Sequence record: PP761450.1
Strand: one strand, 5' to 3'
Length of the DNA stretch: 64,000 bases
Origin: Escherichia phage LHE287
Positions within the stretch are counted from its first letter, which is position 1; the number at the start of each line of letters is the position of its first letter. Of the stretch, positions 1-64,000 are shown piece after piece. A program made the position numbers and the translations under genes. The notes beneath the pieces were generated by a model. That model searched no databases and was not told where the DNA came from. It saw only the letters and a list, made by a program, of their open reading frames with translations.

Positions 1-450
1 CTTACTACAGTGGCCATCACGGCATGCCATACGGCACTGAATGGCGTTGTAGTATAGGTCGGGACTGATGTGGCAACGGTAGTTCTTCTTGCCCTTCAGG
101 ATGTCTATCGCCACGGCTTTCTCTGCTGCATACTGATCCTGTAAACCTTTGGTCGGCGTCGTGATAGACGTGCGGAACTGACCATACGGGTTGTGCTCAA
201 GAACCAAATGGCGAAGCACGTTATGGATGGTAGTGCCGATGAGGGATTTACCTACACCAGTCGGAGCCTCGATGATCACGTGTTTGAATTTCTTATTCAC
301 AAGGGCATCAATGGCTTCAACGATGCATTCCATCTGGCCGGGGTTGGCGGTGTCATACGGGAAGAACTCAGTGGCAAGAGACTTGATGCGGTCTATGCTG
401 ACTGGTCCGACGCCGTCAAGCGCCTTGGTATATTGGTTGAATGCTGTCAC
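1..450 (-). CDS. SF2 DNA helicase (DinG/Rad3-like), N-terminal fragment; C-terminal part lies beyond the window edge
   Basis: Minus-strand frame open to position 1; GTG start at 448-450 preceded by AGGAGG (455-463); translated N-terminus contains Walker A-like IIEAPTGVGKS. Not in the supplied ORF track. Confidence 0.5.
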   Translation of the reverse strand, partial: MTAFNQYTKALDGVGPVSIDRIKSLATEFFPYDTANPGQMECIVEAIDALVNKKFKHVIIEAPTGVGKSLIGTTIHNVLRHLVLEHNPYGQFRTSITTPTKGLQDQYAAEKAVAIDILKGKKNYRCHISPDLYYNAIQCRMACRDGHCSK

Positions 451-500
451 TTTCTTCCTCCTATGGGATTCGCCTATAGTTTACCCGATCCCCAAGAACG

Positions 501-526
501 AAAAAGCCGGAGTACAATGCTCCGGC
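501..526 (-). terminator. Hairpin plus U-run between HU gene and helicase gene
   Basis: gccggag/ctccggc stem followed on the minus strand by TTTTT. Confidence 0.4.
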
Positions 527-578
527 TTTCTCTTTGCCATGCCCTGTAATGCAGAGCCTGGCCGCGCGTCAGATAGAA

Positions 579-857
579 TTACTTGCCGTTGGCAGCGTTC
601 TTCAGACCTTCGCCCACTTTGAATTTCACAACGTTTTTCGCCGCGATCTGAATGGTCTGGCCGTTCAGAGGGTTGCGACCTTCACGCGCTTCTTGGTGTT
701 TAACTTCGAACGCACCGAAGCCAACCAGCTGTACAGATGCGCCTGCAGCAACTGCAGTTTTAACACCGTCGATAAAGGATGCCACTACTTTCTCCGCTTC
801 GCCTTTGGTGATATTCTGGGTCGAAGCAATGTGGGCAACAAATTCAGTACGATTCAT
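579..857 (-). CDS. HU/IHF-family histone-like DNA-binding protein
   Basis: 92 aa; strong resemblance to bacterial HU (VQLVGFGAFEV...REGRNPLNGQTIQIAAKNVVKFKVGEGLK); RBS GGAGA upstream. Confidence 0.85.
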   Translation of the reverse strand: MNRTEFVAHIASTQNITKGEAEKVVASFIDGVKTAVAAGASVQLVGFGAFEVKHQEAREGRNPLNGQTIQIAAKNVVKFKVGEGLKNAANGK

Positions 858-947
858 CTGGATTTCTCCGTTGGATTAATGTTTACTTTCATGTTCACTA
901 CAAGAGGACTACATCTTACCTAACAAAACATATTGAATAAAGCGAAA

Positions 948-1232
948 TTATTGGGTGTTTCCTTTAGAGATGAATGATTCCATGTCTGTCCGGGAAATAA
1001 TCGTTTCTACACGATCTTCATCGATCAACATTTCGTTCAGAAGATCGTACCCCAGGACTTGTACATCACGCACACCACAAGATCGTTTGTTCAGTTCTGC
1101 CTCAACATTGAGAACCCGCTGAACCGTCAGGCCACCAGAGGAGAACGGTACTGGATAGAAAGCAGAACACACTTGCGTGCTCCCATTTACGCTGTAACGA
1201 ACCAGCAAGACATCACACCATACACCAGCCAT
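948..1232 (-). CDS. hypothetical protein
   Basis: 94-aa ORF with ATG and GGAGG RBS. Confidence 0.5.
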   Translation of the reverse strand: MAGVWCDVLLVRYSVNGSTQVCSAFYPVPFSSGGLTVQRVLNVEAELNKRSCGVRDVQVLGYDLLNEMLIDEDRVETIISRTDMESFISKGNTQ

Positions 1233-1233
1233 A

Positions 1234-1896
1234 TTACACCTCCACCGCGTGAGACTTCAGGAGTTCATCAATCTCTTTCTGTCCCATGTATGAGAACGGG
1301 GTGCGCTGGTAGAACGCCCAGAGTACTAACTGGACAACAGCACGGGAACGGGTTTCGGCCGTCATCACCAGGCCACTGAAATGAGGAGACTCAGCTGTCC
1401 ATTGTATCTCTTCGCCCAGGTCTTGATTACAGGTCACCGAGATGCGGAACTTGTTGCACAGATTGTCGACTTCTTTGTACGCATCGGTAGACACACGAAG
1501 TTGTTCCGCATGCGCCCACGGAGTTGTGACGATTCTTTCACCCATCACTTTATCAGAGATAAACCAATCAATACATTCGGTAAACTCACTAAAATGGTCG
1601 ATACGATAAATGCAGTCTCCCCCTTCCATAGAACGCATGGCATGATAGCGAGCGTCGATTTCGTTGTTGTGCATCGCGTTGAAGTCGATGAACACGCGAC
1701 GCGCCAGCACAACATCTTCTGGTTGAAGTGCCAAGAAATCGTTCAGGCGGCTATAATGGAGGATATTGGAACCGTCGTGGCCACGTGTGCAATATGCGTA
1801 ATAGCTACCGATACGGGCGTGGGCAATATAAGACAACGGGGCGAAGAATAATCCGTCAGGATCAGGACCGACGATAATAGAATAAAGTTTTTCCAT
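1234..1896 (-). CDS. hypothetical protein
   Basis: ORF 1234..1911 trimmed to first ATG (1896); the listed start is TTG. Confidence 0.5.
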   Translation of the reverse strand: MEKLYSIIVGPDPDGLFFAPLSYIAHARIGSYYAYCTRGHDGSNILHYSRLNDFLALQPEDVVLARRVFIDFNAMHNNEIDARYHAMRSMEGGDCIYRIDHFSEFTECIDWFISDKVMGERIVTTPWAHAEQLRVSTDAYKEVDNLCNKFRISVTCNQDLGEEIQWTAESPHFSGLVMTAETRSRAVVQLVLWAFYQRTPFSYMGQKEIDELLKSHAVEV

Positions 1897-1952
1897 GATA
1901 TAGTCACTCAAATGAAAGGGCAGCTTTATGATAAGCCGCCCGAGGTTATTGA

Positions 1953-2807
1953 TTATTGGAAATCGCCAACATACATGTTCAGCTTGTCGTCCCAGTTCAG
2001 AACGACACGGATCGTTCCGGTATCTTCTGGGAAGGTCAGTCTGTCACACATGGCGCGATTAACATAAGTCCCGCTCTGGTTGACGTTGTAGTCCTTGCCT
2101 TGCATGATACCAAAACGCTTGAAGTCGCGAGTGACCATCATGTTCAGAGTTGTCCAAGGGATTGCATCGCGCAGGGCTTTGCACAGGATGATCTTACCAT
2201 CCGACCTGAACGACACAAACAGCTCGTTGGCGATACGACGGCGAGTAGGCGGTTCAAGTTCACGCAGGGAAATGAATTGTGAATTCTTTACCTTTTCTGC
2301 CAGCGTCTGTACTTCTGCTGGATCCGGCTTGAACGACTCCACTGAAGAGTCAGACTTCATCACAACGTCACCCTTGCGCTTCTCAACCAATTGCTCCACA
2401 GCCTTTTGACTGTATTTGGACTTAGGAACAACCGCTGGCTTGATGACAGGGCTTGCATCTGGTTTCGCCTTTGGGGTACTCCGAGCCGCACGCAGCTTTT
2501 CCTGGGCTTCCAGAATGCGCTCTTGACGAGAAAGCGGAGCCTTTGGGGTGATCTTCGTACTGAAGTCAGAAACGCCGACCCAGTCACCCTGGTCATTACG
2601 CTTGGCGACCAGAGTCAGTTTGTGGATGATACCCTGAAGTTTGCTCTCACGTAAGTTGTCGGCATACCAGAACTTCGCGCCCATCTCGAACTTCTCGGCG
2701 AAGATCACGCGAGCGTCTTCGTGTACCAACATAACTTTGGCTGCGTTGGGGGCAAAAGCCTTATTCTTTTCGATAATCGCCGCAGCGATTGTTTTGGTCA
2801 GGAGCAT
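1953..2807 (-). CDS. hypothetical protein, Lys/Pro-rich central region
   Basis: ORF 1953..2891 trimmed to ATG at 2807 with GAAGGAA RBS. Confidence 0.45.
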   Translation of the reverse strand: MLLTKTIAAAIIEKNKAFAPNAAKVMLVHEDARVIFAEKFEMGAKFWYADNLRESKLQGIIHKLTLVAKRNDQGDWVGVSDFSTKITPKAPLSRQERILEAQEKLRAARSTPKAKPDASPVIKPAVVPKSKYSQKAVEQLVEKRKGDVVMKSDSSVESFKPDPAEVQTLAEKVKNSQFISLRELEPPTRRRIANELFVSFRSDGKIILCKALRDAIPWTTLNMMVTRDFKRFGIMQGKDYNVNQSGTYVNRAMCDRLTFPEDTGTIRVVLNWDDKLNMYVGDFQ

Positions 2808-2847
2808 CACAGTGTATTCCTTCAGTTCACAATGTAGGGCTAAAATT

Positions 2848-3174
2848 TTAACCCGAAACTTTATTTTGAAATCCGACAAAGTCCTGGGCAATCCCCCGGC
2901 AATACATCAGGTCTTTCTTCGTTTGTGGACTGTTATCAGCCGCAGTCAGCATCATGGGAAGATCCAGCGCATTCTCTATCTGATCAACACTGAACAGATC
3001 AAGGCGCTTCAGCTCTCCCTCGAAGTCAGACAGTAGGATAGATGTGTCTTTGTCATCTGGGTGGAACTGCTGATACGTCTCCATCCATGCCACACATGTG
3101 TTCAGTTTGGACGGTGGTGCGGCGTTTACACACCCGGCTATCAGTACCAACAAGAGCAGGATTTTACATTTCAT
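2848..3174 (-). CDS. putative lipoprotein
   Basis: N-terminus MKCKILLLLVLIAGC: signal peptide with lipobox-like LIAGC. Confidence 0.5.
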   Translation of the reverse strand: MKCKILLLLVLIAGCVNAAPPSKLNTCVAWMETYQQFHPDDKDTSILLSDFEGELKRLDLFSVDQIENALDLPMMLTAADNSPQTKKDLMYCRGIAQDFVGFQNKVSG

Positions 3175-3860
3175 CACTCGTTCTCCTTCATCATATTGTC
3201 ACAGTCAACACGAGTCTGCTGGAGTTCGCGCGACATGCGAGGATCATCAAGGTTCACGCTCAGATTCGTGGCCAGGTCTTTCAGACCGTTCTGAACCCTG
3301 TCTTCAAAGTAATAATCGTTCTCAACCAGCCAGGCTCTGAGACCAAGAGCGCGGGTGCGCCATTCCTTCTTCAGGATGCGATCAGAGGTCTGCGTGGCGC
3401 TGTATTCGAATACTTTGACGCACTGGTTGCCATCGTTGATGAGGTTCAGGTGACGGCGGCCTATCTGCACACCCTTCTGTAATGCCGGAGAAGGGAGCGA
3501 ACGGCACTGTCTTACGGTCATTCGGCCTTGGGTGCCCATACGCCCAGTCATGATCAAATCGCCAGCCTCCATGCCTCCACGGTTAAATTCGTCGTCATTG
3601 AGGTAGCCTTTGAGGTTATAGGCTCCCTGTTTGTAACGGTTGAACTCAATTCCGGCATTGACGACAGCGGTGGAGACGTTGCCTGTGTTCCAGAGTTCAG
3701 CGAAGTTCTCTATGGAACCAGACTTGTCGATGGCAACCGCCTGGGAGAACCCAGCACAATAGGAAAGGTCGGACCACAGTTTATCACCTGTGGAGTTCAG
3801 CTTGGCAGCGGCGGGTAATGCCAGACCAGCCAGCACAACCCCGAGGATTAAACGTTTCAT
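3174..3860 (-). CDS. secreted protein (signal peptide)
   Basis: Internal start MKRLILGVVLAGLALPAAA at 3860 with AAGGAG RBS; the longer listed ORF has no RBS. Confidence 0.55.
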   Translation of the reverse strand: MKRLILGVVLAGLALPAAAKLNSTGDKLWSDLSYCAGFSQAVAIDKSGSIENFAELWNTGNVSTAVVNAGIEFNRYKQGAYNLKGYLNDDEFNRGGMEAGDLIMTGRMGTQGRMTVRQCRSLPSPALQKGVQIGRRHLNLINDGNQCVKVFEYSATQTSDRILKKEWRTRALGLRAWLVENDYYFEDRVQNGLKDLATNLSVNLDDPRMSRELQQTRVDCDNMMKENE

Positions 3861-3939
3861 GGCGATTCTCCTTATTTCATTGGATGAAATGATAGGCGGC
3901 TCACCATGATGAGTAAAGGGATTCAATAAACTATCGTAT

Positions 3940-4389
3940 TCAGAAACGGGTATCGCTGACCGTTCTGTATCGCACACCCTGAAACTGTTTAGCGAGTTTA
4001 ACAAATTCCATCGCTGGCAAATCAACTTTGTAGACCTTCATGCGCTGTTTGCCGTCCATGTTCAACGCAGCGACAAATCGGTGAGAACCGTCAACAACGT
4101 AATTGTCAGAAGATACCCAAACTCGACCCATAGGTTTCTTATTTCTGATCTGCTTCATAATCTTCCAGACCTTCATTTTATTGATTTCGTTCTGGGTAAG
4201 ACGAAGCGTTTTGATGGGCACTTGCGCAGCATCTATGGACACGCCGTTGTCTTCAAGATATTTGTGAAAATCTTCTTGTTTGTCGGCATCGATTTGCGGC
4301 ATAGAAGAACGAGAAAGCCCGAGGTTCCCAACAGGAATCCTCAGGCCGTTAATGATGTTCAACCAGTCAATAAAAGATGTAAGGAACAT
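3940..4389 (-). CDS. hypothetical protein
   Basis: 149-aa ORF, ATG with GAGGTG RBS. Confidence 0.5.
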   Translation of the reverse strand: MFLTSFIDWLNIINGLRIPVGNLGLSRSSMPQIDADKQEDFHKYLEDNGVSIDAAQVPIKTLRLTQNEINKMKVWKIMKQIRNKKPMGRVWVSSDNYVVDGSHRFVAALNMDGKQRMKVYKVDLPAMEFVKLAKQFQGVRYRTVSDTRF

Positions 4390-4421
4390 GACACACCTCG
4401 GGATATAGGGTTATCCCTTAG

Positions 4422-4622
4422 TTAGCGCATCCATCGATCCTTTCTCTCTTTCTCCTTGCGTTCGCGACGTTTCTGGTCGGATCGGAATAACCAATAGAAG
4501 AAGTTCCCACCCAAGATGAAAACCACCGCGATTATTACTAGGACACCCTTCACAATTTCCCAAACCAATTCTTTATCCAAATTATACCTCTTCTTCTTCT
4601 TCTTCTTCAGGTCCACCGTCAA
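4422..4622 (-). CDS. possible small membrane protein (no ATG start; TTG or GTG or frameshift product)
   Basis: ORF-track frame contains a hydrophobic helix VLVIIAVVFILGG and a basic tail; begins inside the (GAA)6 run of the upstream gene. Confidence 0.25.
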   Translation of the reverse strand: MTVDLKKKKKKRYNLDKELVWEIVKGVLVIIAVVFILGGNFFYWLFRSDQKRRERKEKERKDRWMR

Positions 4623-4878
4623 TCAGGATACGAGCGGCGTCGAAAGTTTCCCCGCCCGTGTTCAGCAGCTTGGTCAGATCGTCAAGATATCGGACCGTGC
4701 CAAGATCAGATGACCGCGATATGAACTCCAGCATACCATACAACGCTGTTTGGAATCGGCTGTTATCGATATCGTTCTTTATTACCATCAGGCGCAAGAT
4801 GTTCTCTGACTGAGTATGGCCAACACACGCCTTGTCTCTGATCATCTCCTTGATAGAACTTCTCTCTGATGGTGTCAT
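4582..4878 (-). CDS. hypothetical protein with C-terminal poly-Glu tail
   Basis: 98 aa ending EEEEEEEV, encoded by a (GAA)6 run; ATG with G-rich RBS. Confidence 0.45.
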   Translation of the reverse strand: MTPSERSSIKEMIRDKACVGHTQSENILRLMVIKNDIDNSRFQTALYGMLEFISRSSDLGTVRYLDDLTKLLNTGGETFDAARILIDGGPEEEEEEEV

Positions 4879-5249
4879 AACGTACCCCCGACAGAGATCA
4901 AGAACTCTTCTTGCATGGTCTTGACCGGGTGGTGGTTGCGGGTTTCGAACATGAAGCCCCAGCCACCGTCGGCGACGTTGCCAAAGGTCTTGACGCCAAA
5001 GGACTTCGTCCCGTTGGAGCAGGAATAGATGTCCAGGACGTATGGGCTACCCTGATTGTCGATCCCACGATTCACGTCGTCTGATACGCAGCGCTCAATC
5101 ATCTTCCCGTTCTTATACAGAACGAGGTCTTGGCCATACGCCTTGAAAGCATAAACACCGTTGGTAGACACTCCGGTGATGACAGGAGGGGCGGAAACAG
5201 CAGCAAAGGAAGCGCCCAGCAGGGCAACAGCGAGGATTAACTTTTTCAT
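4875..5249 (-). CDS. secreted protein (signal peptide)
   Basis: Start MKKLILAVALLGASFAAVSA at 5249. Confidence 0.5.
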   Translation of the reverse strand: MKKLILAVALLGASFAAVSAPPVITGVSTNGVYAFKAYGQDLVLYKNGKMIERCVSDDVNRGIDNQGSPYVLDIYSCSNGTKSFGVKTFGNVADGGWGFMFETRNHHPVKTMQEEFLISVGGTL

Positions 5250-5308
5250 GATATAGTCTCTTGGTTTCAAATAGACGGGGTAATCATACCCCGCCCAAAG
5301 TTATAGAA

Positions 5309-5548
5309 TTAACTGATGTGCTTCAGAAGAGCGAAGAGGATCGCGGCCTTGGCCTTTACCTTTCCTACGATGCCTGTTTCGACATCAACTTCTTCAGCAA
5401 CCCACTCTTTTCCCTTCTTGCTGATGATAACGTCACGACGCTGTGCGTAGACTTCTTTGGTCGCATACACACGGCGGAACCCTTTAGCGCGGAGCAATCC
5501 CCAATTGCGATCAATTTCTACTGAGGTTTCTACCATTTTGTTCTTCAT
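5309..5548 (-). CDS. hypothetical protein
   Basis: 79-aa ORF; upstream AAGGTAAG...TTATATC-ATG. Confidence 0.45.
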   Translation of the reverse strand: MKNKMVETSVEIDRNWGLLRAKGFRRVYATKEVYAQRRDVIISKKGKEWVAEEVDVETGIVGKVKAKAAILFALLKHIS

Positions 5549-5599
5549 GATATAATCTTACCTTTCAACCCGGTGAACCCATCGTTCGCCAGTTATTGA

Positions 5600-5629
5600 A
5601 TAATACGCATTTACCTTATAGAAGTAAAC
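5600..5629 (-). promoter_or_regulatory. candidate sigma70/T4-early-type promoter (GTTTAC-N18-TATTAT)
   Basis: Minus-strand -35 GTTTAC (5624-5629) and -10 TATTAT (5600-5605), upstream of gene starting at 5548. Confidence 0.4.
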
Positions 5630-5640
5630 CCCTAAAAGTA

Positions 5641-5667
5641 AAAATCCCCAACAAACGTTGGGGATTT
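5641..5667 (-). terminator. rho-independent terminator
   Basis: ccccaac/gttgggg stem followed on the minus strand by TTTTTACTTTT; downstream of gene 5682..5906. Confidence 0.55.
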
Positions 5668-5681
5668 AATAAAAGTTATGC

Positions 5682-5906
5682 CTATTTAATTTCTCGGCTT
5701 GAATTTTCTAGTTCTAATTTTCTTATAGCGGAAATTCTGCCTTCATCAGTTGCGGGAAACTCCCAAACAGCACGACGCCCATTGTTGGTATCACAACTTG
5801 CCAGCCAGCAGAAATTAGAGGGGTCCTTAAACAAGACCAACTTCGGATTTCCTAAATTGATGAGGTTAAACGGGGTGAGGTCAACAACACATGATATAGC
5901 AGACAT
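5682..5906 (-). CDS. hypothetical small protein flanked by the two repeat copies
   Basis: 74-aa ORF, ATG with AGAAGG RBS. Confidence 0.4.
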   Translation of the reverse strand: MSAISCVVDLTPFNLINLGNPKLVLFKDPSNFCWLASCDTNNGRRAVWEFPATDEGRISAIRKLELENSSREIK

Positions 5907-5951
5907 AACATATACCTTCTTTCAATGAACGGGAACGCCCCGATCTATGAA

Positions 5952-6020
5952 TTCAATAATACGCATTTACCTTATAGAAGTAAACCCCTAAAAGTAAAAA
6001 TCCCCAACGTTTGTTGGGGA
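5952..6020. repeat. Direct repeat copy 2
   Basis: Same core as 5596..5667; the hairpin is present with its loop reverse-complemented. Confidence 0.7.
5956..5985 (-). promoter_or_regulatory. candidate sigma70/T4-early-type promoter (GTTTAC-N18-TATTAT)
   Basis: Same element as 5600..5629, upstream of gene starting at 5906. Confidence 0.4.
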
Positions 6021-6022
6021 CT
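5996..6022 (-). terminator. rho-independent terminator
   Basis: ccccaac/gttgggg stem plus U-run directly after the stop of the ACP-like gene. Confidence 0.5.
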
Positions 6023-6026
6023 TCTG

Positions 6027-6350
6027 TTATTTGCGCAGGGCAACCACGAGTTCAGCGAGTTCACCCATGGTCGGGTCGTCGCCTTTACTACCTAGCCACC
6101 CGTCGTCGATTTCGACCTGAAACTCTTCTTCGAGGTCCATTACAATTTCGATAGCGTCCAGTTCATCACCGCCGAGGTCTTTCTTGGTACGGAGGCCAGC
6201 CAGCTTGTCCAGGGCGTCCTCGTTCTGAGATGCCACGTCGTCCAGCAATTTGCGCTTGTCATCGTCACGCCACAGATCCATATTCAGATTGTCAGTGGCG
6301 TACTGAGCCAGATGACGCATGACTTCAACATATGTTGGCTTACTGCTCAT
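6027..6350 (-). CDS. acyl-carrier-protein-like protein (Ser-to-Glu at the phosphopantetheine site)
   Basis: KDLGGDELDAIEIVMDLEEEFQVEIDD aligns with E. coli ACP [27 protein letters not shown] (from memory); the conserved Ser is Glu here. Confidence 0.6.
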   Translation of the reverse strand: MSSKPTYVEVMRHLAQYATDNLNMDLWRDDDKRKLLDDVASQNEDALDKLAGLRTKKDLGGDELDAIEIVMDLEEEFQVEIDDGWLGSKGDDPTMGELAELVVALRK

Positions 6351-6369
6351 GCTACTTCTCCCAAAGAAA

Positions 6370-6385
6370 GGCGGGTTGCCCCGCC
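6370..6385 (-). terminator. GNRA-loop hairpin plus U-run after the vWA gene
   Basis: ggcggg-ttgc-cccgcc; minus strand shows a GCAA loop followed by TTTCTTT. Confidence 0.45.
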
Positions 6386-6392
6386 CGTTGGA

Positions 6393-8594
6393 TTAGATTT
6401 TGATTTCTTTCTCTGTCAGTTCGGCAGTGACCTTGTACTTCACGCCATCCACTTCAACTTCCATGGTGGACTCTTCCAGGTCGAGGTCGGTGAACCAGCC
6501 GTGGCCAGCAACGATACCATACACCACTTTAGACAGTGTCTTGTTCAGGGCACGGACTTCGGTGATGGCCGCCTTGGCAGCAGCGTCGATCCAGTTTTCG
6601 ATCAGCTGTTTCTGTAAGGCTTCAGGCACGGCAGTGATCATAGGAGACTTCACGAATGCTTCGTACTCTTTCAGAGCATTGGCGATGAACAAGTCACCAG
6701 CATTGAGTTTCTTGTTCTCTGCGATCTTCTTCTGTACTGCCGCGATGCTCGGTAGTGAAGACGCCCCGGCGATCTTCACGTTCAGCTCACGGCTCATGTA
6801 GAAGTCGGTAGACTCTTTGGTCTCAGTCTTCGGTGAGAAGCCGTAATCGCGGATGCCGTAGGAGGACAGGAACTCGGCCGCCTCAGCGCCGTACTGTACT
6901 GCCAGGCCTTTGGCGTTACCCTTACCAACCAGGGCGTCTCGATAGAACTTCAGCACCTTCTGCTTGCCTTTCAGGGCTTCCAGACGGACATTATCCGCAA
7001 AGAACTGAGCAGCACTGATGTTCTTGACCATGGCGCGGTTGACCAGCGGTACGCTTTCCAGGTTCAGGACAAACACTTCCGGGCCACCAAACACGTGGAC
7101 GCCCATTTCGATCAGCTTCTGTACAACTTCGATATCAGCCTTGAACGGCAGAGTCTTCACGTTAATGATACCGTCTTTGACGATGGTGTAGTTGCGCCAC
7201 TGGAAAGTATCCAGTTCTTCAGGCAGGCCAAACTTCTTCTGTGCGAATTCAGGCACAGCCACAGTACCGTGTTGAATTGTACGCACACTGATGTTCGGGC
7301 GCTCGGAGTTATAGACCAAATCACTGATTGGCACAACACCCAGATCGTTGGTAGGTTCGAACGTCGGGTTCCACTCTTCGTGTTCTGCCAGCTTGAGAGC
7401 CAGGGCTTTACGCTCTTCTTTGGACTGAGCATTCGCGATCTGTTCTGCCAGCTTGTCTTCGGTGTCGTCGGTTTTCTGCACAGTACCGCGCCCGATACTC
7501 TTATAGGAGAACATCGGATGCTTGGTAGCAACAGGTACACCAGCTTCAGCCAGGTACGTCAGCACATCAACGACGGTGGTCGCATCTTCAGCCGGAACCA
7601 GGTCATAGTCAATACCGTCAACGCCGCGCAGCTGGTCGTCAACAATCGCCTGAACCAGATCGTTCTTGATGTTGGAGTAGTCCTGCTTGGTGAAGCAGTT
7701 GCTGTACTGTTTGATGAAGCGAACGTCGCCCGTCTTCTTCAGCGCAGCCCAAACCAGATCTGCGTCCATAGTGTGTACACCGTAGAACGCCAGCACGTAT
7801 GCCGCCTGGATGTCCGTCAGGCTATCCATCTGGTCGATCATGTTAGGGTTTACAACCCACAGCTTGGTGACGCTCTCAGGGATGCTCACATAGCCGACCG
7901 GGTGAGAGTCATCGTCCTGCACCGCCAGTACTGTTGCCACACCGTTTTCGACGTAGATGGCATGGGTGTAGATGACTGGGACATCAACTTTCACCTTCGG
8001 CACTGATGACTTCAGCACGTTTTCCAGTTCGGTCTGGTATTCGGTCTGACCTTCGGCAAACACATGAGTCGCGCCAGAGCGCTCGGACATCAGAGCCAGC
8101 AGTTCGCGGTTACAGTGCCAGCCGTATTCGATGAAAGTAATGTTATCGAACGCAGAAGGCAAGGTTTCGGCGACGGCCAGGATTTCGTTTGAGCGCCAGC
8201 AGTTGTCATAACCATCGGTCATGAATGCCAGGTTGTTGACGTAACCAGGTTTCTTCAGGTCACGCGCAGTATCCATCGCCAGTTTCAACGGCTCAACGAA
8301 GCCAGTACATCCGGACGGTTGCAGGAAGCGATCGATCAGTTTGTTCAGCTCGCTCAGGTCAGACGCAGCACTAACCTGGCGGCCAGCGAACACAGTACCA
8401 AAGTCGCCTTTGGAGGAGAAATACAGAACGCTCACAGTGTCTTCCGGTTTCACCAGGGAAGGCAGGTTCTCCTTCAGATGCTTACGGACTTCAGGGAGCG
8501 CACGGTACATAGAGCCGGAAATGTCTACAACGATTACATGGTTGGACGGGGTAGCAGTCGCAACCGCATTCTTAAATTCTAATGATTCAATCAT
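6393..8594 (-). CDS. von Willebrand factor A (vWA) domain protein, 733 aa
   Basis: N-terminal MIDAS-like VVVDISGSM...TDG; start taken at MIESLEF (8594) with AAGGCGAAGAG RBS. Confidence 0.7.
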   Translation of the reverse strand: MIESLEFKNAVATATPSNHVIVVDISGSMYRALPEVRKHLKENLPSLVKPEDTVSVLYFSSKGDFGTVFAGRQVSAASDLSELNKLIDRFLQPSGCTGFVEPLKLAMDTARDLKKPGYVNNLAFMTDGYDNCWRSNEILAVAETLPSAFDNITFIEYGWHCNRELLALMSERSGATHVFAEGQTEYQTELENVLKSSVPKVKVDVPVIYTHAIYVENGVATVLAVQDDDSHPVGYVSIPESVTKLWVVNPNMIDQMDSLTDIQAAYVLAFYGVHTMDADLVWAALKKTGDVRFIKQYSNCFTKQDYSNIKNDLVQAIVDDQLRGVDGIDYDLVPAEDATTVVDVLTYLAEAGVPVATKHPMFSYKSIGRGTVQKTDDTEDKLAEQIANAQSKEERKALALKLAEHEEWNPTFEPTNDLGVVPISDLVYNSERPNISVRTIQHGTVAVPEFAQKKFGLPEELDTFQWRNYTIVKDGIINVKTLPFKADIEVVQKLIEMGVHVFGGPEVFVLNLESVPLVNRAMVKNISAAQFFADNVRLEALKGKQKVLKFYRDALVGKGNAKGLAVQYGAEAAEFLSSYGIRDYGFSPKTETKESTDFYMSRELNVKIAGASSLPSIAAVQKKIAENKKLNAGDLFIANALKEYEAFVKSPMITAVPEALQKQLIENWIDAAAKAAITEVRALNKTLSKVVYGIVAGHGWFTDLDLEESTMEVEVDGVKYKVTAELTEKEIKI

Positions 8595-8802
8595 TGTTCT
8601 CTTCGCCTTGTGCGTAAGGGTTAAGTTCAGACTCATCAGCGGCTTCGATGCGCGTCTTTACAGAGTCCAGCATATTGTTGATAAATTCACGAGACTGCTC
8701 CAGCTGAGCCAAGAGCACATCCTTTGGAGCATAGTTCTGAATGCAAGCCGGAATACTTTCAGACGTCGCCTTCAGGTCGGTAAAACATTCTTTCAGTATC
8801 AT
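8587..8802 (-). CDS. hypothetical protein
   Basis: 71-aa ORF ending 8 nt inside the vWA start. Confidence 0.4.
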   Translation of the reverse strand: MILKECFTDLKATSESIPACIQNYAPKDVLLAQLEQSREFINNMLDSVKTRIEAADESELNPYAQGEENND

Positions 8803-8880
8803 TTGATCTCACTTAACAGAGACGACGCCCTGTTGGGATTTAATAGCGGTCTTCACAGGCATCAGGTTTCCCTCAAAACA

Positions 8881-8896
8881 GGGGAGTTGCCTCCCC
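8881..8896 (-). terminator. GNRA-loop hairpin after the NAMPT-family gene
   Basis: ggggag-ttgc-ctcccc; followed on the minus strand by GTTTT. Confidence 0.45.
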
Positions 8897-8904
8897 TTCG
8901 GTTA

Positions 8905-10569
8905 TCAGATTTGTGAGGCCAGTTCTGTCACCAGAGGAGCGGCACGAACACGCGCATCTTCCAGTGTTTGAGTATTGAAGAACTCGCCATCACGATACAC
9001 CAGCTGGTGCTGGTTGTCGGCGTCTTGCACCTGATCAAAGGTGATACCGTCAACCAACACTAGTTTACCCTGAGAGTCTTTAATGACTTTAAGGAAACCA
9101 CGCGCAGACTTTTTAGTCCCGCCTTTATCGGTCTTCGGCTCTTTGAAGATCTCACGGAATTCACCGTTCACTTTACCAGCCGTGGCTTTCACTGCTGTGC
9201 CAGTACTGTCACGGGTGTTCATCTGGTAGGTGTAGGAACCGATACCGAACACCACGTTGATGGAAGCGAAGTTCCGGTCAGCCAGACGGCTAAAGATCTG
9301 GTCTTCACGCGCCAGGGTGATAGAATCACCGTAGATCAGGCCGATGTGCTCATCCAACAGGAAGTGCCCAGTTTCAGTCTGGGTGCCACCAAAGATCTCC
9401 CACAGGCGCTGGATAGAGCCGACCGCTTCTGAACGGCTGATGATATTACGGTCATCTACCATCAGAGAGTTGATCGTGCCTTCGCCTGTGATCAGGTGAT
9501 AGGTGTTCGTCTCTTCGATGTGGATAACTTCGGTGCTGCTAGACACGCCGCTGATGTTCAGCGTAGCGCGGTCTTTGAACCCCTCGATGCGGTAGCCGCC
9601 AACGATGTGTACAGGGTCGCCCGAGTCGGGGCGAATCACGACTTTACCATTGCGCGCCATGATAATGTCTTTCAGGCGAGGCAGATAGTCGTCGATGACC
9701 TGCCAGTAATCCCACGCATCAGACACGATGCTGACGATGCCATCAGGATACACGTCCTGCACCAGGCGGCGGAAGGTTTCGAATTCGCCATCCTTCGTGC
9801 CCATACACATCACCGCATGTTCCGTTGCGGCAACCGACCCAGCAACGACATAGTCTTCGTCGATGTCTGCGCCATAATACTCTTCTACGAAGTCCAGGGC
9901 AGGGTTGGTATCGGTGCCTTTGAAGAACACCAGATGACCGGAACCGGAAGACGCGGCATCATGCCACCCGCTCATACCACGAAAGGAGAAGTCGTGGCCT
10001 TGGTAGTCGATGAACCAATGGTCCGGTGATACTCCCGTAGCGAGGGCAGCTTTCACCATCAGTGCCTTGTAATGCAAAGCTATGGTGGCGTTCGTCATCG
10101 GCTTCCAGATCTCAGAGCTGAACACAGTCTCCAGATAGTTGGTCAGCCAGTAGAACTCCGGCAGGGTATTGAACATCACATACACCGGAACGCCATACGG
10201 GCACATGGTACCTTCAGGCAGCGCGCGGACTTCGATAGGCAGGTAGCCGAGGTCATGCAGGGCTTCAATATGCTCTGTGCCGACGCGGCCTGGACCCAGG
10301 ACTTTGTTCATGCGACGGGCATACTTCTTCAGCACCTTGGCCTTCGGGCGCTGGAAGAATGCTTCGTCAAACAGTTCGTGGAACCAGGTCATGAAGCCCT
10401 GGATGCCCCAGACCACCACGCCGTTCTTCGGCAGGTGAGAGTTGAACAGTTTGTTAGAGCGCGGAGTTCCGTTGGAGAACACCAGCTCACTGCCTTCAGG
10501 GAACTGATAGATGTGCCCCGATTTGTAGAAGTCGATCGCATGGATTGGGTCTAAGTGGCGCATGCTCAT
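8905..10569 (-). CDS. nicotinamide phosphoribosyltransferase family protein (NadV/Namat-like)
   Basis: 554 aa with NAMPT-like sequence throughout (DFYKSGH..., GSVAATEHAVM, IRPDSGDP); stop/start overlap with upstream gene. Confidence 0.85.
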   Translation of the reverse strand: MSMRHLDPIHAIDFYKSGHIYQFPEGSELVFSNGTPRSNKLFNSHLPKNGVVVWGIQGFMTWFHELFDEAFFQRPKAKVLKKYARRMNKVLGPGRVGTEHIEALHDLGYLPIEVRALPEGTMCPYGVPVYVMFNTLPEFYWLTNYLETVFSSEIWKPMTNATIALHYKALMVKAALATGVSPDHWFIDYQGHDFSFRGMSGWHDAASSGSGHLVFFKGTDTNPALDFVEEYYGADIDEDYVVAGSVAATEHAVMCMGTKDGEFETFRRLVQDVYPDGIVSIVSDAWDYWQVIDDYLPRLKDIIMARNGKVVIRPDSGDPVHIVGGYRIEGFKDRATLNISGVSSSTEVIHIEETNTYHLITGEGTINSLMVDDRNIISRSEAVGSIQRLWEIFGGTQTETGHFLLDEHIGLIYGDSITLAREDQIFSRLADRNFASINVVFGIGSYTYQMNTRDSTGTAVKATAGKVNGEFREIFKEPKTDKGGTKKSARGFLKVIKDSQGKLVLVDGITFDQVQDADNQHQLVYRDGEFFNTQTLEDARVRAAPLVTELASQI

Positions 10570-11420
10570 TTTACACGTCCTGTATTTTCAGTTTTGAAAG
10601 GGAGCCCGTCGGCGGTGATGTTCTCCCACCAGACGGTGTCGGCATACACAGCATCATAGATCCCGTCGAAAACAGAGAGACCTTTGCTGAAGATGCCATG
10701 GGTAACGAAGAGCGTCATGTGCTTAGGCTTGTGCTTCTGAAGCTCTTTGCCTAACTCAACGAACGTGCGCCCACCGTCGCAGATATCATCGACCACCACC
10801 AGATAGCGGTCTTTGATCAGTTCAGGGTTTGTAACACTCACCCCAATGATCTCACCAGTCTTGGTGTCACGGTTCTTGTGACCGTAGACAACAGGAACAC
10901 CGTCCAACGACAGGCTGAGGGCTTCGGTCTTCTTAGCCGCGCCGCCGTCAGGGGCTACCAACACAGCGTTGTTCCCACGGATGAACCAGCCCAGATACTG
11001 ACGCACGATGTAATCTTGCGGGACAACATGGACGTTGTTGATCAGAGAAGACACAACATGGCTGTGAGGATCTTTGATCGCCACGCGGTCAAAGTTCATG
11101 CTATTGATGAACTCAGCTGCCCACTTCACAGACAGAGGCTCACCGAAGTCACAATGGCGGTCCTGGCGAGCATACGGGAAGTAAGGGATATACGCATGGA
11201 ATGTCGTCAGACGGTCCACGTTACCCAGACCACGAACGGCGTTTACCAGAAGCGCCAGCTCAATGAAGTCAGCCGATGATTTGATGTGAGCATCAATCGC
11301 CACGTTCTGAACGTGGCCGATAGGGATACCAGACTTTTGAATCTTGATATGTTCCTCACCACCTGGGAAGGTGAAGTGTTTGTAGAACACATCTTGGTCG
11401 TTCAATTTCAAACGAAACAT
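10566..11420 (-). CDS. ribose-phosphate pyrophosphokinase family protein (Prs/Adps-like)
   Basis: 284 aa with type I PRTase/PRPP motif VVVDDICDGGRTF; 4-nt overlap with the NAMPT-family gene. Confidence 0.75.
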   Translation of the reverse strand: MFRLKLNDQDVFYKHFTFPGGEEHIKIQKSGIPIGHVQNVAIDAHIKSSADFIELALLVNAVRGLGNVDRLTTFHAYIPYFPYARQDRHCDFGEPLSVKWAAEFINSMNFDRVAIKDPHSHVVSSLINNVHVVPQDYIVRQYLGWFIRGNNAVLVAPDGGAAKKTEALSLSLDGVPVVYGHKNRDTKTGEIIGVSVTNPELIKDRYLVVVDDICDGGRTFVELGKELQKHKPKHMTLFVTHGIFSKGLSVFDGIYDAVYADTVWWENITADGLPFKTENTGRVK

Positions 11421-11528
11421 AATGTAGCCTCATGGTGTATTGTACAGCCGTATTATACTGTGATGCACAAATTGAAACGCCCAGCATTTACGCTGGACGT
11501 TATTGATATTGAAAAGGTTTTGACAAAC

Positions 11529-11762
11529 TCAGGATTTGGAGGAAGCGCCCTTCCATGTCTGACGTTTGTAGTAGGAAGCCATGGCCATCGACCCGGCGTA
11601 TTGCGTTTCACCCCTGACTACCACAGCCACAACCAGCTTATGTCGCAACAGGAAGTCCAGACCTGACTTAGACGGGATATCGCCAATGCTCAGTGGACCA
11701 CGATTGTACAGGGCATACATGGTGTCAAGCGCCGCCCCGGTAAAGATAATCTCTTTAGACAT
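11529..11762 (-). CDS. hypothetical protein
   Basis: Trimmed to MSKEIIF start (11762) to remove the 98-nt overlap in the ORF track. Confidence 0.4.
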   Translation of the reverse strand: MSKEIIFTGAALDTMYALYNRGPLSIGDIPSKSGLDFLLRHKLVVAVVVRGETQYAGSMAMASYYKRQTWKGASSKS

Positions 11763-11769
11763 GGCGGTC

Positions 11770-12075
11770 TCACTTAAACGAGTCAACGATGGATGTAAGA
11801 ATTTCGGGGGTGGGTTTGGCGTCTTGTGGTTCACGGAAACCCACCTTTGCGATGCGACCCAATACATTGTACACTTCGCGCGGAAGGGTGTCTACGACCG
11901 TGTCCGACATGAACACCACGTCTTCTTGGATGGCGTTGTATTCGGCCAGTTTAGCCAGTTCTGATTCTACCAGGGACTTCAGCTTTTGCAATGGGTCGTT
12001 GCAATAGTTGAGACGGTTACAGTTGGTGAGCGCCTGAGTTAGATTCTCAAACGCTTCTTGTATTTCCTTTGACAT
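11770..12075 (-). CDS. hypothetical protein
   Basis: Trimmed to MSKEIQE start (12075) with GAGG RBS. Confidence 0.4.
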   Translation of the reverse strand: MSKEIQEAFENLTQALTNCNRLNYCNDPLQKLKSLVESELAKLAEYNAIQEDVVFMSDTVVDTLPREVYNVLGRIAKVGFREPQDAKPTPEILTSIVDSFK

Positions 12076-12457
12076 TGATATGTGCCTCGTATTGTTGACA
12101 GACAACAACTACTTTACGGCACATGTCGATATCGAACAAGCCAATATGACACTCACGCTTCTTTATCCCCAGCTTATGCGCCAGCCAACTGTAAGCGTCG
12201 CTCCTGCTCCTCTCTCCGCTTTTCCACAATGGGTCAAACGATCTATGGGCTTCCTGCTTAGCAGCACGGAGAGCGGCATTCGCCATCCTTCCCAAAGGTT
12301 GTCTGCCGTCGCCATGGGCATGGCAACCGACACGGGCATCACATGGAGTGCACACCCAGAACTTCAGATTGCGGAGGTCAGGGCGATGAGGGTAGAGAAC
12401 ATCACCACCGACGAATTCGGCTGGGAGGCCACAGTAATCACATATAACAGGTTTCAT
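12047..12457 (-). CDS. zinc-ribbon (Cys-rich) protein
   Basis: CDYCG...CTPCD...CH cysteine pairs; ATG at 12457. Confidence 0.45.
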   Translation of the reverse strand: MKPVICDYCGLPAEFVGGDVLYPHRPDLRNLKFWVCTPCDARVGCHAHGDGRQPLGRMANAALRAAKQEAHRSFDPLWKSGERSRSDAYSWLAHKLGIKKRECHIGLFDIDMCRKVVVVCQQYEAHINVKGNTRSV

Positions 12458-12475
12458 ATTCTTTGTCCAAAAGAA

Positions 12476-12494
12476 ACCCCGCACATGGCGGGGT
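12476..12494 (-). terminator. hairpin plus U-run
   Basis: ccccgc/gcgggg stem; minus strand followed by TCTTTT. Confidence 0.45.
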
Positions 12495-12517
12495 TGCTCA
12501 GGCTGAGGTCAGACAGA

Positions 12518-12889
12518 TTATTTCAGGAGTGCTTCCAGTTCTTCAACAGATTTGCTTTCCAGCTCTTGCTGTTTCTTACGCTGGATCAGCTCCAGGATAA
12601 TCTGGTTGTTCGCCTTACGCTCTGCCGCGTCTCTGCTGTCGTCACGTTCTTTCAGCTTAACACCGATGATGTGCTTGACAACGTCGAAGCGCAGCTGCAG
12701 TTCGGAGTCAACGTTGCTTTTGGTGCCAATGAAATCTTCTTCATCGGTTTCTGCTGCTTTCACCTGACGGCTCAGACCTTTCGCCATTTCGTTCAGGGCA
12801 GTCAGGCTCAGGTCCCAGACCTGCTCAACAGACAGCAGACCTTTGTTAGACTCGAAGCGCAGTTTCATACGGGTTGCTTTATCAAACAT
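12518..12889 (-). CDS. hypothetical protein
   Basis: 123-aa ORF, ATG with GAGGA RBS. Confidence 0.5.
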   Translation of the reverse strand: MFDKATRMKLRFESNKGLLSVEQVWDLSLTALNEMAKGLSRQVKAAETDEEDFIGTKSNVDSELQLRFDVVKHIIGVKLKERDDSRDAAERKANNQIILELIQRKKQQELESKSVEELEALLK

Positions 12890-12933
12890 TTTACTATCCT
12901 CAATGATGAATGGGTTACAATTTCAAATCAGGT

Positions 12934-14952
12934 TTAGAACACAACTTTCACAGTGCGGTTGAACGAACCGCTCACCTTCACGAACACGTGGTTGCGTTGG
13001 GTGGTAGAGAAGCCCAGACCGGACAGCTGCTCAGTGCTTGGCTGTACTTTAATCTTACCACCTAACATTTCAAAAACCTTGCGGTGTTTATCAAGTTCCG
13101 GCTTCAGATATTCGTTATAGAAACCACGGGTGCCGACAGGGTTAGCACAACCTTCCAGGATGAAGAACACGTGCTTGTTGCCAGTCTGCTCGCCGTCCCA
13201 ATGGTTTGGTGAGTTCAGAACCAGCTGTACCTTCTGGAAGACGGAGGTCTTGATGCCCCAGATTTCCTGAGAGCGAGCGTCGTCTTTCAGGGTAGAACTG
13301 ATGTCAACCACCTGACCAGCGCGAACCTGAACCACAACAGCCAACGTGCGATCTTTGTTACCCAGGCCAGGGTGTGAGAAGCGCTTAGTCTGACCTTTGT
13401 ATTCAACTTCGATTTCGAAACCAACGTCACAGGTTTCACGCTTGTTGAAGTTGGTGACATAGAACTCATAATTCCCGTCACGCAACTTGCGTTCATCGCT
13501 AAAGAAGATGTTCTCCACCGGACGGCGGTTTGGATCAATGCCGTCCATACCGTTCATGTCGATGTCCAGAGTTGCGCCAGTTGTCGAACGACGGTTGCGA
13601 AAATATACGTGGTTGTGAAGAGGATCGTTCATGCTCAGATCCAGGTCGTCGTTGTTATGCCAAGCCAGTGACACGCGGAGGAAGCTGTCGACATTGCCGC
13701 CTGCGGTCTTCACGCGCTCTTTGATGGAGTCGGCCACTTCGCCATTGTACGACCAGCTGAAGCCGTTGTTCCACTTGAACAGGTTAGGAGCGCCTGCGGT
13801 AGCCGGAGCGATCAGGGACATCAGGTTGCCAATGTGAGAGTTTTCGACCAGCACTTCCAGGGAATGCGCCTTTGGCAACACGTTGGTCAGGAAGTCGTCG
13901 ATCGTGATCTCTTCAACCTTGTCCAGGGACTTGGTCGGAGTCTTCACTTCAGACGCCAGCTGAGCAAACGGGTCCATCTTCTTCTGAGCTGCCAGATCGG
14001 CGAACAGAACGTTGTTGATGGTCAGATCGTCATACACGGCATAACGGCGACCCAGTGAATCGGTCAGACCCAGCGCTTCGACTTCTTTCTGCGCGTTTTC
14101 AATCATCGACTTCGTGACCAGCGCGGTTGGGCGCTTGTAGTTCGTCGGAGCGACTTTGGCTTCAAAGGACTTCACGGCGGTTTCCAGATCCCGGCCTTCA
14201 TTGAGGTCTACCAGCAGAGAGCCAATCACGGTATTACGAATGCCGTGAGGGGTATGACCGTTTGCACGGTAGCCAGTGCGCCAAGCCCACAGAGCGCGTT
14301 TCTCTTCTGCAGTTTGTTCGTACAGGGTCTTGTTCACCACGAACGCCTGCACTGCCGCTTTGTGCTCTTCACCGCGATACAGAGAATTCTGGTCAATCAA
14401 TTCCAGAACGATTTCAGCCGATTCCAGAGACAGTTCACGCAGGCCGCGCTCAAACACTTCAATCGCCTGGCGGATTTCACCCTTCTTAGAAGCGATGGTA
14501 TCTGCCCGCAGAACATAGCTGCCCAGCAGGTCGGTGTGGAAGTGGTTGTAGGTACGGACAATACCATCTTTCATTTCGTGATTCGACTCAACACCAACTT
14601 TCTTGGTGTCGTTGAAGTACACGTCGACGATTGCGTGCTGCTTAACATATGCTGACAGCGCCGCAGCGACAACGTCGTATTCGTTACCCAGCTGAATGTT
14701 ATCCCAGATAGAGATCACGTTCAGATCGGAGTCGATGGTGACTACACCGCCGATGTTACGGATGAATTGTTTGCAGCAGGTGCAGTCGTGCTCGGTACGC
14801 TCACGATAAAGCGGGTTAGTGCCAGCAGGGAAAGAAGACAGATACAGATCCCACAGAGCATCTTTATCGATGTTGGTCATGAACAGACCAGTTGCTGACA
14901 TGGCCAGCACGTTATTGTTGACAGCTACTGCGAAGGGCTTAAAATCTGACAT
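12934..14952 (-). CDS. hypothetical large early protein (672 aa)
   Basis: Long ORF with AGGAAG RBS; no motif I can assign. Confidence 0.6.
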   Translation of the reverse strand: MSDFKPFAVAVNNNVLAMSATGLFMTNIDKDALWDLYLSSFPAGTNPLYRERTEHDCTCCKQFIRNIGGVVTIDSDLNVISIWDNIQLGNEYDVVAAALSAYVKQHAIVDVYFNDTKKVGVESNHEMKDGIVRTYNHFHTDLLGSYVLRADTIASKKGEIRQAIEVFERGLRELSLESAEIVLELIDQNSLYRGEEHKAAVQAFVVNKTLYEQTAEEKRALWAWRTGYRANGHTPHGIRNTVIGSLLVDLNEGRDLETAVKSFEAKVAPTNYKRPTALVTKSMIENAQKEVEALGLTDSLGRRYAVYDDLTINNVLFADLAAQKKMDPFAQLASEVKTPTKSLDKVEEITIDDFLTNVLPKAHSLEVLVENSHIGNLMSLIAPATAGAPNLFKWNNGFSWSYNGEVADSIKERVKTAGGNVDSFLRVSLAWHNNDDLDLSMNDPLHNHVYFRNRRSTTGATLDIDMNGMDGIDPNRRPVENIFFSDERKLRDGNYEFYVTNFNKRETCDVGFEIEVEYKGQTKRFSHPGLGNKDRTLAVVVQVRAGQVVDISSTLKDDARSQEIWGIKTSVFQKVQLVLNSPNHWDGEQTGNKHVFFILEGCANPVGTRGFYNEYLKPELDKHRKVFEMLGGKIKVQPSTEQLSGLGFSTTQRNHVFVKVSGSFNRTVKVVF

Positions 14953-15066
14953 GATGTAATCTTCCTGTTTCAGTTCAAATGTGCGCCCCGTTTGCTAGGG
15001 CGCTTCGTTTAAGTGAGGTCAATATACGCTGGATTGAGTTATTGAAGAACGAAGTAAAGGAAATCT

Positions 15067-16290
15067 TTATTCAGGTTTCTTCAAACGGTCCAGCAAATTG
15101 ACGGAACCACGTTTGAGAACGACTTCATCACAGCGCTTTTTGTATTCCCCACCGCCGTCATAGCTGACCTTGCCCCGAGGTTTTTCACCGCGCCCAACCG
15201 CCTCAACACAGCGAGTGTACTTGCTCAGTTCACAGAACATGTTCTCCAGCTGCATAACGTTCATGCACTGATCTACAGGCTCTTCAGCCGACCAGAATTG
15301 CTCACGAACATACCCATATTGGGAATACACCGCGTCCTGATTGTCCCGCAACCAGAAGATGCATTCTTCATGCGTCATGCCATCTTTGTCCTGGAACATC
15401 AGATCAATCCCTGCGCGACAGCCTGGTCCAGCAACCGTGAAGTGGTTCTCACTGAAAGGATATCCAGGAATGTACGTGAAATCAACCCAGATCTGGTAGG
15501 CCAGGAATGGACCAAGCCCTTCGATGTCGTCATACATGCGCTGGTATACTTCCAGAGGAGTACCAAGGCGCAGCAAGTCATGGAAATAGTTTGGATACTT
15601 GTTGACGAATGCCTTCAGGGAGCGGATGACACGCATTGGCATGTACGGTTCCCATCCCTCGATGGTATATTCACCAGGATTCTCTTCGACCAGCTTCTTG
15701 GCGACCTTGTAGTCCATCTCTTCCACAATACCCTGGCCAACACGATACACTTTCACCATCATCCCACCGAAGCGCTGCTCCTTGTGGTTGACAACCATCT
15801 CAGGGAAAGCCAGGCATTGTTTCAGGCCGCCCGTGTTGAAGGCATTGGTGAATACCTTACCACCGTCGGCCTCGAACTTCTGAAGTCGTTCGCGGGTTGC
15901 ATCGAGGTTGATCTCGGCGAATTCTTTGATCGTCATCGCGCCGCCGATAGCCTGGATTGGATCCCAGAGGTTGAACATGCGGAACAACACGCAGTTGAAC
16001 ATCTTGTCGGCCATACCCAGAGCATCATTCTTGGCGATGTTGTTGATCAGGTTGAGAGACTGCCTGTCGTGCTCTCTCCGGACGTTACAGAATTTAACCT
16101 GGCGTAATATGGGATTATCAGTCCAAGGAGCAGGAAGGCGCTGGACGTCCTTCTTGACGTGGATCTGATAACGATCGCGCATCCATTCGTAAGACAGGCA
16201 GGTATGGGTCGGACTGAGAACCGGTTTGGCCGACTTTATCTTTTCTTCACGGACACCGCAGTACGGGACGTCCAGGGCTTTATCTTTCAT
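15067..16290 (-). CDS. hypothetical protein (407 aa)
   Basis: Long ORF with AGAGGA RBS. Confidence 0.6.
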   Translation of the reverse strand: MKDKALDVPYCGVREEKIKSAKPVLSPTHTCLSYEWMRDRYQIHVKKDVQRLPAPWTDNPILRQVKFCNVRREHDRQSLNLINNIAKNDALGMADKMFNCVLFRMFNLWDPIQAIGGAMTIKEFAEINLDATRERLQKFEADGGKVFTNAFNTGGLKQCLAFPEMVVNHKEQRFGGMMVKVYRVGQGIVEEMDYKVAKKLVEENPGEYTIEGWEPYMPMRVIRSLKAFVNKYPNYFHDLLRLGTPLEVYQRMYDDIEGLGPFLAYQIWVDFTYIPGYPFSENHFTVAGPGCRAGIDLMFQDKDGMTHEECIFWLRDNQDAVYSQYGYVREQFWSAEEPVDQCMNVMQLENMFCELSKYTRCVEAVGRGEKPRGKVSYDGGGEYKKRCDEVVLKRGSVNLLDRLKKPE

Positions 16291-16310
16291 GGTATCCTCT
16301 TAGAATACGA

Positions 16311-16337
16311 AAACAGAGGCCATTATAGCCTCTGTTG
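16311..16337 (-). terminator. rho-independent terminator
   Basis: acagaggc/gcctctgt 8-bp stem followed on the minus strand by TTTT. Confidence 0.55.
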
Positions 16338-16358
16338 TTTAGTGAATAACTGTATATC

Positions 16359-17231
16359 TTAATCGATACGGGTCAGTTGGGTGATAGATGATTGCACTGG
16401 GCTGGCCACATAGATACGGACGTTGGCTTTCCATTCACCCCAGATCAACGGCAGAGTTGGGAAGTTGTCTTCATTGAAAACAAACACGGGAATGTAGCTC
16501 TCGACTGTTTCGCCAGAGAACGCCTGAAAGCCCATCTTGGTGTATCCCATGATCTCGTCAATAAAATCGAACGGAGCGAAGGCAACACCAGCGTGTTCGT
16601 TGCATCCGAGCTGGCCTGGAGTGGCCGTACCTGTCAGAATGATTTCGGTGATCTGGCGCTTAGGCTCGGCGGTCAACATATCAGAGAAGTCAGGCTCTTT
16701 GAAGGTTGCCATGTTCTTCAGGAACTTGCCAGCCGGGTACTCTTTGCCGTCGACAGTGATGGTGTCTACCACTTTGATGCACGCCTGAGGGAATTCCCCT
16801 TCGATGCGCAGACTTTCGCGTGGGAAGCCTTTGTTGTAGTAGTAATCCAGTGCTGGCACAACTTCACCTTCATTACGGATGAACTTGCTCATGTTAGAGG
16901 CATACACGCGCTGTAGACATTCGTCACCGTCGAAACCAGCAATATGAGCCACACCGTCGTTGACTGTTGTGATGTCGCCCTGGGCATCCATGATCTGGCG
17001 CATAATGTCTTTGATGTCGACAACAACGGGTTCTTTCAGGACTCGCGGAGATGCGGTGAACTCAATTTTCACCTCGTGGTCGAAATACGCCGCTTCCAGC
17101 AGTTCACGGGTTTCTTCCAGCACCAGTTTCGCCTGATTGCGGATCTTACCAAAGTCGGGCGATGTGACGTCGCCCTTTGCATTACCGAAAGCCAGATTCA
17201 GATTCACGTTCTTGGAAAATGTAGTTGTCAT
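16359..17231 (-). CDS. hypothetical protein (290 aa); N-terminal region weakly MazG-like
   Basis: KLVLEETRELLEA resembles the MazG/HisE EExxE helix; GGAG RBS. Confidence 0.45.
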   Translation of the reverse strand: MTTTFSKNVNLNLAFGNAKGDVTSPDFGKIRNQAKLVLEETRELLEAAYFDHEVKIEFTASPRVLKEPVVVDIKDIMRQIMDAQGDITTVNDGVAHIAGFDGDECLQRVYASNMSKFIRNEGEVVPALDYYYNKGFPRESLRIEGEFPQACIKVVDTITVDGKEYPAGKFLKNMATFKEPDFSDMLTAEPKRQITEIILTGTATPGQLGCNEHAGVAFAPFDFIDEIMGYTKMGFQAFSGETVESYIPVFVFNEDNFPTLPLIWGEWKANVRIYVASPVQSSITQLTRID

Positions 17232-17247
17232 GATTTAGCGACTCCAG

Positions 17248-17712
17248 TTATTCGCTTTTTGCCTTCGTAGGCCGGATGATGTATTTTGGAACCAGTTTCC
17301 ATTCAGGAACCTGATCGTGTTTAACCACTTTAATGCGAGACATATCGGCTGCTTCAGTGACCTGCTCAGGATGAATGACCTTCACCATGTTCCACTGCTC
17401 CAGCAGCTTGATGATTCGGTTCATCCTCAGGACATCTTCGCGGTTAAATCCGTTGTAATGCCCGTCCAGCATAAATAGATGCTTAAAGTGGACGATATAA
17501 TACTTGCCACACTTATGAAGAATATGGCAAGTCTGATACAGAGTATTCGGCTCTTGGCGCGTGTTTACCCCAATTCGACTCAGTGTTTCCTTGATCCCCA
17601 GGAATATACCTGGCCGATCTTGGTTCAATTGAACTTCAACCATACAATCAACGATGCTGGCCTCATCGTTGACTGCTGAAATATTCAATATGTCTAGCGT
17701 ATTACGCGCCAT
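17248..17712 (-). CDS. regA: RegA-like translational repressor of early genes
   Basis: LYQTCHILHKCGKYYIVHFK and EWKLVPKY closely match T4 RegA as I recall it; sits downstream of genes 45-44-62 as in T4. Confidence 0.8.
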   Translation of the reverse strand: MARNTLDILNISAVNDEASIVDCMVEVQLNQDRPGIFLGIKETLSRIGVNTRQEPNTLYQTCHILHKCGKYYIVHFKHLFMLDGHYNGFNREDVLRMNRIIKLLEQWNMVKVIHPEQVTEAADMSRIKVVKHDQVPEWKLVPKYIIRPTKAKSE

Positions 17713-17741
17713 GACTCATTCCCCTTTTACAATAGTTTGAA

Positions 17742-18164
17742 CTATTTAGCCTTGCGCGGTTTCGCTTTGGCGTTCAGCTCAGTGCGTCTCATCTTCTCGC
17801 GTATCTCGGCCAGGACTTCCTTCGGCAAGAAACGGACGTACTCCGATGCCTTCTCCATGCTGATGTAGAAGTACTCGGAGAGTAACTTCACGTCAGGATC
17901 AATCGGACCTTTCTTAGACCATTTGTCGTAGCGTTTCCGAGCCGGAATGGTGTAAAAGGCATATGACCATTGCATCCATGGAGTGATAGCATGTAGCTTA
18001 TTCATCTGTTGTGCAGCCACTAGTGTGTCTTTGCTCTGAGCTAAACCACGCCGCGTCATAAACGGGTCGAATCCTTTCAACACTTCTGGGTCATCAGACC
18101 GCAAAAGGTTTTCTTTGCTGCTGTTCAGAGCAGCCAGGTAATCGAACAATCCAAGGGCGGCCAT
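17742..18164 (-). CDS. gp62: clamp loader small subunit (gp62-like)
   Basis: T4-like position after gp44; ARKRYDKWSKK resembles T4 gp62 RGKRYGKWAKL; start trimmed to MAALGLF. Confidence 0.55.
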   Translation of the reverse strand: MAALGLFDYLAALNSSKENLLRSDDPEVLKGFDPFMTRRGLAQSKDTLVAAQQMNKLHAITPWMQWSYAFYTIPARKRYDKWSKKGPIDPDVKLLSEYFYISMEKASEYVRFLPKEVLAEIREKMRRTELNAKAKPRKAK

Positions 18165-18168
18165 AATA

Positions 18169-19158
18169 TCACTTCCACTTGATGTTGAGCATGACATTGG
18201 TCAGGAAAAACACAGCATGCAGCCAGACATCGCCGACTTGACGGTGTTCAATCTGAGACTGACCACACACGCATACCAGATCAGGGATAGACTCATTCTG
18301 AACCAACATTTGCTTCTCTTTATCCTGTGGTACACAGAACTGGAAGAAGCGGGAATAGAAGTCTTCAGTGATATAGTTCTGGTTGTCGGTCACCCACTGC
18401 TTCATCCCAGCCCAGTCATTATCCTTCAACATATTCACCAACATGCCCATATCGGCCGATTTTAACACAGCCAGTGCACGTTCGTCGATCTTGCCGTAAG
18501 TGGTGACGTTATCCTGTAGAACACCCATGATGCGGCGGTTATCAGGGAAATGGCGCTTGACAATAGCAGCCAACACAGGAGGGTCATACTCAACACCTTC
18601 GCAGCGAAGGATTTCAGCACAGCGGCGCATGAACTGAAGTTTTACCTCATCAGCCTCAGCCTCATTCCAGATAAAGTCGATTTCACGGCAACGAGAGCGC
18701 AGAGGTTCGTTCACACGTTGCTTGGCGTTGGTGGTCAAGATGAATGAACAGTTCTTGGAGACCTTCTCCACAATACCCTTCAGCGACTCCTGTGCCGCCA
18801 TAGACAGACGCTCTACTTCGTCGAGGATAACGACTTTGCGGCCACCGAATACGCTCACACCAGTAGAGTACTGAATCACGCGGTCACGGATAACGTCAAT
18901 GCTGTTGTCCAGGGATGCGTTGATCATCAGTGGTTGCTTACAACCGATTTCATTACACACGGCCAGGGCAGAGGTAGTCTTGCCAGTACCAGGCTGAGGA
19001 GAGTAGAACAGCATAGACGGGATGTTGCCGTTGCCGCTGGTGATGTAGCCATGGATTTTAGCGCGGACGTCTTGAGGGATGATAATCTCGTCCAGGTTGT
19101 CAGGGCGATACTTGTTTTCCCATGCGTACTGGTCGGAAACGATAGTGATATTAGACAT
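18169..19158 (-). CDS. gp44: clamp loader large subunit, AAA+ ATPase (gp44-like)
   Basis: ENKYRP...SPQPGTGKTT...ILDEVERL with overall similarity to T4 gp44; start at MSNITIV. Confidence 0.85.
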   Translation of the reverse strand: MSNITIVSDQYAWENKYRPDNLDEIIIPQDVRAKIHGYITSGNGNIPSMLFYSPQPGTGKTTSALAVCNEIGCKQPLMINASLDNSIDVIRDRVIQYSTGVSVFGGRKVVILDEVERLSMAAQESLKGIVEKVSKNCSFILTTNAKQRVNEPLRSRCREIDFIWNEAEADEVKLQFMRRCAEILRCEGVEYDPPVLAAIVKRHFPDNRRIMGVLQDNVTTYGKIDERALAVLKSADMGMLVNMLKDNDWAGMKQWVTDNQNYITEDFYSRFFQFCVPQDKEKQMLVQNESIPDLVCVCGQSQIEHRQVGDVWLHAVFFLTNVMLNIKWK

Positions 19159-19190
19159 TTCAGCCTCGTGTAGAAGAATCATTTCAAATA

Positions 19191-19208
19191 GGCGGGGAAC
19201 GCCCCGCC
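19191..19208 (-). terminator. GC hairpin after the sliding clamp gene
   Basis: ggcgggg-aacg-ccccgcc. Confidence 0.4.
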
Positions 19209-19238
19209 CACACATTATAGCATCAGGCTGGAGATTGA

Positions 19239-19907
19239 TTACTCAATCTGTGCGCCGACGAAGTAATTGATCGTCGCGTCGGATGATTGGAAGTTCACCA
19301 TCTGTAGATCAGCACAGGCACGCAGAGTGTAGTTGCCTTCGATCATTTTCAGGTTGGCAACATCCAGTGGCATTACGAAGTCCGGCAGCGCGGTTTCGCC
19401 CAGCTCAACAGTGTAGTTGTTGGAGTTGTCTAGGGTAGTGGTGGTTGCAACCAGGCGTGTTTTGCCACCCTGAGCAACCAGACGCACAGTCTTGTGTCCG
19501 AGGGTAGAGCAGGCGCGGGTCAGTTCTTTCATCTTCTCTGGAGTGATGATCGCTTCAAAGTCAACAGACGGCAGTTCAATAGTATCAGCCGGAACAACAG
19601 TGAGTTCTTTAGCAGAACGCCAGAATTGCAGCTGAGAGCTTTCGCCTTTCAACAGGATGTAGTCCTGATGAAATTCGGCTTTGGCACCTTTGAAGGAAGG
19701 TAGGCGCTGGATGGCCAGAAGTTTGGTCAGGTCCAGAATCGGGAACTCAAACGGGAAGTCTTCTTCGATCTGCGCCACGGCGATCACAGTAGAAGAATCA
19801 TTAATACTGCGCAGCATCTTGCCTGGTGTCAGAACGATAGATGGGTTGATGGTCTCAAAGTTGGCCAGCAACTGAAGTGTACGTTCGGAGAGAGTGATCT
19901 CTTGCAT
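19239..19907 (-). CDS. gp45: sliding clamp (gp45-like)
   Basis: 222 aa; LLANFETINPSI resembles T4 gp45 N-terminus LLKNFATINSGI; synteny with 44/62. Confidence 0.8.
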   Translation of the reverse strand: MQEITLSERTLQLLANFETINPSIVLTPGKMLRSINDSSTVIAVAQIEEDFPFEFPILDLTKLLAIQRLPSFKGAKAEFHQDYILLKGESSQLQFWRSAKELTVVPADTIELPSVDFEAIITPEKMKELTRACSTLGHKTVRLVAQGGKTRLVATTTTLDNSNNYTVELGETALPDFVMPLDVANLKMIEGNYTLRACADLQMVNFQSSDATINYFVGAQIE

Positions 19908-20040
19908 TTGTATGTATCCTCAAAATATAGTGGGGGTTCAAGTCATGTTTGACGCAATCTAGTATCGCTGTGTTTTGCTTATAGAACAAGTGGCAAATTG
20001 CGCTACGCGTTATTAATAAATGCCTTCGGCATTTATGGAC

Positions 20041-20089
20041 TTTATTAAAGATAATAACCTTTATTAAAGATAATAACCTTTATTAATCC
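20041..20089. repeat. 19-bp tandem direct repeat, about 2.5 copies
   Basis: TTTATTAAAGATAATAACC x2 plus partial third copy, in the divergent AT-rich intergenic region. Confidence 0.7.
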
Positions 20090-20119
20090 TATTCGCTTCG
20101 CTCATAAAACAAATACTCG

Positions 20120-20149
20120 TTGTTCGCTAACGCTCACAACTCGTATAAT
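20120..20149 (+). promoter_or_regulatory. candidate plus-strand sigma70-like promoter
   Basis: TTGTTC-N17-TATAAT (TATAAT at 20144-20149), about 120 nt upstream of plus gene 20269. Confidence 0.35.
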
Positions 20150-20268
20150 ACCACGCCATTGTTCAACAAGAAAGCAGTTTTTATTCAACAGCAAAAATAA
20201 TTTATTTGGTCTAAACATGCACGCGAAATAATATGTATGTCATGTTAACCAACACACGAGAGTAATAT

Positions 20269-20640
20269 ATGAAACAGTTCGTAGGATTATACGCAGTCGG
20301 GTGTAGTAAGCCAGACGCCAACCTCACCACAGGTCAATTTATCACAGGCACCCCAGTTTATCTGACACAGCTGGCGTCAGACAAGAACTTACCATCGGAG
20401 CCGCGATTTGTCCCTCTGGGTTTGATGACAGGCCTGAAAGTTGGTCTGTATGTCGGTGCGGTGACGTTTGAAAACGGCATCGAAGCGAAGGTTCTGCCAT
20501 TCAAATTGGGTAGCGAACAAATGCTGAAGGATACGATCAGTGAACACCTGAACTCACAATGTCTGGCTTCTCTGGACAAATTGTTCGGTGTAGTAACTGA
20601 TGAAGGCGAGGCCACCCCCGCCTATGTGAATCAAGATTAA
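20269..20640 (+). CDS. hypothetical protein (lone plus-strand gene)
   Basis: 123-aa ORF; stop overlaps the stop of the converging helicase gene. Confidence 0.5.
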   Translation: MKQFVGLYAVGCSKPDANLTTGQFITGTPVYLTQLASDKNLPSEPRFVPLGLMTGLKVGLYVGAVTFENGIEAKVLPFKLGSEQMLKDTISEHLNSQCLASLDKLFGVVTDEGEATPAYVNQD

Positions 20641-22145
20641 TCGTGATTACCCAGCGCCACCTTCATGAATTCCACAGGGTGGCGCTCTGCCAGGTAAAAC
20701 TTGTAACGCTCGTGAGAGTGCCTAAGAGCGTGGTTCGTGCTGGCGTTGTACGATGCATCATCCACTAAGTCCCATATCCACGCGACGTCCTTAGAGGAGT
20801 GCTGACGCATCAGACGACCCAATGTCTGTATGACGCGGATATATGACTTGCTCGGGTGTGCAAGTACAAGGTGGTGTAGTTTCTTGATCGACACACCCTG
20901 CTGCATTGTCCCGTATGATGCCAACAGGGTGATGTCCTCTCCATCCTCCATCGCTTTCTGTATGCGGCGGCGGTCTTCGATCTTCACTTCCCCGTTGATG
21001 ACAAACACGTTGGGCTTGACTGCGCTCAGCATATCATACACGACCATCATGTGACCATCAATACGCTCGAACATGATGGCCACGTTTCCTTTCAGATTCA
21101 GTGCCATCTTGGCGATCAGTTCGTTGCGGGACTGGTGTGTGATAAGGTATTCTATTTCCTTGGAATAATCCCCGTCCAGACCAACAGCATCCGCCGGAGT
21201 GTGCTTCAGCTGAATCATCTTCACTTTGATGTCAGTGGCGTACCCGAGATTGATAAGATCGCGAGCTGTGATGATCTTATGGTACGCCCCGAAGTGAGCC
21301 ACCACCTGAAGCCCGGCAACTTTGGTGTTCGCCAGCGTACCTGTAACCCCCAGGCGCTGGTCGGCATAGATGCAGTTGTTTAGGATGTAAGACAGTTTCT
21401 CAGACTTGGAGGTGTGCACTTCATCCACCACGATATCACCGAACTGGTGGAACCATTCCTTCGGTTGATCTTGAATGCCTTGCCATGTACTGATGACGAT
21501 TGGTTTGCTGATCTCCTTTGTCGCGCCCTCAAAAATCAGCTGGGTGTTAACAACGGGCTTCCAATCACTGCCATGCGCATACTCTTCGAAGTTGTCGTAC
21601 AGCTGAGTGACTAAGTGGATTGACGGCACCACGATAAGCGTCTTCAGAGGACTTTCGAGAGCTTCTCTGCGTCGCCTGTAGTACCGCGCCATGACATACA
21701 GAATAAAGGACTTACCGGCACTCGTAGCCAGTTCACAGACGCATCTGGTTTGACGCATAGCCTTGGCGATGGTGTCGTACTGGTAGTCACGAGTCTCGGC
21801 ATCGATATATTCGTGATTTTCGGTACGGATCTTTGGATGCAGACTGTCGATGAATTCACGGATTTCTTCATCTGGGATGTCCTGAATGTACTTCAGCGCC
21901 GGATCCAGTTCAATGGTGTATCCGTTGTTCTTACAGAACTTAAATACCTCAAACAGCAGACCGATATCGATTAGACCAGATGACTTGGTAAATAGGCGGA
22001 CAACCCCGTCCCATTTAGAGAAGGGGTTGGGAACGAAGTTCGGGTCTTCGAATTTGAAGTAGTCATTAAGTTCTTCCCTGATAGAAAGATCTGCGATGCA
22101 ACGCATGCGGACTTCGTTAACCTTAACAATCTGAATGTCTGCCAT
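20637..22145 (-). CDS. SF2 DNA helicase (UvsW-like)
   Basis: Walker A TSAGKS and DEVH box; start trimmed to MADIQIV (22145); CTAAATA motif upstream. Confidence 0.7.
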   Translation of the reverse strand: MADIQIVKVNEVRMRCIADLSIREELNDYFKFEDPNFVPNPFSKWDGVVRLFTKSSGLIDIGLLFEVFKFCKNNGYTIELDPALKYIQDIPDEEIREFIDSLHPKIRTENHEYIDAETRDYQYDTIAKAMRQTRCVCELATSAGKSFILYVMARYYRRRREALESPLKTLIVVPSIHLVTQLYDNFEEYAHGSDWKPVVNTQLIFEGATKEISKPIVISTWQGIQDQPKEWFHQFGDIVVDEVHTSKSEKLSYILNNCIYADQRLGVTGTLANTKVAGLQVVAHFGAYHKIITARDLINLGYATDIKVKMIQLKHTPADAVGLDGDYSKEIEYLITHQSRNELIAKMALNLKGNVAIMFERIDGHMMVVYDMLSAVKPNVFVINGEVKIEDRRRIQKAMEDGEDITLLASYGTMQQGVSIKKLHHLVLAHPSKSYIRVIQTLGRLMRQHSSKDVAWIWDLVDDASYNASTNHALRHSHERYKFYLAERHPVEFMKVALGNHD

Positions 22146-22170
22146 ACAAAATCTCCCAAGGATTATGGGG

Positions 22171-22177
22171 TATTTAG
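22171..22177 (-). promoter_or_regulatory. late-promoter-like CTAAATA motif
   Basis: Minus strand CTAAATACCCC about 26 nt upstream of helicase start. Confidence 0.4.
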
Positions 22178-22920
22178 TGATCCGGCCAGACTCCGTTTTG
22201 TTCTTTATCCATGCGATGATACAGACGAACACGCTCAAACATCTTTGTCAGAATGTCATCACGGTTGAACTCAATGACGGTTGGTAGAGGGGAAGACTCG
22301 TTGGCAATCACGTTGATGAGGCGGGTGATCTTGACGCCGAACATCTGCTGGAACATGACCGAATATAAGCACAGCTGGATACTGTAATCCTCGATCATGC
22401 CCCGCGTCTTCATGGTGTTCGATGTCTTGAAGTCGATGACAGCAGGTTTACCCTCATAAACCCCGATAAGGTCTACACGGCCTGCAAGACCAAGCACCTC
22501 GCTATATAATGGGATCTCCTGAGCATAGATCTTTGTCATCTTGTTCAGGTAAGGGAACAGCTGCTTGAACATGAACATGTATTCACCAGCCGCTTCCAAC
22601 ACTTCTTTCATTGGGCGGTTCTTTAGATACAGTTCACAAGCAAGGTGCAGCTTCTCCCCTCGGTCAGCACAGCGCATGGTCTCAAGATCAGCGGCCTCTG
22701 CGCCCAGCTTCTTCCTCCAAGACTCAAGCCATTCATGATCTCCAGTGCGTCCCAGCATAGTCGTGACGGATGTCAGTTTAACACCAGACGGTGAAACGTA
22801 ATGACGACCATTCTCCGTCGTAACACACTCCAGTTCCTTATGAGGAAGTTCGTATTGCTGGAATGTGTAATGACGGTTTTCGAAGTCATTCAGCTTGCGT
22901 AGATCCTGGAGAGATGCCAT
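22174..22920 (-). CDS. hypothetical protein, possible PD-(D/E)xK nuclease
   Basis: GRVDLIGVY...VIDFKT...QLCLYS pattern resembles RecB-family nuclease motifs. Confidence 0.4.
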   Translation of the reverse strand: MASLQDLRKLNDFENRHYTFQQYELPHKELECVTTENGRHYVSPSGVKLTSVTTMLGRTGDHEWLESWRKKLGAEAADLETMRCADRGEKLHLACELYLKNRPMKEVLEAAGEYMFMFKQLFPYLNKMTKIYAQEIPLYSEVLGLAGRVDLIGVYEGKPAVIDFKTSNTMKTRGMIEDYSIQLCLYSVMFQQMFGVKITRLINVIANESSPLPTVIEFNRDDILTKMFERVRLYHRMDKEQNGVWPDH

Positions 22921-22935
22921 TATGTGTGATCCTCG

Positions 22936-23388
22936 TTATACACCATCAATATATTTTCTCCACTCAATAGCATTTTTCACTTCGTATCCCAGTTTGTTCA
23001 GGCGATCCAAACAAGTCTCTATGAACTTGACTTTTGCTTTTTGTTCTTGTAACAGAACAGACAACTCCACATAGTCATCGTCTGCTTTGACCCATGTATC
23101 TAGGTCAGACTTCAGGGGGCGAACCTTCAGGGGGCGATCTGCGTAGATGTTAGGGGGTAACTCCCCTGCATAGTAGCGGCGCAGATAGAGATCGATTTGG
23201 CGGAAGCGCCCGTTGAGAAATTCAAGATAACGTCCCTCGCGCAGATAATGCCGCTGTACAGCCATCCAAGAGCGCCCGATTTTCAGTGAGATCTGGTCAA
23301 GGTTCATGTCTTCTGGGTCCACTGTGATCAGCGGCTCCAGTTCGTTCATGATGTCCTCGGTAGCCATTGTCTGTAGTTGTTCTTTCAT
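22936..23388 (-). CDS. hypothetical protein (possible UvsY-like recombination mediator)
   Basis: 150 aa; weak LYLRRYYAG resemblance to UvsY and position next to the UvsW-like gene. Confidence 0.3.
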   Translation of the reverse strand: MKEQLQTMATEDIMNELEPLITVDPEDMNLDQISLKIGRSWMAVQRHYLREGRYLEFLNGRFRQIDLYLRRYYAGELPPNIYADRPLKVRPLKSDLDTWVKADDDYVELSVLLQEQKAKVKFIETCLDRLNKLGYEVKNAIEWRKYIDGV

Positions 23389-23430
23389 AAAATATCCCAG
23401 CTTGTCAATGTCATAGAATTATACCGCATT

Positions 23431-23931
23431 TCATGGATTAGAATCAATCGCCTTCCCACCAGATAGTGGAACCAGCTGTTGGAACTTGAAGGTCACTGTT
23501 GTCACCAGCTGAGGTACAGCCGCGTCTACGTCCACCAGTACGTTGTCCAAAGCAGTCGGGCGGGCTTCCTCCAGCACGAGAGTGAGGCCAATCGGTCGGT
23601 TGAGGTTATCCAGCAATTCAATGGTAATGTCCTTGCTGACAGGCAAATCCTTGCCGACGTTGCTGGTAATCCATTGGTGGATCTGTAACCATGATTTCCA
23701 GTCCTCGTCTATAACGAAAGTAAATACGACGGGATCATAGGTTAAACGCTCTGAAGGTATAGAAACCAACACGTCACCAGGAGACGGACCATCGATGCCT
23801 TCGGAGTACACCCCTGGTATACTGAAGTCGTGGATGTTACGGGTTAGGAGTACAAGGTCTCCGATAGTCAGACGCCACTTATCGGACGCCGCGAAATTAG
23901 GGTTTTCGTTCTTGAATTGTACGTTGGACAT
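23431..23931 (-). CDS. hypothetical protein
   Basis: ORF trimmed to MSNVQFK start at 23931. Confidence 0.45.
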   Translation of the reverse strand: MSNVQFKNENPNFAASDKWRLTIGDLVLLTRNIHDFSIPGVYSEGIDGPSPGDVLVSIPSERLTYDPVVFTFVIDEDWKSWLQIHQWITSNVGKDLPVSKDITIELLDNLNRPIGLTLVLEEARPTALDNVLVDVDAAVPQLVTTVTFKFQQLVPLSGGKAIDSNP

Positions 23932-24202
23932 AATAGCACCTTTGCTGTGGAGATATTTTGTGACCCTGATGCGCGGGATCAGTAGATTGTTGTTGGCATG
24001 CTCGATGCTCTTGTTTACGAGCTGTCGCATCTTTGTCACGCCAATAATTTCTGTTTCCGAACTCTGGAACCCAGAAGTGCGCACTGTACCTGTGACGTTG
24101 TCGGCCAGCGTTCCCACTTGTAACAAGGGTATGCTGGACATCATCGTGCAAGAGTTCCAGCCCTTCCAGAAGCTCGTACCTTTAGGTTGCTTTGATGAGA
24201 AC

Positions 24203-24610
24203 ATGAGCACCCTCAAGCCATACTGGAAGACCACAATTCCTCTCCTGCGGCATGGCGATGAAGGGAAGATTCCATACCTATCAGCAAGTATTTATTACTC
24301 TCAGAACAACAGCATCATTATCACCTTTAATCCATCATTCTACGCCAAGCTGAAGCAACAAATGGTTGGACGACTGGGTACAACATCAGATATAATCGTG
24401 ACGTTCAAGATCATGAATGACTCAGATAAACCAGTACGAATCGCAACTCAGGGTGTGTTCGTTAACAACGAAGCGGTTGGAAATGGGATGAGTATCTTTG
24501 AAGTTAACCCAGGGGGAACGATCTTGATCAGACTGAGTAATGTGGGTGTGAACTCCCTGCTGTTGGATGGCATCGAACCAGTGGGAGTTCTTCCGGCGCG
24601 GGAGCACTGA
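24203..24610 (+). CDS. hypothetical protein (plus strand)
   Basis: Plausible start MSTLKPYW within ORF 23795..24610; converges tail-to-tail with 24611..25339. Confidence 0.35.
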   Translation: MSTLKPYWKTTIPLLRHGDEGKIPYLSASIYYSQNNSIIITFNPSFYAKLKQQMVGRLGTTSDIIVTFKIMNDSDKPVRIATQGVFVNNEAVGNGMSIFEVNPGGTILIRLSNVGVNSLLLDGIEPVGVLPAREH

Positions 24611-25339
24611 TTACTTCAGCGCGTTCTTCAGATTATCGGAACCGATGCTGTTGATGACACCTCCGGCGCAGATATCTTTCGCCCACTCTGATATCACGTT
24701 GGCAAAAGAGAAGTTAAGACACTTACCAACCATGTCTTGGATATGGGCTAACTCTGCTGCAATACCGTTCGTGATGTCTTGAGCAATAGAGGCTACTGAT
24801 GCGACAGCAGTGTCGATGGCTTGAGTAACTTCAGCAGCCAGTGCCCGAATAGCATCAAGACCAGCACTGACACCCTGAGCTACCAACTCAGCCAGCTCAT
24901 TCATCTTGTTTGTGATAGTTGTGAGAACACTTTGCATGGTGTTGATCCACTGTTTGCCGAGGTTCTGAATAACCCCAAATGCATTATTGATCAGATCACA
25001 GTTGTTCGGTTCTCGACCTATAGACTTCAGGGCGGACTTATACGACACAGATGTACCGATGCGGGAATATGCCTCGTTCACTGACTGGTCGCCATAGTTG
25101 TTCAAAGTAGTGATGCTGTTGTTGGCTGAGTTGAACATTGCTGTAGATTCGTTGAGTTTGGCTGTAGTCAACCCACCTGCCGTCAGCGCTTCCTGAATCT
25201 GCGCATTTCCGGTGTTAGCCAGTGACGCTGCAGTCGCCTTACCACTGGTGATTAACCCCTGTGAGGCGCTGCTGAGGGACGGGAGAGGATTGGTAAAGGC
25301 GTTGCCCTGTGATAGGGCGTCATAGATCTGTGCGTTCAT
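24611..25339 (-). CDS. hypothetical Ala/Ser-rich protein, possibly virion-associated
   Basis: Start MNAQIYD (25339); CTAAATACCCCC late-type motif upstream. Confidence 0.5.
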   Translation of the reverse strand: MNAQIYDALSQGNAFTNPLPSLSSASQGLITSGKATAASLANTGNAQIQEALTAGGLTTAKLNESTAMFNSANNSITTLNNYGDQSVNEAYSRIGTSVSYKSALKSIGREPNNCDLINNAFGVIQNLGKQWINTMQSVLTTITNKMNELAELVAQGVSAGLDAIRALAAEVTQAIDTAVASVASIAQDITNGIAAELAHIQDMVGKCLNFSFANVISEWAKDICAGGVINSIGSDNLKNALK

Positions 25340-25367
25340 AAGAAAATACCCCCATGGATGATGGGGG

Positions 25368-25374
25368 TATTTAG
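25368..25374 (-). promoter_or_regulatory. late-promoter-like CTAAATA motif
   Basis: CTAAATACCCCC with inverted copy GGGGGTATTT before the ATG at 25339. Confidence 0.45.
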
Positions 25375-25377
25375 GGA

Positions 25378-25548
25378 TCATGGTAGTTTGTAAACGAAGT
25401 TGGACCAGAACTTACGAACAAACTTCTTGACATAAACCATTCGGTTGGCGTATTCCCCATCCTTCAGGTCATTGTAGGTCTCGATCCCTACCGCGCCCAA
25501 GAAGTACGCCGTGAAGATATAGCAGAACAGATTGATGACGACAAACAT
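25378..25548 (-). CDS. small membrane protein
   Basis: MFVVINLFCYIFTAYFLGAVGI transmembrane helix; GGAGAT RBS. Confidence 0.35.
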   Translation of the reverse strand: MFVVINLFCYIFTAYFLGAVGIETYNDLKDGEYANRMVYVKKFVRKFWSNFVYKLP

Positions 25549-25587
25549 GATGTATCTCCGCTGTGTGCTCAAATTATTTATGATATG

Positions 25588-26010
25588 TTACAAAAGGCGC
25601 TTGGTCTTCGGCTTACCCATTAGAGTGATATCCACAGGGAGGCCAGCTTTCTTGCAACGGTTGATCATGTCCAGGGTGCCAGTGGACGAACCATCCCACA
25701 TCGCAATCGGATACACTTCCAGCTTGGTCTGTCTGACGAGATCCAATGCCTTGTCTAACATGTCCTGATTGCGTTTGTTGCCCATCCCTTTCCCATACTT
25801 TTCATAATAGCTCGGAGGTATTGGCATAGGAGTGATATGAACATAATTGATTTCAGCCCAATCACGGCAAATCTTGTCCACACCAGAGGCTTCACCCTCA
25901 ATCAGTGTATAGACCTCACGAGGATCCAAGAGTTCGTCCAGCTTGGCGAATACCTTATCCCGCTCGGTGATTGAGCGGGAACCCGTAATGAGAACGATAT
26001 ACTTCTTCAT
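25588..26010 (-). CDS. SLOG/DprA-LOG-like nucleotide-binding fold protein (tentative)
   Basis: KYIVLITGSRSI...GEASGVDKI...WDGSSTGT pattern. Confidence 0.4.
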   Translation of the reverse strand: MKKYIVLITGSRSITERDKVFAKLDELLDPREVYTLIEGEASGVDKICRDWAEINYVHITPMPIPPSYYEKYGKGMGNKRNQDMLDKALDLVRQTKLEVYPIAMWDGSSTGTLDMINRCKKAGLPVDITLMGKPKTKRLL

Positions 26011-26015
26011 AGAAC

Positions 26016-26336
26016 TCACAGCGCCCCAAGATTGCCGATTACGTACAGGGAGCACAGAGGAGTGCCTGACGAACGCGGTTCGATCGTCATCCCGCTCAGG
26101 CGGATCAGTTCCAGTAAGCCGTCAGTGGTCTGATACGCGCGTGTCGAACCGTTCGGTCGATATAGCTCCAGCTCAGTTCGCCCTTCCTTTATTGCATTTC
26201 GAATGCGAGTGAACACGCTGTGGTCGCCGAACTTCTGTTTCAGAAGATCCAGCTTGGTGGTCAGGCGGCGACGTGGTTTGCGCGCACGAGGGTTCTCTTT
26301 TACGACCGCTTCTAAAATCGGGATGCTGTTAGCCAT
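26016..26336 (-). CDS. hypothetical protein
   Basis: 106-aa ORF. Confidence 0.45.
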   Translation of the reverse strand: MANSIPILEAVVKENPRARKPRRRLTTKLDLLKQKFGDHSVFTRIRNAIKEGRTELELYRPNGSTRAYQTTDGLLELIRLSGMTIEPRSSGTPLCSLYVIGNLGAL

Positions 26337-26491
26337 GATAAAGTCCTCTATTTGTAGGGGATAGGGTATGCGGTTAACATACCCTGTTCAAAGGTTTAGA
26401 ACAAATTGCTGCAATGTTACTTTGTAACGAGAGTGGTGATAGTTCCTTCATTTCAGAGTCAGTGTTGTGCTGCTTATGGAATGAAGTATAC

Positions 26492-26530
26492 GGGGTTTAT
26501 TGAAGAATTAAACCCCGTATATTGAATAAA
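26492..26530. other. 13-bp perfect-stem hairpin in intergenic region
   Basis: TATACGGGGTTTA-ttgaagaat-TAAACCCCGTATA. Confidence 0.5.
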
Positions 26531-26538
26531 TTTAAAAT

Positions 26539-26775
26539 TTATTTGAAGCGATCAGGAAGGGTGTCGTGAACCTCGGCGCTCAGCACCAGAAACTTACCAT
26601 CCGTCGTTGGGAAGCAATAGTCTTTCTTGATGTGACGCAAGTGTTCAGCTACAGCTGCTACGCAGTCATCTGTCACGTCGGTCTTCTCACCAACCCACAT
26701 GCTGGTTTTGGTGTTCAACCTGCCCTGGAATATAGTACCAGTGAGAGGACTTGCGCCGATCTTTTTGATAATCAT
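26539..26775 (-). CDS. hypothetical protein
   Basis: 78-aa ORF. Confidence 0.45.
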   Translation of the reverse strand: MIIKKIGASPLTGTIFQGRLNTKTSMWVGEKTDVTDDCVAAVAEHLRHIKKDYCFPTTDGKFLVLSAEVHDTLPDRFK

Positions 26776-26783
26776 GTTTAACC

Positions 26784-27227
26784 TCAGTTGTTAACGCGGA
26801 ATGCCGCCGGATACCCACCTGGATGCCCTTCTCCGGTCACGAAGACCTCGTACCGGGCACCTTTAACCAAACCAGGCAAATTGCCTGAGTCAAGCAGATA
26901 GCGGATTTTATCCATAGTCTCCATCCAGGACTTAGCAGGTTCGGCCTCGGCCTCCCCACGGTTGATTTTGATCACACCCTCTGAATAATACTTCCCATTG
27001 TCCTTCATGTAGTACAGCTTGACATCGATAAACTGTGGGGATGGAACTTCTGTCCAACCCTCATCGTTCAAATCCTGGCGATCATTGTCGAAACTCTGAA
27101 AATCAACATCACCGCATGCCAGGCGATAATCTTTGAATTTACGGAAACCTTCCACCTTGTCCCCAACGGAGCTACGGAAGAACTGTTTCTTGGCGGGACT
27201 AATGAAAATGAAATTCTTGTTACACAT
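26784..27227 (-). CDS. hypothetical protein
   Basis: Start MCNKNF (27227) with AAGGAAGG RBS and CTATATC spacer. Confidence 0.5.
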   Translation of the reverse strand: MCNKNFIFISPAKKQFFRSSVGDKVEGFRKFKDYRLACGDVDFQSFDNDRQDLNDEGWTEVPSPQFIDVKLYYMKDNGKYYSEGVIKINRGEAEAEPAKSWMETMDKIRYLLDSGNLPGLVKGARYEVFVTGEGHPGGYPAAFRVNN

Positions 27228-27534
27228 GATATAGATCCTTCCTTTCAAAGAATGTTGTGTTCGTCGATATCGGACTGCGTTGCAATCTCCCAGCGGACGA
27301 TGTTCTCGGTTGTGACGAAATCACGGTTCAGGTGAGAGGCTGGCACATACACCATCGTGTCTCGACCATGAAGTAACACTGCTCATTGTTACAAGAATCA
27401 ACGTAAACCTCGATGAGGCACACCTCGGCAACACCGGCTTTCGGCTTCTTCACAGTCTTTTTCAAGTACATGGTACAACCCTCGGATAGTAGACGGGGCA
27501 ATAATACCTCTCACCCCGTTATTGAAATGTTCTT

Positions 27535-29007
27535 TTAGTTCAAGACATATTTGATCAGTCCACAATTCCAAATCCTGACCAGCCCGGCTTCGGTTGCTAA
27601 CTGGCTTTCTGTTTTGCCTTCTACGTCATACCCCATGCGAGCAAATGAACCTTTTCTGAAACCGAATTTGTGCTCACGCATAAATGTGCCAGGCTTGTGG
27701 TATTTGTAGTCTGGCTTCTGTACTTCCTCTTCTACGAATCCGTGGGATAGGTAAATGTTGGACAACCTGCTTACAACACACCTATCCCCAAAGGAATAGA
27801 TTTTGGTGTCGGTAAATTTTCTTCTGAAGTGTGAAAGAAGTTTACTGAATGCCCCGTGGCAATCATTAGAGGCAAATCTGACTAATTCCAGGCCATCTTT
27901 CCTTTTAGTGAATAGCATCACGGCTTGTATGACCCCACTCTTGTCAATTAACGACAAATGGTGGGTGGAAGAAACGGAACCTTGTATGTGGTGGTTGTCT
28001 AAAAACTCCCTCAAGCCGCTTATATTCCCCCAAACGACTTTGTGTTGGCGAGCATATGACGCGGGTGTTTTAATGCCAAGTTTAGCTTTCAGAAGAGATT
28101 TGACCACTTCCTGTTTCTCAACCCATTCATCTTCCCAGATGTGGATCAACTGGATACCCTGAGTTTCACATATTTCAGTCTTTTCCAGGTGATAATGTTT
28201 CTCTTTAAAAACTTCTGAATGCCAGTACAGGCCATTAAATTCGATCGCCAATTTGTGTTCAGGGCAATAGATATCCAGTTGTTTACCGGATAATATACTG
28301 TAATCAGAAACAGTGTTTACAACTCCCATTGAGGTGAGAAACTCGGATATTTCCTTTTCATAAGAAGATTTCTTGTTCCTGATAGAACCATTGCTGAACA
28401 ACGCACGTTTTAGTATGTTCGAGTTTTTCATAGGGTTGTCAACACCATAACGTTCTTGTAACGTTGCCAACGCCTTCTCCCTCACACCAGGTAATTGTAG
28501 TGTGGAGCAGCTTCCGTATTTGGATATATTCGAATTCTCTATGGCTTTCCGACCAATCCCACCTTTACACATAGAAACCTGATAACATTCTTCAGAACAA
28601 TATGTTCTGTAATCTTTATTATTGATATAAAAGTTGGTTTCCTTGGAACACACCGGGCATATTTTCACGGTTCTATTGTACAGCCAAGCTGTGACTTTAC
28701 AAGCCAAATCTTGTAGGGTGTTGTGGGTATTGGCGAACACTAAAAGGTCTACATTGATGTGCTTCATAAGCAGTTCAGATTTGCATTTTTGGATATCCAA
28801 TTTGTTGTTCTTGGTAAACATATATTTGTAGAAAAATTGGCGATATGATTCCTCGTCAGACAATTCATTCACTGCTTCAAGGAAACCTTCCGGGAGGTTC
28901 TTTAGGGTGTTCGATGCGAAGGTCTTGCAAGCATCTGAACAAAATTTCTTATCTTTCCTGGATGCTTTGAACTGTTCATGGCAGACACTACAGATTACCT
29001 GATACAT
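27535..29007 (-). CDS. free-standing nuclease: zinc-finger N-terminus plus Vsr-like (PD-(D/E)xK) domain; putative homing endonuclease
   Basis: PEHKLAIEFNGLYWHSE and GIQLIHIWEDEW parallel E. coli Vsr PKHRLAIFVDGCFWHGH and GWRVLIVWECAL; two CxxC...C clusters; GGAGGAG RBS at start 29007. Confidence 0.6.
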   Translation of the reverse strand: MYQVICSVCHEQFKASRKDKKFCSDACKTFASNTLKNLPEGFLEAVNELSDEESYRQFFYKYMFTKNNKLDIQKCKSELLMKHINVDLLVFANTHNTLQDLACKVTAWLYNRTVKICPVCSKETNFYINNKDYRTYCSEECYQVSMCKGGIGRKAIENSNISKYGSCSTLQLPGVREKALATLQERYGVDNPMKNSNILKRALFSNGSIRNKKSSYEKEISEFLTSMGVVNTVSDYSILSGKQLDIYCPEHKLAIEFNGLYWHSEVFKEKHYHLEKTEICETQGIQLIHIWEDEWVEKQEVVKSLLKAKLGIKTPASYARQHKVVWGNISGLREFLDNHHIQGSVSSTHHLSLIDKSGVIQAVMLFTKRKDGLELVRFASNDCHGAFSKLLSHFRRKFTDTKIYSFGDRCVVSRLSNIYLSHGFVEEEVQKPDYKYHKPGTFMREHKFGFRKGSFARMGYDVEGKTESQLATEAGLVRIWNCGLIKYVLN

Positions 29008-29064
29008 AATTATTCTCCTCCATATGGTATCTAGTATAACCTGTTCGATAATATGAACAAATAA

Positions 29065-29086
29065 AAACCCCGCCGAAGCGGGGTTT
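29065..29086 (-). terminator. UUCG-loop terminator after major capsid gene
   Basis: aaaccccgcc-gaag-gcggggttt; minus strand shows cUUCGg loop followed by TTTTAT. Confidence 0.6.
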
Positions 29087-29111
29087 GTCAGGGTTAAGGA
29101 CAACTATTCGA

Positions 29112-30443
29112 TTAGAAAAGTCCCTTAATTAACCCTTTGCGGAAATACACGTTGGTGTCCTTGGCGATACCATCCGCAGTCACATAGACCTGTGGATCCT
29201 GGTTCGCTGGGATCTGAACGAATGGGTTAGCACAAATCCCGTAGCGGGTCTTGAACGCCATACGTGGTGCGAAGGTGGTTTCACCCTGGGTGCGGTACAT
29301 TTCCAGCGGTACATACGGTGCGAAGAAGATACCAGCGTCCAGCGCAGTTGCGCCTTTGTATGCCAGGGTGATGTATTCTGCTACTGCATACGGGTCGATG
29401 TAGACACGCATACCGTTAGACAGCACACCAGCGAAGGTCTGACCAGTCGGATCAATCGCCAGCTTGGTGTTTTCCTGCAGCGCCGGAGCATAATCCAGCA
29501 TACCGGACATCGCCAGGGCAGACGCTACGTTCGGGGAGCACAGAACACGGTTGCCTTTACCACGACGGGTGTCAACACCGATGCCGTTCGCTTCAACTTC
29601 CAGCATGAAAGTCATGTACTTCCATTTTTCCAGCGCCCAACGACCGGAGATGTCAGTGGAGATGTCTACGATACCGTTGGTGCCGAATTTTTTGAAGCGT
29701 ACTGCGCTGAAGTTCATGGTGCGGATAAACTCACGGTTCATCTCTGCCTGAATTTCAGTTACCATCACGTCGGACAGGATGCTGTCAACGTCTTCGCCGT
29801 GGATCGCCATCATGTCCTGGCGCAGTTCATGGCTGTAGTCAGCGTACAGGCCGCGAGACTTCGCAGTCACGGTTGCTTTCTGAACGGTGATACCGACACG
29901 TGCCCATGGGTTGGTGGTGGTGCCCAGCAGTTCAGCGTCGGAAGTTGACATACCTTTACCGATGGTGGTGGTAGCAGCGCCGGAACCTTCGATCTCAGTC
30001 TGGGAGAAGCCAGATGGGTCGCCAGCCTGTGCAGTGTCGTCACCAGAGTAGCCAGAATCAGCTTCCTGCATGAACAGTTCTTTACGGGACTGTGCGGTGT
30101 TGGAACCGTCTGCAACACCTTGGCGAGCACGCAGTGCGAAGATCTGACCGTCAGGACCAGACAGCGGTTGAACACCGAAGAAGTCCATCGCGATGTTGAC
30201 CGGAGCCAGACGTTTGGCCATGTCGATCAGGACTGGCTGCCATTTACCCACAGAGGTGTTCACGGAGCCAGGAGCGTCGGATTCGCCCAGGTTTTTGGCG
30301 TTCCACTCAGCCTGGTTTTGCAGCAGACGGACGGCAACGTTTTCGGCAGAAAGCGGCTGGATGCTTTCAGATTCTTTCTGAAGAACTGGCAGCCACTGCT
30401 CGCGCATTTGTTCAGTAACAAGTTTCTTAGCCATGATGGTCAT
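29112..30443 (-). CDS. gp23: major capsid protein (gp23-like)
   Basis: 443 aa with extensive similarity to T4 gp23 (FALRA, TTNPW, EINRE, FAGVL, RVYIDPYA, DAGIFFAPYV, FKTRYGI, YFRKG). Confidence 0.9.
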   Translation of the reverse strand: MTIMAKKLVTEQMREQWLPVLQKESESIQPLSAENVAVRLLQNQAEWNAKNLGESDAPGSVNTSVGKWQPVLIDMAKRLAPVNIAMDFFGVQPLSGPDGQIFALRARQGVADGSNTAQSRKELFMQEADSGYSGDDTAQAGDPSGFSQTEIEGSGAATTTIGKGMSTSDAELLGTTTNPWARVGITVQKATVTAKSRGLYADYSHELRQDMMAIHGEDVDSILSDVMVTEIQAEMNREFIRTMNFSAVRFKKFGTNGIVDISTDISGRWALEKWKYMTFMLEVEANGIGVDTRRGKGNRVLCSPNVASALAMSGMLDYAPALQENTKLAIDPTGQTFAGVLSNGMRVYIDPYAVAEYITLAYKGATALDAGIFFAPYVPLEMYRTQGETTFAPRMAFKTRYGICANPFVQIPANQDPQVYVTADGIAKDTNVYFRKGLIKGLF

Positions 30444-30526
30444 TCCTTACATTGATATTCAGTTAAGTTGAAATTACTTAGTAGTTCAAAATCAAGCCCC
30501 CTTTTCGAGGGCTGTGGCTGCTAAAA

Positions 30527-31378
30527 TTAGCCGTTGATGCCGAAGCGACGATTATAGTCGGCCAACTGACGCTTGATAGATTCTTTCAGCTCTTTGTCTG
30601 TTTCATCTTCATCGTCATCTTCATCGCCTTCTTTCTTAGGCTTTTTGCCTTCGGCTTTAACATCTTTGTTGTCGTCATCGCCGTCTTTACCGCCGACTTT
30701 GTCCTGGAAGTCATCGTCATCGTCATCGCCTTCTTTCTTCACGGACTTACCTTCTACCAGGTTGCGGAAGGTGTGTACGCGGGAAGCGAATTCGCTTTCG
30801 GTGGTGAACTGCACAGCTTCCAGCAGATTGACAACCGTTGCTTTCTTGGTGTCGACCATACCTTCACAGATACGGGCGATCACAGAGTCACGCAGAGTCG
30901 CATTCGCGGCTTCTTTGATTTGACGGTTTTCGCTTTCGGCAATCGCAGCACGTCGTTCTGCTTCGGTCAGGCGGGCAGTCAGCGCAGCGATCTGGCCGTT
31001 TTCGTCGGTGGCAAAGTTGATACCAGCTTCTTTCAGAACACCAGTCAGGCCAGTCAGCAGATTTTCAGCCGCTTCACGTTTGATCTGAGCATCGATTGCA
31101 GGAGCGTTCTTGTTAGCCCACTCTTCTACAACAGCATTCAGGAAGCCATCGACTTTGGTCGCGATTTCCATCAAGTGAGACTCTTTCAGCTGAGCAATCT
31201 CAGCCTGATGAGCTTCAACCAGACGCAGGCGCTCAATATTGGCAGCGTTTTCGGTTTCTTGAATAGCGGTCAGGCGAGCGGCTTCTACTTTAGATTCCAG
31301 CAGACCAGACACTTTATCCAGGAAGTCGGTGCTGAGGCCGTTAACACCCTCAAACAGTTTTTGCAATTCAGGTTTCAT
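30527..31378 (-). CDS. gp22: prohead scaffold protein (gp22-like)
   Basis: Acidic, coiled-coil-like, Asp/Glu-rich C-terminus; between gp21 and gp23 as in T4; late motif upstream. Confidence 0.6.
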   Translation of the reverse strand: MKPELQKLFEGVNGLSTDFLDKVSGLLESKVEAARLTAIQETENAANIERLRLVEAHQAEIAQLKESHLMEIATKVDGFLNAVVEEWANKNAPAIDAQIKREAAENLLTGLTGVLKEAGINFATDENGQIAALTARLTEAERRAAIAESENRQIKEAANATLRDSVIARICEGMVDTKKATVVNLLEAVQFTTESEFASRVHTFRNLVEGKSVKKEGDDDDDDFQDKVGGKDGDDDNKDVKAEGKKPKKEGDEDDDEDETDKELKESIKRQLADYNRRFGING

Positions 31379-31405
31379 GATTGTTTCCTTCTGAACGATT
31401 TTCAG

Positions 31406-31412
31406 TATTTAG
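31406..31412 (-). promoter_or_regulatory. late-promoter-like CTAAATA motif
   Basis: 28 nt upstream of the scaffold gene. Confidence 0.45.
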
Positions 31413-31423
31413 TGAGGCTGAAT

Positions 31424-32092
31424 TCAGCCCAGATGTTTCAATGCGATATCGAGGCGGCGCAGGAAGTCGTCTTCTAACTGAATATTGGTTTTTACCAATG
31501 AATCGACCACATGCCCCTTAATGTCCTTAGGAACCCAAATTCCTGAAGATTCATCAAGCTGCCATTCCACAGATTCGCTCACAGCCTTTACATAACAAAC
31601 TTGTCCAGAAGGACGGTCGACTGCATCAACAGCAGTGAGCATAAAGCCGGGTTGAACGTCATCATAGCCGTTCACTGACTTGGTCTCACCAAGGCCACGT
31701 GTAGACACTGCCAGGTTGAAGTCTGCTTCAGCCAGAGCACGAATGATCTGACCTTTCGGTGTATTCAGGATCCGCGCTCGACCGATAGCGTTGGTGCCTT
31801 CCCAGCGCAAAGATTCGGTTTTGAGTGCAGCGTGTTCGATATCGGGGAAAGGATAATCCGGATGCTTGAGTTCACCGATTGCACGACGATCCTGGATATA
31901 CTCTTTGTCGTATGCTTCGACAGCAGGGATACCCACTTTTTGGAGATCGTAGTTGCGACCATTACGGTTCACCTGGTTACACATCACGAATGGACCTTCG
32001 ATGTACATGGCTTTGCCGCCAGTAGCCGTGGCCGCTTCACCAATCTGAAGGTCTTTCCCTATCGCAGTGATCTCACGCAACAGTTTCATCAT
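31424..32092 (-). CDS. gp21: prohead protease (gp21-like)
   Basis: GELKHP, GRARI, STRGLG match T4 gp21 signatures. Confidence 0.85.
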   Translation of the reverse strand: MMKLLREITAIGKDLQIGEAATATGGKAMYIEGPFVMCNQVNRNGRNYDLQKVGIPAVEAYDKEYIQDRRAIGELKHPDYPFPDIEHAALKTESLRWEGTNAIGRARILNTPKGQIIRALAEADFNLAVSTRGLGETKSVNGYDDVQPGFMLTAVDAVDRPSGQVCYVKAVSESVEWQLDESSGIWVPKDIKGHVVDSLVKTNIQLEDDFLRRLDIALKHLG

Positions 32093-32099
32093 TCGCTCC

Positions 32100-32405
32100 T
32101 TAACTCAGTCCCATCATACGACGGAACTTCATTGCTTTTTTCTTACGACGCTCGATTTTGCGTTGGTATCCCATACCCATGCGTTTCTTGGCTCGGATCG
32201 CCTTGCGGTTGCCCAGCTTGCGGGTACGGCGCTCACTGGCGACCATCACCTCACAACGGGAACCATCCGCAGACAGTTTGAAACCAGGAGCACACTGCAG
32301 ACGGCGACGGCGTTTGCCTTTTGCGTTCACCTTGTCAATGACTTTCTGCTCATCCATGCGGGAAGCCAGGAAATCAGCGAACGTTGCAACTTCTTCGATT
32401 TCCAT
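32100..32405 (-). CDS. basic prohead core protein (gp68-position)
   Basis: 101 aa, highly basic C-terminus; position between portal and protease. Confidence 0.4.
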   Translation of the reverse strand: MEIEEVATFADFLASRMDEQKVIDKVNAKGKRRRRLQCAPGFKLSADGSRCEVMVASERRTRKLGNRKAIRAKKRMGMGYQRKIERRKKKAMKFRRMMGLS

Positions 32406-32417
32406 GATACATTCCTC

Positions 32418-32639
32418 TTACTGGTCGTCGCCGAAAGGACCCATGTCTTGGCTCAGGGAGTTCAAGACATATTCAGTACCCTGCTGGACCAGTTCTTGGG
32501 CGCGAGCGGATAGCTCCATTTCGCATTCAGCAGCAGCGGCATCAGTATCACCGGCGATGATTGCTTTTACCAGATCGATAGCAGCCATGTTCATATCCTC
32601 TAAATGTTTTCTATACTTAGTCGAATTATTCTTCACCAC
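32418..32639 (-). CDS. small acidic protein (gp67-position prohead core protein?)
   Basis: 73-aa ORF in the portal-protease interval. Confidence 0.35.
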   Translation of the reverse strand: MVKNNSTKYRKHLEDMNMAAIDLVKAIIAGDTDAAAAECEMELSARAQELVQQGTEYVLNSLSQDMGPFGDDQ

Positions 32640-34320
32640 CAGGAGGGTTAGTCGCTGGGATGACGTTAGGTCTGAATTTCAGTGGACTGACTTCCCCGCT
32701 GCCGAAGCCGCCGGACTCATCTGCCTGCACTTCAGGGTATTTGCCTTCTTTCTTCTCTTTCGCGATCTTCTCTTGCTGGTCTTTGATGTCTTCATCGGAC
32801 ATACGCAGCAAATTTCGTTGAGCAAAATCGATAGAGAAGAGAGTGCCGATATATGGTTCGATCTGACCGAGAGCCGCCATACGCTGTGACAAGATTTCGT
32901 TCTCTTGTTGTTCACGGATGAAGCTGTCAGAAGTGAATTCGAACTTGACGAACGGCTTGATCTTCTCATTCCAGTCAGCCTGATCTGTAATGCCTTTCAA
33001 TATCAGTTGACGGCGCAGAAGTTCCAGGAAGATACCAGAAGAATAACGACGGCGCAGGCTCGCACAGAACTTGTTGAAGCGCAGTTCTTCCTGTGTGATT
33101 TCAGCAAGATTGGAACCACCGATGTTGATGGAACCTTCCTCTTGCAGGCGGCTCTTAGGGATCATCAGAGCCTCGTAGAGCTTCTCGCGGAAGTATACCA
33201 CATGATCCATTTGACCCAGTTGATCGCCACCGCCTACGTTGGAGATCTCGGTTGCGTTCTGCCCTTCGCGACGTGGTAGCCAGTAGTCCTCAGCGATACC
33301 CATCAAATGAGTGTTACCAGCCACCTTACCAGTGGTGCGATCATACGCCAGACGGTTCTTGAATTTGCCCATCATGGCTTGCATGTATTCTTCGGCCGAC
33401 TTCTTACCCAGCGTACCCACGTCGAGATAGAACGCTCGCTTCTCAGGAGCACGTGTGATCGCATAGATCACCGTTGCATCTTCAGTTGTAACAAGGTTGT
33501 TCAGGGGACGGATAGCTGGGTTCAGCAGGCTTGGTACAACCCCATTTGCCAGAGGCTCTTCACCACTGTCCAGATACACTATGCTCTCATCATCAAACAC
33601 CAGCTCTTGCTGTGACGGTTGGAAGTTCTGAGACGTACCGGACTGGCCAGTGAATTGGTTGCGGTTGTAGTTCGGGTTGTAGTAGTATTGAAGTTTTACG
33701 TCATTGATGACTTCGATACCGTCGCGCATCGCCTTTTGAACGATGTACACTGGGCGGATACAGCGTGAGTCCATCATGATGAGTTTGGCGATACCCGCTT
33801 TCTTGTTCTTCGGGTCCACCACAACGTGGAATGCCTGACGGCCTTCAATATACCATTTGCGGATCTTCTGATACGCTGTGTTGTCAAAGTCAAGGAGATG
33901 CATGATCTCTTTGAATGCGTCAGTGATCTTCTCTTTGACTTCGTCTGTGATGCCATCTACCTTTTCCAGGTTGATGGTTACAGGAGTCTCTTCCTCTTCA
34001 CAAGTGACGACGTCGTTGACAATGATATCCACAGCCTTACGAATCTCAGGCTGCTGAGCCATAGACTGGTACTCTTCGACCAGCTGTTTGACGTTGAGCA
34101 ACTCATTCTCAACACCAACGAAATTGAATGTGTTCGCGCCGCCCTGGAGGATGATGGAACCATCCTGAGAATCGTCCAGCGCAACAACAGTCGCTTTTGA
34201 AAGCAACTTCTCTTCTTGGTTCGTGACCATCTTGTCGGTATCAATCGGCGCTTCTACTTTGCCGCCTCTGCCGAACAAGCCGAAGAACCCATTTCCGAAT
34301 GCACCATTACCGAATGCCAT
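32626..34320 (-). CDS. gp20: portal protein (gp20-like)
   Basis: 564 aa; position upstream of prohead core/protease/capsid genes and size consistent with T4 gp20. Confidence 0.75.
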   Translation of the reverse strand: MAFGNGAFGNGFFGLFGRGGKVEAPIDTDKMVTNQEEKLLSKATVVALDDSQDGSIILQGGANTFNFVGVENELLNVKQLVEEYQSMAQQPEIRKAVDIIVNDVVTCEEEETPVTINLEKVDGITDEVKEKITDAFKEIMHLLDFDNTAYQKIRKWYIEGRQAFHVVVDPKNKKAGIAKLIMMDSRCIRPVYIVQKAMRDGIEVINDVKLQYYYNPNYNRNQFTGQSGTSQNFQPSQQELVFDDESIVYLDSGEEPLANGVVPSLLNPAIRPLNNLVTTEDATVIYAITRAPEKRAFYLDVGTLGKKSAEEYMQAMMGKFKNRLAYDRTTGKVAGNTHLMGIAEDYWLPRREGQNATEISNVGGGDQLGQMDHVVYFREKLYEALMIPKSRLQEEGSINIGGSNLAEITQEELRFNKFCASLRRRYSSGIFLELLRRQLILKGITDQADWNEKIKPFVKFEFTSDSFIREQQENEILSQRMAALGQIEPYIGTLFSIDFAQRNLLRMSDEDIKDQQEKIAKEKKEGKYPEVQADESGGFGSGEVSPLKFRPNVIPATNPPGGEE

Positions 34321-34386
34321 GATTAAGTCCTCAACATTTTCTTGTAATTAGTGAGGGGGAATAAAGATCCCCCAGCACTGAGGACA

Positions 34387-34920
34387 TTAGAGAGACTTGT
34401 CTGAAATGGCCTGGAAGTAACGCAGGTCAACAGTGAACTGAGTATAAGAGTCCATTGCAGACATGTCCAGTTCCAGCTGACCGAGGTTCTGAGGCCAGGT
34501 GCCCTGAAGGGTCCAGGTCTTGGTGACGTTGTCATTCGCATCCAGCAGTTCCATGATTACATCACGGAAATAATCATCTGGGTTAGCAGACGCACGGTTG
34601 TTGTTGCTGCCGTTGATATACTGCTGCCAGACTTCGAATGCGTTGTACGGGGCGTTGTCCACGACGTTGATGAACGTCACAGGCAGAGCCTCGAAACGAC
34701 GGTCGCCTGGGAATGGAAGTTCACGACCACCCCATGGGACGAGTATTTCCCCGAGCTGGCCTGTTGGGGTATTTGTGGTCACCGCTAACAGCGAAACATC
34801 ACGGATGGTATCGCTTCCAGCCACGAAGGAAGGGAAGTTAACAGTCACACGCCAACGGTGTTGGCGCTGAACGCCGCCCCCGCGTGACATAGCTGCTCTG
34901 AATTCATTAACTGTAGCCAT
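34387..34920 (-). CDS. gp19: tail tube protein (gp19-like)
   Basis: 177 aa; C-terminal LGQLELDMSAMDSYTQFTVDLRYFQA parallels T4 gp19 LQLDWDSNNEIQTFEVTLALDYWE; late motif upstream. Confidence 0.7.
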   Translation of the reverse strand: MATVNEFRAAMSRGGGVQRQHRWRVTVNFPSFVAGSDTIRDVSLLAVTTNTPTGQLGEILVPWGGRELPFPGDRRFEALPVTFINVVDNAPYNAFEVWQQYINGSNNNRASANPDDYFRDVIMELLDANDNVTKTWTLQGTWPQNLGQLELDMSAMDSYTQFTVDLRYFQAISDKSL

Positions 34921-34946
34921 GGTCGTTCTCCTCTGAATAGTGTAAA

Positions 34947-34953
34947 TATTTAG
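34947..34953 (-). promoter_or_regulatory. late-promoter-like CTAAATA motif
   Basis: 27 nt upstream of the tail tube gene. Confidence 0.45.
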
Positions 34954-35311
34954 TTTTGAAATAAATGGGGGTTAAAATACCCCAAAGTGAGGATATTTAT
35001 TATGTCATTCCCCCGATAAAATTGTTCATGCTACCACAAACCGTTCACCCCAACCAGGAAGGCTGCGTTGTATTGTAGTGACGAATGTAAATCATTCATG
35101 CTGGGAACGATGAAACGCAACTCAGATTTATTGGTCAATCTTCCGGCGACCGAAACTGAATGCCGCTCTTGGGTTGATAGTAAACTCAGGAAGAAAGATG
35201 GTTCGTTGAACTTGGATACGATACAGAAGGAAAACAGAGGATATGCTGGCGATAGAAGCCGGGTTGGGTGTATCTGGGGTGTGGTCTTATCCGGTATGAA
35301 CTGGAAACTAA

Positions 35312-35330
35312 AACCCCGCCTCAGCGGGGT
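35312..35330 (-). terminator. hairpin terminator
   Basis: aaccccgcc-tca-gcggggt followed on the minus strand by TTTAGTTT. Confidence 0.5.
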
Positions 35331-35336
35331 AAACTA

Positions 35337-35693
35337 CTATTTGCGAATGCTAACCTGAGCATAATACACATGATAATCACCATGGGCACGGAAGCTGGTG
35401 AGGTGGAATGTGACGAGGTGGCTCCCGAAAGCTACAACTTTGGTATCTGGGGAGCATAAATCATTAGCCAGTTCACCCAGAACCTTACCACAAAACTCCT
35501 CAACGATAGCGTTAAATCTGTCAATGTGTGGACTGGTCACCGTCATTGGACCAACATCTGCACAGTAGATCCCTTTTATCATCTTTCCCTGGCTGTCGCG
35601 TACTGGCTTTGCAGGCTGGTAAGGATTGATGCGGCGTTTCAGGTTACAGAGGCCGATTTCTTTCAGGATAGCGTTAATTTCAGTCTTGGTCAT
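35337..35693 (-). CDS. hypothetical protein (accessory gene between sheath and tube genes)
   Basis: Start MTKTEIN (35693) with AAGGAA-CTATATC-ATG; sigma70-like promoter upstream. Confidence 0.45.
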   Translation of the reverse strand: MTKTEINAILKEIGLCNLKRRINPYQPAKPVRDSQGKMIKGIYCADVGPMTVTSPHIDRFNAIVEEFCGKVLGELANDLCSPDTKVVAFGSHLVTFHLTSFRAHGDYHVYYAQVSIRK

Positions 35694-35740
35694 GATATAG
35701 TTCCTTCGTTTCAAGTTGGTGTCGTACTGCTTATGTTTAG

Positions 35741-35768
35741 AATTATACGTGAGTTATTGAAGAAGTAA
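35741..35768 (-). promoter_or_regulatory. candidate sigma70/T4-early-type promoter (TTTACT-N16-TATAAT)
   Basis: Minus-strand -10 TATAAT (35741-35746) and -35 TTTACT (35763-35768). Confidence 0.4.
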
Positions 35769-35802
35769 AGTAATTCAATAAAATAATCTGGGAAAAATTT
35801 AA

Positions 35803-35821
35803 AACCCCGCCGAAGCGGGGT
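35803..35821 (-). terminator. UUCG-loop terminator
   Basis: accccgcc-gaag-gcggggt; U-run on the minus strand. Confidence 0.55.
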
Positions 35822-35825
35822 CTTG

Positions 35826-36128
35826 TTACACTTTGCTGTATTTCTTAAACAATTTACCGAGTTCACCTGGGGCTTCTCGAGTTCCAGCAGCTTTGCTAAC
35901 AACCTGTTTATCTTTCTTCAGGTCGAATACTTTGATCTCTTTGCCATTATATGTATATTCAAAATCATCAATGGTTATGCGGAAGAAATCTCCAAATACT
36001 CCATTTTCGATATCACCCTTTTTGAGCCTTACATCTTGGTCTTCCAACCATTCAATCACGGAGTCTTTAACTTTCTGAAGGTCACCTTTTAGGCCTGCTT
36101 CTGCTAAAAATTGAGAAAAACTTTTCAT
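35826..36128 (-). CDS. hypothetical protein
   Basis: 100-aa ORF with GAGGT RBS. Confidence 0.45.
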   Translation of the reverse strand: MKSFSQFLAEAGLKGDLQKVKDSVIEWLEDQDVRLKKGDIENGVFGDFFRITIDDFEYTYNGKEIKVFDLKKDKQVVSKAAGTREAPGELGKLFKKYSKV

Positions 36129-36144
36129 AACAATACCTCAATGT

Positions 36145-36160
36145 GCCCTCCGAAGAGGGC
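36145..36160 (-). terminator. UUCG-loop hairpin after sheath gene
   Basis: gccctc-cgaag-agggc. Confidence 0.4.
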
Positions 36161-36170
36161 ATGGAGTAAA

Positions 36171-38066
36171 TTAAGAAACGGCTACGATACCACCACCAGT
36201 TTCGATCTCGCTGAACTCCATGTCCGGACGTACCGCAGCAAAGTCCAGATACACCCAGTTGATGGAGTATTCTGGTTTCAGCCAGATACCCGCGACCATC
36301 TGGTTCGCAGCGATAACATCAGCGGTGTTGTTGTCCTCGTCACACTTCACCATCCCGTCATAGATCGCGCCCATGTTGGCCAACTGGCGGATATATGGGC
36401 GGACAGCGTTGCTGAACAACCCACGAGTGAATGCATCGTTGTTCTCACCAAGGTAGTATTTGGCGATGGCTGCGATGTTCTGCTCTGCCATAATGAACAG
36501 ACCACGAACGTTGATGCGGTCGAACGCAGATGGGCGGGTCAGGCCAGTCTTGTCGCCGTACAACACGATGCCTTCGTTGGAGAAGGTGACGATGCTGTTG
36601 ATCTGGTTGCGATACAGCACAGCACGCTCATCAGAAGACGCAGACCACGCCATTCGATTATAGTTGTTGTATTTACCACGGTTGTGGAACGCTGGAGACT
36701 TGTAGATACCCGCGATTTCAATGCTTCGCGCCCAAACACCTGCGGTGCCGCCACAAGCCGGAATCCAACGCATTTTGTCGTTGTACTTGTCGTACACATA
36801 CGCCCAGTTGTCATCCATGAAGAAGTAGGAGGAGTCGCGAACAAGGCTTTCACGCCAGGCCACAACATCATCCATCTCACGGCCACGGTTTCCGACGACC
36901 GTATCGCGAAGAGGAGACACGAAGGACACTGTGTCTTTACGCTCAGTGGACAGGTCGATCAGCGCCTGCTGCTCAATCAGTTCTTCACAGAAACCGAACA
37001 CTGGCTTGGCATCATACGCTTCGGCGTTGTTCAGTGCCTGGATAGCCGCAACACGGTTCCCAGTGTAATCGTCTACACCACCTTCGAGTTCAATGACACC
37101 AGCAGCCAGGGTATTGGCGAAGGCGTACACCCAATTTGAGGTGCCGTTGATCACGTCTTTGAAGTACGCATTGGATCCATCAGATTTCTTAGAACCCTGA
37201 GCGGTCTGCACCAGTTCATACTTCTCGATGATCGTACCGGAAGCACCAACAGTGGTGACGGCAGCGGTAGCAGTCAGACCATTCGCGTCTGGAACAATCG
37301 CAGTCGCAGCCTGAGGACCGATTGCTTTGTGAGTGACGGTGACGGTGTTGGACTTCACGACAACAGAAGAATACACTTCAGACAGGGACGTCAGCGCAGT
37401 TCCGATCTTTGTCGCCAAGGTCGCCGGGGTGTCAGCGTCAGTGTACGCCACGGCTTCACCAGCAACAGAGATGGAACCAGCAGCGGTGGCAGTACCGGAT
37501 ACAGAGATACGATCAACCTGACTAACAGCGCCAGAAGAGTCGGTGATGCGACCTACTTTGTCAACGATGGCGATATGGTACTCGCCATCCTGCGGAGCAT
37601 ATGCGAAGTTGTTACGGAATTCCCAGGTCGGGAACAGCGCAGCGTCACAGATGTTCACAGCAATGTCGTTACCCAGAGAGCCAGCATAGCGGCCTGTCCA
37701 GGTAATAGACGCAGATGGAGACGCAGTTTCGAAGTCTAGTTTGTTGCGGATAAGGATTGCAGTCTGACCTTTGGTTACAGCGTTGCGTGCCGCCGGACCG
37801 ACCACACGGGTCACCCATGCAACAGAGCTGTAAGACAGGAAGTCAGCAATCACCAAGAAGTCGGTGGCAGTTGCATCGTTTGGCTTGAAGAATTTCTTCA
37901 CCAGACCAGTTTCGCCACCAGTGACCAACACAGGGAGTTCTGCTTCACCCCATTGGAATTTGCCGACAGTCGCACCCTGAACAACAACGGATGGAGACGT
38001 CTGAAGCGTGGCATCACGCTCAGTCCACTGTACGGACGGCGCAACGCTGAAGCTTTGAGTTGCCAT
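36171..38066 (-). CDS. gp18: tail sheath protein (gp18-like)
   Basis: 631 aa from MATQSF start (38066) with GAAGGA RBS; position between terminase and tube genes; late motif at 38109. Confidence 0.8.
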   Translation of the reverse strand: MATQSFSVAPSVQWTERDATLQTSPSVVVQGATVGKFQWGEAELPVLVTGGETGLVKKFFKPNDATATDFLVIADFLSYSSVAWVTRVVGPAARNAVTKGQTAILIRNKLDFETASPSASITWTGRYAGSLGNDIAVNICDAALFPTWEFRNNFAYAPQDGEYHIAIVDKVGRITDSSGAVSQVDRISVSGTATAAGSISVAGEAVAYTDADTPATLATKIGTALTSLSEVYSSVVVKSNTVTVTHKAIGPQAATAIVPDANGLTATAAVTTVGASGTIIEKYELVQTAQGSKKSDGSNAYFKDVINGTSNWVYAFANTLAAGVIELEGGVDDYTGNRVAAIQALNNAEAYDAKPVFGFCEELIEQQALIDLSTERKDTVSFVSPLRDTVVGNRGREMDDVVAWRESLVRDSSYFFMDDNWAYVYDKYNDKMRWIPACGGTAGVWARSIEIAGIYKSPAFHNRGKYNNYNRMAWSASSDERAVLYRNQINSIVTFSNEGIVLYGDKTGLTRPSAFDRINVRGLFIMAEQNIAAIAKYYLGENNDAFTRGLFSNAVRPYIRQLANMGAIYDGMVKCDEDNNTADVIAANQMVAGIWLKPEYSINWVYLDFAAVRPDMEFSEIETGGGIVAVS

Positions 38067-38108
38067 AATCTTATTCCTTCTCTGTAGAGTTTCGCTCAAT
38101 TTGAAAGA

Positions 38109-38115
38109 TATTTAG
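38109..38115 (-). promoter_or_regulatory. late-promoter-like CTAAATA motif
   Basis: Upstream of the tail sheath gene. Confidence 0.45.
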
Positions 38116-38118
38116 TGA

Positions 38119-40347
38119 TCACCGTCTCAGCCATTCTTCCATAGACACACCAGAGCGTTCATCATAAACCTGAATTCCACCGAACCCTGGGATGTTCTCC
38201 ACAGAGTGAGGATCTGGTGTCGACATCATACCCCCAAATGGTAGCATCTGAGATTCTTCCATCGCAGACAACCGTCCTCTCATGTCCACAGAGATATTTG
38301 AATTGGTGAGATCACTAAACCATTCTTGTTTCACCGCCCATGCATACAACACGAGGGGCATTACACAGTCATCATGACAACCATCATCGGCTTCATACCT
38401 TGTTCCAGTCCATACGAATGTACTGAGTTCATCTATCGTGTCCTGGTCATCTATCACCAGCATTTCACGTTCAATCAGGGCTTTCAGGTTGGCACAGCCG
38501 TTTGTGCGCACCTTCTTGTTGGTATTGATACCAGGCTCAGGGCGGCGACCACCGATTCTCTTGCCTGTACCCTTGGTATCTGTTGTAGTGAAGATGATCT
38601 CGGGATATTCAATTTCCTGGTATAGAATTGTGATTACCTGACCACCCACGTCGTTGTTGGTCTCGACTAGCATCGGGCACGTTCCATACTTCTCACCCAT
38701 ATCGGCGATTGTGTACGCGTACATCATTGGAGGTATCGTGTTATTTCGATACTTGGCTGCGATCTTGTGAGGATAGTCTGTGATGTCGATAATGGTCAGC
38801 ACAGAATAATCCCCTTCGACACCCTTGCCTGTATCTGCGATACCCATATAGATGCGCTTAGGATCGTAGTCGTGATAAATCTTGGTGAACTCGTTCGGCT
38901 CCTGATACAGCTTCGAGGTCATCTTGTCCAGACACTTGGCAGGTATCAGTGATCCCACAGAACCACGGAACTTAATGCCAAATTCTTGATCGAAACGTGC
39001 ATCACCCAGCTTCGCCCTTTGTTTGGATTCCCAGTCTGGATCTTTGGTGTACGTTGGAACACGATACCATGGGACCTCTGTGAGTTTGAAGTCGTTGTAT
39101 TGTGGATGTTCTGGGTTCGCCTTGGTGACGATGTCGTAGAACAACCCGCGCTGACCTTTCGGCGTACTGGTCAGAATACAACGTGAAGTCTCTGCAGATG
39201 CAATCGCCGGGAATGTAGACTCCCAGAATTCAAAGTCGTTTTCAATGAACGCCACTTCGTCCACATACAGGAGCGATACAGATCGACCACGGATGGAGTC
39301 GGAAGATGTCGCATAGGCGTAGATCTTTGATCCGTTTTCGAACTCTATCAGCGTGGAACCGAACTTCTCACAACCCTGTTGGAGGAAGAATGGCAAATCT
39401 TGATATGCTTTGCGAATACGATCTAGGATTTCAATCGCCTGCTTCTCTTTGTTCGCCAGTACTGCGATCTCTTTGTCGGAGTGGAACATCGCATACCAGA
39501 GCAGGAACGCTGCCACGACAGTCGTGTTGTGGCTGAGGAAGCCGTTGGTGTAGTAGCGCTGATCACTAGATTTCACCTGTAGGTCATACATGTGATGCGT
39601 CTCACCAGTCTGCCAAACCTCACGGATTTCTTCTGGACCTTCTGACGTCATGATGTATGACCCAGCATTCAGGTCTTTGGCAAATATCTCCTTCATTTCC
39701 GGAGTGAAGAATATATGTTCGTCGGCCACGTTAATTCGCCGCCCAGTAACAGTCACAATAACGAATTCCGCATATTTCTTCGTCTTATGCGCTGCGATAA
39801 CCGGAACCCAGCCACTATCGGATTGCACAAAGTAACGCTTGCCGAAGCGGCTGTCCACGAACTTGTCATGGTTGCCAATGGTATTCAGCGGCACAGCGTG
39901 GTTGACGTCCTCGAAGCGGCTGTGAAGCTCCCCTATGGTCAGGAGCAACTGCTCTTGGCTGAGAGTATCGTAAACTGTGACAAGCGTGTCACCTTTTACA
40001 CATTTCCCAGACTGACGAGCCTGGACGACCGCATTGAATCGATAGTCCTGGAAGTCATGGAACAACTGCTTCTGGTAATCGTGCATGTCAAAGAGGATGA
40101 AGCCTTTATCGATGGTCGTGATCTTGTAGTAGTTGGCGGCGAAGTAATGGGCGTCCATCGCACACTCGACGAACTCCGATTCTTGTTCGTCGGTTAGCAT
40201 CAACTCCACACGAGGTGCACGCACAGACGGCTTGCGCATGAACGTTTGGTCCATACGCAGTCTGACGTCTTCTGTCTTAAACCCCGTCTTGAGCGGGGCG
40301 TATTCTACATCACGCTTCTGATACGCCATTGTCTTCACCTTCTCCAT
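38119..40347 (-). CDS. gp17: terminase large subunit (gp17-like) interrupted by an in-frame mini-intein
   Basis: Exteins match T4 gp17 around the P-loop (ARQSGK / TTVVAAFLLWYAMF...AIEILDRIRKAYQDLPFFLQQG); 159-aa insertion begins CVKGDTLV and ends NGFLSHN followed by Thr. Confidence 0.85.
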   Translation of the reverse strand: MEKVKTMAYQKRDVEYAPLKTGFKTEDVRLRMDQTFMRKPSVRAPRVELMLTDEQESEFVECAMDAHYFAANYYKITTIDKGFILFDMHDYQKQLFHDFQDYRFNAVVQARQSGKCVKGDTLVTVYDTLSQEQLLLTIGELHSRFEDVNHAVPLNTIGNHDKFVDSRFGKRYFVQSDSGWVPVIAAHKTKKYAEFVIVTVTGRRINVADEHIFFTPEMKEIFAKDLNAGSYIMTSEGPEEIREVWQTGETHHMYDLQVKSSDQRYYTNGFLSHNTTVVAAFLLWYAMFHSDKEIAVLANKEKQAIEILDRIRKAYQDLPFFLQQGCEKFGSTLIEFENGSKIYAYATSSDSIRGRSVSLLYVDEVAFIENDFEFWESTFPAIASAETSRCILTSTPKGQRGLFYDIVTKANPEHPQYNDFKLTEVPWYRVPTYTKDPDWESKQRAKLGDARFDQEFGIKFRGSVGSLIPAKCLDKMTSKLYQEPNEFTKIYHDYDPKRIYMGIADTGKGVEGDYSVLTIIDITDYPHKIAAKYRNNTIPPMMYAYTIADMGEKYGTCPMLVETNNDVGGQVITILYQEIEYPEIIFTTTDTKGTGKRIGGRRPEPGINTNKKVRTNGCANLKALIEREMLVIDDQDTIDELSTFVWTGTRYEADDGCHDDCVMPLVLYAWAVKQEWFSDLTNSNISVDMRGRLSAMEESQMLPFGGMMSTPDPHSVENIPGFGGIQVYDERSGVSMEEWLRR
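39526..40002 (-). other. mini-intein coding segment within the terminase large subunit gene
   Basis: N-terminal Cys codon at 40000-40002, C-terminal His-Asn at 39526-39531, +1 Thr; YDLQV...NGFLSHN block; no endonuclease domain (159 aa). Confidence 0.75.
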
Positions 40348-41017
40348 TCGGCTCTGCCTGAACGTCGATTACATCTTCTTCGGGATCAGGTCCTTTGGAC
40401 GCAGCTTTCGCTGCAGCACGTTCTTCAGCACGTTTACGGGCGTCTTCGATGGTCTTCAGTAGATCACGGGAAGACCTGGCCTGTTTACCGACGTTGACCG
40501 TGGTTGTGCCATCAGGGGACGTGGTGACCTCGACGGTTGTTTCGTCTCCAGGAGGTGGCTCTCTGTCGCCCGTGACCGCCTTGATAGTTTTCTGGTTCTC
40601 CATCAGGTCTTTGTTCAGACCGCGCATGAGTTCACCCAACTCTTTGAAGACTGTGAAAGCACGGGGTGCTTCAGTCGTCGTCGCAAGTTTGGCTGCCTGT
40701 CCCATCATGAACATCGTGGCTTCCTGCATGGCATAAGTCGTGTCACGGATGCGTTTGTAGTCGGTGGTGGCATCAGTATCTTCGAAGTCTGGAACCTTAG
40801 ACTCCTTGGGCTTCAGCTCTTCTGGGTCCAATGAAGGAGGAAACACCACAGGCTCATACCCCGCAGGCTTTTCACCCAACCATTCGCCTGTATCCGGATC
40901 GTAATCTTTTCCGGCCATAGGCGAGGTCTTCTCCATGACTTCTTGAGCGACCTCATCCCGCGCTTGGATAGCACTGAGGGTGGATAATAGGCGTTCTGAC
41001 ATAGCACTCATAATCAA
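40310..41017 (-). CDS. terminase small subunit-position protein (gp16-position)
   Basis: 235-aa ORF immediately upstream of and overlapping the terminase large subunit gene. Confidence 0.4.
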   Translation of the reverse strand: MIMSAMSERLLSTLSAIQARDEVAQEVMEKTSPMAGKDYDPDTGEWLGEKPAGYEPVVFPPSLDPEELKPKESKVPDFEDTDATTDYKRIRDTTYAMQEATMFMMGQAAKLATTTEAPRAFTVFKELGELMRGLNKDLMENQKTIKAVTGDREPPPGDETTVEVTTSPDGTTTVNVGKQARSSRDLLKTIEDARKRAEERAAAKAASKGPDPEEDVIDVQAEPNGEGEDNGVSEA

Positions 41018-41709
41018 TCTCCAGGATGATGTACACCGTCTTTATCAACACGGAACCACTCCGGCAGTTCCGTCCACGGTGTTTTCAAATCATTAGACAT
41101 TTCGATAATTATCTCTTTGATCCCGTTAGGATCCCCGCCTCCCTCGTTGTCCACCCAATAGTCATACCCGTAGATGAAGCCGCTCAGCTGGAACATGAAG
41201 GAGCAGTCGACGTGTGGTGAATCAGAAGCATCCCCTTCCCAGTTATCGGACATCTGGTGGCTGATCAGTTGGATCTTGATCTTCTGGTCTTGCTGTAGTG
41301 TATCGTTGTCCTTGATACCACAGTCTAGAGAGGGAGTGAATACCGAATAAACCTGCTCTAGCACCTGTAACATCTCAACCAATTTCTTGGTTCGGATATT
41401 GTACTCAAAATCGATAATCAGGGGGATTCGCTGCTTCGCCCCTGCTGTTGGTGTCGATTGTCGATTGTGGTACGTCTTCGTCACCTGTTTGTTGATCTCA
41501 AACTGACCAAAAGAGAAGGTCGCAAATGGAAGCATGTTGGACGGCACGTTCCTGTTGAGGTCATTGCGTCTCCCGATGGCCATGTGTAATGGGACTTCCA
41601 TAAGACCACGCTCTGTGTTCACCTTCAGATCAGACATAATGGTGGCAAACAGATTGATGTATTTCATCAATGAATCATGGTAGAAGTAATTTTCAAATGG
41701 TCTGGCCAT
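41014..41709 (-). CDS. tail completion/sheath stabiliser-position protein (gp15-position)
   Basis: Synteny with T4 13-14-15-16-17-18 order. Confidence 0.4.
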   Translation of the reverse strand: MARPFENYFYHDSLMKYINLFATIMSDLKVNTERGLMEVPLHMAIGRRNDLNRNVPSNMLPFATFSFGQFEINKQVTKTYHNRQSTPTAGAKQRIPLIIDFEYNIRTKKLVEMLQVLEQVYSVFTPSLDCGIKDNDTLQQDQKIKIQLISHQMSDNWEGDASDSPHVDCSFMFQLSGFIYGYDYWVDNEGGGDPNGIKEIIIEMSNDLKTPWTELPEWFRVDKDGVHHPGD

Positions 41710-41711
41710 GA

Positions 41712-42362
41712 TTATTCTCCAAAGTCGATCTTCATCTTGTCTGTTGCAAGCCCCTTCTCAAGATCATCTGCTAAAGCATTGTCGGTCTGCAGAGAAGAAT
41801 CCTTGTACACGTCCGGTTCGTTCTCTTCGTCCAAGATGGACAGACGTTTGTCGATATCGTCGATCTCCGGAACGCCCGTATCGAAGTTTTCGTTGCCGTA
41901 CTGGAACAACGTACACGGCAGAGAGAACGTATACCATTTGCCAAATTGCATGAAGTCTTCATCGTTGTTCGGGTTGTTGACCTTGAAGATCTTGTTCGCC
42001 AGTGGTAGATAGATCAGGTCACCTTCCTGAGGTTGTTGTTCAAACCCAACACCGTTGCCTATCACCTCGGCAAATCGGCGGCGCGAGATAGAGAACGTCA
42101 CTTCGTCTTGCAATTGGATACCCCCAAACTTCTCCCACATCTGGGTGTTGAAGCCCTGATAATCCTGCATGTATGCTTCGATGTCGAACGCCTGATCGAA
42201 TCTGTGGTTAGCATCGTTGGTGATAGGAAATTTTTCAACGATGGAACGGGGTATATACTTGATGTCTATCCCGCGCAACTCAATCATTTCCTGTACCAAA
42301 TCTTCAATCAGCTTCTGTGTGCCTTGGTGATTGGTGGCGTTGAAATATTTAGAAGTGGCCAT
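41712..42362 (-). CDS. neck protein-position (gp14-position)
   Basis: Synteny; CTAAATA late motif upstream (42386). Confidence 0.4.
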   Translation of the reverse strand: MATSKYFNATNHQGTQKLIEDLVQEMIELRGIDIKYIPRSIVEKFPITNDANHRFDQAFDIEAYMQDYQGFNTQMWEKFGGIQLQDEVTFSISRRRFAEVIGNGVGFEQQPQEGDLIYLPLANKIFKVNNPNNDEDFMQFGKWYTFSLPCTLFQYGNENFDTGVPEIDDIDKRLSILDEENEPDVYKDSSLQTDNALADDLEKGLATDKMKIDFGE

Positions 42363-42385
42363 ATCGATACCCTCAATTTTGAAGG

Positions 42386-42392
42386 TATTTAG
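42386..42392 (-). promoter_or_regulatory. late-promoter-like CTAAATA motif
   Basis: 24 nt upstream of the gp14-position gene. Confidence 0.45.
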
Positions 42393-42421
42393 TCGAAGTT
42401 TATTCTTTTGAGGAATAGCTC

Positions 42422-42634
42422 ATGCAAGTGGAAGACATCAAAGAAGTTCGCAGCGGTCGTCGCGTCCGAATCATCTGTGTGGACGCCAAGATTGGAGGTG
42501 GTGATTACGACATCGTCGGTCTGGTGAAAGAAGTAGATGGCACAGACTTCATTGAGTGGTGGAACTCCAAAGACAAGACAGAAGACGGTCTGCTGCGTGG
42601 TAGTGGCAACGGAAACCTGGATTTGAAAATCTAA
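42422..42634 (+). CDS. hypothetical small protein (plus strand, inside the neck gene block)
   Basis: 70-aa ORF with GAGGA RBS; followed by a GC hairpin. Confidence 0.4.
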   Translation: MQVEDIKEVRSGRRVRIICVDAKIGGGDYDIVGLVKEVDGTDFIEWWNSKDKTEDGLLRGSGNGNLDLKI

Positions 42635-42642
42635 AAGAAGGG

Positions 42643-42660
42643 CGGGTAATCCCGCCTTTC
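42643..42660. terminator. hairpin shared by converging genes
   Basis: gggcggg-taat-cccgcc, T-rich on both sides. Confidence 0.4.
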
Positions 42661-42661
42661 C

Positions 42662-43420
42662 TTATCCCATGTAGAAGTCGATAGGGTACTGCTGACCAGT
42701 ACGCAATTCTTCCTCTAAACGCTCTATCTCCGCTTCAGCCTCACTGAACATACTATCGCCATCCAGCTCGATACCGCCAGGGAGACGGATGCCTCTTGCC
42801 TTCTTGAGCACTTCTGCCCAGCGGCGCTTGACCAACGCAGTTGCATATGCCTTCAGCCACATATCATTCCATGCTTCTTCATTACCCTCAACCTCTGGGT
42901 CGATGTTCTGGAAGCATTTGAACGCCAACACCTCGTCCTTTGTCAGGGCGAATTGTGGGTAGAGTTTGCGCTGGAATTTCTTGTAAACGAAGGTGCGCTT
43001 CACGTTCAGCACACTGGTGATGTCAGACAAACGCTGTTGCATTGAAACATAGTCGACCAAGCGGATGGAAACAAGGGCGGCCTTTGGTACCAACATGGCT
43101 TGGGCCATCTGCCATTGAGGGGTTGCCCAGTTACCGATCGATTCAATCGGAGGGCCAACGATGACTTCAACCACGTCGTCGATGTCTTTGGGGAATTCGA
43201 TGTAACCGTTGGTGATAGTTTCTTCAGTCACCTGGTGAACAAAGAATGCGTCCTGACTGCCATCACGATGATACTCCCAAAACTTCTGTAGAGCATCGTC
43301 TACAGCATCCGAAACTTGCGTTGGGTCAAGGTTGATCTGAATTACAGGTGCCCCCAATTTCTTGAGAATGTAATTCATAAATCCTTTACGATCAACAATA
43401 GAATTAACGGCCATTGCCAT
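42662..43420 (-). CDS. neck protein-position (gp13-position)
   Basis: 252-aa ORF; synteny. Confidence 0.4.
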   Translation of the reverse strand: MAMAVNSIVDRKGFMNYILKKLGAPVIQINLDPTQVSDAVDDALQKFWEYHRDGSQDAFFVHQVTEETITNGYIEFPKDIDDVVEVIVGPPIESIGNWATPQWQMAQAMLVPKAALVSIRLVDYVSMQQRLSDITSVLNVKRTFVYKKFQRKLYPQFALTKDEVLAFKCFQNIDPEVEGNEEAWNDMWLKAYATALVKRRWAEVLKKARGIRLPGGIELDGDSMFSEAEAEIERLEEELRTGQQYPIDFYMG

Positions 43421-43742
43421 TCCCCTTGTTGCTCTGGATATCAGCGACGGTGATACGTAAAGTGCGAACGTCGTCGAATAGACTGTTGCTATTGAGTTTC
43501 AACTCAGCAACGTTCTGCTTGACGTAGTTAACGTCTGTGTTTAACACAGCAATCTTCTCATTCATATCGTTCACCTTGGTGAGGATTAGGTCGACCTTGT
43601 TGGAGTCACGCTCAACCACATCAAGGCGATTCTCAAATTTACCCATCATCCAAACAACCGAGCCAACAGAGACTATCGTCGCCGTCAGCACCCCGGTGAG
43701 GATCGCTTTCACATCGATCACAGTGTCAGTTTGGGTTGCCAT
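43404..43742 (-). CDS. membrane-anchored coiled-coil protein (i-spanin-like?)
   Basis: Start MATQTDTV with AGGAGG RBS; N-terminal TM helix ILTGVLTATIVSVGSVVWMM then coiled-coil-like segment. Confidence 0.35.
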   Translation of the reverse strand: MATQTDTVIDVKAILTGVLTATIVSVGSVVWMMGKFENRLDVVERDSNKVDLILTKVNDMNEKIAVLNTDVNYVKQNVAELKLNSNSLFDDVRTLRITVADIQSNKGNGNGR

Positions 43743-43974
43743 CTTGGCCTCCTGACGGGAGTTCAATCCCGAGGTGTTCCGCCATGAGTTGTACCATCGC
43801 TGTCAGTTGATCTATTTGCGCTGCCTGCGCTGCAATAGTTCTGTCCTTTTCTTCCTGATTTCGACGAGCGTTCAGTGCTGCCAAACCGGCAGCATTGTCT
43901 GTGCAGATGATAGCCCCAGGGCAAGAGCTACTTCTCATCATCGATGCATGCCCTTGTACTTTTACACCACGCAT
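43726..43974 (-). CDS. hypothetical protein
   Basis: 82-aa ORF. Confidence 0.35.
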   Translation of the reverse strand: MRGVKVQGHASMMRSSSCPGAIICTDNAAGLAALNARRNQEEKDRTIAAQAAQIDQLTAMVQLMAEHLGIELPSGGQDGNPN

Positions 43975-44023
43975 GATAATATCCTCTGTTAATGGCGGGG
44001 CAACCCCGCCTTGTTAATACTAC

Positions 44024-47000
44024 TTATGCCAGAGCAATCAAACGGAAATCTTTGAATGACGGCGGTGCTATGCGGTTGCCTCTGACCAGCAGGCGGATCT
44101 TCAGGCCAACGAAAGGATTGGTGCTGTCTACAGTCTTGTCATACTCATATTCGAAGAATGTAGAACCGTCATTGACCAGAGGGGATGTCGGTGTCACAGT
44201 TTCCCATGCCACATTATCCATTTCCTGGCCTGCGCGCAGCAGCTTAACCTGCACAGTCATTGAAGACTGAGAAGGTAGCATCGCGCCGAAGTATTGCTTC
44301 AGAGTGGTGCAAGGGTTATCGAATCCGATATCCTTGGTCACATAGCTGAACACATCTTCAAACGGATCCACGCCGTAGGTGTTGAAGATGATAGTGAAAT
44401 CATCACCGTCGATCATTGGAGCCGTGTAGACATTACTCTCGTTGCGAGTCATGGTTGCACGAACCTGGAAGTCGCCCACCTGACGATAGATACCTTCCGT
44501 CGGCAGAGACACGTCCGTATCGGATTCGAACTCAACCCAATCAGAGAATGAGTTGGAGGTCGCATCGCGATAGCGGTATTCCAGTTTCAACACAGATCCT
44601 TCTAGGGCTGAATTGGTGACGCTTGCGTAGAACATGTCTACCAAGTAGTTACCTAGGAAAGAAGCCGCTTCACCACCAATCTGACCGTCGGAGTCGGCGT
44701 TGGAACTCAGAACGAATTTGAACGTCGTGAACGTCGCATCGGTCACAGTGTGTTGAGCGTTCAGTTGCTCAGGAGTGAAACCGCAACCACCCGTCAACCC
44801 AGACAGAGTAACACTTTCACCCGCAGTCAGACCATGCCCCGGAGCGTACACAGTAACAGTTGAAGAACCATTGACACATTTCACGGTGTTCAGACCCAGA
44901 GGGCGGATCTTCGGACCGACTTTAGCATCGAAGGTCACGATGTTTGAACCAGCGGAGAAGTTACAGCGATACACACGGAACTTCATATCGGCAGTCTGGT
45001 TTGGAGTCCAGGTCGTACCATTTGAAGATGTGAAGAACACGCCAGTGTACGGCTGTTTGGCAATGAACTCGTTGGTCAGCAAGTTCTTCTTGCCCATCTC
45101 TGCGATGTATGCGTTGTAGTCCTGAGTGTTGGCCAGGAGTACGATCGCGAACTCAGTCTGCGCCTGCAGATACACAGGATAATCAAACTTGAACATCGTC
45201 GGCACAGAAGAGTCTGTGGAGACGGAAACTTCTGATGGATTCAGAGTCTTACGAGTGACGACTGTCGTCGCTGGCAGACCATTGCTCATCTCACGGATTT
45301 CCAGAGTGATTGGAATATCGCGAGACTTGGTAGAGAAGAACACTTCAATGCCTTCGATGTATTCGCCGCCGATATTGGTGGCAACCATGAAGGACTGGGC
45401 GATAGGGTCTTTCCACTTCGCGACTTCAACCGTCTCTGTTTTGTTTTCCGTAGACTTGGACGAAGTGTATCCCAGGACGCGGGTGTTGACATAAGTCTTC
45501 TGGATGCCCTGTTTCTTGCCGAAGGACTTATGAACAGCCTCGGCATTGGTCAGGGTATCATCAGCAGACTTGCTGTCCACAGGACTATCAGTCAGACGGA
45601 AGACGTTGTCACCCGTGTTAAACTTGATAGTCTCGTTCTGAGGAACCGCAAACACACCTTTGATGTTGCCGTTGGCATCAGTGTTCAACGCACCACCCAG
45701 TACACCACCGTTTGGGGTACAGTACGCGCTCACATCACGTCCAGAGAAGAACGGATACACACGAGTGAACGGACGCAGGCCTGTGGCTTCGAAGTTGATG
45801 TTCGTTTTGCGCATGTATGGGATTACCTGCGTTTCAACGATCTGCTCGCCAGTCAGGGTAGTGGTCGTCTTGTCGGTGTACGTGTACGTGGTGACGTCAC
45901 GGGTAGACACAGTCGTGCGGTAGCGATAGCCCCACCATACACCACCTGCACCATGCGGTTCCCACACACGCTCAGACACGGACACAGTACGCCATGTGCC
46001 ATACACAGAACCTTCTTTGATCGCACCACGGGTGTTGATCGTTTCGTTGATCACACGTGGAGTAACATAGTAGTTCTCAAACCAGTAATCAGTAGTTGGG
46101 TTCAGCTTCAAGAAACCTTCCCAGTTGAACACCGCATACGGGTTCACGTTGATGGTCGTGGTTGCATAGTCTTGGCGGACAGAGATCTCACGGGTGTAGT
46201 TGCATACAACCATGCCATCCTGAACGTTGTTCCAACCGACTGGCGTCAGGTCAATCGCGTTCTGCTGAACAAACGGGCGTAGGCGACCATTGTCAGTGTC
46301 GATTGAACCCACCCAGTCTGCAGACAAATCGTCGATCAGACGGAAGTCTTTGAACGGGTCTGCTGCGATACCGTTCTTGAAGCGCGGGTTGCCAGTAATT
46401 GGATCGAACACCTGTTGTGACATCGCCGAGGATTCCAGCTGAGACAGTGAGGTGTAATATTCGACATTGGAGATACGGGTCTCCAGTTTACCGATATCGC
46501 GCATCGTGTAGCGGCGGTTGTCGATAGTACGAATCTGGATGTCGTCAATGTTGGCCGTGTATGGTGGGATCATCAATTCATACAGGCGCATGCCGTTGTC
46601 TGGGATCGCAGGGGAAGCCAGGTTGTTGGAACTCACACCACGAGCAACGTTGAACACACCGTTGTCTGCCAGATACACAGCATCAATACGAGGCAGATAG
46701 TACTCTGCATCTAGGATGATCGCGGTGTTCGGGCGAACCATGTCCGTGTCAGACGCTCCGCTGGTGATCTTGGGACGGAAGTCCAGACTATCGGCCAACC
46801 CATACACAGTACCAGAACTGGATGAAACATAGTTCGGGATGTCTGGGTAGTTGATGGACGAATAGGAGTCCGCTGTAAAGAAATCACCAGAGCTGTGAGC
46901 GAAATACTGATACACCACCGTGAACGTCCCTGAAATGGCTCCAGTGGACGATATGAGATTAGAAAGGTAGTATGCAGCATCACGCTGGCCGCCGTCCAGA

Positions 47001-48862
47001 GTGAAGTTAGAGGTGACGTCAGCGCCATTTGCGTTCTTCACGCTGATCAGCTTGTAACCATCATGGTTCCCAAGTTGTGCGCTGGCCGCCGCAGTAAACG
47101 TCACAGTCTCGGTGACTTCGGTAACAGTCTTGGTCTTGATCGTCGCTGTGGTGCGGACCATCAATGCCAACAGGTTGATAGACTGGTTGGCGTACCCCGC
47201 GCCCAGGGAAATCTGTAGTGCTGAACCAACCGGAGTACCAGCCAGGGACAGTCCCGAAGAGATATCAAACTGAGCTGCAGTGCCATCTGCCTTCGCTGCG
47301 GAGTACAGTGAAAACTCAGGGCTGAAGCTGTAACCCAGAGGAGCAGAGATTGAGCCTGCACCAGCGGCGTTCAACGTGATCTTGTTTGACCGCAGGACAG
47401 TGTAGTTGATGTCGATGGTGCCTGTAGGTGCTAGAGTCTTCACACCAAATACAGGAAGAGGGAAGATCAGGTCAATCGCCGAACTCTGGCTGAACTGATT
47501 GGACTCCAGTTCGCAAGAGAACATGGTTGTGCCGCTTTCTTCGTATGCAACTTTGGTAACAGTACCCATGTCCCCAGTCACAACCAGGTCGCGCATATAC
47601 AGACGGAATTCAGTACCAGAGCGCTCTGCCGAAATCAGCAGGGCGGTGGCCTGCACATCGCTGGATGCGTTCAGGAACTTGTAGCGGATTGTGCGGGAGA
47701 CAACCGGAACCCCTTTGGAGTTCTTGGACACCAGATAGTTGCCAGTCGAAACAGCCACAGGGTTGTTGTTCAGGATATCAGTGTCACGGGCTTTGTCAAT
47801 TATGACCAGCTCTTCGCCGAGGTTTTCGATACGACGACCACGAACGTAGGATATCCCTGGCTTCATAACCGCCACGAATTTGCTTTCGTCGCCACCTTCG
47901 GCCGGAGTGTATACGCCACCGTTGTTGTTCTGTTTCAGATGTTCACGCAGGTCGATCTGGTGAGTAGAGACGTTGTAGTCACCATTGGTCTCATAGGTAC
48001 GCTGAGCCATGGCGTCTTCGAGGATGTTGTACGTTGACTGGGTGACCATGGACTGAATGCGACCGTCTTTCACCTTCGCCAGTTCAACGAAGTCGGCCAC
48101 TTCTTCATCATAACCGTAGCGAGACAACACGAGGTCGACGCGCAGGCGATGCGCACCAGGGGCTTTAGAGTTCGGAGTACCCTGAGCATTGGAGAACAGA
48201 CTTTCATCTTCTGCTTCAGTCACGATTGTTTCTGTAACTTTGAAGCCAATGCGGTGAGATGTAGAGTTCGATGCGTTGTCTACGATCAAAGTGGCTGGTT
48301 CAACATCCAGGAACATACCACGAACGAAATAAACACCCTTTGTCATGCGAGCGACAATCGAACCGCCAACAGTATCGGCCACACCATAGCCGACACGGAT
48401 GAAGTTATCGTTCACGTCATAAGTGTTGAAGTATAGATTGTCGCCAGCTTCGAAACCGTCTGAACTACCACTCTCAGTCATCTCTAAGATGGCATACATT
48501 GTATCCGGCTCAGCTGGATAACGTTCCAAAGACAGGACGCGTGCTTTCGCATTGTTGTCCTTGCCCAGAACATAGAGTTCGGAGATACCTTCCAGATCAG
48601 TGAACTCACTACCACCAGCCAGAGTGAACTTCATGGACACAGCAGTATTGGTGATCGTCAGGCCGCCGGGGATAACCATTGAACCGTCTTTGAACAGATG
48701 GTTGCCAAGTTTCTCCAGTTGATCCTGGAAGATGGTCTGCATCTGGTTCAGTTCACGCGTCTGAACTTTGATAGGTGCCGGACGGAATAGGATGCGCGAA
48801 AAACGCTTCTCTGGATTCCAGTCATCCCAATATGGGCGGCGGTTGAGGTTCATTTCTTGCAT
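44024..48862 (-). CDS. very large virion structural protein (1612 aa; baseplate/fibre-like)
   Basis: Start MQEMNL (48862) with GGAG RBS; CTAAATA late motif at 48897; sits in the structural module. Confidence 0.6.
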   Translation of the reverse strand: MQEMNLNRRPYWDDWNPEKRFSRILFRPAPIKVQTRELNQMQTIFQDQLEKLGNHLFKDGSMVIPGGLTITNTAVSMKFTLAGGSEFTDLEGISELYVLGKDNNAKARVLSLERYPAEPDTMYAILEMTESGSSDGFEAGDNLYFNTYDVNDNFIRVGYGVADTVGGSIVARMTKGVYFVRGMFLDVEPATLIVDNASNSTSHRIGFKVTETIVTEAEDESLFSNAQGTPNSKAPGAHRLRVDLVLSRYGYDEEVADFVELAKVKDGRIQSMVTQSTYNILEDAMAQRTYETNGDYNVSTHQIDLREHLKQNNNGGVYTPAEGGDESKFVAVMKPGISYVRGRRIENLGEELVIIDKARDTDILNNNPVAVSTGNYLVSKNSKGVPVVSRTIRYKFLNASSDVQATALLISAERSGTEFRLYMRDLVVTGDMGTVTKVAYEESGTTMFSCELESNQFSQSSAIDLIFPLPVFGVKTLAPTGTIDINYTVLRSNKITLNAAGAGSISAPLGYSFSPEFSLYSAAKADGTAAQFDISSGLSLAGTPVGSALQISLGAGYANQSINLLALMVRTTATIKTKTVTEVTETVTFTAAASAQLGNHDGYKLISVKNANGADVTSNFTLDGGQRDAAYYLSNLISSTGAISGTFTVVYQYFAHSSGDFFTADSYSSINYPDIPNYVSSSSGTVYGLADSLDFRPKITSGASDTDMVRPNTAIILDAEYYLPRIDAVYLADNGVFNVARGVSSNNLASPAIPDNGMRLYELMIPPYTANIDDIQIRTIDNRRYTMRDIGKLETRISNVEYYTSLSQLESSAMSQQVFDPITGNPRFKNGIAADPFKDFRLIDDLSADWVGSIDTDNGRLRPFVQQNAIDLTPVGWNNVQDGMVVCNYTREISVRQDYATTTINVNPYAVFNWEGFLKLNPTTDYWFENYYVTPRVINETINTRGAIKEGSVYGTWRTVSVSERVWEPHGAGGVWWGYRYRTTVSTRDVTTYTYTDKTTTTLTGEQIVETQVIPYMRKTNINFEATGLRPFTRVYPFFSGRDVSAYCTPNGGVLGGALNTDANGNIKGVFAVPQNETIKFNTGDNVFRLTDSPVDSKSADDTLTNAEAVHKSFGKKQGIQKTYVNTRVLGYTSSKSTENKTETVEVAKWKDPIAQSFMVATNIGGEYIEGIEVFFSTKSRDIPITLEIREMSNGLPATTVVTRKTLNPSEVSVSTDSSVPTMFKFDYPVYLQAQTEFAIVLLANTQDYNAYIAEMGKKNLLTNEFIAKQPYTGVFFTSSNGTTWTPNQTADMKFRVYRCNFSAGSNIVTFDAKVGPKIRPLGLNTVKCVNGSSTVTVYAPGHGLTAGESVTLSGLTGGCGFTPEQLNAQHTVTDATFTTFKFVLSSNADSDGQIGGEAASFLGNYLVDMFYASVTNSALEGSVLKLEYRYRDATSNSFSDWVEFESDTDVSLPTEGIYRQVGDFQVRATMTRNESNVYTAPMIDGDDFTIIFNTYGVDPFEDVFSYVTKDIGFDNPCTTLKQYFGAMLPSQSSMTVQVKLLRAGQEMDNVAWETVTPTSPLVNDGSTFFEYEYDKTVDSTNPFVGLKIRLLVRGNRIAPPSFKDFRLIALA

Positions 48863-48896
48863 TTTGATGCTCCATCGATAGGTGCCATTATAGAGA

Positions 48897-48903
48897 TATT
48901 TAG
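48897..48903 (-). promoter_or_regulatory. late-promoter-like CTAAATA motif
   Basis: 35 nt upstream of the 1612-aa gene. Confidence 0.45.
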
Positions 48904-48933
48904 TATACAACCAACCGAGGAATAGAAAGAAAT

Positions 48934-48949
48934 AAGCCCGAAGGGGCTT
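48934..48949 (-). terminator. UUCG-loop terminator
   Basis: aagccc-gaag-gggctt followed on the minus strand by TATTTCTTTC. Confidence 0.5.
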
Positions 48950-49141
48950 TGATTATCTTTCTGCGGTTATGGTCATGGATTCGAGACCTCTGCCATTTGT
49001 GGTGGTCGCAGCAGAAGCCGTGTCCCTAACATCAATTATTTACCCTCGTTCAGGTCTCGCGTGTACACGCGGACACTGTTGATATCTGACGCCAGAGAAC
49101 TCAGAGTTTCAGAGTACTATCGACATACACCACCCAACTAG

Positions 49142-49480
49142 ATGTTACCTGACACCACACAAGTTGGCATATTGACCTCCGCATTCTTCAGGAACTATTG
49201 CAGGAGGTGCTGGTACAGCAAGAGATGGAGAACGAAAACAAGACGAACCAATGGAACTATGGTAGTATGTTCAGACGCTAGTGTTAAAGTACAAGGTACT
49301 GACATTGCTAACAGGGACAACGTATTAGCTACATACACACTTGGTTCAACTGACCCATTCATGGTGGATGGTATTCAGTTGGGTATGTTTAACATATCCG
49401 GTCAGACTATTACTTTAACTGCTGTATCGGTAAGGGTAATGCAAACAGTTAACTCTATAAAAAGTATTATTAATAAGTAA
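49142..49480 (+). CDS. questionable plus-strand ORF
   Basis: Listed ORF without a convincing RBS; C-terminal 70 aa look protein-like. Confidence 0.3.
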   Translation: MLPDTTQVGILTSAFFRNYCRRCWYSKRWRTKTRRTNGTMVVCSDASVKVQGTDIANRDNVLATYTLGSTDPFMVDGIQLGMFNISGQTITLTAVSVRVMQTVNSIKSIINK

Positions 49481-49483
49481 AAC

Positions 49484-49503
49484 AACCCCGCCGATGCGGG
49501 GTT
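49484..49503 (-). terminator. hairpin terminator after tail spike gene
   Basis: aaccccgcc-gat-gcggggtt followed on the minus strand by TTGTTTTA. Confidence 0.5.
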
Positions 49504-49508
49504 GCAAA

Positions 49509-51482
49509 TCAAACAACCTGAATTATTCCTTGCACATTAGTGATGTTTGTGCCAGCAATGGCAATAGTCATCCTGTTGTTCTCATCATATGTGATAGTCA
49601 TGGGTTTAGCGCCAGATGGTTGCATTAGACCAAAGCTACCAAATAACGTACCACATGCATTTATTGGAGTTCCATTATCAGTAACCAGCAGGTTAATGTG
49701 AACTATATTATATGGGCTACGTACCACCTGAGTGGTAATGGTGGCTCTTGCCGGGTCGCTGGTGTTGACAGTACAGAACGGAACGCTATTACTTGGCAGT
49801 ACTGTGCTAATAGTTTGCCCCGTATATCTCTTAGGGGCTGTACTGCTTTGGCGTAAATTTCGCGCAATAACAGCCCCTGATGAATCCGTGAGTGTTTCAA
49901 TGCGCTTAATCTCCACTCCTTGTCCAACGAGATAGTTACCAGGTATCGAACTGCCATTCTGAATGGTGCTTACGTAATCCTCAATCTCAATGATGAATGT
50001 CTTCTCACCACTACGACCAGTGACTGCAAAATCACCACGCCAGTTAGTTCCTGATGGATGTGCTCCATCCTTAAAGTTGCATGATTTATCAATCCCACCT
50101 GATAAAACAGTTGACGCTTCCAGATGAATCATTTGCCAATGTAAATATGAATTTCTGATATAAAGCCTTTCAACTATTGCTGAAGGATCAACTCGTATCC
50201 CTATTGTGTTTTTCTCAAAGTACCAGTTATGTAATTCAAGGTTTTGAATATTTCCTGAATCAGAACCATAAATATCCACACCACGGACACCATTTTCAGC
50301 TGTGCAAGAATCAAAACAATCTGCTGAGCTAAGACCGGTTATCTTCCAGTTAGTATGGAAACCAGACGCTACGCATTTACGAACGCCCATTGCCTGGATA
50401 TTTGATTCAATCTGGAATGCTATAGACCCATCAGCGCCTGCCGGAGGACTCATTGCGGAGATTTCCTCAATGGTTCCATAGAAGCTGTCTTTAACTATAA
50501 CTGGGTAACGCGTCGCAGTGATGCGAGTGTCCTTGATTGCACTCCCATAAATCATCTGGTACATCTTGTAAGCAGAACCGGCAAATCTGATGCGCCCACC
50601 ACCAATACGCATATCAGGAACAAGGCCAATTGAGCCAACTGAACTAGCAGGAACTGACCAGTTTGATTTAAGTTCCCCTGCATCCCAATAAGCTGACTCA
50701 AAAATAGTGTTTGTGCCAACTACGCCTTGGCTACCATTCCCTTCTATGACTGCGTGGTTTAAATCTATTGAAACTCCACCTGGAACCAGAATTGTCCCCA
50801 TTATTTTAACTACAGATTTTCTAGGCAGCTTTAACTTGATCATCGAGCCGTTTGCTTCTGTTATTGCACTTTGTATTGCGGCAGTGTCATCAGCAACACC
50901 ATTGCATTTAGCACCCCATCCTCTGATGTCACCTTCATCTCGCCATCTTGCAATCTGTAGTGCTGGGTATAGAGATGCACCATTAGGATTTGATATTTGA
51001 TTTCTTAATACAATATCTCCAACACTAACCCACTTACCTAAACCAACGCCACCAGTACTCTCTGGGGTTGAGCCAGCAGAAACGATTTTAGGTAATTCAC
51101 CATCCCAGCGATACTTACCATCAGCAAAGACAACCAGTTCATTCTTAACATTAACGGTTACTCCGGTAGAGAATGACCCAGGTAAAGTCACATACTCTTC
51201 ACGAGTGACAGCTAATTCACCCAAGTCCACATTACCAGCAGAGTGAACTAATACCCCAGCAGGGCTGAGACTTACAGCAGTAACCCCTGAGTCAATACTG
51301 GTTGGTAATGAGTAAGCACGCTGGGTAGTCTTATCATAAATAACTTTGTAACCACCCAAGTCCACACCCACAGCAAAGTAGACTACTTCATTTTGCTTGA
51401 CACCAAACTTACGGGCAATGGCTTGTTTGTTGGTAAGAATACCAGTGGAGCCTTTACCACCTTGTGAGAATAACTCGTTCAT
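49509..51482 (-). CDS. tail spike protein (right-handed beta-helix type)
   Basis: 657 aa; N-terminal module shared with the 1183-aa spike; Asn/Gly-rich repetitive C-terminal domain. Confidence 0.65.
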   Translation of the reverse strand: MNELFSQGGKGSTGILTNKQAIARKFGVKQNEVVYFAVGVDLGGYKVIYDKTTQRAYSLPTSIDSGVTAVSLSPAGVLVHSAGNVDLGELAVTREEYVTLPGSFSTGVTVNVKNELVVFADGKYRWDGELPKIVSAGSTPESTGGVGLGKWVSVGDIVLRNQISNPNGASLYPALQIARWRDEGDIRGWGAKCNGVADDTAAIQSAITEANGSMIKLKLPRKSVVKIMGTILVPGGVSIDLNHAVIEGNGSQGVVGTNTIFESAYWDAGELKSNWSVPASSVGSIGLVPDMRIGGGRIRFAGSAYKMYQMIYGSAIKDTRITATRYPVIVKDSFYGTIEEISAMSPPAGADGSIAFQIESNIQAMGVRKCVASGFHTNWKITGLSSADCFDSCTAENGVRGVDIYGSDSGNIQNLELHNWYFEKNTIGIRVDPSAIVERLYIRNSYLHWQMIHLEASTVLSGGIDKSCNFKDGAHPSGTNWRGDFAVTGRSGEKTFIIEIEDYVSTIQNGSSIPGNYLVGQGVEIKRIETLTDSSGAVIARNLRQSSTAPKRYTGQTISTVLPSNSVPFCTVNTSDPARATITTQVVRSPYNIVHINLLVTDNGTPINACGTLFGSFGLMQPSGAKPMTITYDENNRMTIAIAGTNITNVQGIIQVV

Positions 51483-51506
51483 ATAAACCTCATTGTTTTT
51501 CTAGAA

Positions 51507-51525
51507 AACCCCTCCGAAGAGGGGT
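51507..51525 (-). terminator. UUCG-loop terminator
   Basis: aacccctc-cgaag-aggggt followed on the minus strand by TTTCTAG. Confidence 0.55.
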
Positions 51526-51533
51526 GGATTAAT

Positions 51534-53771
51534 TTAACGCTTAAGTGCTACTACCTGAGAATCAGTAGTAATTTCGAAATAGAATGTACCCGCAGCAGAG
51601 CCAATTGGGGTAGCAATGAGTTCGTTGGAAGAACCAATTGACCAGGTAAAGCTAGGTGTTCCTGCTACATTACCTGACACGTAACCAAGCTGCTTAATTA
51701 ACTCACACTCTTTGCCCGTATCTGCACCGGAACAAACTAGTAGTTTATAAATAGCAACACGACGAGTAGCTGTAGAGGGTGGGTTAACACTGGCGACTAT
51801 AGTTACTTCACCGGCAAACGACTCAGTGCTTGAGTCAGAATTATTACCGTGACCCTGGGTACTTCTCAGGTTACATACTGCTACCGGTCCTGATACGCCA
51901 GACTTCTGTGTATAAAGTGTATGGTGTACCCAATCAATATAACCACCATTACGAGATTGCCAACCATTCGGTAGAACACAGTTATCTACAATAACTACAG
52001 TTTCATTACCATCAGCAATAATATCTGGGGTTGTGCCAATACTGGCGTGGGCTGTACTATCCGCTATTCGAACACGGTTGATAGTATTCTGTGCACTAAT
52101 TGCATGAAGCAGGTTTGCATGAGTACCTGAACCGTTGTTGTGACAGAAGGCTCCATGAATAGCAATACTTCTGTTTTCCCCCAAGCTGGAGGATGCTTCA
52201 ACCATAATGCCAGCACCTTTATTACTCTCAGCACCGGGAGCAACCATAACAAAACCTTCTGACTTGGCAATAGCATACCCATGCCCAGCATTCTGATCAG
52301 ATGCTGGAGTAATGGCAGCAGAGTAGTTCATAAATCCGAATCGCCAGCCATTGCCACCGTTCTTCAACTGATACCCTGCAAGGGTTGTAGTGCTGGTTTT
52401 CTGTGCTGTTATTGAGAAGTGGACACCATTACCAGTACATTGGTCAGCAAGAACTTGGTTATAGACGTTAACCCAGCTATTACCTATATACACACCATCC
52501 GATGTAGCAGTGGATACTCTAAGGTTATCAATTGATGTACGGGAAGCAGTTTCAACACGTAACCCGTTGTATCCACCTTTGGTTCCTAAGTCCTTTAGCT
52601 TGAAGCCTTGAACATATTTACCGCTTGGTAGATTAGTATTTAAGATTGCACTTCCTGCTGGGAAACCAGAAGCAGCAACAAGAAGAGTGCTACCCTTACC
52701 TGAACCGGAGATTAAGTATTCATCCCCTGTATCATCTTCACCTGCTGGAACACGGTCAAACACTATTGGGGTATCTAGAGACATTTGTCTACGTGGAAGA
52801 TTGAGACGCCCCCCTATTTTATAGGTTGTGTTCTGCGAACGGAGGAAATCTAATCCAGCGTTAATCTGAATACCCACATCTGAACCAGAAAAGTCATCCA
52901 TAGACAAGGTACGGTCAGTGAGGTCTTCCAGCATTCCCCCAACAGTTCCTTTATTGTATGTTTCTGCTGGGTCATACCCAATCTCACCTGCACCATTAGA
53001 TGCAGACAGATTCTCATAAGAATCCGGAGTAGGAACCAGGTCTACTGTAATATTTCCCGGAGAGTAGGTTAACTGACCACCTGAGACAGACTTAATATAT
53101 ACGTTAGTAGGTAGGTTAGGTAAACCGTAAGCCTTCTGCTCACTAACAGAGAATACTACCTTCTTACCATTAAGAAACTGAGAAGTATCCGTGCTGAGAA
53201 TTACTTCAGAGTCTTTTACGTTAGCAGCACGAGCGATTTCTTGAATACTTCGGTCAAACAACAGACCGATATTCGATTGTTTAACAGACATTTCAGCGAC
53301 TACCCAAACGCCTGCAGTCAGCGCAGTTTGTAAAGACACTTTCCCTGTCGTTCTGTCATAGGAATATTCAATTTCGGGTGTTTTGTACTCACCACCGATA
53401 TAAAGAGATTGGACTCCATAAGATGTGTAATCAGGAGTGAACTCGGTTTCACCTCCTATAGCCTGAAACTTATAGATTCGAATCCCGGTTTTATAATCTT
53501 CTGGAGACAAAATCTTATCAAACAGGCAGAACACAACGTCACCTTTGGATAATGCACGCCCGAGATTCAACGTATTTCCATCGATTTCAAAGTTGTCTAA
53601 CGGAACTTGCATGCCACCGTTGATTGTGACTATACCAGTGACAGGGTAGAAAGGGAGGGAGATAAACTTCTCTCCGCCCGTTGCTGTGTAAGTGTATGGA
53701 ATCTGGTGTGGAGCTGTTACGACCGCTCCAAAGATGCTCTCGACGTTTCTGGTCATTTGAAGATACCCCAT
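51534..53771 (-). CDS. tail spike protein (beta-helix type)
   Basis: 745 aa; late motif CTAAATACCCC upstream; start could alternatively be 53756. Confidence 0.65.
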   Translation of the reverse strand: MGYLQMTRNVESIFGAVVTAPHQIPYTYTATGGEKFISLPFYPVTGIVTINGGMQVPLDNFEIDGNTLNLGRALSKGDVVFCLFDKILSPEDYKTGIRIYKFQAIGGETEFTPDYTSYGVQSLYIGGEYKTPEIEYSYDRTTGKVSLQTALTAGVWVVAEMSVKQSNIGLLFDRSIQEIARAANVKDSEVILSTDTSQFLNGKKVVFSVSEQKAYGLPNLPTNVYIKSVSGGQLTYSPGNITVDLVPTPDSYENLSASNGAGEIGYDPAETYNKGTVGGMLEDLTDRTLSMDDFSGSDVGIQINAGLDFLRSQNTTYKIGGRLNLPRRQMSLDTPIVFDRVPAGEDDTGDEYLISGSGKGSTLLVAASGFPAGSAILNTNLPSGKYVQGFKLKDLGTKGGYNGLRVETASRTSIDNLRVSTATSDGVYIGNSWVNVYNQVLADQCTGNGVHFSITAQKTSTTTLAGYQLKNGGNGWRFGFMNYSAAITPASDQNAGHGYAIAKSEGFVMVAPGAESNKGAGIMVEASSSLGENRSIAIHGAFCHNNGSGTHANLLHAISAQNTINRVRIADSTAHASIGTTPDIIADGNETVVIVDNCVLPNGWQSRNGGYIDWVHHTLYTQKSGVSGPVAVCNLRSTQGHGNNSDSSTESFAGEVTIVASVNPPSTATRRVAIYKLLVCSGADTGKECELIKQLGYVSGNVAGTPSFTWSIGSSNELIATPIGSAAGTFYFEITTDSQVVALKR

Positions 53772-53791
53772 AAAGGATGTCCAATATGGGG

Positions 53792-53798
53792 TATTTAG
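53792..53798 (-). promoter_or_regulatory. late-promoter-like CTAAATA motif
   Basis: CTAAATACCCCATA with inverted copy TATGGGGTAT before the start. Confidence 0.45.
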
Positions 53799-53835
53799 GC
53801 TGAACTAATAAATTTATGAACAAAGGTATAATAAG

Positions 53836-53855
53836 AACCCCGCCAAAGCGGGGTT
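53836..53855 (-). terminator. hairpin terminator
   Basis: aaccccgcc-aaa-gcggggtt. Confidence 0.5.
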
Positions 53856-53859
53856 GGTT

Positions 53860-56800
53860 TTATGTATAAGATGTCTCTGATATGGATATCGCCACTGTTT
53901 TAGACCGCGATGGTGTGCTTCTGTTTACAAAATACACGGTGTGTGTTACCCCCATATCCGCATTTAGTTGGTAGTACTCAGCCCCATAAGGTACTCTGTA
54001 ACTCAGAGGGTGCACAGCAGAAGCTGTTAATGCGCCTGAGTAATTGGGTGCGGACGGTTTTGCGTTCAGGAAGTTATACCATATGGACACTCCGGATACA
54101 GAACCGGTATTGGGCGCTACGCAACTCTTGTCTATGATGCCAGTGTAGATGTTGGCAACCGCGCCGCATTGAACAAGAACAGAACCAACGCCTTTAAGGA
54201 TGGCTCCTTTAAGGTACGCTGGATAGTTACTTGACATGCACGCAATCGTGCAAGACACAAAAGTATCATTTATTGACTCTAAGCCACGGGTGTTATTGTT
54301 TATAGACGTAGACTTGACGAGATAGGCGCAGTCCACATCGTTGAACACATTTGACTCAATATCTAATCTAAAGTTTGTAGATATAGTCACACATGCAACC
54401 ATAACCCCTAAATGAATGTTTCTGAATTTACAATTTTTAATGCTTACACTACGTGTACCCTGTACGTAACCAAAAACTCCAGCAACACCCCCGTTTATTA
54501 GCGCGGTTACTGTACTAGGGAGGTACAGGTCCGCTGTTTTTGTGAAATCTACTAAAGAAGTATAATCAATAGCGGCCCTGCTCTCGTTATAGTAGAACTC
54601 ACAGTCATCAAGATAAATTCTTTGCGTCGGGGCGGACACGAAACCAGCCCAACCGAACGGTTTGGAACCTGTATCATATAAATTAACACAACCAGACGAA
54701 GGAGTGCCAGCACCCCCTACGTAGTAAAACTTATTCCTGCGTAGGTCTACTGTGTAGCTTACCGTATTCTCTATCCCGGCAGATAATCTAATAGTGTTGT
54801 CAGTAAATTGGTTAAAAATAACCCCCAGATTCGTCAAACTGTAACACTCTATGTTGTTATTGGAGATAATATTACCTTTGTTAAAAGCGTAGTCCCCAAT
54901 ACCATGTCGGGCATTTACTTTGTTACCGGTAGCCACGTTGTAATCACAATGAGTGTGGAAGATAAGCCCCCAGTGATATCCTGAAGTAGCTTCTCCATTG
55001 ATTACATTACCAGTAAATACGTTACGGCAGCAGTTCTTAAAGACGATTAGCACTGCATCTTTAATTACCTCTGGAGTAACAAAGCTGTTATTAGAGAAGG
55101 AGTTATGATAACAGTTCCAGGACAACATGAAGGTGTACCCAATATCCAGCGTGTTATTCTCAACCTTGTTAAAGTTAGAGAAGTAACTAATCTCTGGATA
55201 ATTTAAACGACCAGTGCAGTTAGAAATACCACCTCCATAGTTCCTACGGAATCGTAAAACGCCGTCGGTATCTGCCGTACCAGTATTTTCATCTATAAAA
55301 TGGATATTTCTAAAGTGTGCGTGGTTTACCTCGGAGTACACAATAGCGGTAGCTCCAGGAGCAGAAAAGTTGGGCGTTATATCGAGATACGCACGACTAT
55401 TTATGCTGTCATATTTAATCACCTTGAACAGGCAGGAGCGAAGCGTTCCAAAATTGGCGTCATCCTTTGATAGCGACATTATATCTATGGTGTTTGCCGT
55501 AGCAGTTTCTGCGGCCATAACATAGTCAGTTTTACCGTTGGTGATTTCCAGGTATTTCCCTGTCAGGTCCACAGAAGAACTAACCCACGGTTGGTTGTAA
55601 ACTAAATTTACACTCTGTGTGGTGGAAGTGGATGGGCTTGTAAAGAATATTTTTGCACCATCAGCTATTCTAAGAGATGCTTTTATCCTTGCTTTGAATT
55701 CTCCAATACCAAGAGGTAGGGTTATGCTAGTGGCAATGTATGTCGTAGTATAGTCCGGCAGGATGACATATTTAAGGTCGTTAGCCATAGCCTCGATAGC
55801 TGCGGAATCGTCAGTGATGCCGTCGCAAACCGCTCCGTAATCAAGTATGGTTTTCAATTGCTCTAACTGCTCAGCAATAGTCCTGCTAACTGTTCCATCC
55901 CCTTTATTTTTGTTTCCTATGATACTAGCTCCAGAGTTCGAAGCCAGATCGCTTCTTAAGGAAGTATCCCCAACACTAATCCACGCGCCCGAACCTTCCC
56001 CACCAGTTGTCGAAGGGGTTGAACCAGCAGAAACTTCTTTAGGTAATGCACCATCCCAACGGTACTTGCCATCAGTAAAGACAACCAGTTCATTCTTGGT
56101 ATTAACTGTTACACCGGTATCAAATGACCCGGACAATGTGACGTACTCTTCACGAGATACAGCCAATTCCCCGAGATCTACAGAACCCGCTGAATGTACA
56201 AGTACAGCGGAAGAACTAAGACTGACAGCAGTAGTACCAGGGACAATATCAGCAGGCAAGGGATAAGCCCTTTGCGTCTCCTTGTCATAAATAACTTTAT
56301 ACCCACTTAACGCAGCACCAACACTAAAATAAACGACCTCTGTATCTTTAACATTGGTCACACGAGCAACTTCCCGCAAAGTATAATCAATTTGATTATA
56401 GATGTTTGGTGTTCCATTGATAATTACAACAACTTCATCCTCCGGTTCCAGTTCTTGCGCAAGAGTGATTTTACTGGTTAATGGATCGAATGTGAATCCC
56501 AGATTTTTATACTGGCGACTTCCGTTTATATCAATGGCCGGAACATCATCAACAACGACGTCCAACGTGATTTCGGTTTCACCACCAATCGCTGAACCCC
56601 CATTATAGACCCAAGTAATCGTAGAAGAACTAGAACCACCGCCATTACCCAATTGAATAGGAGTATATTCAATCACCTGAAGTTCTGTGTTAGCTGGCAA
56701 AGAAGGACTGAAAGTGATTACATTCCCATCTAGTGAATATTTAGATTCCGCAAGACGTTTCCCATCAGCATACACGTCCACGATTGTTGGTGGAGTATTG

Positions 56801-57411
56801 AGAGCGACAGAACTTGTTTCAGAAGCCAAAATTTTTGTAAAGATTTCACGACTGTAGACACGACCTTGGCCAAGACCGACGCCGGATGTAATAATCCAAC
56901 CTTGTTCAGGCCCAGACCAAGTGAACGTTGCTGATACATTATCGGTTGTTATAGCCATGTCTTCAGTGGAGCCATACAAATTATTTCCAGAAGGAGACAC
57001 GGTCAATGGGTAAGTGGCAAATTTCCCATAAGCATCACAAATAGTAACGGAATCCCCAATACGCGTAGGGGAAGGGAGAACCACTGTAGATGCCCCTGTG
57101 GTATTATTAATGAGATAGCCTCGCCCTTCAGTGAGCGTTGTCGTAGAGGCATGCGGAAGGACTTCCCAGCGGATACCACCGCCACCCAGCGGCAACCATC
57201 CACCATTTTCATAGAAGCCCTCAAATTCGTCGGAGTCGGCATTGTAGCGAACGGAAGACGGGAGTCCTGCGCTGGTATTACCCTCGGGTAAAGTCAGGAC
57301 AGCATCTGGTCCATGCTCAATCGTACCCGTGTTGAGGATACCAGCCAAAGTAGACTGCTCTTCAGCCGCCAGACCGAGAGGGAAAACAGGCTGTGTTGGT
57401 TTATTAGCCAT
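53860..57411 (-). CDS. large tail spike protein (beta-helix type)
   Basis: Start MANKPTQ (57411); repeated N-x-x-x-N rungs (NNSFVTPEV..., GNVINGE..., GNKVNARHGIGDYAFNKGNIISNNNIE). Confidence 0.7.
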   Translation of the reverse strand: MANKPTQPVFPLGLAAEEQSTLAGILNTGTIEHGPDAVLTLPEGNTSAGLPSSVRYNADSDEFEGFYENGGWLPLGGGGIRWEVLPHASTTTLTEGRGYLINNTTGASTVVLPSPTRIGDSVTICDAYGKFATYPLTVSPSGNNLYGSTEDMAITTDNVSATFTWSGPEQGWIITSGVGLGQGRVYSREIFTKILASETSSVALNTPPTIVDVYADGKRLAESKYSLDGNVITFSPSLPANTELQVIEYTPIQLGNGGGSSSSTITWVYNGGSAIGGETEITLDVVVDDVPAIDINGSRQYKNLGFTFDPLTSKITLAQELEPEDEVVVIINGTPNIYNQIDYTLREVARVTNVKDTEVVYFSVGAALSGYKVIYDKETQRAYPLPADIVPGTTAVSLSSSAVLVHSAGSVDLGELAVSREEYVTLSGSFDTGVTVNTKNELVVFTDGKYRWDGALPKEVSAGSTPSTTGGEGSGAWISVGDTSLRSDLASNSGASIIGNKNKGDGTVSRTIAEQLEQLKTILDYGAVCDGITDDSAAIEAMANDLKYVILPDYTTTYIATSITLPLGIGEFKARIKASLRIADGAKIFFTSPSTSTTQSVNLVYNQPWVSSSVDLTGKYLEITNGKTDYVMAAETATANTIDIMSLSKDDANFGTLRSCLFKVIKYDSINSRAYLDITPNFSAPGATAIVYSEVNHAHFRNIHFIDENTGTADTDGVLRFRRNYGGGISNCTGRLNYPEISYFSNFNKVENNTLDIGYTFMLSWNCYHNSFSNNSFVTPEVIKDAVLIVFKNCCRNVFTGNVINGEATSGYHWGLIFHTHCDYNVATGNKVNARHGIGDYAFNKGNIISNNNIECYSLTNLGVIFNQFTDNTIRLSAGIENTVSYTVDLRRNKFYYVGGAGTPSSGCVNLYDTGSKPFGWAGFVSAPTQRIYLDDCEFYYNESRAAIDYTSLVDFTKTADLYLPSTVTALINGGVAGVFGYVQGTRSVSIKNCKFRNIHLGVMVACVTISTNFRLDIESNVFNDVDCAYLVKSTSINNNTRGLESINDTFVSCTIACMSSNYPAYLKGAILKGVGSVLVQCGAVANIYTGIIDKSCVAPNTGSVSGVSIWYNFLNAKPSAPNYSGALTASAVHPLSYRVPYGAEYYQLNADMGVTHTVYFVNRSTPSRSKTVAISISETSYT

Positions 57412-57448
57412 TTCAAATACCCCTAAATGTGTTCGTTTCATCTAGGGG

Positions 57449-57455
57449 TATTTAG
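57449..57455 (-). promoter_or_regulatory. late-promoter-like CTAAATA motif
   Basis: CTAAATACCCCTA with inverted copy TAGGGGTATTT before the start at 57411. Confidence 0.45.
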
Positions 57456-57457
57456 TT

Positions 57458-58648
57458 TTAGAAAGAAGCTACAATAGAATAATCGACCGAACAAGCAGTT
57501 GTTGTATTCGCATTAACAACGGAAATTCTCAATTTACCACCCACCACAGAACCTGTGAACGTCACTGTACCGCTCGTACTTTTCTGAACCAACAACTCCG
57601 ATTTGATAGTTCCGTCGCGAGTTATGGTTACTCGATATGTATCAACAACGTTACCTGTTCCCCATTGCGCGGTCACCAGTATTTGACAAAGGTTCACCAA
57701 ATCAAAATCTGGAAGAGCCGTCGTCCCAGAAGCCGAAACCGTGTAAGAAGACAAATTCGTTTTGGTACGATAAACGGCGTTCCCTAAACTATTGTCGACA
57801 GAGGTCATCTTGGCGTTATACGTTGATACATTAACTTTATCACTGGAAAGAGAACTGATGCTGTTATCCAGAGATGTCATCTTCGTGTTGTACGTGCTGA
57901 CCTCGACTTTATTACCCAGAGACGTATTGATATTGGAGATACTCAAATCCAACGACGCCATCTTAGTGTTGTAAGTCGATGTGTTGACTTTCCCGTTCAA
58001 CGATGTGTTGATGTTATTAATCTGGGACTCTAGACTCAGCATATCTGAGTCATACGCTGTCGATGTCACATATCCATTAAATCGGTTATCTGCAAACAAC
58101 GCATCAAAAAATGCAGTCATTGTCCAATAACGCGCTCCAGAATCTGTTTGTACTGGAATTGAAGTCGGCATCGTTGATCCGGTATACGCAGACAATCTGG
58201 TGAAATCCAAATTGAATTTGTAATATCCGGATGCCAACAACTCCCCAGCCAAACCAGAACCAGGTGGGGTAGTGTCTTCACTGACACCATGCTTTCTCAA
58301 CATGCTCAGGTTAACACCATCTGTCGCTACTATAGGCTCATCCGCGATAGACAGTTTCTTTCCAGCCGGAACAGTCAGGCCGCCGTTGGCTGTCAACAAC
58401 GCAGCAAAAGTCTTGTTCCCGTTGATCGTTTGTTCACCACCGTCGGTGCGGATCACTTTGTTTTCCAGTGTGTCGTAGATATTATCCACAGAACGCTTCA
58501 GCTCGTATGTCAAATGAGCTGAAGGAGGGAACAACGGATCATCAACAGCGAAATCGTTGACAACATCAGTCTTGCTTATTTTATCGTCAACAGAAGAAAG
58601 GATTGCATCAATCTGCTGACCTGTGTATCGACTCAGAAAATCGGCCAT
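57458..58648 (-). CDS. tail fibre/spike-associated protein with tandem repeats
   Basis: 396 aa; about 24-aa repeats (NINTSLNGKVNTSTYNTKMASLD...) and a beta-rich C-terminus. Confidence 0.55.
   Translation of the reverse strand: MADFLSRYTGQQIDAILSSVDDKISKTDVVNDFAVDDPLFPPSAHLTYELKRSVDNIYDTLENKVIRTDGGEQTINGNKTFAALLTANGGLTVPAGKKLSIADEPIVATDGVNLSMLRKHGVSEDTTPPGSGLAGELLASGYYKFNLDFTRLSAYTGSTMPTSIPVQTDSGARYWTMTAFFDALFADNRFNGYVTSTAYDSDMLSLESQINNINTSLNGKVNTSTYNTKMASLDLSISNINTSLGNKVEVSTYNTKMTSLDNSISSLSSDKVNVSTYNAKMTSVDNSLGNAVYRTKTNLSSYTVSASGTTALPDFDLVNLCQILVTAQWGTGNVVDTYRVTITRDGTIKSELLVQKSTSGTVTFTGSVVGGKLRISVVNANTTTACSVDYSIVASF
57800..58020. repeat. Imperfect tandem DNA repeat (about 72-nt period, 3 units) inside the fibre gene
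   Basis: Units beginning GTCATCTTGGCGTTATACG, GTCATCTTCGTGTTGTACG and GCCATCTTAGTGTTGTAAG. Confidence 0.5.
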
Positions 58649-58650
58649 TT

Positions 58651-59505
58651 TTAACTCCTTGAACTTTCTAGGAATACAGTAAACCCAGCAGGATGGAAAT
58701 GCTGACGGAAGACGCGGTCAAACACACCTTCAAATTCAGATACGTTGCCAGGAACTCTTATCACATACGTGAATTCATCATAGTAGTAATCGTCACGCAT
58801 TCCTGTCGCGCCGTCACATTCAAAGTTGTCATCCAGGCCACCAATTGCTTCCTTGGGATAATACACACTCACTGGGCAACCAAAGTAAATCCAGAAGAAC
58901 AATTCAATCGCTTTCTTCGTCCCGCGAATGCGATAAATGTGTTTAAGTAACTTCAACCAGCGTACATGGTCCAGTGTCCGGCGTTCAGTTCCCTCGACAT
59001 ACACAGAGAGTGTGTCTCCGTCTGAAGTCACCAAACTGTCCGAACCAACTGGCACAAACTTCCCGAACTCCAGGAAGGACTTATCAACCGTTCTCTGGAA
59101 TCCAAAATCAGCATACCAATCGTCGATGCGTTCGTTCTTGTCTTCCATTGAGATTAATGGTCGACCGTCCACGTCCAGCAAATCTTCGAAGTCTAGCGCC
59201 ATCATGTTCTCAAACGTGCGCGTCAGGAACTTGTCTTCCAAGAAGTCTTTGGCCTCAGTACCTGGCGTCTTGCGCTTCTTGATGTCAATCAACTGCTCAA
59301 TAGGAGACTGATCCGTATTTGGGTTCACCCAGCCACCAGTGTCTGCCAGATACGCCAAGATCTCCTCTTCGGTGAATCCCTGCTGTCGATACAACCAGTT
59401 GAAGAACGTATCCATAAACTCGATGAATACTGGGAATTCATTCTGGTAAAACAATGGGGTTTCATATTTCACCCCATTGTGTCCGTTATTAAGATCTTTG
59501 GACAT
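58651..59505 (-). CDS. baseplate-associated protein (position of gp7/gp53 in T4)
   Basis: 284-aa ORF overlapping the gp6-like gene end. Confidence 0.35.
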   Translation of the reverse strand: MSKDLNNGHNGVKYETPLFYQNEFPVFIEFMDTFFNWLYRQQGFTEEEILAYLADTGGWVNPNTDQSPIEQLIDIKKRKTPGTEAKDFLEDKFLTRTFENMMALDFEDLLDVDGRPLISMEDKNERIDDWYADFGFQRTVDKSFLEFGKFVPVGSDSLVTSDGDTLSVYVEGTERRTLDHVRWLKLLKHIYRIRGTKKAIELFFWIYFGCPVSVYYPKEAIGGLDDNFECDGATGMRDDYYYDEFTYVIRVPGNVSEFEGVFDRVFRQHFHPAGFTVFLESSRS

Positions 59506-61267
59506 AACGCACCTCCGGCTCCACAGTTACAGCACCGATGCGGAGCACCTGATTCTGTGTGGCCTGAATGTTCTGGTCAAGACCGTCTGGAGACACAATT
59601 ATTGTCACACCCTCAGTGTTGTAGTTGGATACTATGATACGCTGGAGTTCAACAACGCCAGTCACATAATCAACCGTTCCAACAGCTTGTACCAGATATT
59701 CCTTGGTCGTGTCTGTTGTACTCACCTTGTACATATTCAGGACACCACTGACGTCGCGTATGTAGTAAGTGAATTCGACCTCGGCCGGAAGCGGCTTAAA
59801 CCCACTGATACGCACAGAACCAGACGCAATCGAGCGCCCAAAATCGAATGTGAAGCTGTCCAGTACCCCGTAGTCTGGCTTGAAATGGCGTTTATACTTC
59901 ACAGAAGTGATGTTTGACACTATCGATCTGTCCATGTCGGTGATGGCCGACTGTAACTGCTCTTTATCGAACAGTTCGTCGAATCCTTCTAGGTTCCCCA
60001 AGCCCCAGTTGACAACACCGTTCTTCACGACTATCTTCAACTGCTCTTCGGTATAGGACGTGGAAGTGGGATCCCAGAACACGCGGGTGGTGACATCAAC
60101 ATAAGTCAGTTCAGCGTCGACAATCTTGGGTGTGATCGTGCCCACATTGTACTTGTCCAACGTCGCCACGATATCTGCCTTCTCAGCGTCCGAGAGCGCC
60201 TCACCAACAGAAGGTATCACAGCAATGTAAACGTATCCGGAGTCGGGCGGAGAGAGCGTGTCGCCGCCATATGCTTTGGCGCGGGAGACGTTAGAGAACA
60301 GACGCTCGGTCAACACAGCATAATCGACTTCGGCCACTGCCGCACCCTCAGCCTGATAAGCCAGCGGAGCAAGGCGCTTGATGTCCTCAATGCTCTCTGG
60401 GTCCTTACCACCGGAAGAACGTTCTGACACCAGCTCAACATCTACAAGGTTGAATCCCCCGATGGAAGACGCGGAGGACAAGGTAGTGATGTCATTGCCG
60501 TCTGCACCAGCTGTCTCCAGATACTGGAGGTACACGACGTTCCCGTCTTCTACTCGCTTACAGATATACCCATCACCGAATTCGAACGTGTACATCCCGT
60601 CCAACCCCAGCTCAACGAAGTAGAGTTGCGCATACTGGCTCAAATCGAACGGGCTGACATATCGTGAGAAGGTAGACCGCACGTCAGATGTCTCAGATTC
60701 CTGCACCTGCACCACCATATGGTCGATGTCCACGGAAGAAGATGGGATCACATAGGTAGAGATCGCGCTGCCTTCCACATCATAAGACTTGTACAGCCAG
60801 TTACCCTGTATGAGTTTGATGTTCTCGAACTTGTAAGAGCCGTCTACAAGAGAGGCACTCACAGGTTGGTCAACCGTGAAGTTATAAGATTTGCCATCCT
60901 TCACCCCAATGAACATCGCGCGGCGATCCATTACAATCGTGTCTGGAGCCGTGCTGGCGTCATATGGAGTGACTGTGACGTTTGCGTACAGGTACGCGGC
61001 CTGGTAGTTGTGAGGGGTGTAAGATAAGAACCCCGCCGCCAGACCGACATTAGAACGCTGTTGAGCAGAGTGAAGATGGCTTTCGCCATTCAGCATGTTC
61101 TGCATGAACCCGATAGAGTTGGCATCCGAGGCCAAGATACGCACGATTGCACTGAGACCAGAACCTTCAAAGTCATAATCCTTGAAAGTTGGATCAGCTT
61201 TCATGCGCTTCTTGATAAGATACTCGAAAGCCCTGACATCGAGTGAAGGGACTGTTTGCGTGGCCAT
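59489..61267 (-). CDS. gp6: baseplate wedge protein (gp6-like)
   Basis: Start MATQTV (61267) with GGAGAT RBS; DYDFEGS and ITPKI match T4 gp6 as I recall it; late motif at 61308. Confidence 0.7.
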   Translation of the reverse strand: MATQTVPSLDVRAFEYLIKKRMKADPTFKDYDFEGSGLSAIVRILASDANSIGFMQNMLNGESHLHSAQQRSNVGLAAGFLSYTPHNYQAAYLYANVTVTPYDASTAPDTIVMDRRAMFIGVKDGKSYNFTVDQPVSASLVDGSYKFENIKLIQGNWLYKSYDVEGSAISTYVIPSSSVDIDHMVVQVQESETSDVRSTFSRYVSPFDLSQYAQLYFVELGLDGMYTFEFGDGYICKRVEDGNVVYLQYLETAGADGNDITTLSSASSIGGFNLVDVELVSERSSGGKDPESIEDIKRLAPLAYQAEGAAVAEVDYAVLTERLFSNVSRAKAYGGDTLSPPDSGYVYIAVIPSVGEALSDAEKADIVATLDKYNVGTITPKIVDAELTYVDVTTRVFWDPTSTSYTEEQLKIVVKNGVVNWGLGNLEGFDELFDKEQLQSAITDMDRSIVSNITSVKYKRHFKPDYGVLDSFTFDFGRSIASGSVRISGFKPLPAEVEFTYYIRDVSGVLNMYKVSTTDTTKEYLVQAVGTVDYVTGVVELQRIIVSNYNTEGVTIIVSPDGLDQNIQATQNQVLRIGAVTVEPEVRYVQRS

Positions 61268-61307
61268 GATAATCTCCATCACCTGAGTTTGAATATGGTG
61301 TTGAAGA

Positions 61308-61314
61308 TATTTAG
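61308..61314 (-). promoter_or_regulatory. late-promoter-like CTAAATA motif
   Basis: 41 nt upstream of the gp6-like gene. Confidence 0.45.
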
Positions 61315-61632
61315 CCAACGGGAATCAAAACGCTCGCGCGCGTTTAATTTATTCGAATATAACTCGCGAGGGGGCTGACGCCCTCGCTCGTAACACCGCC
61401 CTATGCGGGCAGCACCATTCCACAGCCATGGAGGCTGCTTCTCGTTGTTCGTTGACACTCACAACTCGAAGGGCACTGCGTTAGGATACAGTTTCTTGAT
61501 GTTGTAGAAAAGTAGTTTTTACCTATTAATAATCACTGTCATTATTTTATTGGTCATTCCTGTGTTTATATTCAATAAACATACTCCCAATATAATAACG
61601 GAGACATTTAATCAATCCAGTGAGGCTCCGGA

Positions 61633-62202
61633 ATGCATATTAACACAGCAATCATGAAACACATTATTCCTTTGTTAGCAAAATACGAAGGGGAACGCGC
61701 CACGAAAATCCCTTTTGGAACAATCACCGATGAAGTAAAACGCCTGACAGGTAAAAGTATCAATTTCCGTCGCGTTATTGAATCTGCGTTAGAGTTGGCC
61801 CGTTCTGATTTACGAAATCCAACATTTTCATTTAATATTGACATAACTTCTTCACTTCGACAAGAATTGGAAGAATCATCACAAGCACGGCGCGATCGCT
61901 TCCGTCATTTATATGTTCGTAACGAATTCTCTGAAAGTCGTGTTGGTATGAAACTGGAGTCTATTCGTTCTGACATTTGCTTCACTGTCAACTATGTTTT
62001 AGAGCCAGAAAGTGGGCGCATTTATTTTGGCGCGATTATCGGTTTCTATGGGAACTCTATTAATGGTTGGGCTGAACGCGTTGGATTAAAAGAAACCCAG
62101 AACACTCATTCCACACCTTCTACCCATTATATGACGCATGAAGCTGCTGGTGAATATGTTTACATTCTGCGTCGTATTGTGAAGTTAGAAGTGTTAAAAT
62201 AA
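61633..62202 (+). CDS. hypothetical protein (plus strand)
   Basis: 189-aa ORF downstream of the divergent intergenic region. Confidence 0.45.
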   Translation: MHINTAIMKHIIPLLAKYEGERATKIPFGTITDEVKRLTGKSINFRRVIESALELARSDLRNPTFSFNIDITSSLRQELEESSQARRDRFRHLYVRNEFSESRVGMKLESIRSDICFTVNYVLEPESGRIYFGAIIGFYGNSINGWAERVGLKETQNTHSTPSTHYMTHEAAGEYVYILRRIVKLEVLK

Positions 62203-62259
62203 CGCTTTATTCAATAAATAATTGCAGTAAAGTTAGTTGCATGGAAGGGAGGGAACACT

Positions 62260-62406
62260 ATGTTTTACATGATGTTACTCCTCATCCTCCTGATCGGGAT
62301 TACCTTTACTCTCCTGGGTCTACCCGATCAGTCCGGTAAACAGACGCCCACTTCGGCGCATCCGGTTTTGAGTGAAGGTTCGTCCGCACTGCTGTGGGCA
62401 GTGTAG
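62260..62406 (+). CDS. small hydrophobic peptide (48 aa)
   Basis: Not in ORF track (<60 aa); strong RBS GGAAGGGAGG 7 nt before ATG; MFYMMLLLILLIGITFTLLGL transmembrane helix. Confidence 0.35.
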   Translation: MFYMMLLLILLIGITFTLLGLPDQSGKQTPTSAHPVLSEGSSALLWAV

Positions 62407-62409
62407 CAC

Positions 62410-64000
62410 AAAGAGGAGAGGACTTTTCAAATTAGCTTGGCTGTAGTATAGTAAATTTTATGGTGTAAAGAGTCGGGCGACCAGCGGTGTAAAGGCTGAG
62501 GCCAAGCACAGTCCTAGGACGAGGACTCCGGCTCCATAAGTCAATATCCACCTTGCATGGTGTCAGTGGACGCACTTGACCGTCGGAGAACGAAACTCCC
62601 TGTTGTAGCGTGATTAGCTCAGAATCAGAGAGCACCCCGTTGGCAAGTCGACACCAACACAAGGGGAGGTCGGGGGCGCTAATCTCCATCACGCCGACAA
62701 CATTATGAGTCTTCCATAGAGGGTTCATAATGTTGCGTCAAAGGGCAACAAGGTTCCTGTTGGTTGAATTAACTTGATTCATAGTTCCTACTGATCTTCC
62801 CGGATTCGAAGGAGCACCAACAGGCGAGGCCGGATGCGTAAGTTCCGGTAAATCGATGGTGATACCCTCGCCAACAAAAATAAAAGGTTTTATCAATAAC
62901 GGGTTACAAAGTATAGTTAACCCACTGAAGCGAAAAGCTGTTTGGGCATTAGACAAACACTTCGATGTGAACCCAGGACATGGCGTCTTGTGCTCAAACA
63001 GGTTTTCGTTTTCGTTGTGAGTGACTTTGCGGGTTTTTAGAAACTGACCAAGCAAATAACTGCTAATGATTCCGAAGTTCTGATGGCGGCGTAACAGCCT
63101 ATAAGTCAGTGAGGTCTTCCGATTCCTCATCACCAAATTCGGCGCACTAAAATAGACGGGAGGGTGTGATTAATAATCTCCCGTCGACAATGCCGTTATA
63201 TCTGACTGTCCAAAGGGGATAAGCTCCTGAGTAAGCAGAGGTGGGTTGCCTAAGTCAGATGGGATGTAAGGTCAGCGCTGGCCAAGCATTTGGGTTCGAC
63301 TCCTAAAAACGGCTCCACATCTTTGAGGATATTCTCACGAGTATCTTGAAAGATGTGAGCGAAGTCTTGCCATCAGCCCTGATCCCTGGCAGGTGAAGGG
63401 CACACAAATCGAAGTGCCTTGACAATTTATCTTAAACCCAAAGGTTGATCTACAAATTGGGCGGCCAATCCGGTGGACGATAACAGCATATTGGGCCATA
63501 CTGTTGAGTCAGGGCACTTCGATTTGTGAACTTGAGAGAGCATTGGGTGAAATAGACCATGCCTTGCAGATTGCGATGCCTATACATTCCGGACACTGGT
63601 GGGCACCAAGAAGAACTCAGTAGCAGACGAGCCATCAGGGTTAGCTACCCGGCGCGGCGAGGACTGGGAGGCCGAACTAAGGGGAAACCCGAGACAGGCG
63701 TAGTATTCTCAAGTTCACAAAATGAAGAGCATTAAAGAACTCGCAAAGGACCTGAAATTGGTATCCCTGGCTTGTACCACTGAGTGTTCTTCATCTTTGG
63801 TGATTCTATGTTGCCGGGCTATCAACCCATGCTTGCTGGAGCAACCAGCGGCTCTGAATCAACCAGCCAGCCTCGTTTGGTCCGAGCGTTAGAGGACAAG
63901 TTGCTTCTACATGGAAGCTGCGAGTTGCGACATTGGTTGCAACTTTGATGGCTCTGGATTTTATAAACCATGTCTATGGGTGACGCGGGATCTTTAGTAC
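62410..64000. other. ORF-poor region of about 1.6 kb, possibly structured non-coding RNA (unclassified)
   Basis: No convincing ORF in any frame; multiple nested GC-rich helices; tRNA-like T-arm/acceptor 3' motif at 63290-63317. Confidence 0.3.

What the first reader, a model, noticed from the sequence alone, without database searches (positions are those of the whole stretch)
25340..25375. Late-promoter-like CTAAATA(CCCC) motif upstream of 10 genes, in three cases paired with an inverted copy next to the start codon
Every instance of minus-strand CTAAATA found here lies 20-45 nt upstream of a structural or late gene start, resembling the T4-type late promoter core. At three genes (starts 25339, 53771/53756, 57411) the extended motif AAATACCCC is followed 9-16 nt later by its reverse complement GGGGTATTT placed just before the ATG. 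That arrangement suggests either a dimeric protein-binding palindrome or a 5'-UTR structure masking the ribosome binding site.
Basis: seen in the sequence. Interest (0 to 1): 0.5.

Follow-up and report, generated by a model that had tools for sequence, protein, structure and literature searches.

The report
Late promoters buried in RBS-masking hairpins
In this ViI-like (Ackermannviridae) phage, some late promoters lie in one arm of a hairpin whose other arm holds the ribosome binding site, so probably only RNA started at that promoter is translated, as is already known for phage T4.

Summary
The window is an Ackermannviridae (Agtrevirus-like) phage, 99% identical to Escherichia phage RPN242. 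CTAAATA occurs 13 times, all on the minus strand. Eleven copies lie 30-49 nt before start codons of late genes and two are intragenic. The motif is already published as CTAAATAcCcc.

The palindromes are real:
- a 12-bp stem at 25344-25372;
- a 16-bp stem at 57414-57454;
- a 10-bp stem at 53763-53794.

In each, the 3' arm carries the Shine-Dalgarno-like G-run and ends 2-6 nt before the ATG. RNA coming from upstream folds at -17 to -21 kcal/mol. RNA started about 6 nt after TAAATA does not fold.

In whole-genome scans of RPN242 and CBA120, 8-11 of about 28 late promoters per genome have this layout. They include the endolysin and the Holliday-junction resolvase, the functional analogues of T4 genes e and 49.

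Loop lengths vary from 4 to 17 nt. The arms covary (CCCC/GGGG, CCUC/GAGG, UCCUC/GAGGA) and use G·U wobbles. This supports an RNA hairpin and argues against a protein-binding operator.

Best reading: a T4-type mask of the ribosome binding site, with a possible partial terminator role, bypassed by an embedded late promoter. It is a new member of a known kind. No transcript mapping exists.

The parts
25368..25374 (-). CTAAATA late-promoter core in front of the 242-aa DUF7217 gene (start 25339)
   Evidence: The orthologous site reads CTAAATA, TTTAAATA, TTAAATA, TATAAATA or ATAAATA in other genera.
25344..25372 (-). Hairpin. 5' arm 25372-25361 (AAATACCCCCAT), loop 25360-25356, 3' arm 25355-25344 (ATGGGGGTATTT). 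The 3' arm holds the SD-like GGGGG at 25353-25349. ATG at 25339.
   Evidence: 12 bp, 100% complementary (I17). RNA from upstream folds at -19.5 kcal/mol (z -3.9, 61-nt segment) or -17.2 (promoter-to-ATG segment). The predicted late RNA folds at -5.7 (z -0.6). Conserved in five genera.
57449..57455 (-). CTAAATA late-promoter core of the TSP4-type tailspike gene (start 57411), 2 nt after the stop codon of the upstream gene
57414..57454 (-). Hairpin. 5' arm 57454-57439, loop 57438-57430, 3' arm 57429-57414. The 3' arm holds GGGG at 57423-57420. ATG at 57411.
   Evidence: I5. -21.0 kcal/mol, z -6.6, against -1.2 for the predicted late RNA. Conserved in Kuttervirus and Limestonevirus with different loops.
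53792..53798 (-). CTAAATA late-promoter core of the TSP2-type tailspike gene (start 53756)
53763..53794 (-). Hairpin. 5' arm 53794-53785 (ATACCCCATA), 3' arm 53772-53763 (TATGGGGTAT). GGGG at 53769-53766. ATG at 53756.
   Evidence: I11. -19.3 kcal/mol, z -3.5. The block from CTAAATA to the ATG stays conserved where the upstream flank is unrelated (L163-L169).
42367..42392 (-). CTAAATA (42392-42386) plus a weaker hairpin, 42388-42380 / 42375-42367 (AUACCUUCA / UGAGGGUAU, with one U·G), before the neck-protein gene (start 42362)
   Evidence: -11.4 kcal/mol, z -2.7; -10.2 against -2.2 for the late RNA. The same layout is present in CBA120. Pfam T4_neck-protein.
61308..61314 (-). CTAAATA before the gp6-type baseplate wedge gene (start 61267). 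AUCUUCA pairs weakly with the SD region UGGAGAU.
   Evidence: -11.6 against -3.7. Identical in CBA120.
22171..22177 (-). CTAAATACCCC before uvsW (start 22145). The palindrome is degenerate (CCCCA / UGGGAG).
   Evidence: -7.4 kcal/mol, z +0.55, not significant; helicase.
48897..48903 (-). Plain CTAAATA promoter, no strong hairpin, before the 1612-aa VriC-like gene (start 48862)
38109..38115 (-). Plain CTAAATA promoter before the tail sheath gene (start 38066)
34947..34953 (-). Plain CTAAATA promoter before the tail tube gene (start 34920)
   Evidence: 0 kcal/mol.
31406..31412 (-). Plain CTAAATA promoter before the prohead core gene (start 31378)
17743..17749 (-). Plain CTAAATA before the RegA-like translational repressor gene (start 17712)
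53836..53855 (-). Canonical intrinsic terminator (AACCCCGCTTTGGCGGGGTT + T-rich tail) between the TSP4 stop and the TSP2 promoter-hairpin
   Evidence: It shows that the TSP2 hairpin is not needed as the terminator of the upstream gene.
27501..27526 (-). Early-type promoter candidate (TTCAATAACGGGGTGAGAGGTATTAT, one mismatch to the published TTCAAT-N14-TATAAT). It heads the small-gene cluster that runs into the gene at 25339.

Best explanation
CTAAATA, more generally [C/T/A]TAAATA, is the -10-type box of the phage's gp55-dependent late promoters. This step is inferred from the motif's position, its similarity to the T4 box and the presence of the late-transcription genes.

At a subset of late genes the box and the 5-10 nt after it form the 5' arm of an RNA hairpin. 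In the window these genes are the DUF7217 gene (start 25339), tailspike TSP4 (57411) and tailspike TSP2 (53756), with weaker versions at the neck gene, the gp6 wedge gene and uvsW. The 3' arm of each hairpin contains the Shine-Dalgarno-like G-run and ends 2-6 nt before the AUG at the three main sites (0-6 nt across all the sites tabulated). The pairing, and selection acting on it, are shown by the sequence comparisons.

RNA that enters from upstream (early, middle or upstream late transcripts) contains both arms. It folds and hides the ribosome binding site. At the site with a good U-tract (25344-25372) it may also partly terminate. RNA started at the embedded promoter begins about 6 nt after TAAATA, inside the hairpin. 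It lacks the 5' arm and is translated freely. These two steps are inferred from geometry and from the T4 precedent.

Translation of these genes is therefore tied to firing of their own late promoter. On this reading the 'cCcc' tail of the published motif CTAAATAcCcc is the anti-Shine-Dalgarno arm, not a promoter determinant.
For: 1. Promoter.
   - All 13 CTAAATA copies are on the coding strand, and 11 lie 30-49 nt before start codons.
   - The window (or its 99% relative RPN242) encodes the sliding clamp gp45. RPN242 and CBA120 also carry an annotated late sigma factor and late co-activator. One search reports gp55, gp33 and gp45 homologues in CBA120, ViI and AG3.
   - The T4 late promoter is an 8-bp TATA box about one helical turn upstream of the start site.
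2. Energetics.
   - Read-through RNA folds at -19.5, -21.0 and -19.3 kcal/mol (z -3.9, -6.6, -3.5).
   - RNA starting about 6 nt after TAAATA folds at -5.7, -1.2 and -6.2 (z near 0).
3. Generality.
   - Among 28 (RPN242) and 27 (CBA120) predicted late promoters, 8 per genome fold at -12 kcal/mol or below, and about 11 at -9 or below. The structure is always lost in the predicted late RNA.
4. Specificity.
   - Swapping the promoter-proximal 18 nt among sites raises the mean energy from -8.5 to -4.9 (RPN242) and from -8.7 to -4.5 (CBA120).
   - 0 of 2000 permutations reach the native mean in either genome.
5. Covariation among sites and between orthologues.
   - CCCC/GGGG, CCUC/GAGG (endolysin), UCCUC/GAGGA (the 55-aa gene gp187).
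   - CCCAUAAC/GUUAUGGG against GCCCAUA/UAUGGGC: the resolvase site has an extra G-C pair in both arms.
   - U-A changes to C-G, and C-G changes to U·G, at the Serratia phage Kevin orthologue.
   - Several G·U wobbles occur. These work in RNA only.
6. The 5' arm starts at the promoter box in every case tabulated. The 3' arm ends 2-6 nt before the AUG at most sites (extremes -2 to 6 in the table).
7. Gene set.
   - It includes the endolysin and the RuvC-like resolvase. These are functional analogues of T4 e and 49, for which this exact mechanism is documented.
   - Identical arms precede a phage lysozyme, a resolvase-like protein, two homing endonucleases and a head-tail adaptor in unrelated viral contigs.
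8. T4 late promoters are AT-rich just downstream of the box. CCCC is therefore atypical for promoter function. It is absent from the promoters of the sheath, tube and prohead-core genes.
9. A source of read-through RNA exists upstream of the 25339 gene: an early-type promoter at 27501-27526, with co-directional genes up to 5 nt before the hairpin.
Against: - No transcript 5' ends have been mapped for any Ackermannviridae phage in the searchable literature. The start site about 6 nt after the box is borrowed from T4.
- The two tailspike sites lie in a late region. The TSP2 site is already preceded by a canonical terminator, so the amount of read-through RNA to be masked there may be small.
- The 25344-25372 hairpin looks like a usable intrinsic terminator (UAUUUUCUU tail). 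Its orthologue in Klebsiella phage May is annotated as a terminator.
- At two of the three sites the upstream stop codon lies 2-5 nt before the 5' arm. Terminating ribosomes could open the hairpin and couple translation rather than block it.
- Arms are almost invariant among orthologues at the tailspike sites. Most covariation comes from comparing different sites, which are not strictly homologous.
- The SD is a G-run (GGGG), not canonical GGAGG.
Confidence: 0.6

Rival explanations
1. The hairpins are mainly intrinsic terminators for the upstream gene. The A-rich promoter box serves as the A-tract and its complement as the U-tract. The promoter simply restarts transcription. The position of the SD inside the stem is a side effect of very short intergenic spaces.
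For: - The 25344-25372 hairpin has a GC core followed by UAUUUUCUU.
- The orthologous element in Klebsiella phage May is annotated 'terminator', with the RBS inside it.
- Elsewhere in the RPN242 genome late promoters do overlap true terminators, for example CCCCCTAAATACAGGGGGATTTCTTTTT.
- In other viral contigs the same arms are followed by T5-7.
Against: - The simple terminator scan flags none of the three window hairpins, while it flags the phage's canonical GC-rich tetraloop terminators.
- The tailspike hairpins have 9-14-nt loops and interrupted U-tracts (UAUUUGAA, UAUCUUCA).
- A canonical terminator already stands 40 nt upstream of the TSP2 promoter-hairpin.
- Where the phage does combine a terminator with a promoter (RPN242 gp084), the SD lies downstream and free. 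SD-in-stem is therefore a separate design.
- The arm sequence follows the SD sequence (GAGG, GAGGA, GAGGG). A terminator has no need for that.
Confidence: 0.17
2. The complementarity has no function of its own. Late promoters are followed by pyrimidine-rich DNA and ribosome binding sites are purine-rich, so they pair by accident.
For: Even the 'plain' promoters have pyrimidine runs after the box (TCTTC, TCTCT, TCTTTC) that pair weakly with GGAG or GAAGGA.
Against: - The pairing extends through AAAUA/UAUUU and into 3-8 further bases on the loop side. Perfect stems reach 12-16 bp.
- The permutation test gives 0 of 2000.
- Spacers between the SD and the AUG are UAUUU-like only at the hairpin sites.
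- Compensatory changes occur between orthologues.
Confidence: 0.07
3. The palindrome is a DNA operator for a dimeric regulator. Alternatively, the inverted copy is a second late promoter firing the other way.
For: - Inverted TAAATA copies that are real divergent promoters do exist elsewhere in the genome (RPN242 gp029/gp030 and gp056/gp057).
- T4 I-TevI binds an operator that overlaps its own late promoter.
Against: - Arm spacing varies from 4 to 17 nt between sites, and between orthologues of one site.
- Symmetry is kept through G·U wobbles, which are mismatches in DNA.
- On the plus strand the 3' arms read GAAAATA, CAAATA and AGATA. They lack the invariant T of TAAATA, and no plus-strand gene lies there.
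Confidence: 0.05
4. The hairpin is a translational-coupling device. On polycistronic RNA, a ribosome terminating at the adjacent upstream stop codon melts the 5' arm and hands over to the downstream gene. Translation from read-through RNA is then coupled to the upstream gene, not blocked.
For: - Upstream stop codons lie 2 nt (57458-57460) and 5 nt (25378-25380) before the 5' arm.
- In RPN242 the stop of gp169 lies 6 nt before the gp170 promoter.
Against: - At TSP2 the upstream stop is about 63 nt away, with a terminator in between.
- At the neck gene it is about 270 nt away.
- This idea does not explain why the promoter must be inside the arm.
Confidence: 0.08

Closest known systems
T4 gene e (lysozyme), soc, 49 and I-TevI/II/III, segB and Aeh1 mobE: an inhibitory leader hairpin with an embedded late promoter
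   Same: - A stable helix sequesters the Shine-Dalgarno sequence and/or the AUG on transcripts that come from upstream.
[quoted passage not shown]
- The gene classes match. In RPN242 and CBA120 the endolysin and the Holliday-junction resolvase carry the element.
   Different: - The box is [C/T/A]TAAATA, not TATAAATA.
- The promoter box itself is base-paired. AAAUA pairs with a UAUUU spacer between the SD and the AUG.
- The arm next to the box is CCCC-like, whereas T4 is AT-rich there.
- The element is also used at structural genes inside the late region (three tailspikes, neck, wedge), where the source of read-through RNA is less obvious.
- Nothing has been tested experimentally.
Published Ackermannviridae ('Viunalikevirus') regulatory motif CTAAATAcCcc
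   Same: It is the same sequence. It is listed as one of 'two unique regulatory motifs' of these phages together with TTCAAT-N14-TATAAT. From memory, the original description is Adriaenssens et al. 2012, Arch Virol; that paper is not in the searchable library.
   Different: - The accessible literature gives only the motif. It gives no transcript mapping and does not mention the inverted copy, the hairpin or the link to the ribosome binding site.
- The core here is CTAAATA. The 'cCcc' tail is present only where a complementary G-run precedes the start codon.
Intrinsic (Rho-independent) terminators with an A-tract and a U-tract
   Same: A GC core flanked by AAAUA and UAUUU(U). One orthologue is annotated as a terminator.
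   Different: - The GC core is short (4-5 bp).
- Loops reach 9-14 nt at the tailspike sites.
- U-tracts are interrupted.
- The element always encloses the SD and always begins at a promoter box.
- It is not flagged by the terminator scan.

Membership tests
T4-type gp55-dependent late promoter | A TATAAATA-like box as the only conserved element, with no -35 element | tested here: met
   [C/T/A]TAAATA matches 6-8 of the 8 positions of the T4 box: 8 of 8 for the TATAAATA variants seen at some sites, 6 of 8 for CTAAATA after A, C or G. At the TSP2 site conservation begins exactly at CTAAATA while the upstream flank is unrelated. T4 definition.
T4-type gp55-dependent late promoter | The genome encodes gp55 (late sigma), gp33 (co-activator) and gp45 (sliding clamp) | tested here: met
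   By annotation only. RPN242 gp095 sigma factor, gp060 late-transcription coactivator, gp126 sliding clamp. The sliding-clamp gene maps to window 19239-19907. CBA120 orf120, orf084, orf163. states the same.
T4-type gp55-dependent late promoter | Located just upstream of late (virion, lysis) genes, on the coding strand | tested here: met
   11 of 13 copies lie 30-49 nt before starts of the wedge, tailspike, VriC-like, neck, sheath, tube and prohead core genes and others. P about 4e-20.
T4-type gp55-dependent late promoter | Transcripts start about one helical turn after the centre of the box, late in infection, and depend on gp55 | not testable with these tools
   No transcript-start data for any Ackermannviridae phage were found.
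T4 e/49/I-TevI-type RBS-sequestering hairpin with embedded late promoter | A stable RNA helix encloses the Shine-Dalgarno sequence and/or the AUG | tested here: met
   -19 to -21 kcal/mol, z -3.5 to -6.6. The G-run lies inside the 3' arm, which ends 2-6 nt before the AUG at the three main sites.
T4 e/49/I-TevI-type RBS-sequestering hairpin with embedded late promoter | The late promoter is positioned so that its own transcript lacks the 5' strand of the helix | tested here: met
   This is met by geometry. The 5' arm spans the box and the next 5-10 nt. RNA modelled from 6 nt after the box folds at 0 to -6 kcal/mol. The start site is assumed from T4.
T4 e/49/I-TevI-type RBS-sequestering hairpin with embedded late promoter | The pairing, not the sequence, is under selection | tested here: met
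   Permutation test 0 of 2000 in two genomes. Compensatory and wobble changes occur among sites and between orthologues. Loops vary while arms pair.
T4 e/49/I-TevI-type RBS-sequestering hairpin with embedded late promoter | Earlier transcripts from upstream read into the gene | tested here: inconclusive
   Genes are co-directional up to 2-5 nt before two of the hairpins, and an early-type promoter lies at 27501-27526. A canonical terminator precedes the TSP2 site. There are no RNA data.
T4 e/49/I-TevI-type RBS-sequestering hairpin with embedded late promoter | Translation from long transcripts is inhibited, and is relieved by deleting the 5' strand | not testable with these tools
   Needs reporter fusions or toeprinting.
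Intrinsic terminator | A GC-rich stem with a short loop, followed at once by a U-run | tested here: not met
   None of the three hairpins passes the scan that detects the window's canonical terminators. The 25344-25372 element comes closest (UAUUUUCUU after the GC core), and its orthologue is annotated as a terminator.
Palindromic operator of a dimeric DNA-binding protein | Fixed spacing and DNA-level symmetry of the half-sites | tested here: not met
   Spacing ranges from 4 to 17 nt. Symmetry is kept through G·U pairs.

The most novel reading that the evidence does not exclude
The 'cCcc' tail of the family-wide signature motif is not part of the promoter. It is an anti-Shine-Dalgarno arm. Each tailspike (host-range) gene travels as a self-contained cassette. 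The cassette consists of the late promoter, the hairpin mask and the N-terminal anchor domain, and it is conserved from CTAAATA onward even when the upstream DNA is unrelated. The hairpin would then insulate a newly acquired tailspike gene from whatever transcription enters from its new neighbours. That would make modular exchange of host-range genes among Ackermannviridae safe.
Probability: 0.25. Interest if true: 0.5.

Novelty: new member of a known kind. Interest (0 to 1): 0.35.

Why it matters
- It gives a mechanistic reading of a motif that Ackermannviridae genome papers list without explanation.
- It predicts where late transcripts start at about 28 promoters per genome.
- It identifies roughly ten genes per genome (endolysin, resolvase, three tailspikes, neck and others) whose translation is probably locked to their own late promoter.
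- People who engineer these phages, for example by swapping tailspikes or inserting reporters, should keep the block from CTAAATA to the ATG intact. Otherwise they risk silent or mistimed genes.
- It extends the T4 e/49/I-TevI paradigm to a distant branch of the T4 superfamily and to structural genes.
- The mechanism itself is not new.

Tried and rejected
- Second promoter on the other strand. Rejected: the 3' arms read GAAAATA, CAAATA and AGATA on the plus strand and no gene lies there. Real divergent promoter pairs exist elsewhere and look different.
- Dimeric protein operator. Rejected on variable spacing and G·U pairs.
- Rfam. No family matches anywhere in the window.
- Literature. No transcription-start or RNA-seq study of any Ackermannviridae phage was found. 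The 2024 family review contains none of the words promoter, transcription or motif. The tailspike papers do not discuss the intergenic palindromes. Kutter 2011 states that the late promoter was then unidentified.
- IMG/VR pattern scan (TAAATACCCC-N3-25-GGGGTATTT). It returned many unrelated contigs and ordinary symmetric terminators. Because it demands the arms, it cannot measure conservation. It is used only to show that the same layout precedes lysozyme, resolvase, homing-endonuclease and adaptor genes elsewhere.
- The first literature search, on CTAAATA plus 'late promoter', mostly returned poxvirus papers.
- Raw genome-wide enrichment of CTAAATA is modest: 20 copies in 155 kb of RPN242. 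The signal lies in strand and position, not in count.
Full report
**What the window is.** A 3-kb stretch around the finding is 99.1% identical to Escherichia phage vB_EcoM-RPN242 (Ackermannviridae, Aglimvirinae). It has 270 matches among ViI-like phages of Salmonella, Klebsiella, Escherichia, Dickeya, Shigella and Serratia. Nearly all genes in the window run on the minus strand. They include replication and recombination genes (clamp, clamp loader, RegA-like repressor, UvsW, UvsY). They also include the main virion module: capsid, portal, tube, sheath, terminase, neck, a VriC-like giant protein, three tailspikes and baseplate wedge.

**Check of the observation.**
- CTAAATA occurs 13 times, always on the minus strand, against 4.5 expected.
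- AAATACCCC occurs 8 times against 0.2 expected.
- Eleven CTAAATA copies lie 30-49 nt before the start codons at 61267, 57411, 53756, 48862, 42362, 38066, 34920, 31378, 25339, 22145 and 17712.
- Two copies are intragenic: 56744 lies inside the tailspike gene and 42352 lies 10 nt inside the neck gene. The statement that every instance precedes a gene is therefore too strong.
- With about 75 genes in the window, the chance that at least 11 of 13 hits fall in that 20-nt slot is about 4e-20.
- The three palindromes are confirmed independently (I17, I5, I11).
The spacing between the 9-mers is 11, 21 and 18 nt. The third site reads GGGGTATCT, not GGGGTATTT.

**What is already known.**
- The string CTAAATAcCcc is listed, together with TTCAAT-N14-TATAAT, as one of 'two unique regulatory motifs' of these phages in the EspM4VN genome paper.
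- Kutter et al. 2011 noted gp55, gp33 and gp45 homologues in CBA120, ViI and AG3 but said the late promoter sequence was not yet identified.
- The LIMEstone paper predicted 33 late promoters by similarity to T4.
- I found no transcript-start mapping for any member of the family. The 2024 family review does not mention promoters at all.
- The motif is therefore known. Its inverted copy is not discussed in anything I could read.

**Anatomy of the palindromes.**
- In each case the 5' arm begins inside the box (AAATA) and continues through CCCC plus 2-7 further bases.
- The 3' arm is the exact or near-exact complement. It contains the only Shine-Dalgarno-like element of the gene (GGGG or GGGGG, 7-9 nt before the ATG) and ends 2-6 nt before the ATG.
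- As RNA the three elements fold at -19.5, -21.0 and -19.3 kcal/mol (z -3.9, -6.6, -3.5).
- T4 late promoters are an 8-bp TATA box about one helical turn upstream of the start site. A transcript started about 6 nt after TAAATA would lack the 5' arm. Such RNAs fold at only -5.7, -1.2 and -6.2 kcal/mol, no better than shuffles.
- On the plus strand the 3' arms read GAAAATA, CAAATA and AGATA, so they are not second promoters.

**Generality within the family.** I assembled the complete genomes of RPN242 and of CBA120, a Kuttervirus from the other subfamily.
- Each genome has 27-28 [C/T/A]TAAATA boxes 29-50 nt before annotated starts.
- In each genome 8 of them fold at -12 kcal/mol or below, and about 11 at -9 or below. 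The same loss of structure is seen in the predicted late RNA.
- The genes with the hairpin are:
  - the endolysin;
  - the RuvC-like Holliday-junction resolvase;
  - the DUF7217 gene (window start 25339);
  - the gp14-like neck protein (42362);
  - tailspikes TSP2, TSP3 and TSP4 (53756 and 57411 in the window);
  - the gp6 wedge gene (61267, weak);
  - two small genes near the DNA polymerase and thymidine-modification region;
  - uvsW (22145), weakly.
- Promoters of the sheath, tube, prohead-core and VriC-like genes have no such hairpin.
- When the promoter-proximal 18 nt are swapped among sites, the mean energy rises from -8.5 to -4.9 (RPN242) and from -8.7 to -4.5 (CBA120). None of 2000 permutations reaches the native mean in either genome. 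The complementarity is therefore specific to each promoter and its own ribosome binding site.

**RNA or DNA, structure or sequence.**
- Arm spacing ranges from 4 to 17 nt between sites. It also differs between orthologues of one site: the loops are CATCC, CATAC, TCAAT, AAAATT and AACACT at the DUF7217 gene.
- The arm follows the Shine-Dalgarno sequence of the gene:
  - CCCC/GGGG at most sites;
  - CCUC/GAGG at the endolysin;
  - UCCUC/GAGGA at the 55-aa gene;
  - CCUUC/GAGGG with a U·G pair at the neck gene.
- The resolvase site has an extra G-C pair in both arms in RPN242 relative to CBA120.
- The Miltonvirus orthologue of the 25344-25372 hairpin (Serratia phage Kevin) changes U-A to C-G and C-G to U·G while keeping the helix.
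- G·U pairs occur in several stems. They are mismatches in duplex DNA.
- All this argues for a selected RNA helix and against a dimeric protein operator.
- T4 late promoters are AT-rich just after the box. The CCCC is therefore unlikely to serve the promoter. It appears only where a complementary G-run precedes the start codon. I conclude that the 'cCcc' of the published motif is most likely the anti-Shine-Dalgarno arm.

**Mechanism.** The layout is the one documented for T4 genes e, soc, 49 and I-TevI, and proposed for I-TevII, I-TevIII, segB and Aeh1 mobE.
- In T4, long transcripts fold and hide the ribosome binding site.
- A late promoter lying in the DNA for the 5' strand makes a shorter RNA that cannot fold and is translated.
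- The Ackermannviridae endolysin and resolvase carry the element, and they are the functional counterparts of T4 e and 49. This is the strongest circumstantial support.
- The same arms precede a phage lysozyme (Pfam E 6e-50), a RusA-like resolvase family member, two homing endonucleases and a head-tail adaptor in unrelated viral contigs, often with a perfect TATAAATA.
- For the window's DUF7217 gene there is a plausible source of long RNA. An early-type promoter lies at 27501-27526, and co-directional small genes run to 5 nt before the hairpin.

**What is shown and what is inferred.**
- Shown: motif position and strand bias; the helices and their stability; their specificity; their conservation in five genera; covariation; the position of the SD in the 3' arm.
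- Inferred: that the box is the gp55 promoter; that transcripts start about 6 nt after it; that long RNAs exist and are translationally silent.

**Terminator question.**
- The 25344-25372 hairpin has a fair U-tract (UAUUUUCUU). Its Taipeivirus orthologue is annotated as a terminator with the RBS inside it. Partial termination is therefore plausible at that site, and it would act in the same direction as masking.
- The two tailspike hairpins have 9-14-nt loops and interrupted U-tracts. They are not flagged by the scan that finds the phage's canonical terminators.
- The TSP2 site is already preceded by such a terminator at 53836-53855.
- The genome also has a separate design in which the promoter lies in the loop of a true terminator and the SD lies free downstream (RPN242 gp084).
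- I therefore treat termination as a secondary, site-dependent role.

**Open points.**
- In the late region it is unclear how much read-through RNA there is to mask.
- Upstream stop codons 2-5 nt before two of the hairpins could allow ribosome-mediated unmasking, that is, translational coupling.
- At the TSP2 and TSP3 sites a conserved near-box (ATAAATT, window 53811-53817) lies 13 nt upstream of CTAAATA. If it were active, it would produce a masked transcript.
- The block from CTAAATA to the ATG stays conserved where the upstream DNA is unrelated. This suggests that tailspike genes move together with their own promoter-hairpin.

**Verdict.** The motif is a known, predicted late promoter. The palindromes are real, non-random and conserved. 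They are best explained as T4-type RBS-sequestering hairpins bypassed by an embedded late promoter. This is a new member of a known kind and has not been tested experimentally.

Noticed in passing
window 51508-51525 and 30495-30513 (minus strand): The third tailspike gene (start 51482) and the major capsid gene (start 30443) are each preceded by a canonical terminator hairpin and have no TAAATA box of their own. It is unclear how they are transcribed. A TTAAATTA overlaps the stop codon of the upstream tailspike gene at 51529-51536.
   Followed up: partly
window 34975-35000 (minus strand): This is an orphan module: ATAAATA followed by AAATATCC...GGGGTATTT, with no start codon after it. It lies about 40 nt upstream of the real tail-tube promoter (34947-34953). 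In RPN242 a GIY-YIG homing endonuclease gene occupies this place, so it may be the leftover leader of a lost cassette.
   Followed up: partly
window 53811-53817 (minus strand): ATAAATT, one base off a late box, lies between the terminator and the TSP2 promoter. It is conserved before TSP2 and TSP3 in RPN242 and in Kuttervirus contigs. If active, its transcript would contain the whole hairpin.
   Followed up: no
window 25381-25548, with an ATAAATA box at 25575-25581 (minus strand): This is a 56-aa ORF (phrog_4845) with a hydrophobic N-terminal half and its own ATAAATA box. It ends 5 nt before the hairpin of the next gene.
   Followed up: no
window 27501-27526, 15021-15046, 19214-19239 (minus strand); 61571-61596 (plus strand): The published early-type motif TTCAAT-N14-TATAAT is enriched: 18 matches with up to 2 mismatches against 4.9 expected. 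Four matches have 0-1 mismatch.
   Followed up: partly
RPN242 record 57673-57720 and 62660-62700 (outside the window; L133): Here late boxes lie in the loop of GC hairpins followed by T-runs (CCCCCTAAATACAGGGGGATTTCTTTTT and GGGCACTAAATACCACGTGCCCTTTATCTTTT). This is a terminator-plus-promoter design that leaves the SD free.
   Followed up: partly
RPN242 record 19101-19152 and 39082-39136 (outside the window; L132): These are divergent late genes (head completion / tail tube cap; DNA end protector / gp54-like). Their promoters are inverted copies of each other and face each other, so the two transcripts would overlap at their 5' ends.
   Followed up: no
window 49509-57411: The window has three tailspike genes (1183, 740 and 657 aa). 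The 99%-identical RPN242 has four. This is the only large difference between the two genomes in the window.
   Followed up: partly
window 24611-25339: The gene behind the flagged hairpin is Pfam DUF7217. It matches only the C-terminal half of PHROG 289 ('GTP-binding domain'). Its orthologues are annotated 'structural protein' in some Salmonella phages.
   Followed up: partly
L013, L015, L019, L037, L121, L124 (IMG/VR contigs): In viral contigs unrelated to the window, identical arms (TAAATACCCC...GGGGTATTT, then T2-5 and ATG) precede a phage lysozyme, a resolvase-family protein, two homing endonucleases and a head-tail adaptor. Some of these have a perfect TATAAATA.
   Followed up: partly

What the first reader, a model, noticed from the sequence alone, without database searches (positions are those of the whole stretch)
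25588..26010. SLOG-like small protein within a block of uncharacterised genes (22174-27250)
The KYIVLITGSRSI...GEASGVD...WDGSSTGT pattern resembles SLOG/DprA/LOG nucleotide-binding folds, which are linked to nucleotide-signalling conflict systems. It sits among seven small unassigned ORFs including a membrane peptide, which is the kind of neighbourhood where anti-defence genes cluster. The fold assignment is tentative.
Basis: inference. Interest (0 to 1): 0.4.

Follow-up and report, generated by a model that had tools for sequence, protein, structure and literature searches.

The report
Small DprA-like SLOG protein in phage
The gene is real and does encode a small SLOG-fold protein (Pfam YAcAr/DUF2493), but it belongs to a very large, already catalogued phage family. 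It is conserved in about 270 related phage genomes, its function has never been tested, and nothing here shows an anti-defence role.

Summary

**Setting.** The window is an Agtrevirus-like Ackermannviridae phage, 99.2% identical to Escherichia phage vB_EcoM-RPN242. An identical protein is already deposited.

**Interpretation: partly supported.**
- The fold call is right.
- The "block of seven unassigned ORFs" is not accurate. It includes a PD-(D/E)XK exonuclease, UvsY and a gp3-like tail completion protein.
- The block sits between the major capsid gene and gp3 in about 270 enterobacterial Ackermannviridae genomes, under purifying selection (dN/dS 0.065).
- It has no meaningful PADLOC defence-system match.

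**Family relations.** By sequence the closest characterised family is DprA: 65 of 137 relatives also hit PF02481, and the ssDNA-binding G-S-R and R-N residues are invariant. Relatives elsewhere lie beside or are fused to helicases and polymerases. Some are linked to NADAR, Nudix or NAMPT genes.

**Best guess (about 40%).** A DprA-type pocket that binds ssDNA or a nucleotide and assists phage replication or recombination. Its invariant basic C-terminal tail may be a partner or nucleic-acid handle. The published, untested ADP-ribose counter-defence idea stays open (about 25%).

**Verdict.** Ordinary; low to moderate interest.

The parts
25588..26010 (-). SLOG (YAcAr/DUF2493, PF10686) gene, 140 aa including the C-terminal tail; stop at 25588-25590
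25975..25983 (-). Codons for G10-S11-R12, the loop after strand 1. This equals the DprA ssDNA-binding motif 1, 'G-S/T/A-R'.
   Evidence: G10 is invariant and R12 >=90% conserved in 137 family representatives. The family profile aligns this loop to HpDprA G50-T51-R52 and to E. coli Smf VGSR. Motif defined in PMC3950713.
25876..25896 (-). Codons for G39-E-A-S-G-V-D45, the Gly-rich loop after strand 2
   Evidence: G39, G43 and D45 are invariant family-wide. The loop aligns to DprA GGALGVD and Smf GLARGID.
25768..25782 (-). Codons for G77-N-K-R80-N81, in the helix after strand 3. The invariant R-N dyad resembles the 'R-N' of DprA motif 2.
   Evidence: R80 and N81 are invariant in 137 representatives. 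The equivalence to HpDprA R143/N144 is inferred from motif order and secondary structure only. No residue-level alignment was obtained.
25675..25698 (-). Codons for W105-D-G-S-S-T-G-T112, the loop after strand 4 (S-x-G-T)
   Evidence: G111 and T112 are >=90% conserved, and FWDGxSxGT is the family signature used. The position that holds the catalytic Glu in LOG's PGGxGTxxE motif is Met115 here (direct reading).
25591..25620 (-). Codons for the C-terminal tail M131-GKPKTKRLL140, specific to the Ackermannviridae clade
   Evidence: MG[KT]PK[TS]KRL[LI] is kept in all 23 clade members, down to 44% overall identity. The tail carries +3.5 of the protein's net charge, while the core has pI 6.6. It is low-confidence or disordered in the model.
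26016..26336 (-). Upstream gene (phrog_4663, 106 aa). Its stop lies 5 nt before the SLOG ATG, so the two are probably translationally coupled. Function unknown.
25378..25548 (-). 56-aa peptide with one N-terminal hydrophobic segment (FVVINLFCYIFTAYFLGAVGI), phrog_4845
   Evidence: The transmembrane character comes from direct reading of the sequence.
24611..25339 (-). DUF7217 gene (PF23854, 242 aa), the last gene of the four-gene run
26539..26775 (-). DUF7446 gene (PF24233, 78 aa)
26784..27227 (-). phrog_4181 gene (147 aa), unknown function
23431..23931 (-). gp3-like tail completion / sheath stabiliser gene; marks the downstream edge of the block
22936..23388 (-). UvsY recombination mediator gene
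22174..22920 (-). PD-(D/E)XK exonuclease gene

Best explanation
The gene encodes a stand-alone, minimal SLOG-fold protein of the YAcAr/DUF2493 family. Its nearest characterised relative by sequence is the Rossmann-like core of DprA, the bacterial ssDNA-binding RecA loader.

Most likely mode of action: the pocket formed by four loops holds a nucleobase or nucleotide, most plausibly one base of single-stranded DNA as in DprA. The loops are G10-S11-R12 (after strand 1), G39-x-A-x-G-x-D45, R80-N81 (helix after strand 3) and S-x-G111-T112. The protein would then act as a non-structural accessory of phage DNA replication or recombination, alongside UvsY, UvsW and the exonuclease encoded just downstream. 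The invariant basic C-terminal tail (GKPKTKRLL) would be a second nucleic-acid contact or a docking peptide for a partner.

Shown here: the fold, family membership, the conserved residues, purifying selection, conservation across the lineage, and the contexts of relatives. Inferred only: ssDNA as the ligand, a role in replication or recombination, and the function of the tail.
For: **Fold and family**
- PF10686 hit above threshold.
- AF2 pLDDT 93.6, with a five-stranded alpha/beta core.

**Closest to DprA by sequence**
- All 137 family representatives hit PF10686. Of these, 65 also hit PF02481 (DprA; best E 5e-7). Only 4-5 hit YpsA or cpYpsA, and 2 hit LOG.
- The best PDB sequence hits of the family profile are H. 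pylori and S. pneumoniae DprA (E 0.004-0.005). They align G-S-R to HpDprA G50-T51-R52 and GEASGVD to GGALGVD. hhalign against E. coli Smf gives the same alignment.
- In HpDprA, R52, R143, N144 and G164 hold a thymine of ssDNA. R52E and R143E cut affinity 315-fold and 173-fold (PMC3950713).
- The family-wide invariants are exactly G10, G39, G43, D45, R80 and N81, with R12, G111 and T112 at >=90%.

**Contexts in unrelated phages**
- Directly upstream of a Dda helicase (VH7D).
- Overlapping or adjacent to DNA polymerase (KpV52, AL-2).
- Between a RuvC-like resolvase and a helicase, next to Pol I (Gordonia Sixama).
- In the helicase / primase / EndoVII arm of D29.
- Near DnaC, near primase / methyltransferase / ParB, and downstream of an ERF annealing protein.
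- Fused to the SF1B helicase HelB of ICP1 (bioRxiv 10.1101/671271).
- Among 196 neighbours in 51 non-redundant IMG/VR loci, about 29 are replication, recombination or nucleotide-metabolism proteins.

**In this lineage**
- The gene lies about 2.2 kb upstream, on the same strand, of UvsY-exonuclease-UvsW.
- It was not listed among proteins found by mass spectrometry of CsCl-purified Kuttervirus Sajous1 virions (PMC10892097), which is consistent with a non-structural role.
- dN/dS is 0.065.
Against: - No binding or activity has ever been measured for any YAcAr protein.
- The window protein itself does not hit PF02481.
- Its core is about 130 aa against about 205 aa for a DprA domain. It lacks the extra strands and the dimer/RecA-binding surface of DprA.
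- The aromatic residue of DprA motif 2 (F/L/Y-x-x-R-N) is a Gly here.
- The R80-N81 to R143-N144 equivalence rests on motif order, not on a residue-level alignment (one search found none).
- The core is not basic (pI 6.6).
- In this phage the immediate neighbours are not DNA-metabolism genes: phrog_4663, a membrane peptide and DUF7217.
- DNA-metabolism genes are common in phage early regions, so the neighbour counts have no proper background control.
- Some relatives are instead coupled to NADAR, Nudix or NAMPT.
Confidence: 0.4

Rival explanations
1. Counter-defence against nucleotide or ADP-ribose signalling. The SLOG pocket would bind (sponge) or cleave an NAD+-derived immune signal such as a cADPR isomer or another ADPr derivative. 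This would blunt Thoeris-like or related host systems. It is essentially the first reader's idea and the published prediction for viral YpsA-like SLOG domains.
For: - Published predictions: PMC9503650 section 3.4.4 and PMC7824862.
- Relatives are linked to ADPr/NAD genes. P0092 is NADAR-DarT1 + 3x YAcAr + DUF4326 in one 1099-aa protein beside a lytic transglycosylase.
- P0044 overlaps an upstream NADAR gene by 4 nt.
- P0091 lies just downstream of a Mu-type portal gene; I read this as a possible MuF-like polyvalent-protein position, but its N-terminal region was not identified.
- Nudix x2, NAMPT, NADAR and cREC x2 occur among 196 neighbours.
- The block occupies a site that is empty in a Vibrio Ackermannviridae genome.
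Against: - No experiment supports it for any YAcAr protein. Literature searches found no phage SLOG among characterised anti-defence proteins.
- No NADAR was detectable in the 64-kb window, and no Macro, Nudix or NADAR domain lies in the block.
- The gene is fixed in about 270 genomes at core-gene-like conservation, not patchy as most anti-defence genes are.
- By sequence the family is much closer to DprA than to YpsA or LOG.
- The LOG catalytic Glu position holds Met115.
Confidence: 0.25
2. A LOG-like N-glycosidase or other nucleotide-metabolising enzyme. It would remodel the dNMP pool, for example in connection with the modified thymidine of Ackermannviridae DNA.
For: - Thymidylate synthase, ThyX, dNMP kinase, RNR and dGTP diphosphohydrolase occur among neighbours of relatives.
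- A MazG-like pyrophosphatase is encoded in the same genome region.
Against: - No PF03641 hit for this protein, and only 2 of 137 relatives hit it.
- The PGGxGTxxE catalytic Glu aligns to the conserved Met115 (direct reading; the LOG motif is recalled from the literature).
- The family is abundant in phages with ordinary DNA, such as L5/D29-type mycobacteriophages (289 Mycobacterium phage records). A role tied to hypermodified bases is therefore unlikely.
Confidence: 0.1
3. A GTP-binding protein, as many GenBank and PHROG annotations state ('GTP-binding domain').
For: The label attaches to phrog_289 and to many deposited records.
Against: - The sequence has no Walker A motif (GxxxxGK[ST]) and no NKxD motif (direct reading).
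- No GTPase family appears in the Pfam or NCBIfam results.
- GTPases appear only at the bottom of the Foldseek list (SRP54 and Ffh/FtsY, probability about 0.3, TM about 0.28), and none score as a credible match.
- In one record (VH7D) the label accompanies a note of similarity to mycobacteriophage L5 gene 61. Whether that is the origin of the label was not traced.
- The phrog_289 profile is chimeric and puts the same label on the unrelated DUF7217 protein.
Confidence: 0.03

Closest known systems
YAcAr / DUF2493 (Pfam PF10686, 'YspA, cpYpsA-related SLOG family'), SLOG superfamily
   Same: Hit above the curated threshold. All family invariants are present: G10, R12, G39, A41, G43, D45, G77, R80, N81, G111, T112. 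It has the same about 125-aa stand-alone architecture as most of the 26,111 cluster representatives.
   Different: It carries a clade-specific, invariant basic C-terminal tail (MGKPKTKRLL) that the wider family lacks. It also sits in a conserved position between the capsid gene and gp3, rather than in a replication module.
DprA/Smf (PF02481), the ssDNA-binding RecA loader; also the DprA-like antitoxin ShosA
   Different: - About 130 aa against about 205 aa; it lacks the DprA insertion between strand 3 and the R-N helix.
- No SAM or C-terminal winged-helix domains.
- The aromatic residue of motif 2 is replaced by Gly.
- The window protein does not reach any PF02481 score.
- Dimerisation and RecA/UvsX binding are unknown.
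YpsA (PF06908; B. subtilis cell-division modulator) and ThsA SLOG domain (Thoeris 3'cADPR sensor)
   Different: No sequence-level hit for this protein, and only 4-5 of 137 relatives hit YpsA or cpYpsA. There is no fused effector domain (Sir2 or TM). The ligand is unknown.
LOG cytokinin riboside 5'-monophosphate phosphoribohydrolases (PF03641)
   Same: Same superfamily fold, with a G-T-containing loop after strand 4.
   Different: The catalytic Glu of PGGxGTxxE corresponds to Met115. There is no PF03641 hit.

Membership tests
YAcAr/DUF2493 (PF10686) | Score above Pfam's gathering threshold for PF10686 | tested here: met
   41 bits against a 28.2-bit cut-off, E 1.7e-10, residues 5-58. All close homologues carry a precomputed PF10686 assignment.
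SLOG superfamily | Three-layer alpha/beta Rossmannoid fold with a five-stranded sheet. [quoted passage not shown] | tested here: met
DprA/Smf (PF02481) | Motif 1 'G-S/T/A-R' in the loop after the first Rossmann strand (PMC3950713) | tested here: met
   G10-S11-R12 aligns to HpDprA G50-T51-R52 and to Smf VGSR.
DprA/Smf (PF02481) | Motif 2 'F/L/Y-x-x-R-N/D' (or A-M-x-R-N/D) | tested here: inconclusive
   The sequence is G77-N-K-R80-N81. The R-N dyad is invariant but the aromatic/Ala-Met position is Gly. Equivalence rests on motif order only, because no residue-level alignment of this half was obtained.
DprA/Smf (PF02481) | Pfam PF02481 hit and an about 205-residue DprA domain | tested here: not met
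   No PF02481 hit at E <= 0.1 for the window protein, and the core is about 130 aa. Weak sub-threshold PF02481 hits occur in 65 of 137 relatives.
DprA/Smf (PF02481) | ssDNA binding, dimerisation and recombinase (RecA) loading | not testable with these tools
   Needs biochemistry.
LOG (PF03641) | PGGxGTxxE motif with its catalytic Glu; PF03641 hit | tested here: not met
   The segment D106-G-S-S-T-G-T-L-D-M115 places Met at the Glu position (direct reading; the motif is recalled from the literature). No PF03641 hit.
Thoeris ThsA-type SLOG sensor | SLOG domain fused to an effector (Sir2 or TM) that binds 3'cADPR or gcADPR | tested here: not met
   The protein is stand-alone at 140 aa with no effector domain, and there is no PADLOC Thoeris hit. 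Ligand binding cannot be tested here.
Known defence systems (PADLOC-DB) | Significant hit to a defence-system protein model | tested here: not met
   The best hit is DruM at E 0.047, 11 bits, which is not significant.
Known phage anti-defence proteins (Tad1/2, Acb1/2, Apyc1 and others) | Homology to a characterised anti-defence protein | not tested
   No anti-defence profile library was available. A literature search found no phage YAcAr among characterised anti-defence proteins.
P-loop / TRAFAC GTPases (the 'GTP-binding domain' label) | Walker A GxxxxGK[ST] and NKxD motifs | tested here: not met
   Both motifs are absent from the sequence (direct reading). No GTPase family appears in Pfam or NCBIfam.

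The most novel reading that the evidence does not exclude
YAcAr proteins, including this one, could be ssDNA-directed readers or erasers of ADP-ribose. The DprA-type pocket would grip a base of single-stranded phage DNA at the fork or on entry. The protein would then recognise or remove DarT-type ADP-ribosyl adducts, either alone or with a partner such as NADAR, or it would capture ADPr-derived signals there.

This would reconcile the two recurrent contexts of the family: helicase/polymerase/SSAP neighbours and fusions on one side, and NADAR/DUF4326/Nudix/NAMPT links on the other. It would also define a new class of phage counter-defence acting on modified DNA.

A related possibility is that the four-gene run (phrog_4663, SLOG, membrane peptide, DUF7217) forms one recombination or anti-nuclease module. 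The Felix O1 homologue of DUF7217 is annotated as complementing lambda red mutants.
Probability: 0.1. Interest if true: 0.7.

Novelty: already known. Interest (0 to 1): 0.25.

Why it matters
As it stands, this is one more copy of a catalogued family in a well-sampled phage group, so the finding itself adds little.

The family is nevertheless large and completely uncharacterised:
- 26,111 clusters at 50% identity.
- Homologues in 923 of 50,697 phage records.
- Published surveys report SLOG domains in about 19% of medium-sized and 31% of jumbo phages.

Settling whether it binds ssDNA like DprA or processes ADP-ribose derivatives would annotate thousands of phage genes. It would also test a long-standing computational prediction about viral SLOG domains.

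This orthologue is a convenient entry point. It comes from an E. coli phage, has a confident model, well-defined pocket residues to mutate, and an invariant tail that suggests a specific partner.

Tried and rejected
- **Defence and naming libraries.** PADLOC and NCBIfam scans of six block proteins gave nothing significant.
- **PDB by sequence.** Searches with the single protein and with the narrow clade profile found only chance hits. Only the broad 137-sequence profile reached DprA.
- **Second half against DprA.** hhalign against E. coli Smf and BLASTP of the C-terminal halves aligned only the first half or nothing. The R-N equivalence therefore stays unproven.
- **Apparent SLOG-DUF7217 fusion.** The 500-column phrog_289 profile suggested one, but none of 31 DUF7217 relatives carries PF10686. 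In Felixounavirus the DUF7217 gene has no SLOG neighbour. I rejected this as evidence of a functional link and treat the profile as chimeric.
- **Late promoters.** The T4 late-promoter motif TATAAATA occurs once in the window, as expected by chance. The sigma-70 scan was at background. Expression timing was not determined.
- **Virion proteomics.** In the Kuttervirus Sajous1 study, neither the main-text protein tables nor the supplementary files list a 'GTP-binding' or DUF2493 protein among virion proteins. The 'molybdate-binding' gp215 lies in a different gene cluster, judging by gene numbering.
- **Plasmids.** tblastn gave only 6 distant hits and was not informative.
- **Locus retrieval.** It was rerun with a 39-sequence subset.
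- **NADAR in the window.** phmmer found none.
- **Felix O1 'red' experiment.** The source could not be found in the paper library.

Full report
**1. What is there**

The minus strand of window 25588-26010 carries an ORF of 140 codons (ATG at 26008-26010, TAA at 25588-25590).

The ORF listing also offers an upstream GTG that would give 155 aa. Orthologues down to 44% identity all begin at the ATG. The upstream gene ends at 26016-26018, 5 nt before it. The ATG start is therefore correct, and the two genes are probably translationally coupled.

The gene is under strong purifying selection. Against Shigella phage ChubbyThor there are 19 synonymous and 5 non-synonymous differences, giving dN/dS 0.065. 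The protein is 100% identical to that of Salmonella phage vB_CECAV_050.

**2. Where the window comes from**

The 5.5-kb region around the gene is 99.2% identical to Escherichia phage vB_EcoM-RPN242. It is 97-98% identical to other Agtrevirus-like Ackermannviridae, and 272 phage records match it.

All genes but one in this region run on the minus strand (the exception is the phrog_3832 ORF listed below). In transcription order they are:
- neck, terminase, sheath, tube, portal, prohead protease/scaffold and major capsid genes;
- a strong terminator (29065-29086);
- a homing endonuclease (27535-29007);
- small genes: phrog_4181 (26784-27227) and DUF7446 (26539-26775);
- phrog_4663 (26016-26336);
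- the SLOG gene (25588-26010);
- a 56-aa membrane peptide (25378-25548);
- DUF7217 (24611-25339);
- one opposite-strand ORF (24203-24610, phrog_3832);
- gp3-like tail completion (23431-23931);
- UvsY (22936-23388);
- PD-(D/E)XK exonuclease (22174-22920);
- UvsW helicase, then clamp and clamp loader.

**3. Fold and family**

- Pfam gives PF10686 (YAcAr, "YspA, cpYpsA-related SLOG family", formerly DUF2493) at 41 bits, against a 28.2-bit cut-off.
- PHROGs gives phrog_289 (E 2.5e-39).
- An AlphaFold2 model built on 24 orthologues has mean pLDDT 93.6. It shows a five-stranded alpha/beta core, and only the last ten residues are low-confidence.
- Foldseek ranks DprA first.

**4. How big and how well known the family is**

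A profile search of 1.84 billion cluster representatives finds 26,111 with E <= 1e-3 and 7,483 with E <= 1e-10. Most are stand-alone proteins of about 120-140 aa. tblastn finds a homologue in 923 of 50,697 phage records, including 289 mycobacteriophages, where it is routinely annotated "DprA-like DNA processing chain A".

The family has been discussed in comparative-genomics papers. These predict that viral YpsA-like SLOG domains use or process NAD+/ADP-ribose derivatives (PMC7824862, PMC9503650). I found no experimental characterisation of any member.

The common database label "GTP-binding domain" has no support:
- There is no P-loop or NKxD motif.
- No GTPase family is hit.
- The phrog_289 profile is chimeric. 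The SLOG protein matches columns 20-146 and the unrelated DUF7217 protein matches columns 250-500, so both receive the label.
- No natural fusion was found among 31 DUF7217 relatives.

**5. Which characterised family is closest**

- All 137 diverse family representatives hit PF10686. Of these, 65 also hit PF02481 (DprA; best E 5e-7). Only 4-5 hit YpsA or cpYpsA, 3 hit LDcluster4 and 2 hit LOG.
- The family profile's only significant PDB sequence hits are H. pylori and S. pneumoniae DprA (E 0.004-0.005). They align G10-S11-R12 with HpDprA G50-T51-R52 and GEASGVD with GGALGVD. hhalign against E. coli Smf agrees.
- The HpDprA-ssDNA paper defines two motifs that bind ssDNA, G-S/T/A-R and F/L/Y-x-x-R-N/D. 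R52, R143, N144 and G164 hold one thymine in a pocket (PMC3950713).
- The residues invariant across the 137 representatives are G10, G39, G43, D45, R80 and N81. R12, A41, G77, G111 and T112 are at >=90%.
- Reading E. coli Smf next to the phage protein, the four elements occur in the same order: VGSR/TGSR, GLARGID/GEASGVD, FPRRNRII/GNKRNQDM and RSGSLVT/SSTGTLD.

Caveats:
- The second half could not be aligned statistically.
- The motif-2 aromatic residue is Gly here.
- The core is about 130 aa rather than about 205 aa.
- The window protein itself has no PF02481 hit.

It is therefore a sister of DprA within the SLOG clan, not a DprA. It is not a LOG either: the position of LOG's catalytic Glu (PGGxGTxxE) holds the conserved Met115.

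**6. Context evidence**

*Within Ackermannviridae.* The gene holds the same position in Agtrevirus, Limestonevirus, Kuttervirus and Taipeivirus. About 262 records have it at >=60% identity. About 270 have UvsY and about 266 have DUF7217 at >=60%. It is effectively core in the enterobacterial lineage. A Vibrio Ackermannviridae genome goes straight from the capsid gene and a homing endonuclease to gp3-UvsY without the block. The site is therefore plastic on a deeper time-scale. Small genes also come and go within it: the window and RPN242 lack a 93-aa gene that CECAV_050 and ChubbyThor have at 26337-26538.

*Outside the family.* Annotated examples place the gene as follows:
- next to a Dda helicase (VH7D);
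- overlapping or adjacent to DNA polymerase (KpV52; AL-2, between clamp and polymerase);
- between a RuvC-like resolvase and a helicase (Gordonia Sixama);
- in the helicase/primase/EndoVII arm of D29;
- near DnaC, or near primase/methyltransferase/ParB;
- fused to the SF1B helicase HelB of ICP1.

Four further cases were uninformative. In a fifth, KP1-1, the gene follows a gene annotated as N4-like RNA polymerase.

*Metagenomic look-ups.* These added an ERF annealing protein upstream. They also added a NADAR gene overlapping by 4 nt, a 1099-aa NADAR-DarT1 + 3x YAcAr + DUF4326 protein beside a lytic transglycosylase, and a 552-aa protein just downstream of a Mu-type portal gene with YAcAr at its C-terminus.

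*Neighbour census.* I surveyed 196 first and second neighbours in 51 non-redundant IMG/VR loci.
- About 29 were replication, recombination or nucleotide-metabolism proteins: DnaB, Pol A, Pol III alpha, topoisomerase/gyrase, ligase, UvsY, AAA_24, PD-(D/E)XK, methylases, ParB, TS/ThyX, RNR and dNMP kinase.
- About 9 were NAD/ADPr/RNA-repair proteins: Nudix x2, NAMPT, NADAR, cREC x2, RNA ligase x2 and Thg1.
- No single partner dominates, and I had no background control.

Both themes are real, and neither is decisive.

**7. Clade-specific feature**

All 23 Ackermann-clade orthologues end in MG[KT]PK[TS]KRL[LI]. This holds down to 44% overall identity, which makes it the most conserved stretch of the protein. 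It is predicted disordered and supplies +3.5 of the net charge, whereas the core has pI 6.6. The wider family lacks it. I read it as a partner-docking or nucleic-acid-contact peptide, which is inference only. From memory, it resembles basic-then-hydrophobic C-terminal recognition tags such as that of MuA for ClpX; I did not test this.

**8. Other evidence on the role in this phage**

**9. Verdict**

- **Observation:** confirmed.
- **Interpretation:** partly supported. The fold call is right; the "anti-defence neighbourhood" claim is not shown.
- **Best explanation (0.40):** a DprA-type pocket that binds ssDNA or a nucleotide and serves phage replication or recombination.
- **Main rival (0.25):** binding or cleavage of an ADP-ribose-derived signal as counter-defence.
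- **Minor rivals:** a LOG-like nucleotide enzyme (0.10); a GTP-binding protein (0.03).
- **Remainder:** something not considered here.
- **Most novel reading not excluded (about 0.1):** a reader or eraser of ADP-ribosylated ssDNA, which would unite the two context themes.

The protein and its family are already in the databases, so novelty is "already known" and interest is low to moderate (0.25).

Noticed in passing
window 24611-25339 (-); L017 171-623; L018 3947-4708: The DUF7217 protein downstream of the SLOG gene has about 27%-identical homologues in Felixounavirus phages. The old Felix O1 GenBank record AF071201 annotates its homologue as 'red: complements red mutants of bacteriophage Lambda'. 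This could point to a recombination or anti-RecBCD role for DUF7217. The underlying experiment could not be found.
   Followed up: partly
window 25588-26010 and 24611-25381; phrog_289: The phrog_289 profile (500 columns, 'GTP-binding domain') is chimeric. The SLOG protein matches columns 20-146 and the unrelated DUF7217 protein matches columns 250-500. Pharokka-style annotations therefore call both 'GTP-binding domain-containing protein'. No natural fusion was found.
   Followed up: yes
window 25591-25620 (-): The C-terminal tail MG[KT]PK[TS]KRL[LI] is invariant across all Ackermannviridae-clade orthologues down to 44% identity and is absent from the wider family. It is the best-conserved part of the protein, and its partner is unknown.
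   Followed up: partly
window 26337-26538: This 200-nt gap has no minus-strand ORF. CECAV_050 and ChubbyThor carry a 93-aa hypothetical gene at this spot, whereas the window and RPN242 lack it. Small genes therefore turn over inside the otherwise conserved block.
   Followed up: partly
L019 (Vibrio phage 1.255.O) 3574-7426: A Vibrio Ackermannviridae genome goes from major capsid to NUMOD3 endonuclease to gp3-like to UvsY, with none of the six block genes. The block was gained or lost at this junction.
   Followed up: partly
window 27535-29007 (-) and 29065-29086 (-): A 490-aa homing endonuclease (phrog_3339/phrog_559) sits just downstream of a strong intrinsic terminator (9-bp GC-rich stem plus T-run) that follows the major capsid gene. 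RPN242 has an extra 200-bp gene here that the window lacks.
   Followed up: partly
window 24203-24610 (+): This is the only opposite-strand gene in the long minus-strand cluster (phrog_3832, unknown function). It is wedged between DUF7217 and gp3. Its annotated length varies from 135 to 222 aa among relatives.
   Followed up: no
window 26016-26336 (-): The phrog_4663 protein has a variable basic N-terminus (PRARKPRRR) and a C-terminal 75 aa that is almost invariant across genera, more conserved than the SLOG protein. The AF2 model is alpha/beta (pLDDT 75) with no confident structural match.
   Followed up: partly
L023 997-4296; L025 3579-4393; L024 3449-5107: Some YAcAr relatives occur in polyvalent-type proteins (NADAR-DarT1 + 3x YAcAr + DUF4326 beside a lytic transglycosylase). 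One has an overlapping NADAR gene upstream. A 552-aa protein just downstream of a Mu-type portal gene carries YAcAr at its C-terminus.
   Followed up: partly
window 27245-27469 (-): RPN242 annotates a 74-aa gene here. In the window the longest ORF in that frame is only 44 aa (27245-27379), which suggests a point difference that truncates or re-starts the gene.
   Followed up: no

What the first reader, a model, noticed from the sequence alone, without database searches (positions are those of the whole stretch)
27227..27246. Conserved AAGGAA-N-CTATATC-ATG initiation region on several early genes: candidate RegA operator
At least five early-region genes (starts 1896, 5249, 5548, 27227, 35693) share a nearly invariant CTATATC or TTATATC spacer abutting the ATG, downstream of an AAGGAA-type RBS; weaker variants occur at 5906 and 12075. 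A conserved spacer is not needed for initiation. The window encodes a RegA-like translational repressor, and T4 RegA binds AU-rich sequences at the start codons of early mRNAs, so this motif is a plausible recognition site.
Basis: partly seen in the sequence, partly recalled or inferred. Interest (0 to 1): 0.55.

Follow-up and report, generated by a model that had tools for sequence, protein, structure and literature searches.

The report
Conserved start-site motif of early phage genes
A short sequence (TTGAA…CTATATC) sits directly in front of the start codon of a small set of non-late genes in this ViI-like (Ackermannviridae) phage and its relatives; it is real and conserved and probably acts during translation start, but nothing yet ties it to the phage's RegA repressor.

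Summary
YTATATC-ATG occurs 6 times in the window, all on the minus (coding) strand, against 0.18 expected; five copies abut true start codons (1896, 5249, 5548, 27227, 35693). The window is an Agtrevirus-like Ackermannviridae phage, about 98% identical to phages ZQ1 and RPN242. In the full RPN242 genome all 8 exact copies abut start codons, while none of 5,479 non-start ATGs has CTATATC in front. Position-independent start preferences predict about 0.1 copies (0/2000 shuffles). The motif has two parts, TTGA[AG] then the Shine-Dalgarno (SD) site then YTATAT[CT]-ATG, and is kept at orthologous sites in four genera. It is never found behind a late promoter. It often forms the 3' end of hairpin plus sigma70-promoter plus leader modules that resemble the T4-type promoter-early stem-loop (PeSL) cassettes. 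A weaker ATC-ATG preference (16-23% of phage starts against 3% in E. coli) also covers late genes. A RegA homologue is present (PF01818). However, orthologues of the classic T4 RegA targets (44, 45, 62, regA, rIIB, dexA, 43) lack the motif, and genuine T4 RegA sites are far less uniform. My verdict is a real, previously undescribed class-specific translation-initiation element. The RegA-operator reading is possible but unproven.

The parts
27225..27248 (-). Index site: TTGAAAGGAAGGATCTATATC-ATG, the start region of a 147-aa gene (26784-27227, phrog_4181, unknown function). The TGA inside TTGAA is the stop codon of the small upstream ORF.
   Evidence: GAT-CTATAT(C/T)-ATG is kept in 6 of 7 taxa from 4 genera. 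The PHROG profile aligns 1-146/146.
35691..35714 (-). TTGAAACGAAGGAACTATATC-ATG, the start region of a 118-aa gene (35337-35693, phrog_13016) inserted between the tail-tube and tail-sheath genes.
35715..35820 (-). Upstream module of the 35693 gene. It consists of a terminator hairpin (35805-35820), a sigma70-like promoter TTTACT-N16-TATAAT (about 35742-35769), and a conserved leader AACATAAGCAGTACGACACCAAC (35715-35737).
   Evidence: The same promoter+leader+start region of about 85 nt precedes unrelated ORFs at RPN242 61251 and Vi01 63899, and the homology ends at the ATG.
5546..5568 (-). TTGAAAGGTAAGATTATATC-ATG, the start region of a 79-aa gene (5309-5548, phrog_804).
   Evidence: It is identical in LIMEstone1 and appears as CTATATT in KpS110. 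It is lost in Vi01 and IME250, where the orthologue is second in a translationally coupled pair.
5600..5663 (-). Hairpin (5646-5663) plus promoter TTTACT-N17-TATTAT (5600-5628) feeding the 5548 gene. This is copy 1 of a module of about 65 nt.
5247..5270 (-). TTGAAACCAAGAGACTATATC-ATG, the start region of a 124-aa signal-peptide (lipoprotein-like) gene (4875-5249, phrog_5474). A hairpin at 5274-5296 lies directly upstream.
   Evidence: It is conserved in LIMEstone1, KpS110 and IME250. In LIMEstone1 and Vi01 a denV gene with its own copy of the motif is inserted here.
1894..1912 (-). TTTGAGTGACTATATC-ATG, the start region of a 220-aa gene (1234-1896, phrog_5426, 'ImpD'). A terminator-like hairpin at 1918-1941 lies directly upstream.
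   Evidence: It is conserved in LIMEstone1 (ATATATC) and Vi01 (CTATATC).
5904..5925 (-). Variant TTGAAAGAAGGTATATGTT-ATG, the start region of a 74-aa ORF (5682-5906). Copy 2 of the hairpin+promoter module lies at 5956-6019. An out-of-frame exact CTATATCATG lies at 5890-5899.
14950..14978 (-). Variant TTGAAC-N13-TTACATC-ATG, the start region of a 672-aa gene. A leader hairpin (14983-15003) and an early promoter TTCAAT-N14-TATATT (15021-15046) lie upstream.
17229..17245 (-). Variant GGAGTCG-CTAAATC-ATG on the MazG-like gene just downstream of regA. The spacer is CTATATT in RPN242 and Vi01.
17248..17712 (-). RegA homologue (154 aa), the candidate trans-acting factor. Its own start region (AAAGGGGAATGAGTC-ATG) lacks the motif.

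Best explanation
The motif is a class-specific translation-initiation region. On the mRNA it reads UUGAR, then a purine-rich Shine-Dalgarno (typically AAGGA about 8 nt from the AUG), then the near-invariant spacer YUAUAUY abutting the AUG. It marks about 8-13 non-late (early or middle) accessory genes per Ackermannviridae genome. It usually sits on the first cistron after an intercistronic hairpin, or at the 3' end of a hairpin + sigma70-like promoter + leader module of the T4 PeSL type.

It works at the RNA level during initiation. The SD-spacer-AUG stretch is kept single-stranded next to a stable 5' hairpin. I infer that its exact sequence is read by a phage-specific trans-acting factor that coordinately controls translation of this gene class, i.e. 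that it is a translational operator. RegA is the only identifiable candidate, but the link is unproven.

Shown:
- existence of the motif and its enrichment at starts
- its discreteness as a class
- its two-part structure
- conservation across genera
- its position relative to hairpins and promoters
- its absence from late-promoter genes

Inferred: the RNA-level function and the existence of a trans-factor.
Speculative: that the factor is RegA.
For: - Enrichment: 6 copies against 0.18 expected in the window. In RPN242 all 8 exact copies abut annotated or reassigned starts, and 0 of 5,479 non-start ATGs have CTATATC in front.
- Discrete class: 4-6 exact copies per genome against 0.04-0.14 expected from position-independent preferences, 0/2000 shuffles.
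- Strand and geometry: all copies are on the coding strand with zero spacing to the ATG. This points to a translation-level role and rules out a DNA-level role for the gene itself.
- Second half: TTGA[AG] is coupled to the spacer (OR 13-16). The composite TTGAA-N5-10-YTATATY occurs 8 times against 0.43 expected.
- Conservation: exact sites with Vi01 orthologues keep 20/21 spacer bases against a 65% baseline, while the SD and upstream regions diverge. The index site is kept in 6/7 taxa of 4 genera. Sites 1896, 5249 and 5548 are kept across genera.
- The motif follows position, not gene identity. It sits on whichever ORF is first after the hairpin.
- Temporal class: 0/13 (RPN242) and 0/9 (Vi01) motif genes have a late promoter CTAAATA upstream. 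Sites 5548, 5906, 35693 and 14952 have sigma70-like promoters.
- Structure: the start region is predicted to be unpaired (spacer+AUG 0.60 vs 0.46, P=0.017; MFE folds).
- Host comparison: host genes, including the ribosomal-protein operons, do not use this context (ATC-ATG in 2/63). It is therefore not simply the host ribosome's optimum, which favours a phage-specific reader.
- RegA: it is present, 86-100% conserved within the family, and differs at 3 of 6 of T4's RNA-binding residues, so a new specificity is conceivable. Published RegA operators lie at or just 5' of the AUG, are A+U-rich and are unstructured (PMC3014915).
Against: - No binding or expression data exist for this family. Searches found no transcriptomics or RegA work in it.
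- Orthologues of the classic RegA regulon, including regA itself, lack the motif.
- Real T4 RegA sites are degenerate, unlike this sharp motif.
- The distance between TTGAR and the spacer varies from 3 to 9 nt across sites, which is unusual for one rigid protein site.
- The motif turns over. 3 of 7 orthologous RPN242/Vi01 pairs differ (rnh, 48139, 76106), and LIMEstone1 lost it at the index site.
- Partial matches (ATC, TATC) form a gradient that includes late structural genes. Part of the signal is therefore a general context and not an operator.
- Some exact copies clearly share ancestry through cassette spread, which inflates the count of 'independent' sites.
Confidence: 0.4

Rival explanations
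1. There is no dedicated trans-factor. The motif is simply an efficient, unstructured start region (AAGGA at the optimal aligned spacing, a G-free alternating pyrimidine-purine spacer, A at -3). It belongs to PeSL-like early regulatory cassettes. The identical copies reflect common descent and recombinational spread of those cassettes, plus ordinary purifying selection on a good ribosome-binding site.
For: - The architecture matches published PeSLs: stem-loop, TTTACW-N17-TAYWAT promoter, then SD and start codon at the 3' end (PMC4122927).
- A PeSL-type insertion is documented here. ORF 5682-5906 is flanked by two copies of a module of about 65 nt, while RPN242 has one hybrid copy.
- An 85-nt promoter+leader+start-region module fronts three unrelated ORFs, with homology ending at the ATG.
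- The denV insertion and deletion junctions lie inside motif copies.
- There is a gradient of partial matches in many genes, including late ones.
- The start region is slightly more open.
- It resembles the strong T7 gene 10 start region AAGGAGAUAUACAU-AUG (my own knowledge, not tested).
Against: - At least six motif sites share nothing but the roughly 24-nt element. Their leaders, hairpins and ORFs are unrelated.
- The most highly expressed genes (major capsid, portal) do not have the full motif.
- Host ribosomal-protein genes do not use this context.
- Motif genes are not significantly enriched among genes that vary between genera (2/9 vs 25/162, n.s.).
- The one recombination event resolved at sequence level used the hairpin+promoter, not the start region.
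- An unconstrained A+U-rich spacer should drift, yet 20/21 bases are kept between genera.
Confidence: 0.33
2. This is the reader's reading in its narrow form: the motif is specifically the operator of the RegA homologue, which binds YUAUAUY-AUG (plus UUGAR) and shuts off these early mRNAs.
For: - RegA is present and strongly conserved.
- The position and composition of the site match the published description of RegA sites.
- The motif genes are non-late.
- RegA differs from T4's at K14, R91 and F106, so a shifted and sharper specificity is possible.
Against: - The regA, 44, 45, 62, rIIB, dexA and 43 orthologues lack the motif in two genera. This would mean loss of autoregulation and of the core regulon.
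- T4 RegA sites show no sharp consensus.
- There is no lineage with an intermediate RegA in which to test co-variation.
- There is no direct evidence.
Confidence: 0.2
3. The motif is an RNA processing or decay signal. It would be a cleavage site for a host or phage endoribonuclease (analogous to T4 RegB cutting GGAG in early Shine-Dalgarno sites), placed next to a protective 5' hairpin.
For: - Hairpins lie a few nucleotides upstream of several sites.
- The motif is restricted to non-late genes.
- T4 RegB sites are long, SD-centred motifs of early mRNAs (GGAGRAYARAA).
Against: - The motif does not match the RegB consensus.
- No RegB homologue was noticed in the annotations.
- Zero spacing to the AUG is not explained by cleavage.
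- About half the sites lack a nearby hairpin.
Confidence: 0.07
4. The motif is a DNA-level signal: a promoter (TTGAA as a -35-like box, TATATC/T as a -10) or a recombination or homing target.
For: - TATATT is a good -10.
- A detached TTGAAC-N6-CTATATT lies upstream of the gp45 SD and is conserved in Vi01.
- Indel junctions fall within motif copies.
Against: - The spacing between the two boxes is 3-9 bp, not 16-19.
- A start site about 7 nt after the -10 would fall inside the ORF, beyond the ATG.
- TATATC has C at the critical last -10 position.
- The published family promoters are different (TTCAAT-N14-TATAAT and CTAAATAcCcc; PMC7283392).
- All copies are on the coding strand and abut the ATG exactly.
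Confidence: 0.03

Closest known systems
T4/RB69 RegA translational operators (RegA family PF01818)
   Same: The site lies between the Shine-Dalgarno and the AUG, or overlaps the AUG. It is A+U-rich and unstructured, and sits on non-late mRNAs. A RegA homologue is encoded in the same 45-44-62-regA gene order.
   Different: T4 operators are degenerate (rIIB AAAAUUAUGUAC, gene 44 AAAUUAUGAUU, SELEX AAAAUUGUUAUGUAA), whereas here a near-invariant YUAUAUY plus an upstream UUGAR is seen. The core T4 regulon orthologues, and regA itself, lack the motif. Binding is untested.
PeSL (promoter-early stem-loop) mobile regulatory cassettes of T4-type phages (Arbiol et al. 2010, PMC2839356; Comeau et al. 2014, PMC4122927)
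   Same: The order is stem-loop, then a sigma70-like early promoter (TTTACW-N17-TAYWAT type), then SD and start codon at the 3' end. The modules are repeated around the genome and are associated with ORF insertion and replacement between close relatives (window 5600-6019; the 35693 / RPN242 61251 / Vi01 63899 module).
   Different: PeSLs are defined by the promoter and stem-loop, and no conserved SD-to-AUG spacer is part of their description. Here the conserved element is the start region itself. It also occurs without any promoter (27227, 5249, 1896). The Comeau et al. 2014 PeSL paper (PMC4122927) contains no mention of Vi01/ViI when searched.
[quoted passage not shown]
   Same: They are family-wide, short, conserved intergenic motifs. 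Both are present in the window (for example 11476, 16346, and twelve CTAAATAYY matches, ten of them just upstream of gene starts).
   Different: Those are DNA promoter elements located 25-60 nt upstream of starts. The present motif abuts the ATG, has a different sequence, and is not among the two regulatory motifs quoted for this family in the one genome paper I read (PMC7283392).
T4 RegB/S1 cleavage sites in early Shine-Dalgarno regions (GGAGRAYARAA)
   Same: Both are long, SD-associated sequence motifs specific to early mRNAs and used for post-transcriptional shut-off.
   Different: The sequence does not match, no RegB homologue was identified, and the conserved part here is the spacer, not the SD.

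Membership tests
RegA translational operator (T4/RB69 type) | The site overlaps the initiator AUG or lies between the SD and the AUG of the target mRNA. | tested here: met
   YTATATY abuts the ATG with zero spacing at every gene-start copy. The criterion is taken from PMC3014915.
RegA translational operator (T4/RB69 type) | The site is A+U-rich and lacks secondary structure. | tested here: met
   5 of 7 spacer bases are A/U and none is G. The unpaired probability of spacer+AUG is 0.60 against 0.46 for other genes (P=0.017). The region is unpaired in 4 of 5 MFE folds.
RegA translational operator (T4/RB69 type) | The operator is present on the core regulon (genes 44, 45, 62, rIIA/B, dexA) and on regA itself (autoregulation). 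| tested here: not met
   None of these orthologues in RPN242 or Vi01 has the motif abutting its ATG. gp45 has only a detached TTGAAC-N6-CTATATT upstream of its SD.
RegA translational operator (T4/RB69 type) | The targets are early or middle mRNAs. | tested here: inconclusive
   Sigma70-like promoters lie upstream of 5548, 5906, 35693 and 14952. No motif gene has a late promoter (0/13 and 0/9). However, no transcript data exist, and 27227 and 35693 lie inside the late structural block.
RegA translational operator (T4/RB69 type) | The site is bound by RegA protein, which represses initiation. | not testable with these tools
   This needs gel-shift or filter-binding, toeprinting, or a regA mutant.
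RegA protein family (PF01818) - ORF 17248-17712 | Sequence membership and conservation of the helix-loop RNA-binding pocket (T4 K14, T18, R21, W81, R91, F106). | tested here: met
   Pfam match E=2e-34 over 121/122 profile positions. 43% identity to T4 RegA. T18, R21 and W81 are conserved, while K14->G, R91->V and F106->H differ. Family membership is met, and the pocket is only partly conserved.
PeSL mobile regulatory cassette | A stem-loop lies immediately upstream of a sigma70-like early promoter. | tested here: met
   5646-5663 + 5600-5628; 6002-6019 + 5956-5984; 35805-35820 + about 35742-35769. This is not met at 27227, 5249 or 1896, which have a hairpin only or neither element.
PeSL mobile regulatory cassette | The SD and start codon of the downstream ORF form the 3' end of the element. 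| tested here: met
   Homology of the 85-nt module ends exactly at the ATG in three loci that carry unrelated ORFs.
PeSL mobile regulatory cassette | Multiple copies per genome are associated with ORF insertion, deletion or replacement between close relatives. | tested here: inconclusive
   There are clear cases: the insertion of ORF 5682-5906 between duplicated modules, ORF replacement at RPN242 61251 / Vi01 63899, and the denV indel. However, motif genes are not statistically enriched among variable genes (2/9 vs 25/162, P=0.63).
Bacterial sigma70 or phage late promoter | Two boxes 16-19 bp apart (sigma70) or CTAAATA-type -10 (late), with a transcript start 5-9 nt downstream that includes the gene's start region. 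| tested here: not met
   The box spacing is 3-9 bp, and any start would fall downstream of the ATG. The sequence differs from the published family promoters.

The most novel reading that the evidence does not exclude
Ackermannviridae mark their own mRNAs with a phage-specific start-codon context. A general AUC-AUG layer covers 16-23% of genes, including late structural genes. A sharp UUGAR...YUAUAUY-AUG layer covers a non-late gene class. A phage factor would read this context, either a RegA with a new and unusually sharp specificity or an unknown protein. That would give the first RegA-type regulon with a clean consensus operator, or a new way for a phage to distinguish its own messages from host messages at the initiation step.
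Probability: 0.2. Interest if true: 0.65.

Novelty: new variant of a known kind. Interest (0 to 1): 0.45.

Why it matters
T4 RegA has been studied for about 40 years, and the cited review (PMC3014915) notes that its roughly 30 target mRNAs lack a clear sequence consensus. A related phage family with a nearly invariant 7-nt spacer plus a second half-site on a small, defined gene set would make translational control directly testable with a few RNA oligonucleotides and one purified protein.

Independently of RegA, three results add to the description of this family. The motif adds a third, translation-level signal to the two promoter motifs quoted for the family in PMC7283392, which should improve start-codon annotation (RPN242 gp110 is annotated 12 nt too short). 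PeSL-like shuffling modules exist in this family. The phage uses a start context that its host does not use. Ackermannviridae are widely used for biocontrol and as engineered reporter phages, so a compact native expression module is of practical use.

Tried and rejected
- Chance or composition: rejected.
- TTGAA as a generic terminator tail: rejected. Only 3 of 21 hairpin tails upstream of starts have it.
- TGA of TTGAA as the upstream stop codon: true at only some sites, for example 27227.
- Complementarity of the spacer or TTGAA to E. coli 16S rRNA beyond the SD: none of 7 nt or more.
- A trans-encoded antisense RNA: none. Every extended GATATAG match is just the antisense of a site itself.
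- A known RNA family: no Rfam hit in the window.
- A promoter reading: rejected on geometry.
- TTGAA as a link to T4 RegA targets: T4 genes 44, 45 and 56 do have TTGAA upstream. However, enrichment at T4 starts is only 1.9-fold and is mostly TTGAGG, so I did not use it.
- Co-variation of RegA with the motif in intermediate lineages: impossible. RegA is 86-100% identical within the family and at most 51% identical outside it.
- IMG/VR relatives of the 27227 protein: only one near-identical contig, not informative.
- Enrichment of motif genes among genes that vary between genera: not significant.
- Function of the motif genes: all unknown in Pfam and PHROGs, except the MazG-like gene with the variant spacer.
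- A literature search for transcriptomics or RegA work in this family found nothing usable.
- My regex for early promoters was too crude. It missed the known promoters at 61251 and 76106, so I cite only the late-promoter result from that call.
- One protein (L002:5530-6081) was given with the wrong locus and should be ignored.

Full report
**What the window is.** Megablast places the window in an Ackermannviridae (ViI-like, subfamily Aglimvirinae, Agtrevirus-type) phage. It is about 98% identical to Escherichia phages ZQ1, RPN242 and AV101. Almost all genes are on the minus strand. The window runs from a block of small accessory genes (about 1-6.4 kb), through replication genes (clamp, clamp loader, regA, uvsW, uvsY), into the head, tail and tail-spike modules.

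**Check of the observation.**
- YTATATCATG has six exact matches, all on the minus strand, against 0.18 expected.
PHROG profiles align from residue 1 of these proteins, so the start codons are right.
- The sixth copy (5890-5899) is out of frame inside ORF 5682-5906.
- A second conserved half was missed: TTGA[AG], with its TGA 14-21 nt before the ATG. It is tightly coupled to the spacer (odds ratio 13 in RPN242 and 16 in Vi01; P=5e-5 and 3e-4). The composite TTGAA-N5-10-YTATATY occurs 8 times in RPN242 against 0.43 expected. All 8 are on the coding strand, and six abut an ATG.

**Genome-wide census.**
- I assembled the full RPN242 genome. All eight exact YTATATCATG copies abut gene starts. One of them corrects an annotated start that is 12 nt too short.
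- CTATATC precedes 7 of 168 ATG starts and 0 of 5,479 other ATGs. One-mismatch versions are 39-fold enriched, and 2-3 mismatches are 3-5-fold enriched.
- There are therefore two layers. The first is a general context (T at -6, A at -3, T at -2, C at -1). ATC precedes 15/64 window starts, 32/195 RPN242 starts and 25/178 Vi01 starts.
- The second layer is a discrete class of exact copies. Position-independent frequencies predict 0.04-0.14 exact copies per genome, against 4-6 observed (0/2000 column shuffles).
- The general layer includes late structural genes: major capsid, portal, prohead core, and the gp15- and gp6-like genes. It is phage-specific. Only 2 of 63 E. coli K-12 starts, including the ribosomal-protein operons, have ATC-ATG. 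ATC is not among the top trinucleotides at 83 T4 starts.

**Conservation.**
- The same intergenic positions carry the motif in LIMEstone1 (Limestonevirus), Vi01 (Kuttervirus), and KpS110 and IME250 (Taipeivirus, where the common form is CTATATT).
- The index site keeps GAT-CTATAT(C/T)-ATG in 6 of 7 taxa. This includes IME250, where the flanks and the protein N-terminus have diverged. LIMEstone1 has drifted to CCACATC.
- Exact RPN242 sites with Vi01 orthologues keep 20/21 spacer bases, against 65% for ordinary spacers.
- The motif follows position and not gene identity. denV carries it in LIMEstone1 and Vi01, where denV is the first gene after the hairpin. An inserted ORF carries it in IME250. 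Orthologues that become second in a translationally coupled pair lose it.
- Turnover exists. 3 of 7 orthologous pairs differ between RPN242 and Vi01.

**Context.**
- Sites 5548, 5906, 35693 and 14952 lie 45-75 nt downstream of sigma70-like promoters (TTTACT-N16/17-TATWAT or TTCAAT-N14-TATATT). These promoters are themselves preceded by terminator-like hairpins.
- Sites 5249 and 1896 follow a hairpin directly. Site 27227 follows a small ORF whose stop codon is the TGA of TTGAA.
- No motif gene has the family's late promoter CTAAATA upstream (0/13 and 0/9). Genes with only ATC-ATG often do (4/21 and 6/21).
- The start region is predicted to be open and the hairpins stable.
- No Rfam family matches. 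No antisense partner is encoded. The spacer has no complementarity to 16S rRNA.
- The two published family motifs are promoters and differ from this element (PMC7283392).

**Relation to PeSL cassettes.** The arrangement of hairpin, early promoter, then SD and ATG is how PeSLs of T4-type phages are described, including the TTTACW-N17-TAYWAT promoter type (PMC4122927). Three events here fit PeSL behaviour:
- ORF 5682-5906 sits between two copies of a hairpin+promoter module of about 65 nt. RPN242 has one hybrid copy and no ORF.
- An 85-nt promoter+leader+start-region module precedes three unrelated ORFs (window 35693, RPN242 61251, Vi01 63899), and the homology ends at the ATG.
- denV is present or absent with both junctions inside motif copies.

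However, motif genes are not statistically enriched among variable genes. At least six sites share only the 24-nt element. In the one event resolved at sequence level, the duplicated homology is the hairpin+promoter and not the start region. Cassette spread therefore explains some of the identical copies but not the class.

**The RegA hypothesis.**
- The ORF at 17248-17712 is a true RegA (PF01818, E=2e-34; 43% identical to T4 RegA).
- It keeps T18, R21 and W81 of the T4 RNA-binding pocket, but has G, V and H at the positions of K14, R91 and F106.
- It is 86-100% identical across the family and at most 51% identical to any other RegA.
- Published RegA sites lie at or just 5' of the AUG, are A+U-rich and are unstructured (PMC3014915). 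The present motif fits that description.
- Against the hypothesis, the orthologues of 45, 44, 62, regA, rIIB, dexA, 43, 32, 41, 61 and uvsX lack the motif in both RPN242 and Vi01.
- As a positive control I applied the same statistics to the T4 early region. The known targets rIIA and 44 share GGAAATT-ATG, but no heptamer recurs more than twice in 83 starts. A real RegA regulon therefore looks much fuzzier than this motif.

**Conclusion.** The finding is a real and evolutionarily maintained element. It is not among the family motifs quoted in the one genome paper I read (PMC7283392), and my literature searches turned up no description of it. It is a two-part translation-initiation region marking a discrete set of non-late genes in Ackermannviridae, and it is often the 3' end of PeSL-like early modules.

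My best reading (0.4) is a shared translational control point read by a phage-specific factor. The main reasons are that the host does not use this context and that the exact sequence is maintained. The main rival (0.33) is an efficient start-region module propagated with regulatory cassettes and needing no dedicated reader. RegA specifically gets about 0.2, and this overlaps with the best reading and is not additional to it. A handful of RNA oligonucleotides and purified RegA would settle the question.

Noticed in passing
window-wide; for example starts at 30434 (major capsid), 31378, 32405, 34320 (portal), 41709, 61267: There is a general ATC-ATG start context. It occurs at 15/64 window starts, 32/195 RPN242 starts and 25/178 Vi01 starts, against 22/1157 non-start ATGs and 2/63 E. 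coli K-12 starts, and it is not prominent at 83 T4 starts. It includes late structural genes, so it is a phage-specific feature separate from the full motif. It is unexplained.
   Followed up: partly
window 5600-5663 and 5956-6019 (minus strand), flanking ORF 5682-5906: Two copies of a hairpin + TTTACT-N17-TATTAT promoter module of about 65 nt flank an extra 74-aa ORF. RPN242 has a single hybrid copy and lacks the ORF. This is a PeSL-type insertion; the 2014 PeSL paper I searched (PMC4122927) does not mention ViI-like phages.
   Followed up: yes
window 35691-35769 (minus strand); RPN242 record about 61250-61330; Vi01 about 63900-63980: An 85-nt promoter+leader+start-region module (CTTTACTTCTTCAATA..TATAAT..AACATAAGCAGTACGACACCAACTTGAA..GGAACTATATC) precedes three unrelated ORFs, and the homology stops at the ATG. 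RPN242 and Vi01 have different genes at the same genomic position.
   Followed up: yes
window 5890-5899 (minus strand): A sixth exact CTATATCATG lies 14 nt inside ORF 5682-5906 and out of frame. It opens a 3-codon mini-ORF (ATG TGT TGT TGA) just after that gene's own variant start region.
   Followed up: no
window 19924-19941 (minus strand), upstream of the sliding-clamp gene (start 19907): A detached copy of the two-part element (TTGAAC-N6-CTATATT) lies upstream of the gp45 Shine-Dalgarno instead of abutting the ATG. It is conserved in Vi01. Its meaning is unclear. It could be chance within a conserved leader or a displaced operator.
   Followed up: partly
window 5257-5296 (minus strand); L007 4207-4700; L008 4834-5330: denV (endonuclease V) sits between the hairpin and the lipoprotein-like gene in LIMEstone1 and Vi01, but is absent in the window, RPN242 and the Taipeiviruses. 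Both junctions fall within TTGAA...CTATATC-ATG copies.
   Followed up: partly
window about 16320-16346 and about 25345-25374 (minus strand); several RPN242 sites: Promoter boxes are embedded in hairpins. The early -10 TATAAT lies in the loop of GAGGC-TATAAT-GGCCTC, and the late box CTAAATACCCC forms one arm of a 12-bp stem. This suggests overlapping terminator and promoter signals.
   Followed up: no
window 17248-17712 (minus strand): The RegA homologue has a 23-residue N-terminal extension relative to T4 RegA. The extension is conserved across the family. The protein differs from T4 at three of six RNA-binding residues (K14G, R91V, F106H).
   Followed up: partly
RPN242 record 75867-76094 (gp110), the equivalent of the window gene 5309-5548: The annotated start in RPN242 is 12 nt downstream of the motif-abutting ATG that is used in the window, LIMEstone1 and the PHROG profile. 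This is probably a mis-annotated start.
   Followed up: partly
window 34920-36171: Between the tail-tube and tail-sheath genes the window carries two small ORFs (35337-35693 and 35826-36128) with their own early-type promoter and terminator. RPN242 and Vi01 carry a GIY-YIG homing endonuclease at this position. It is a variable island inside the late structural block.
   Followed up: partly
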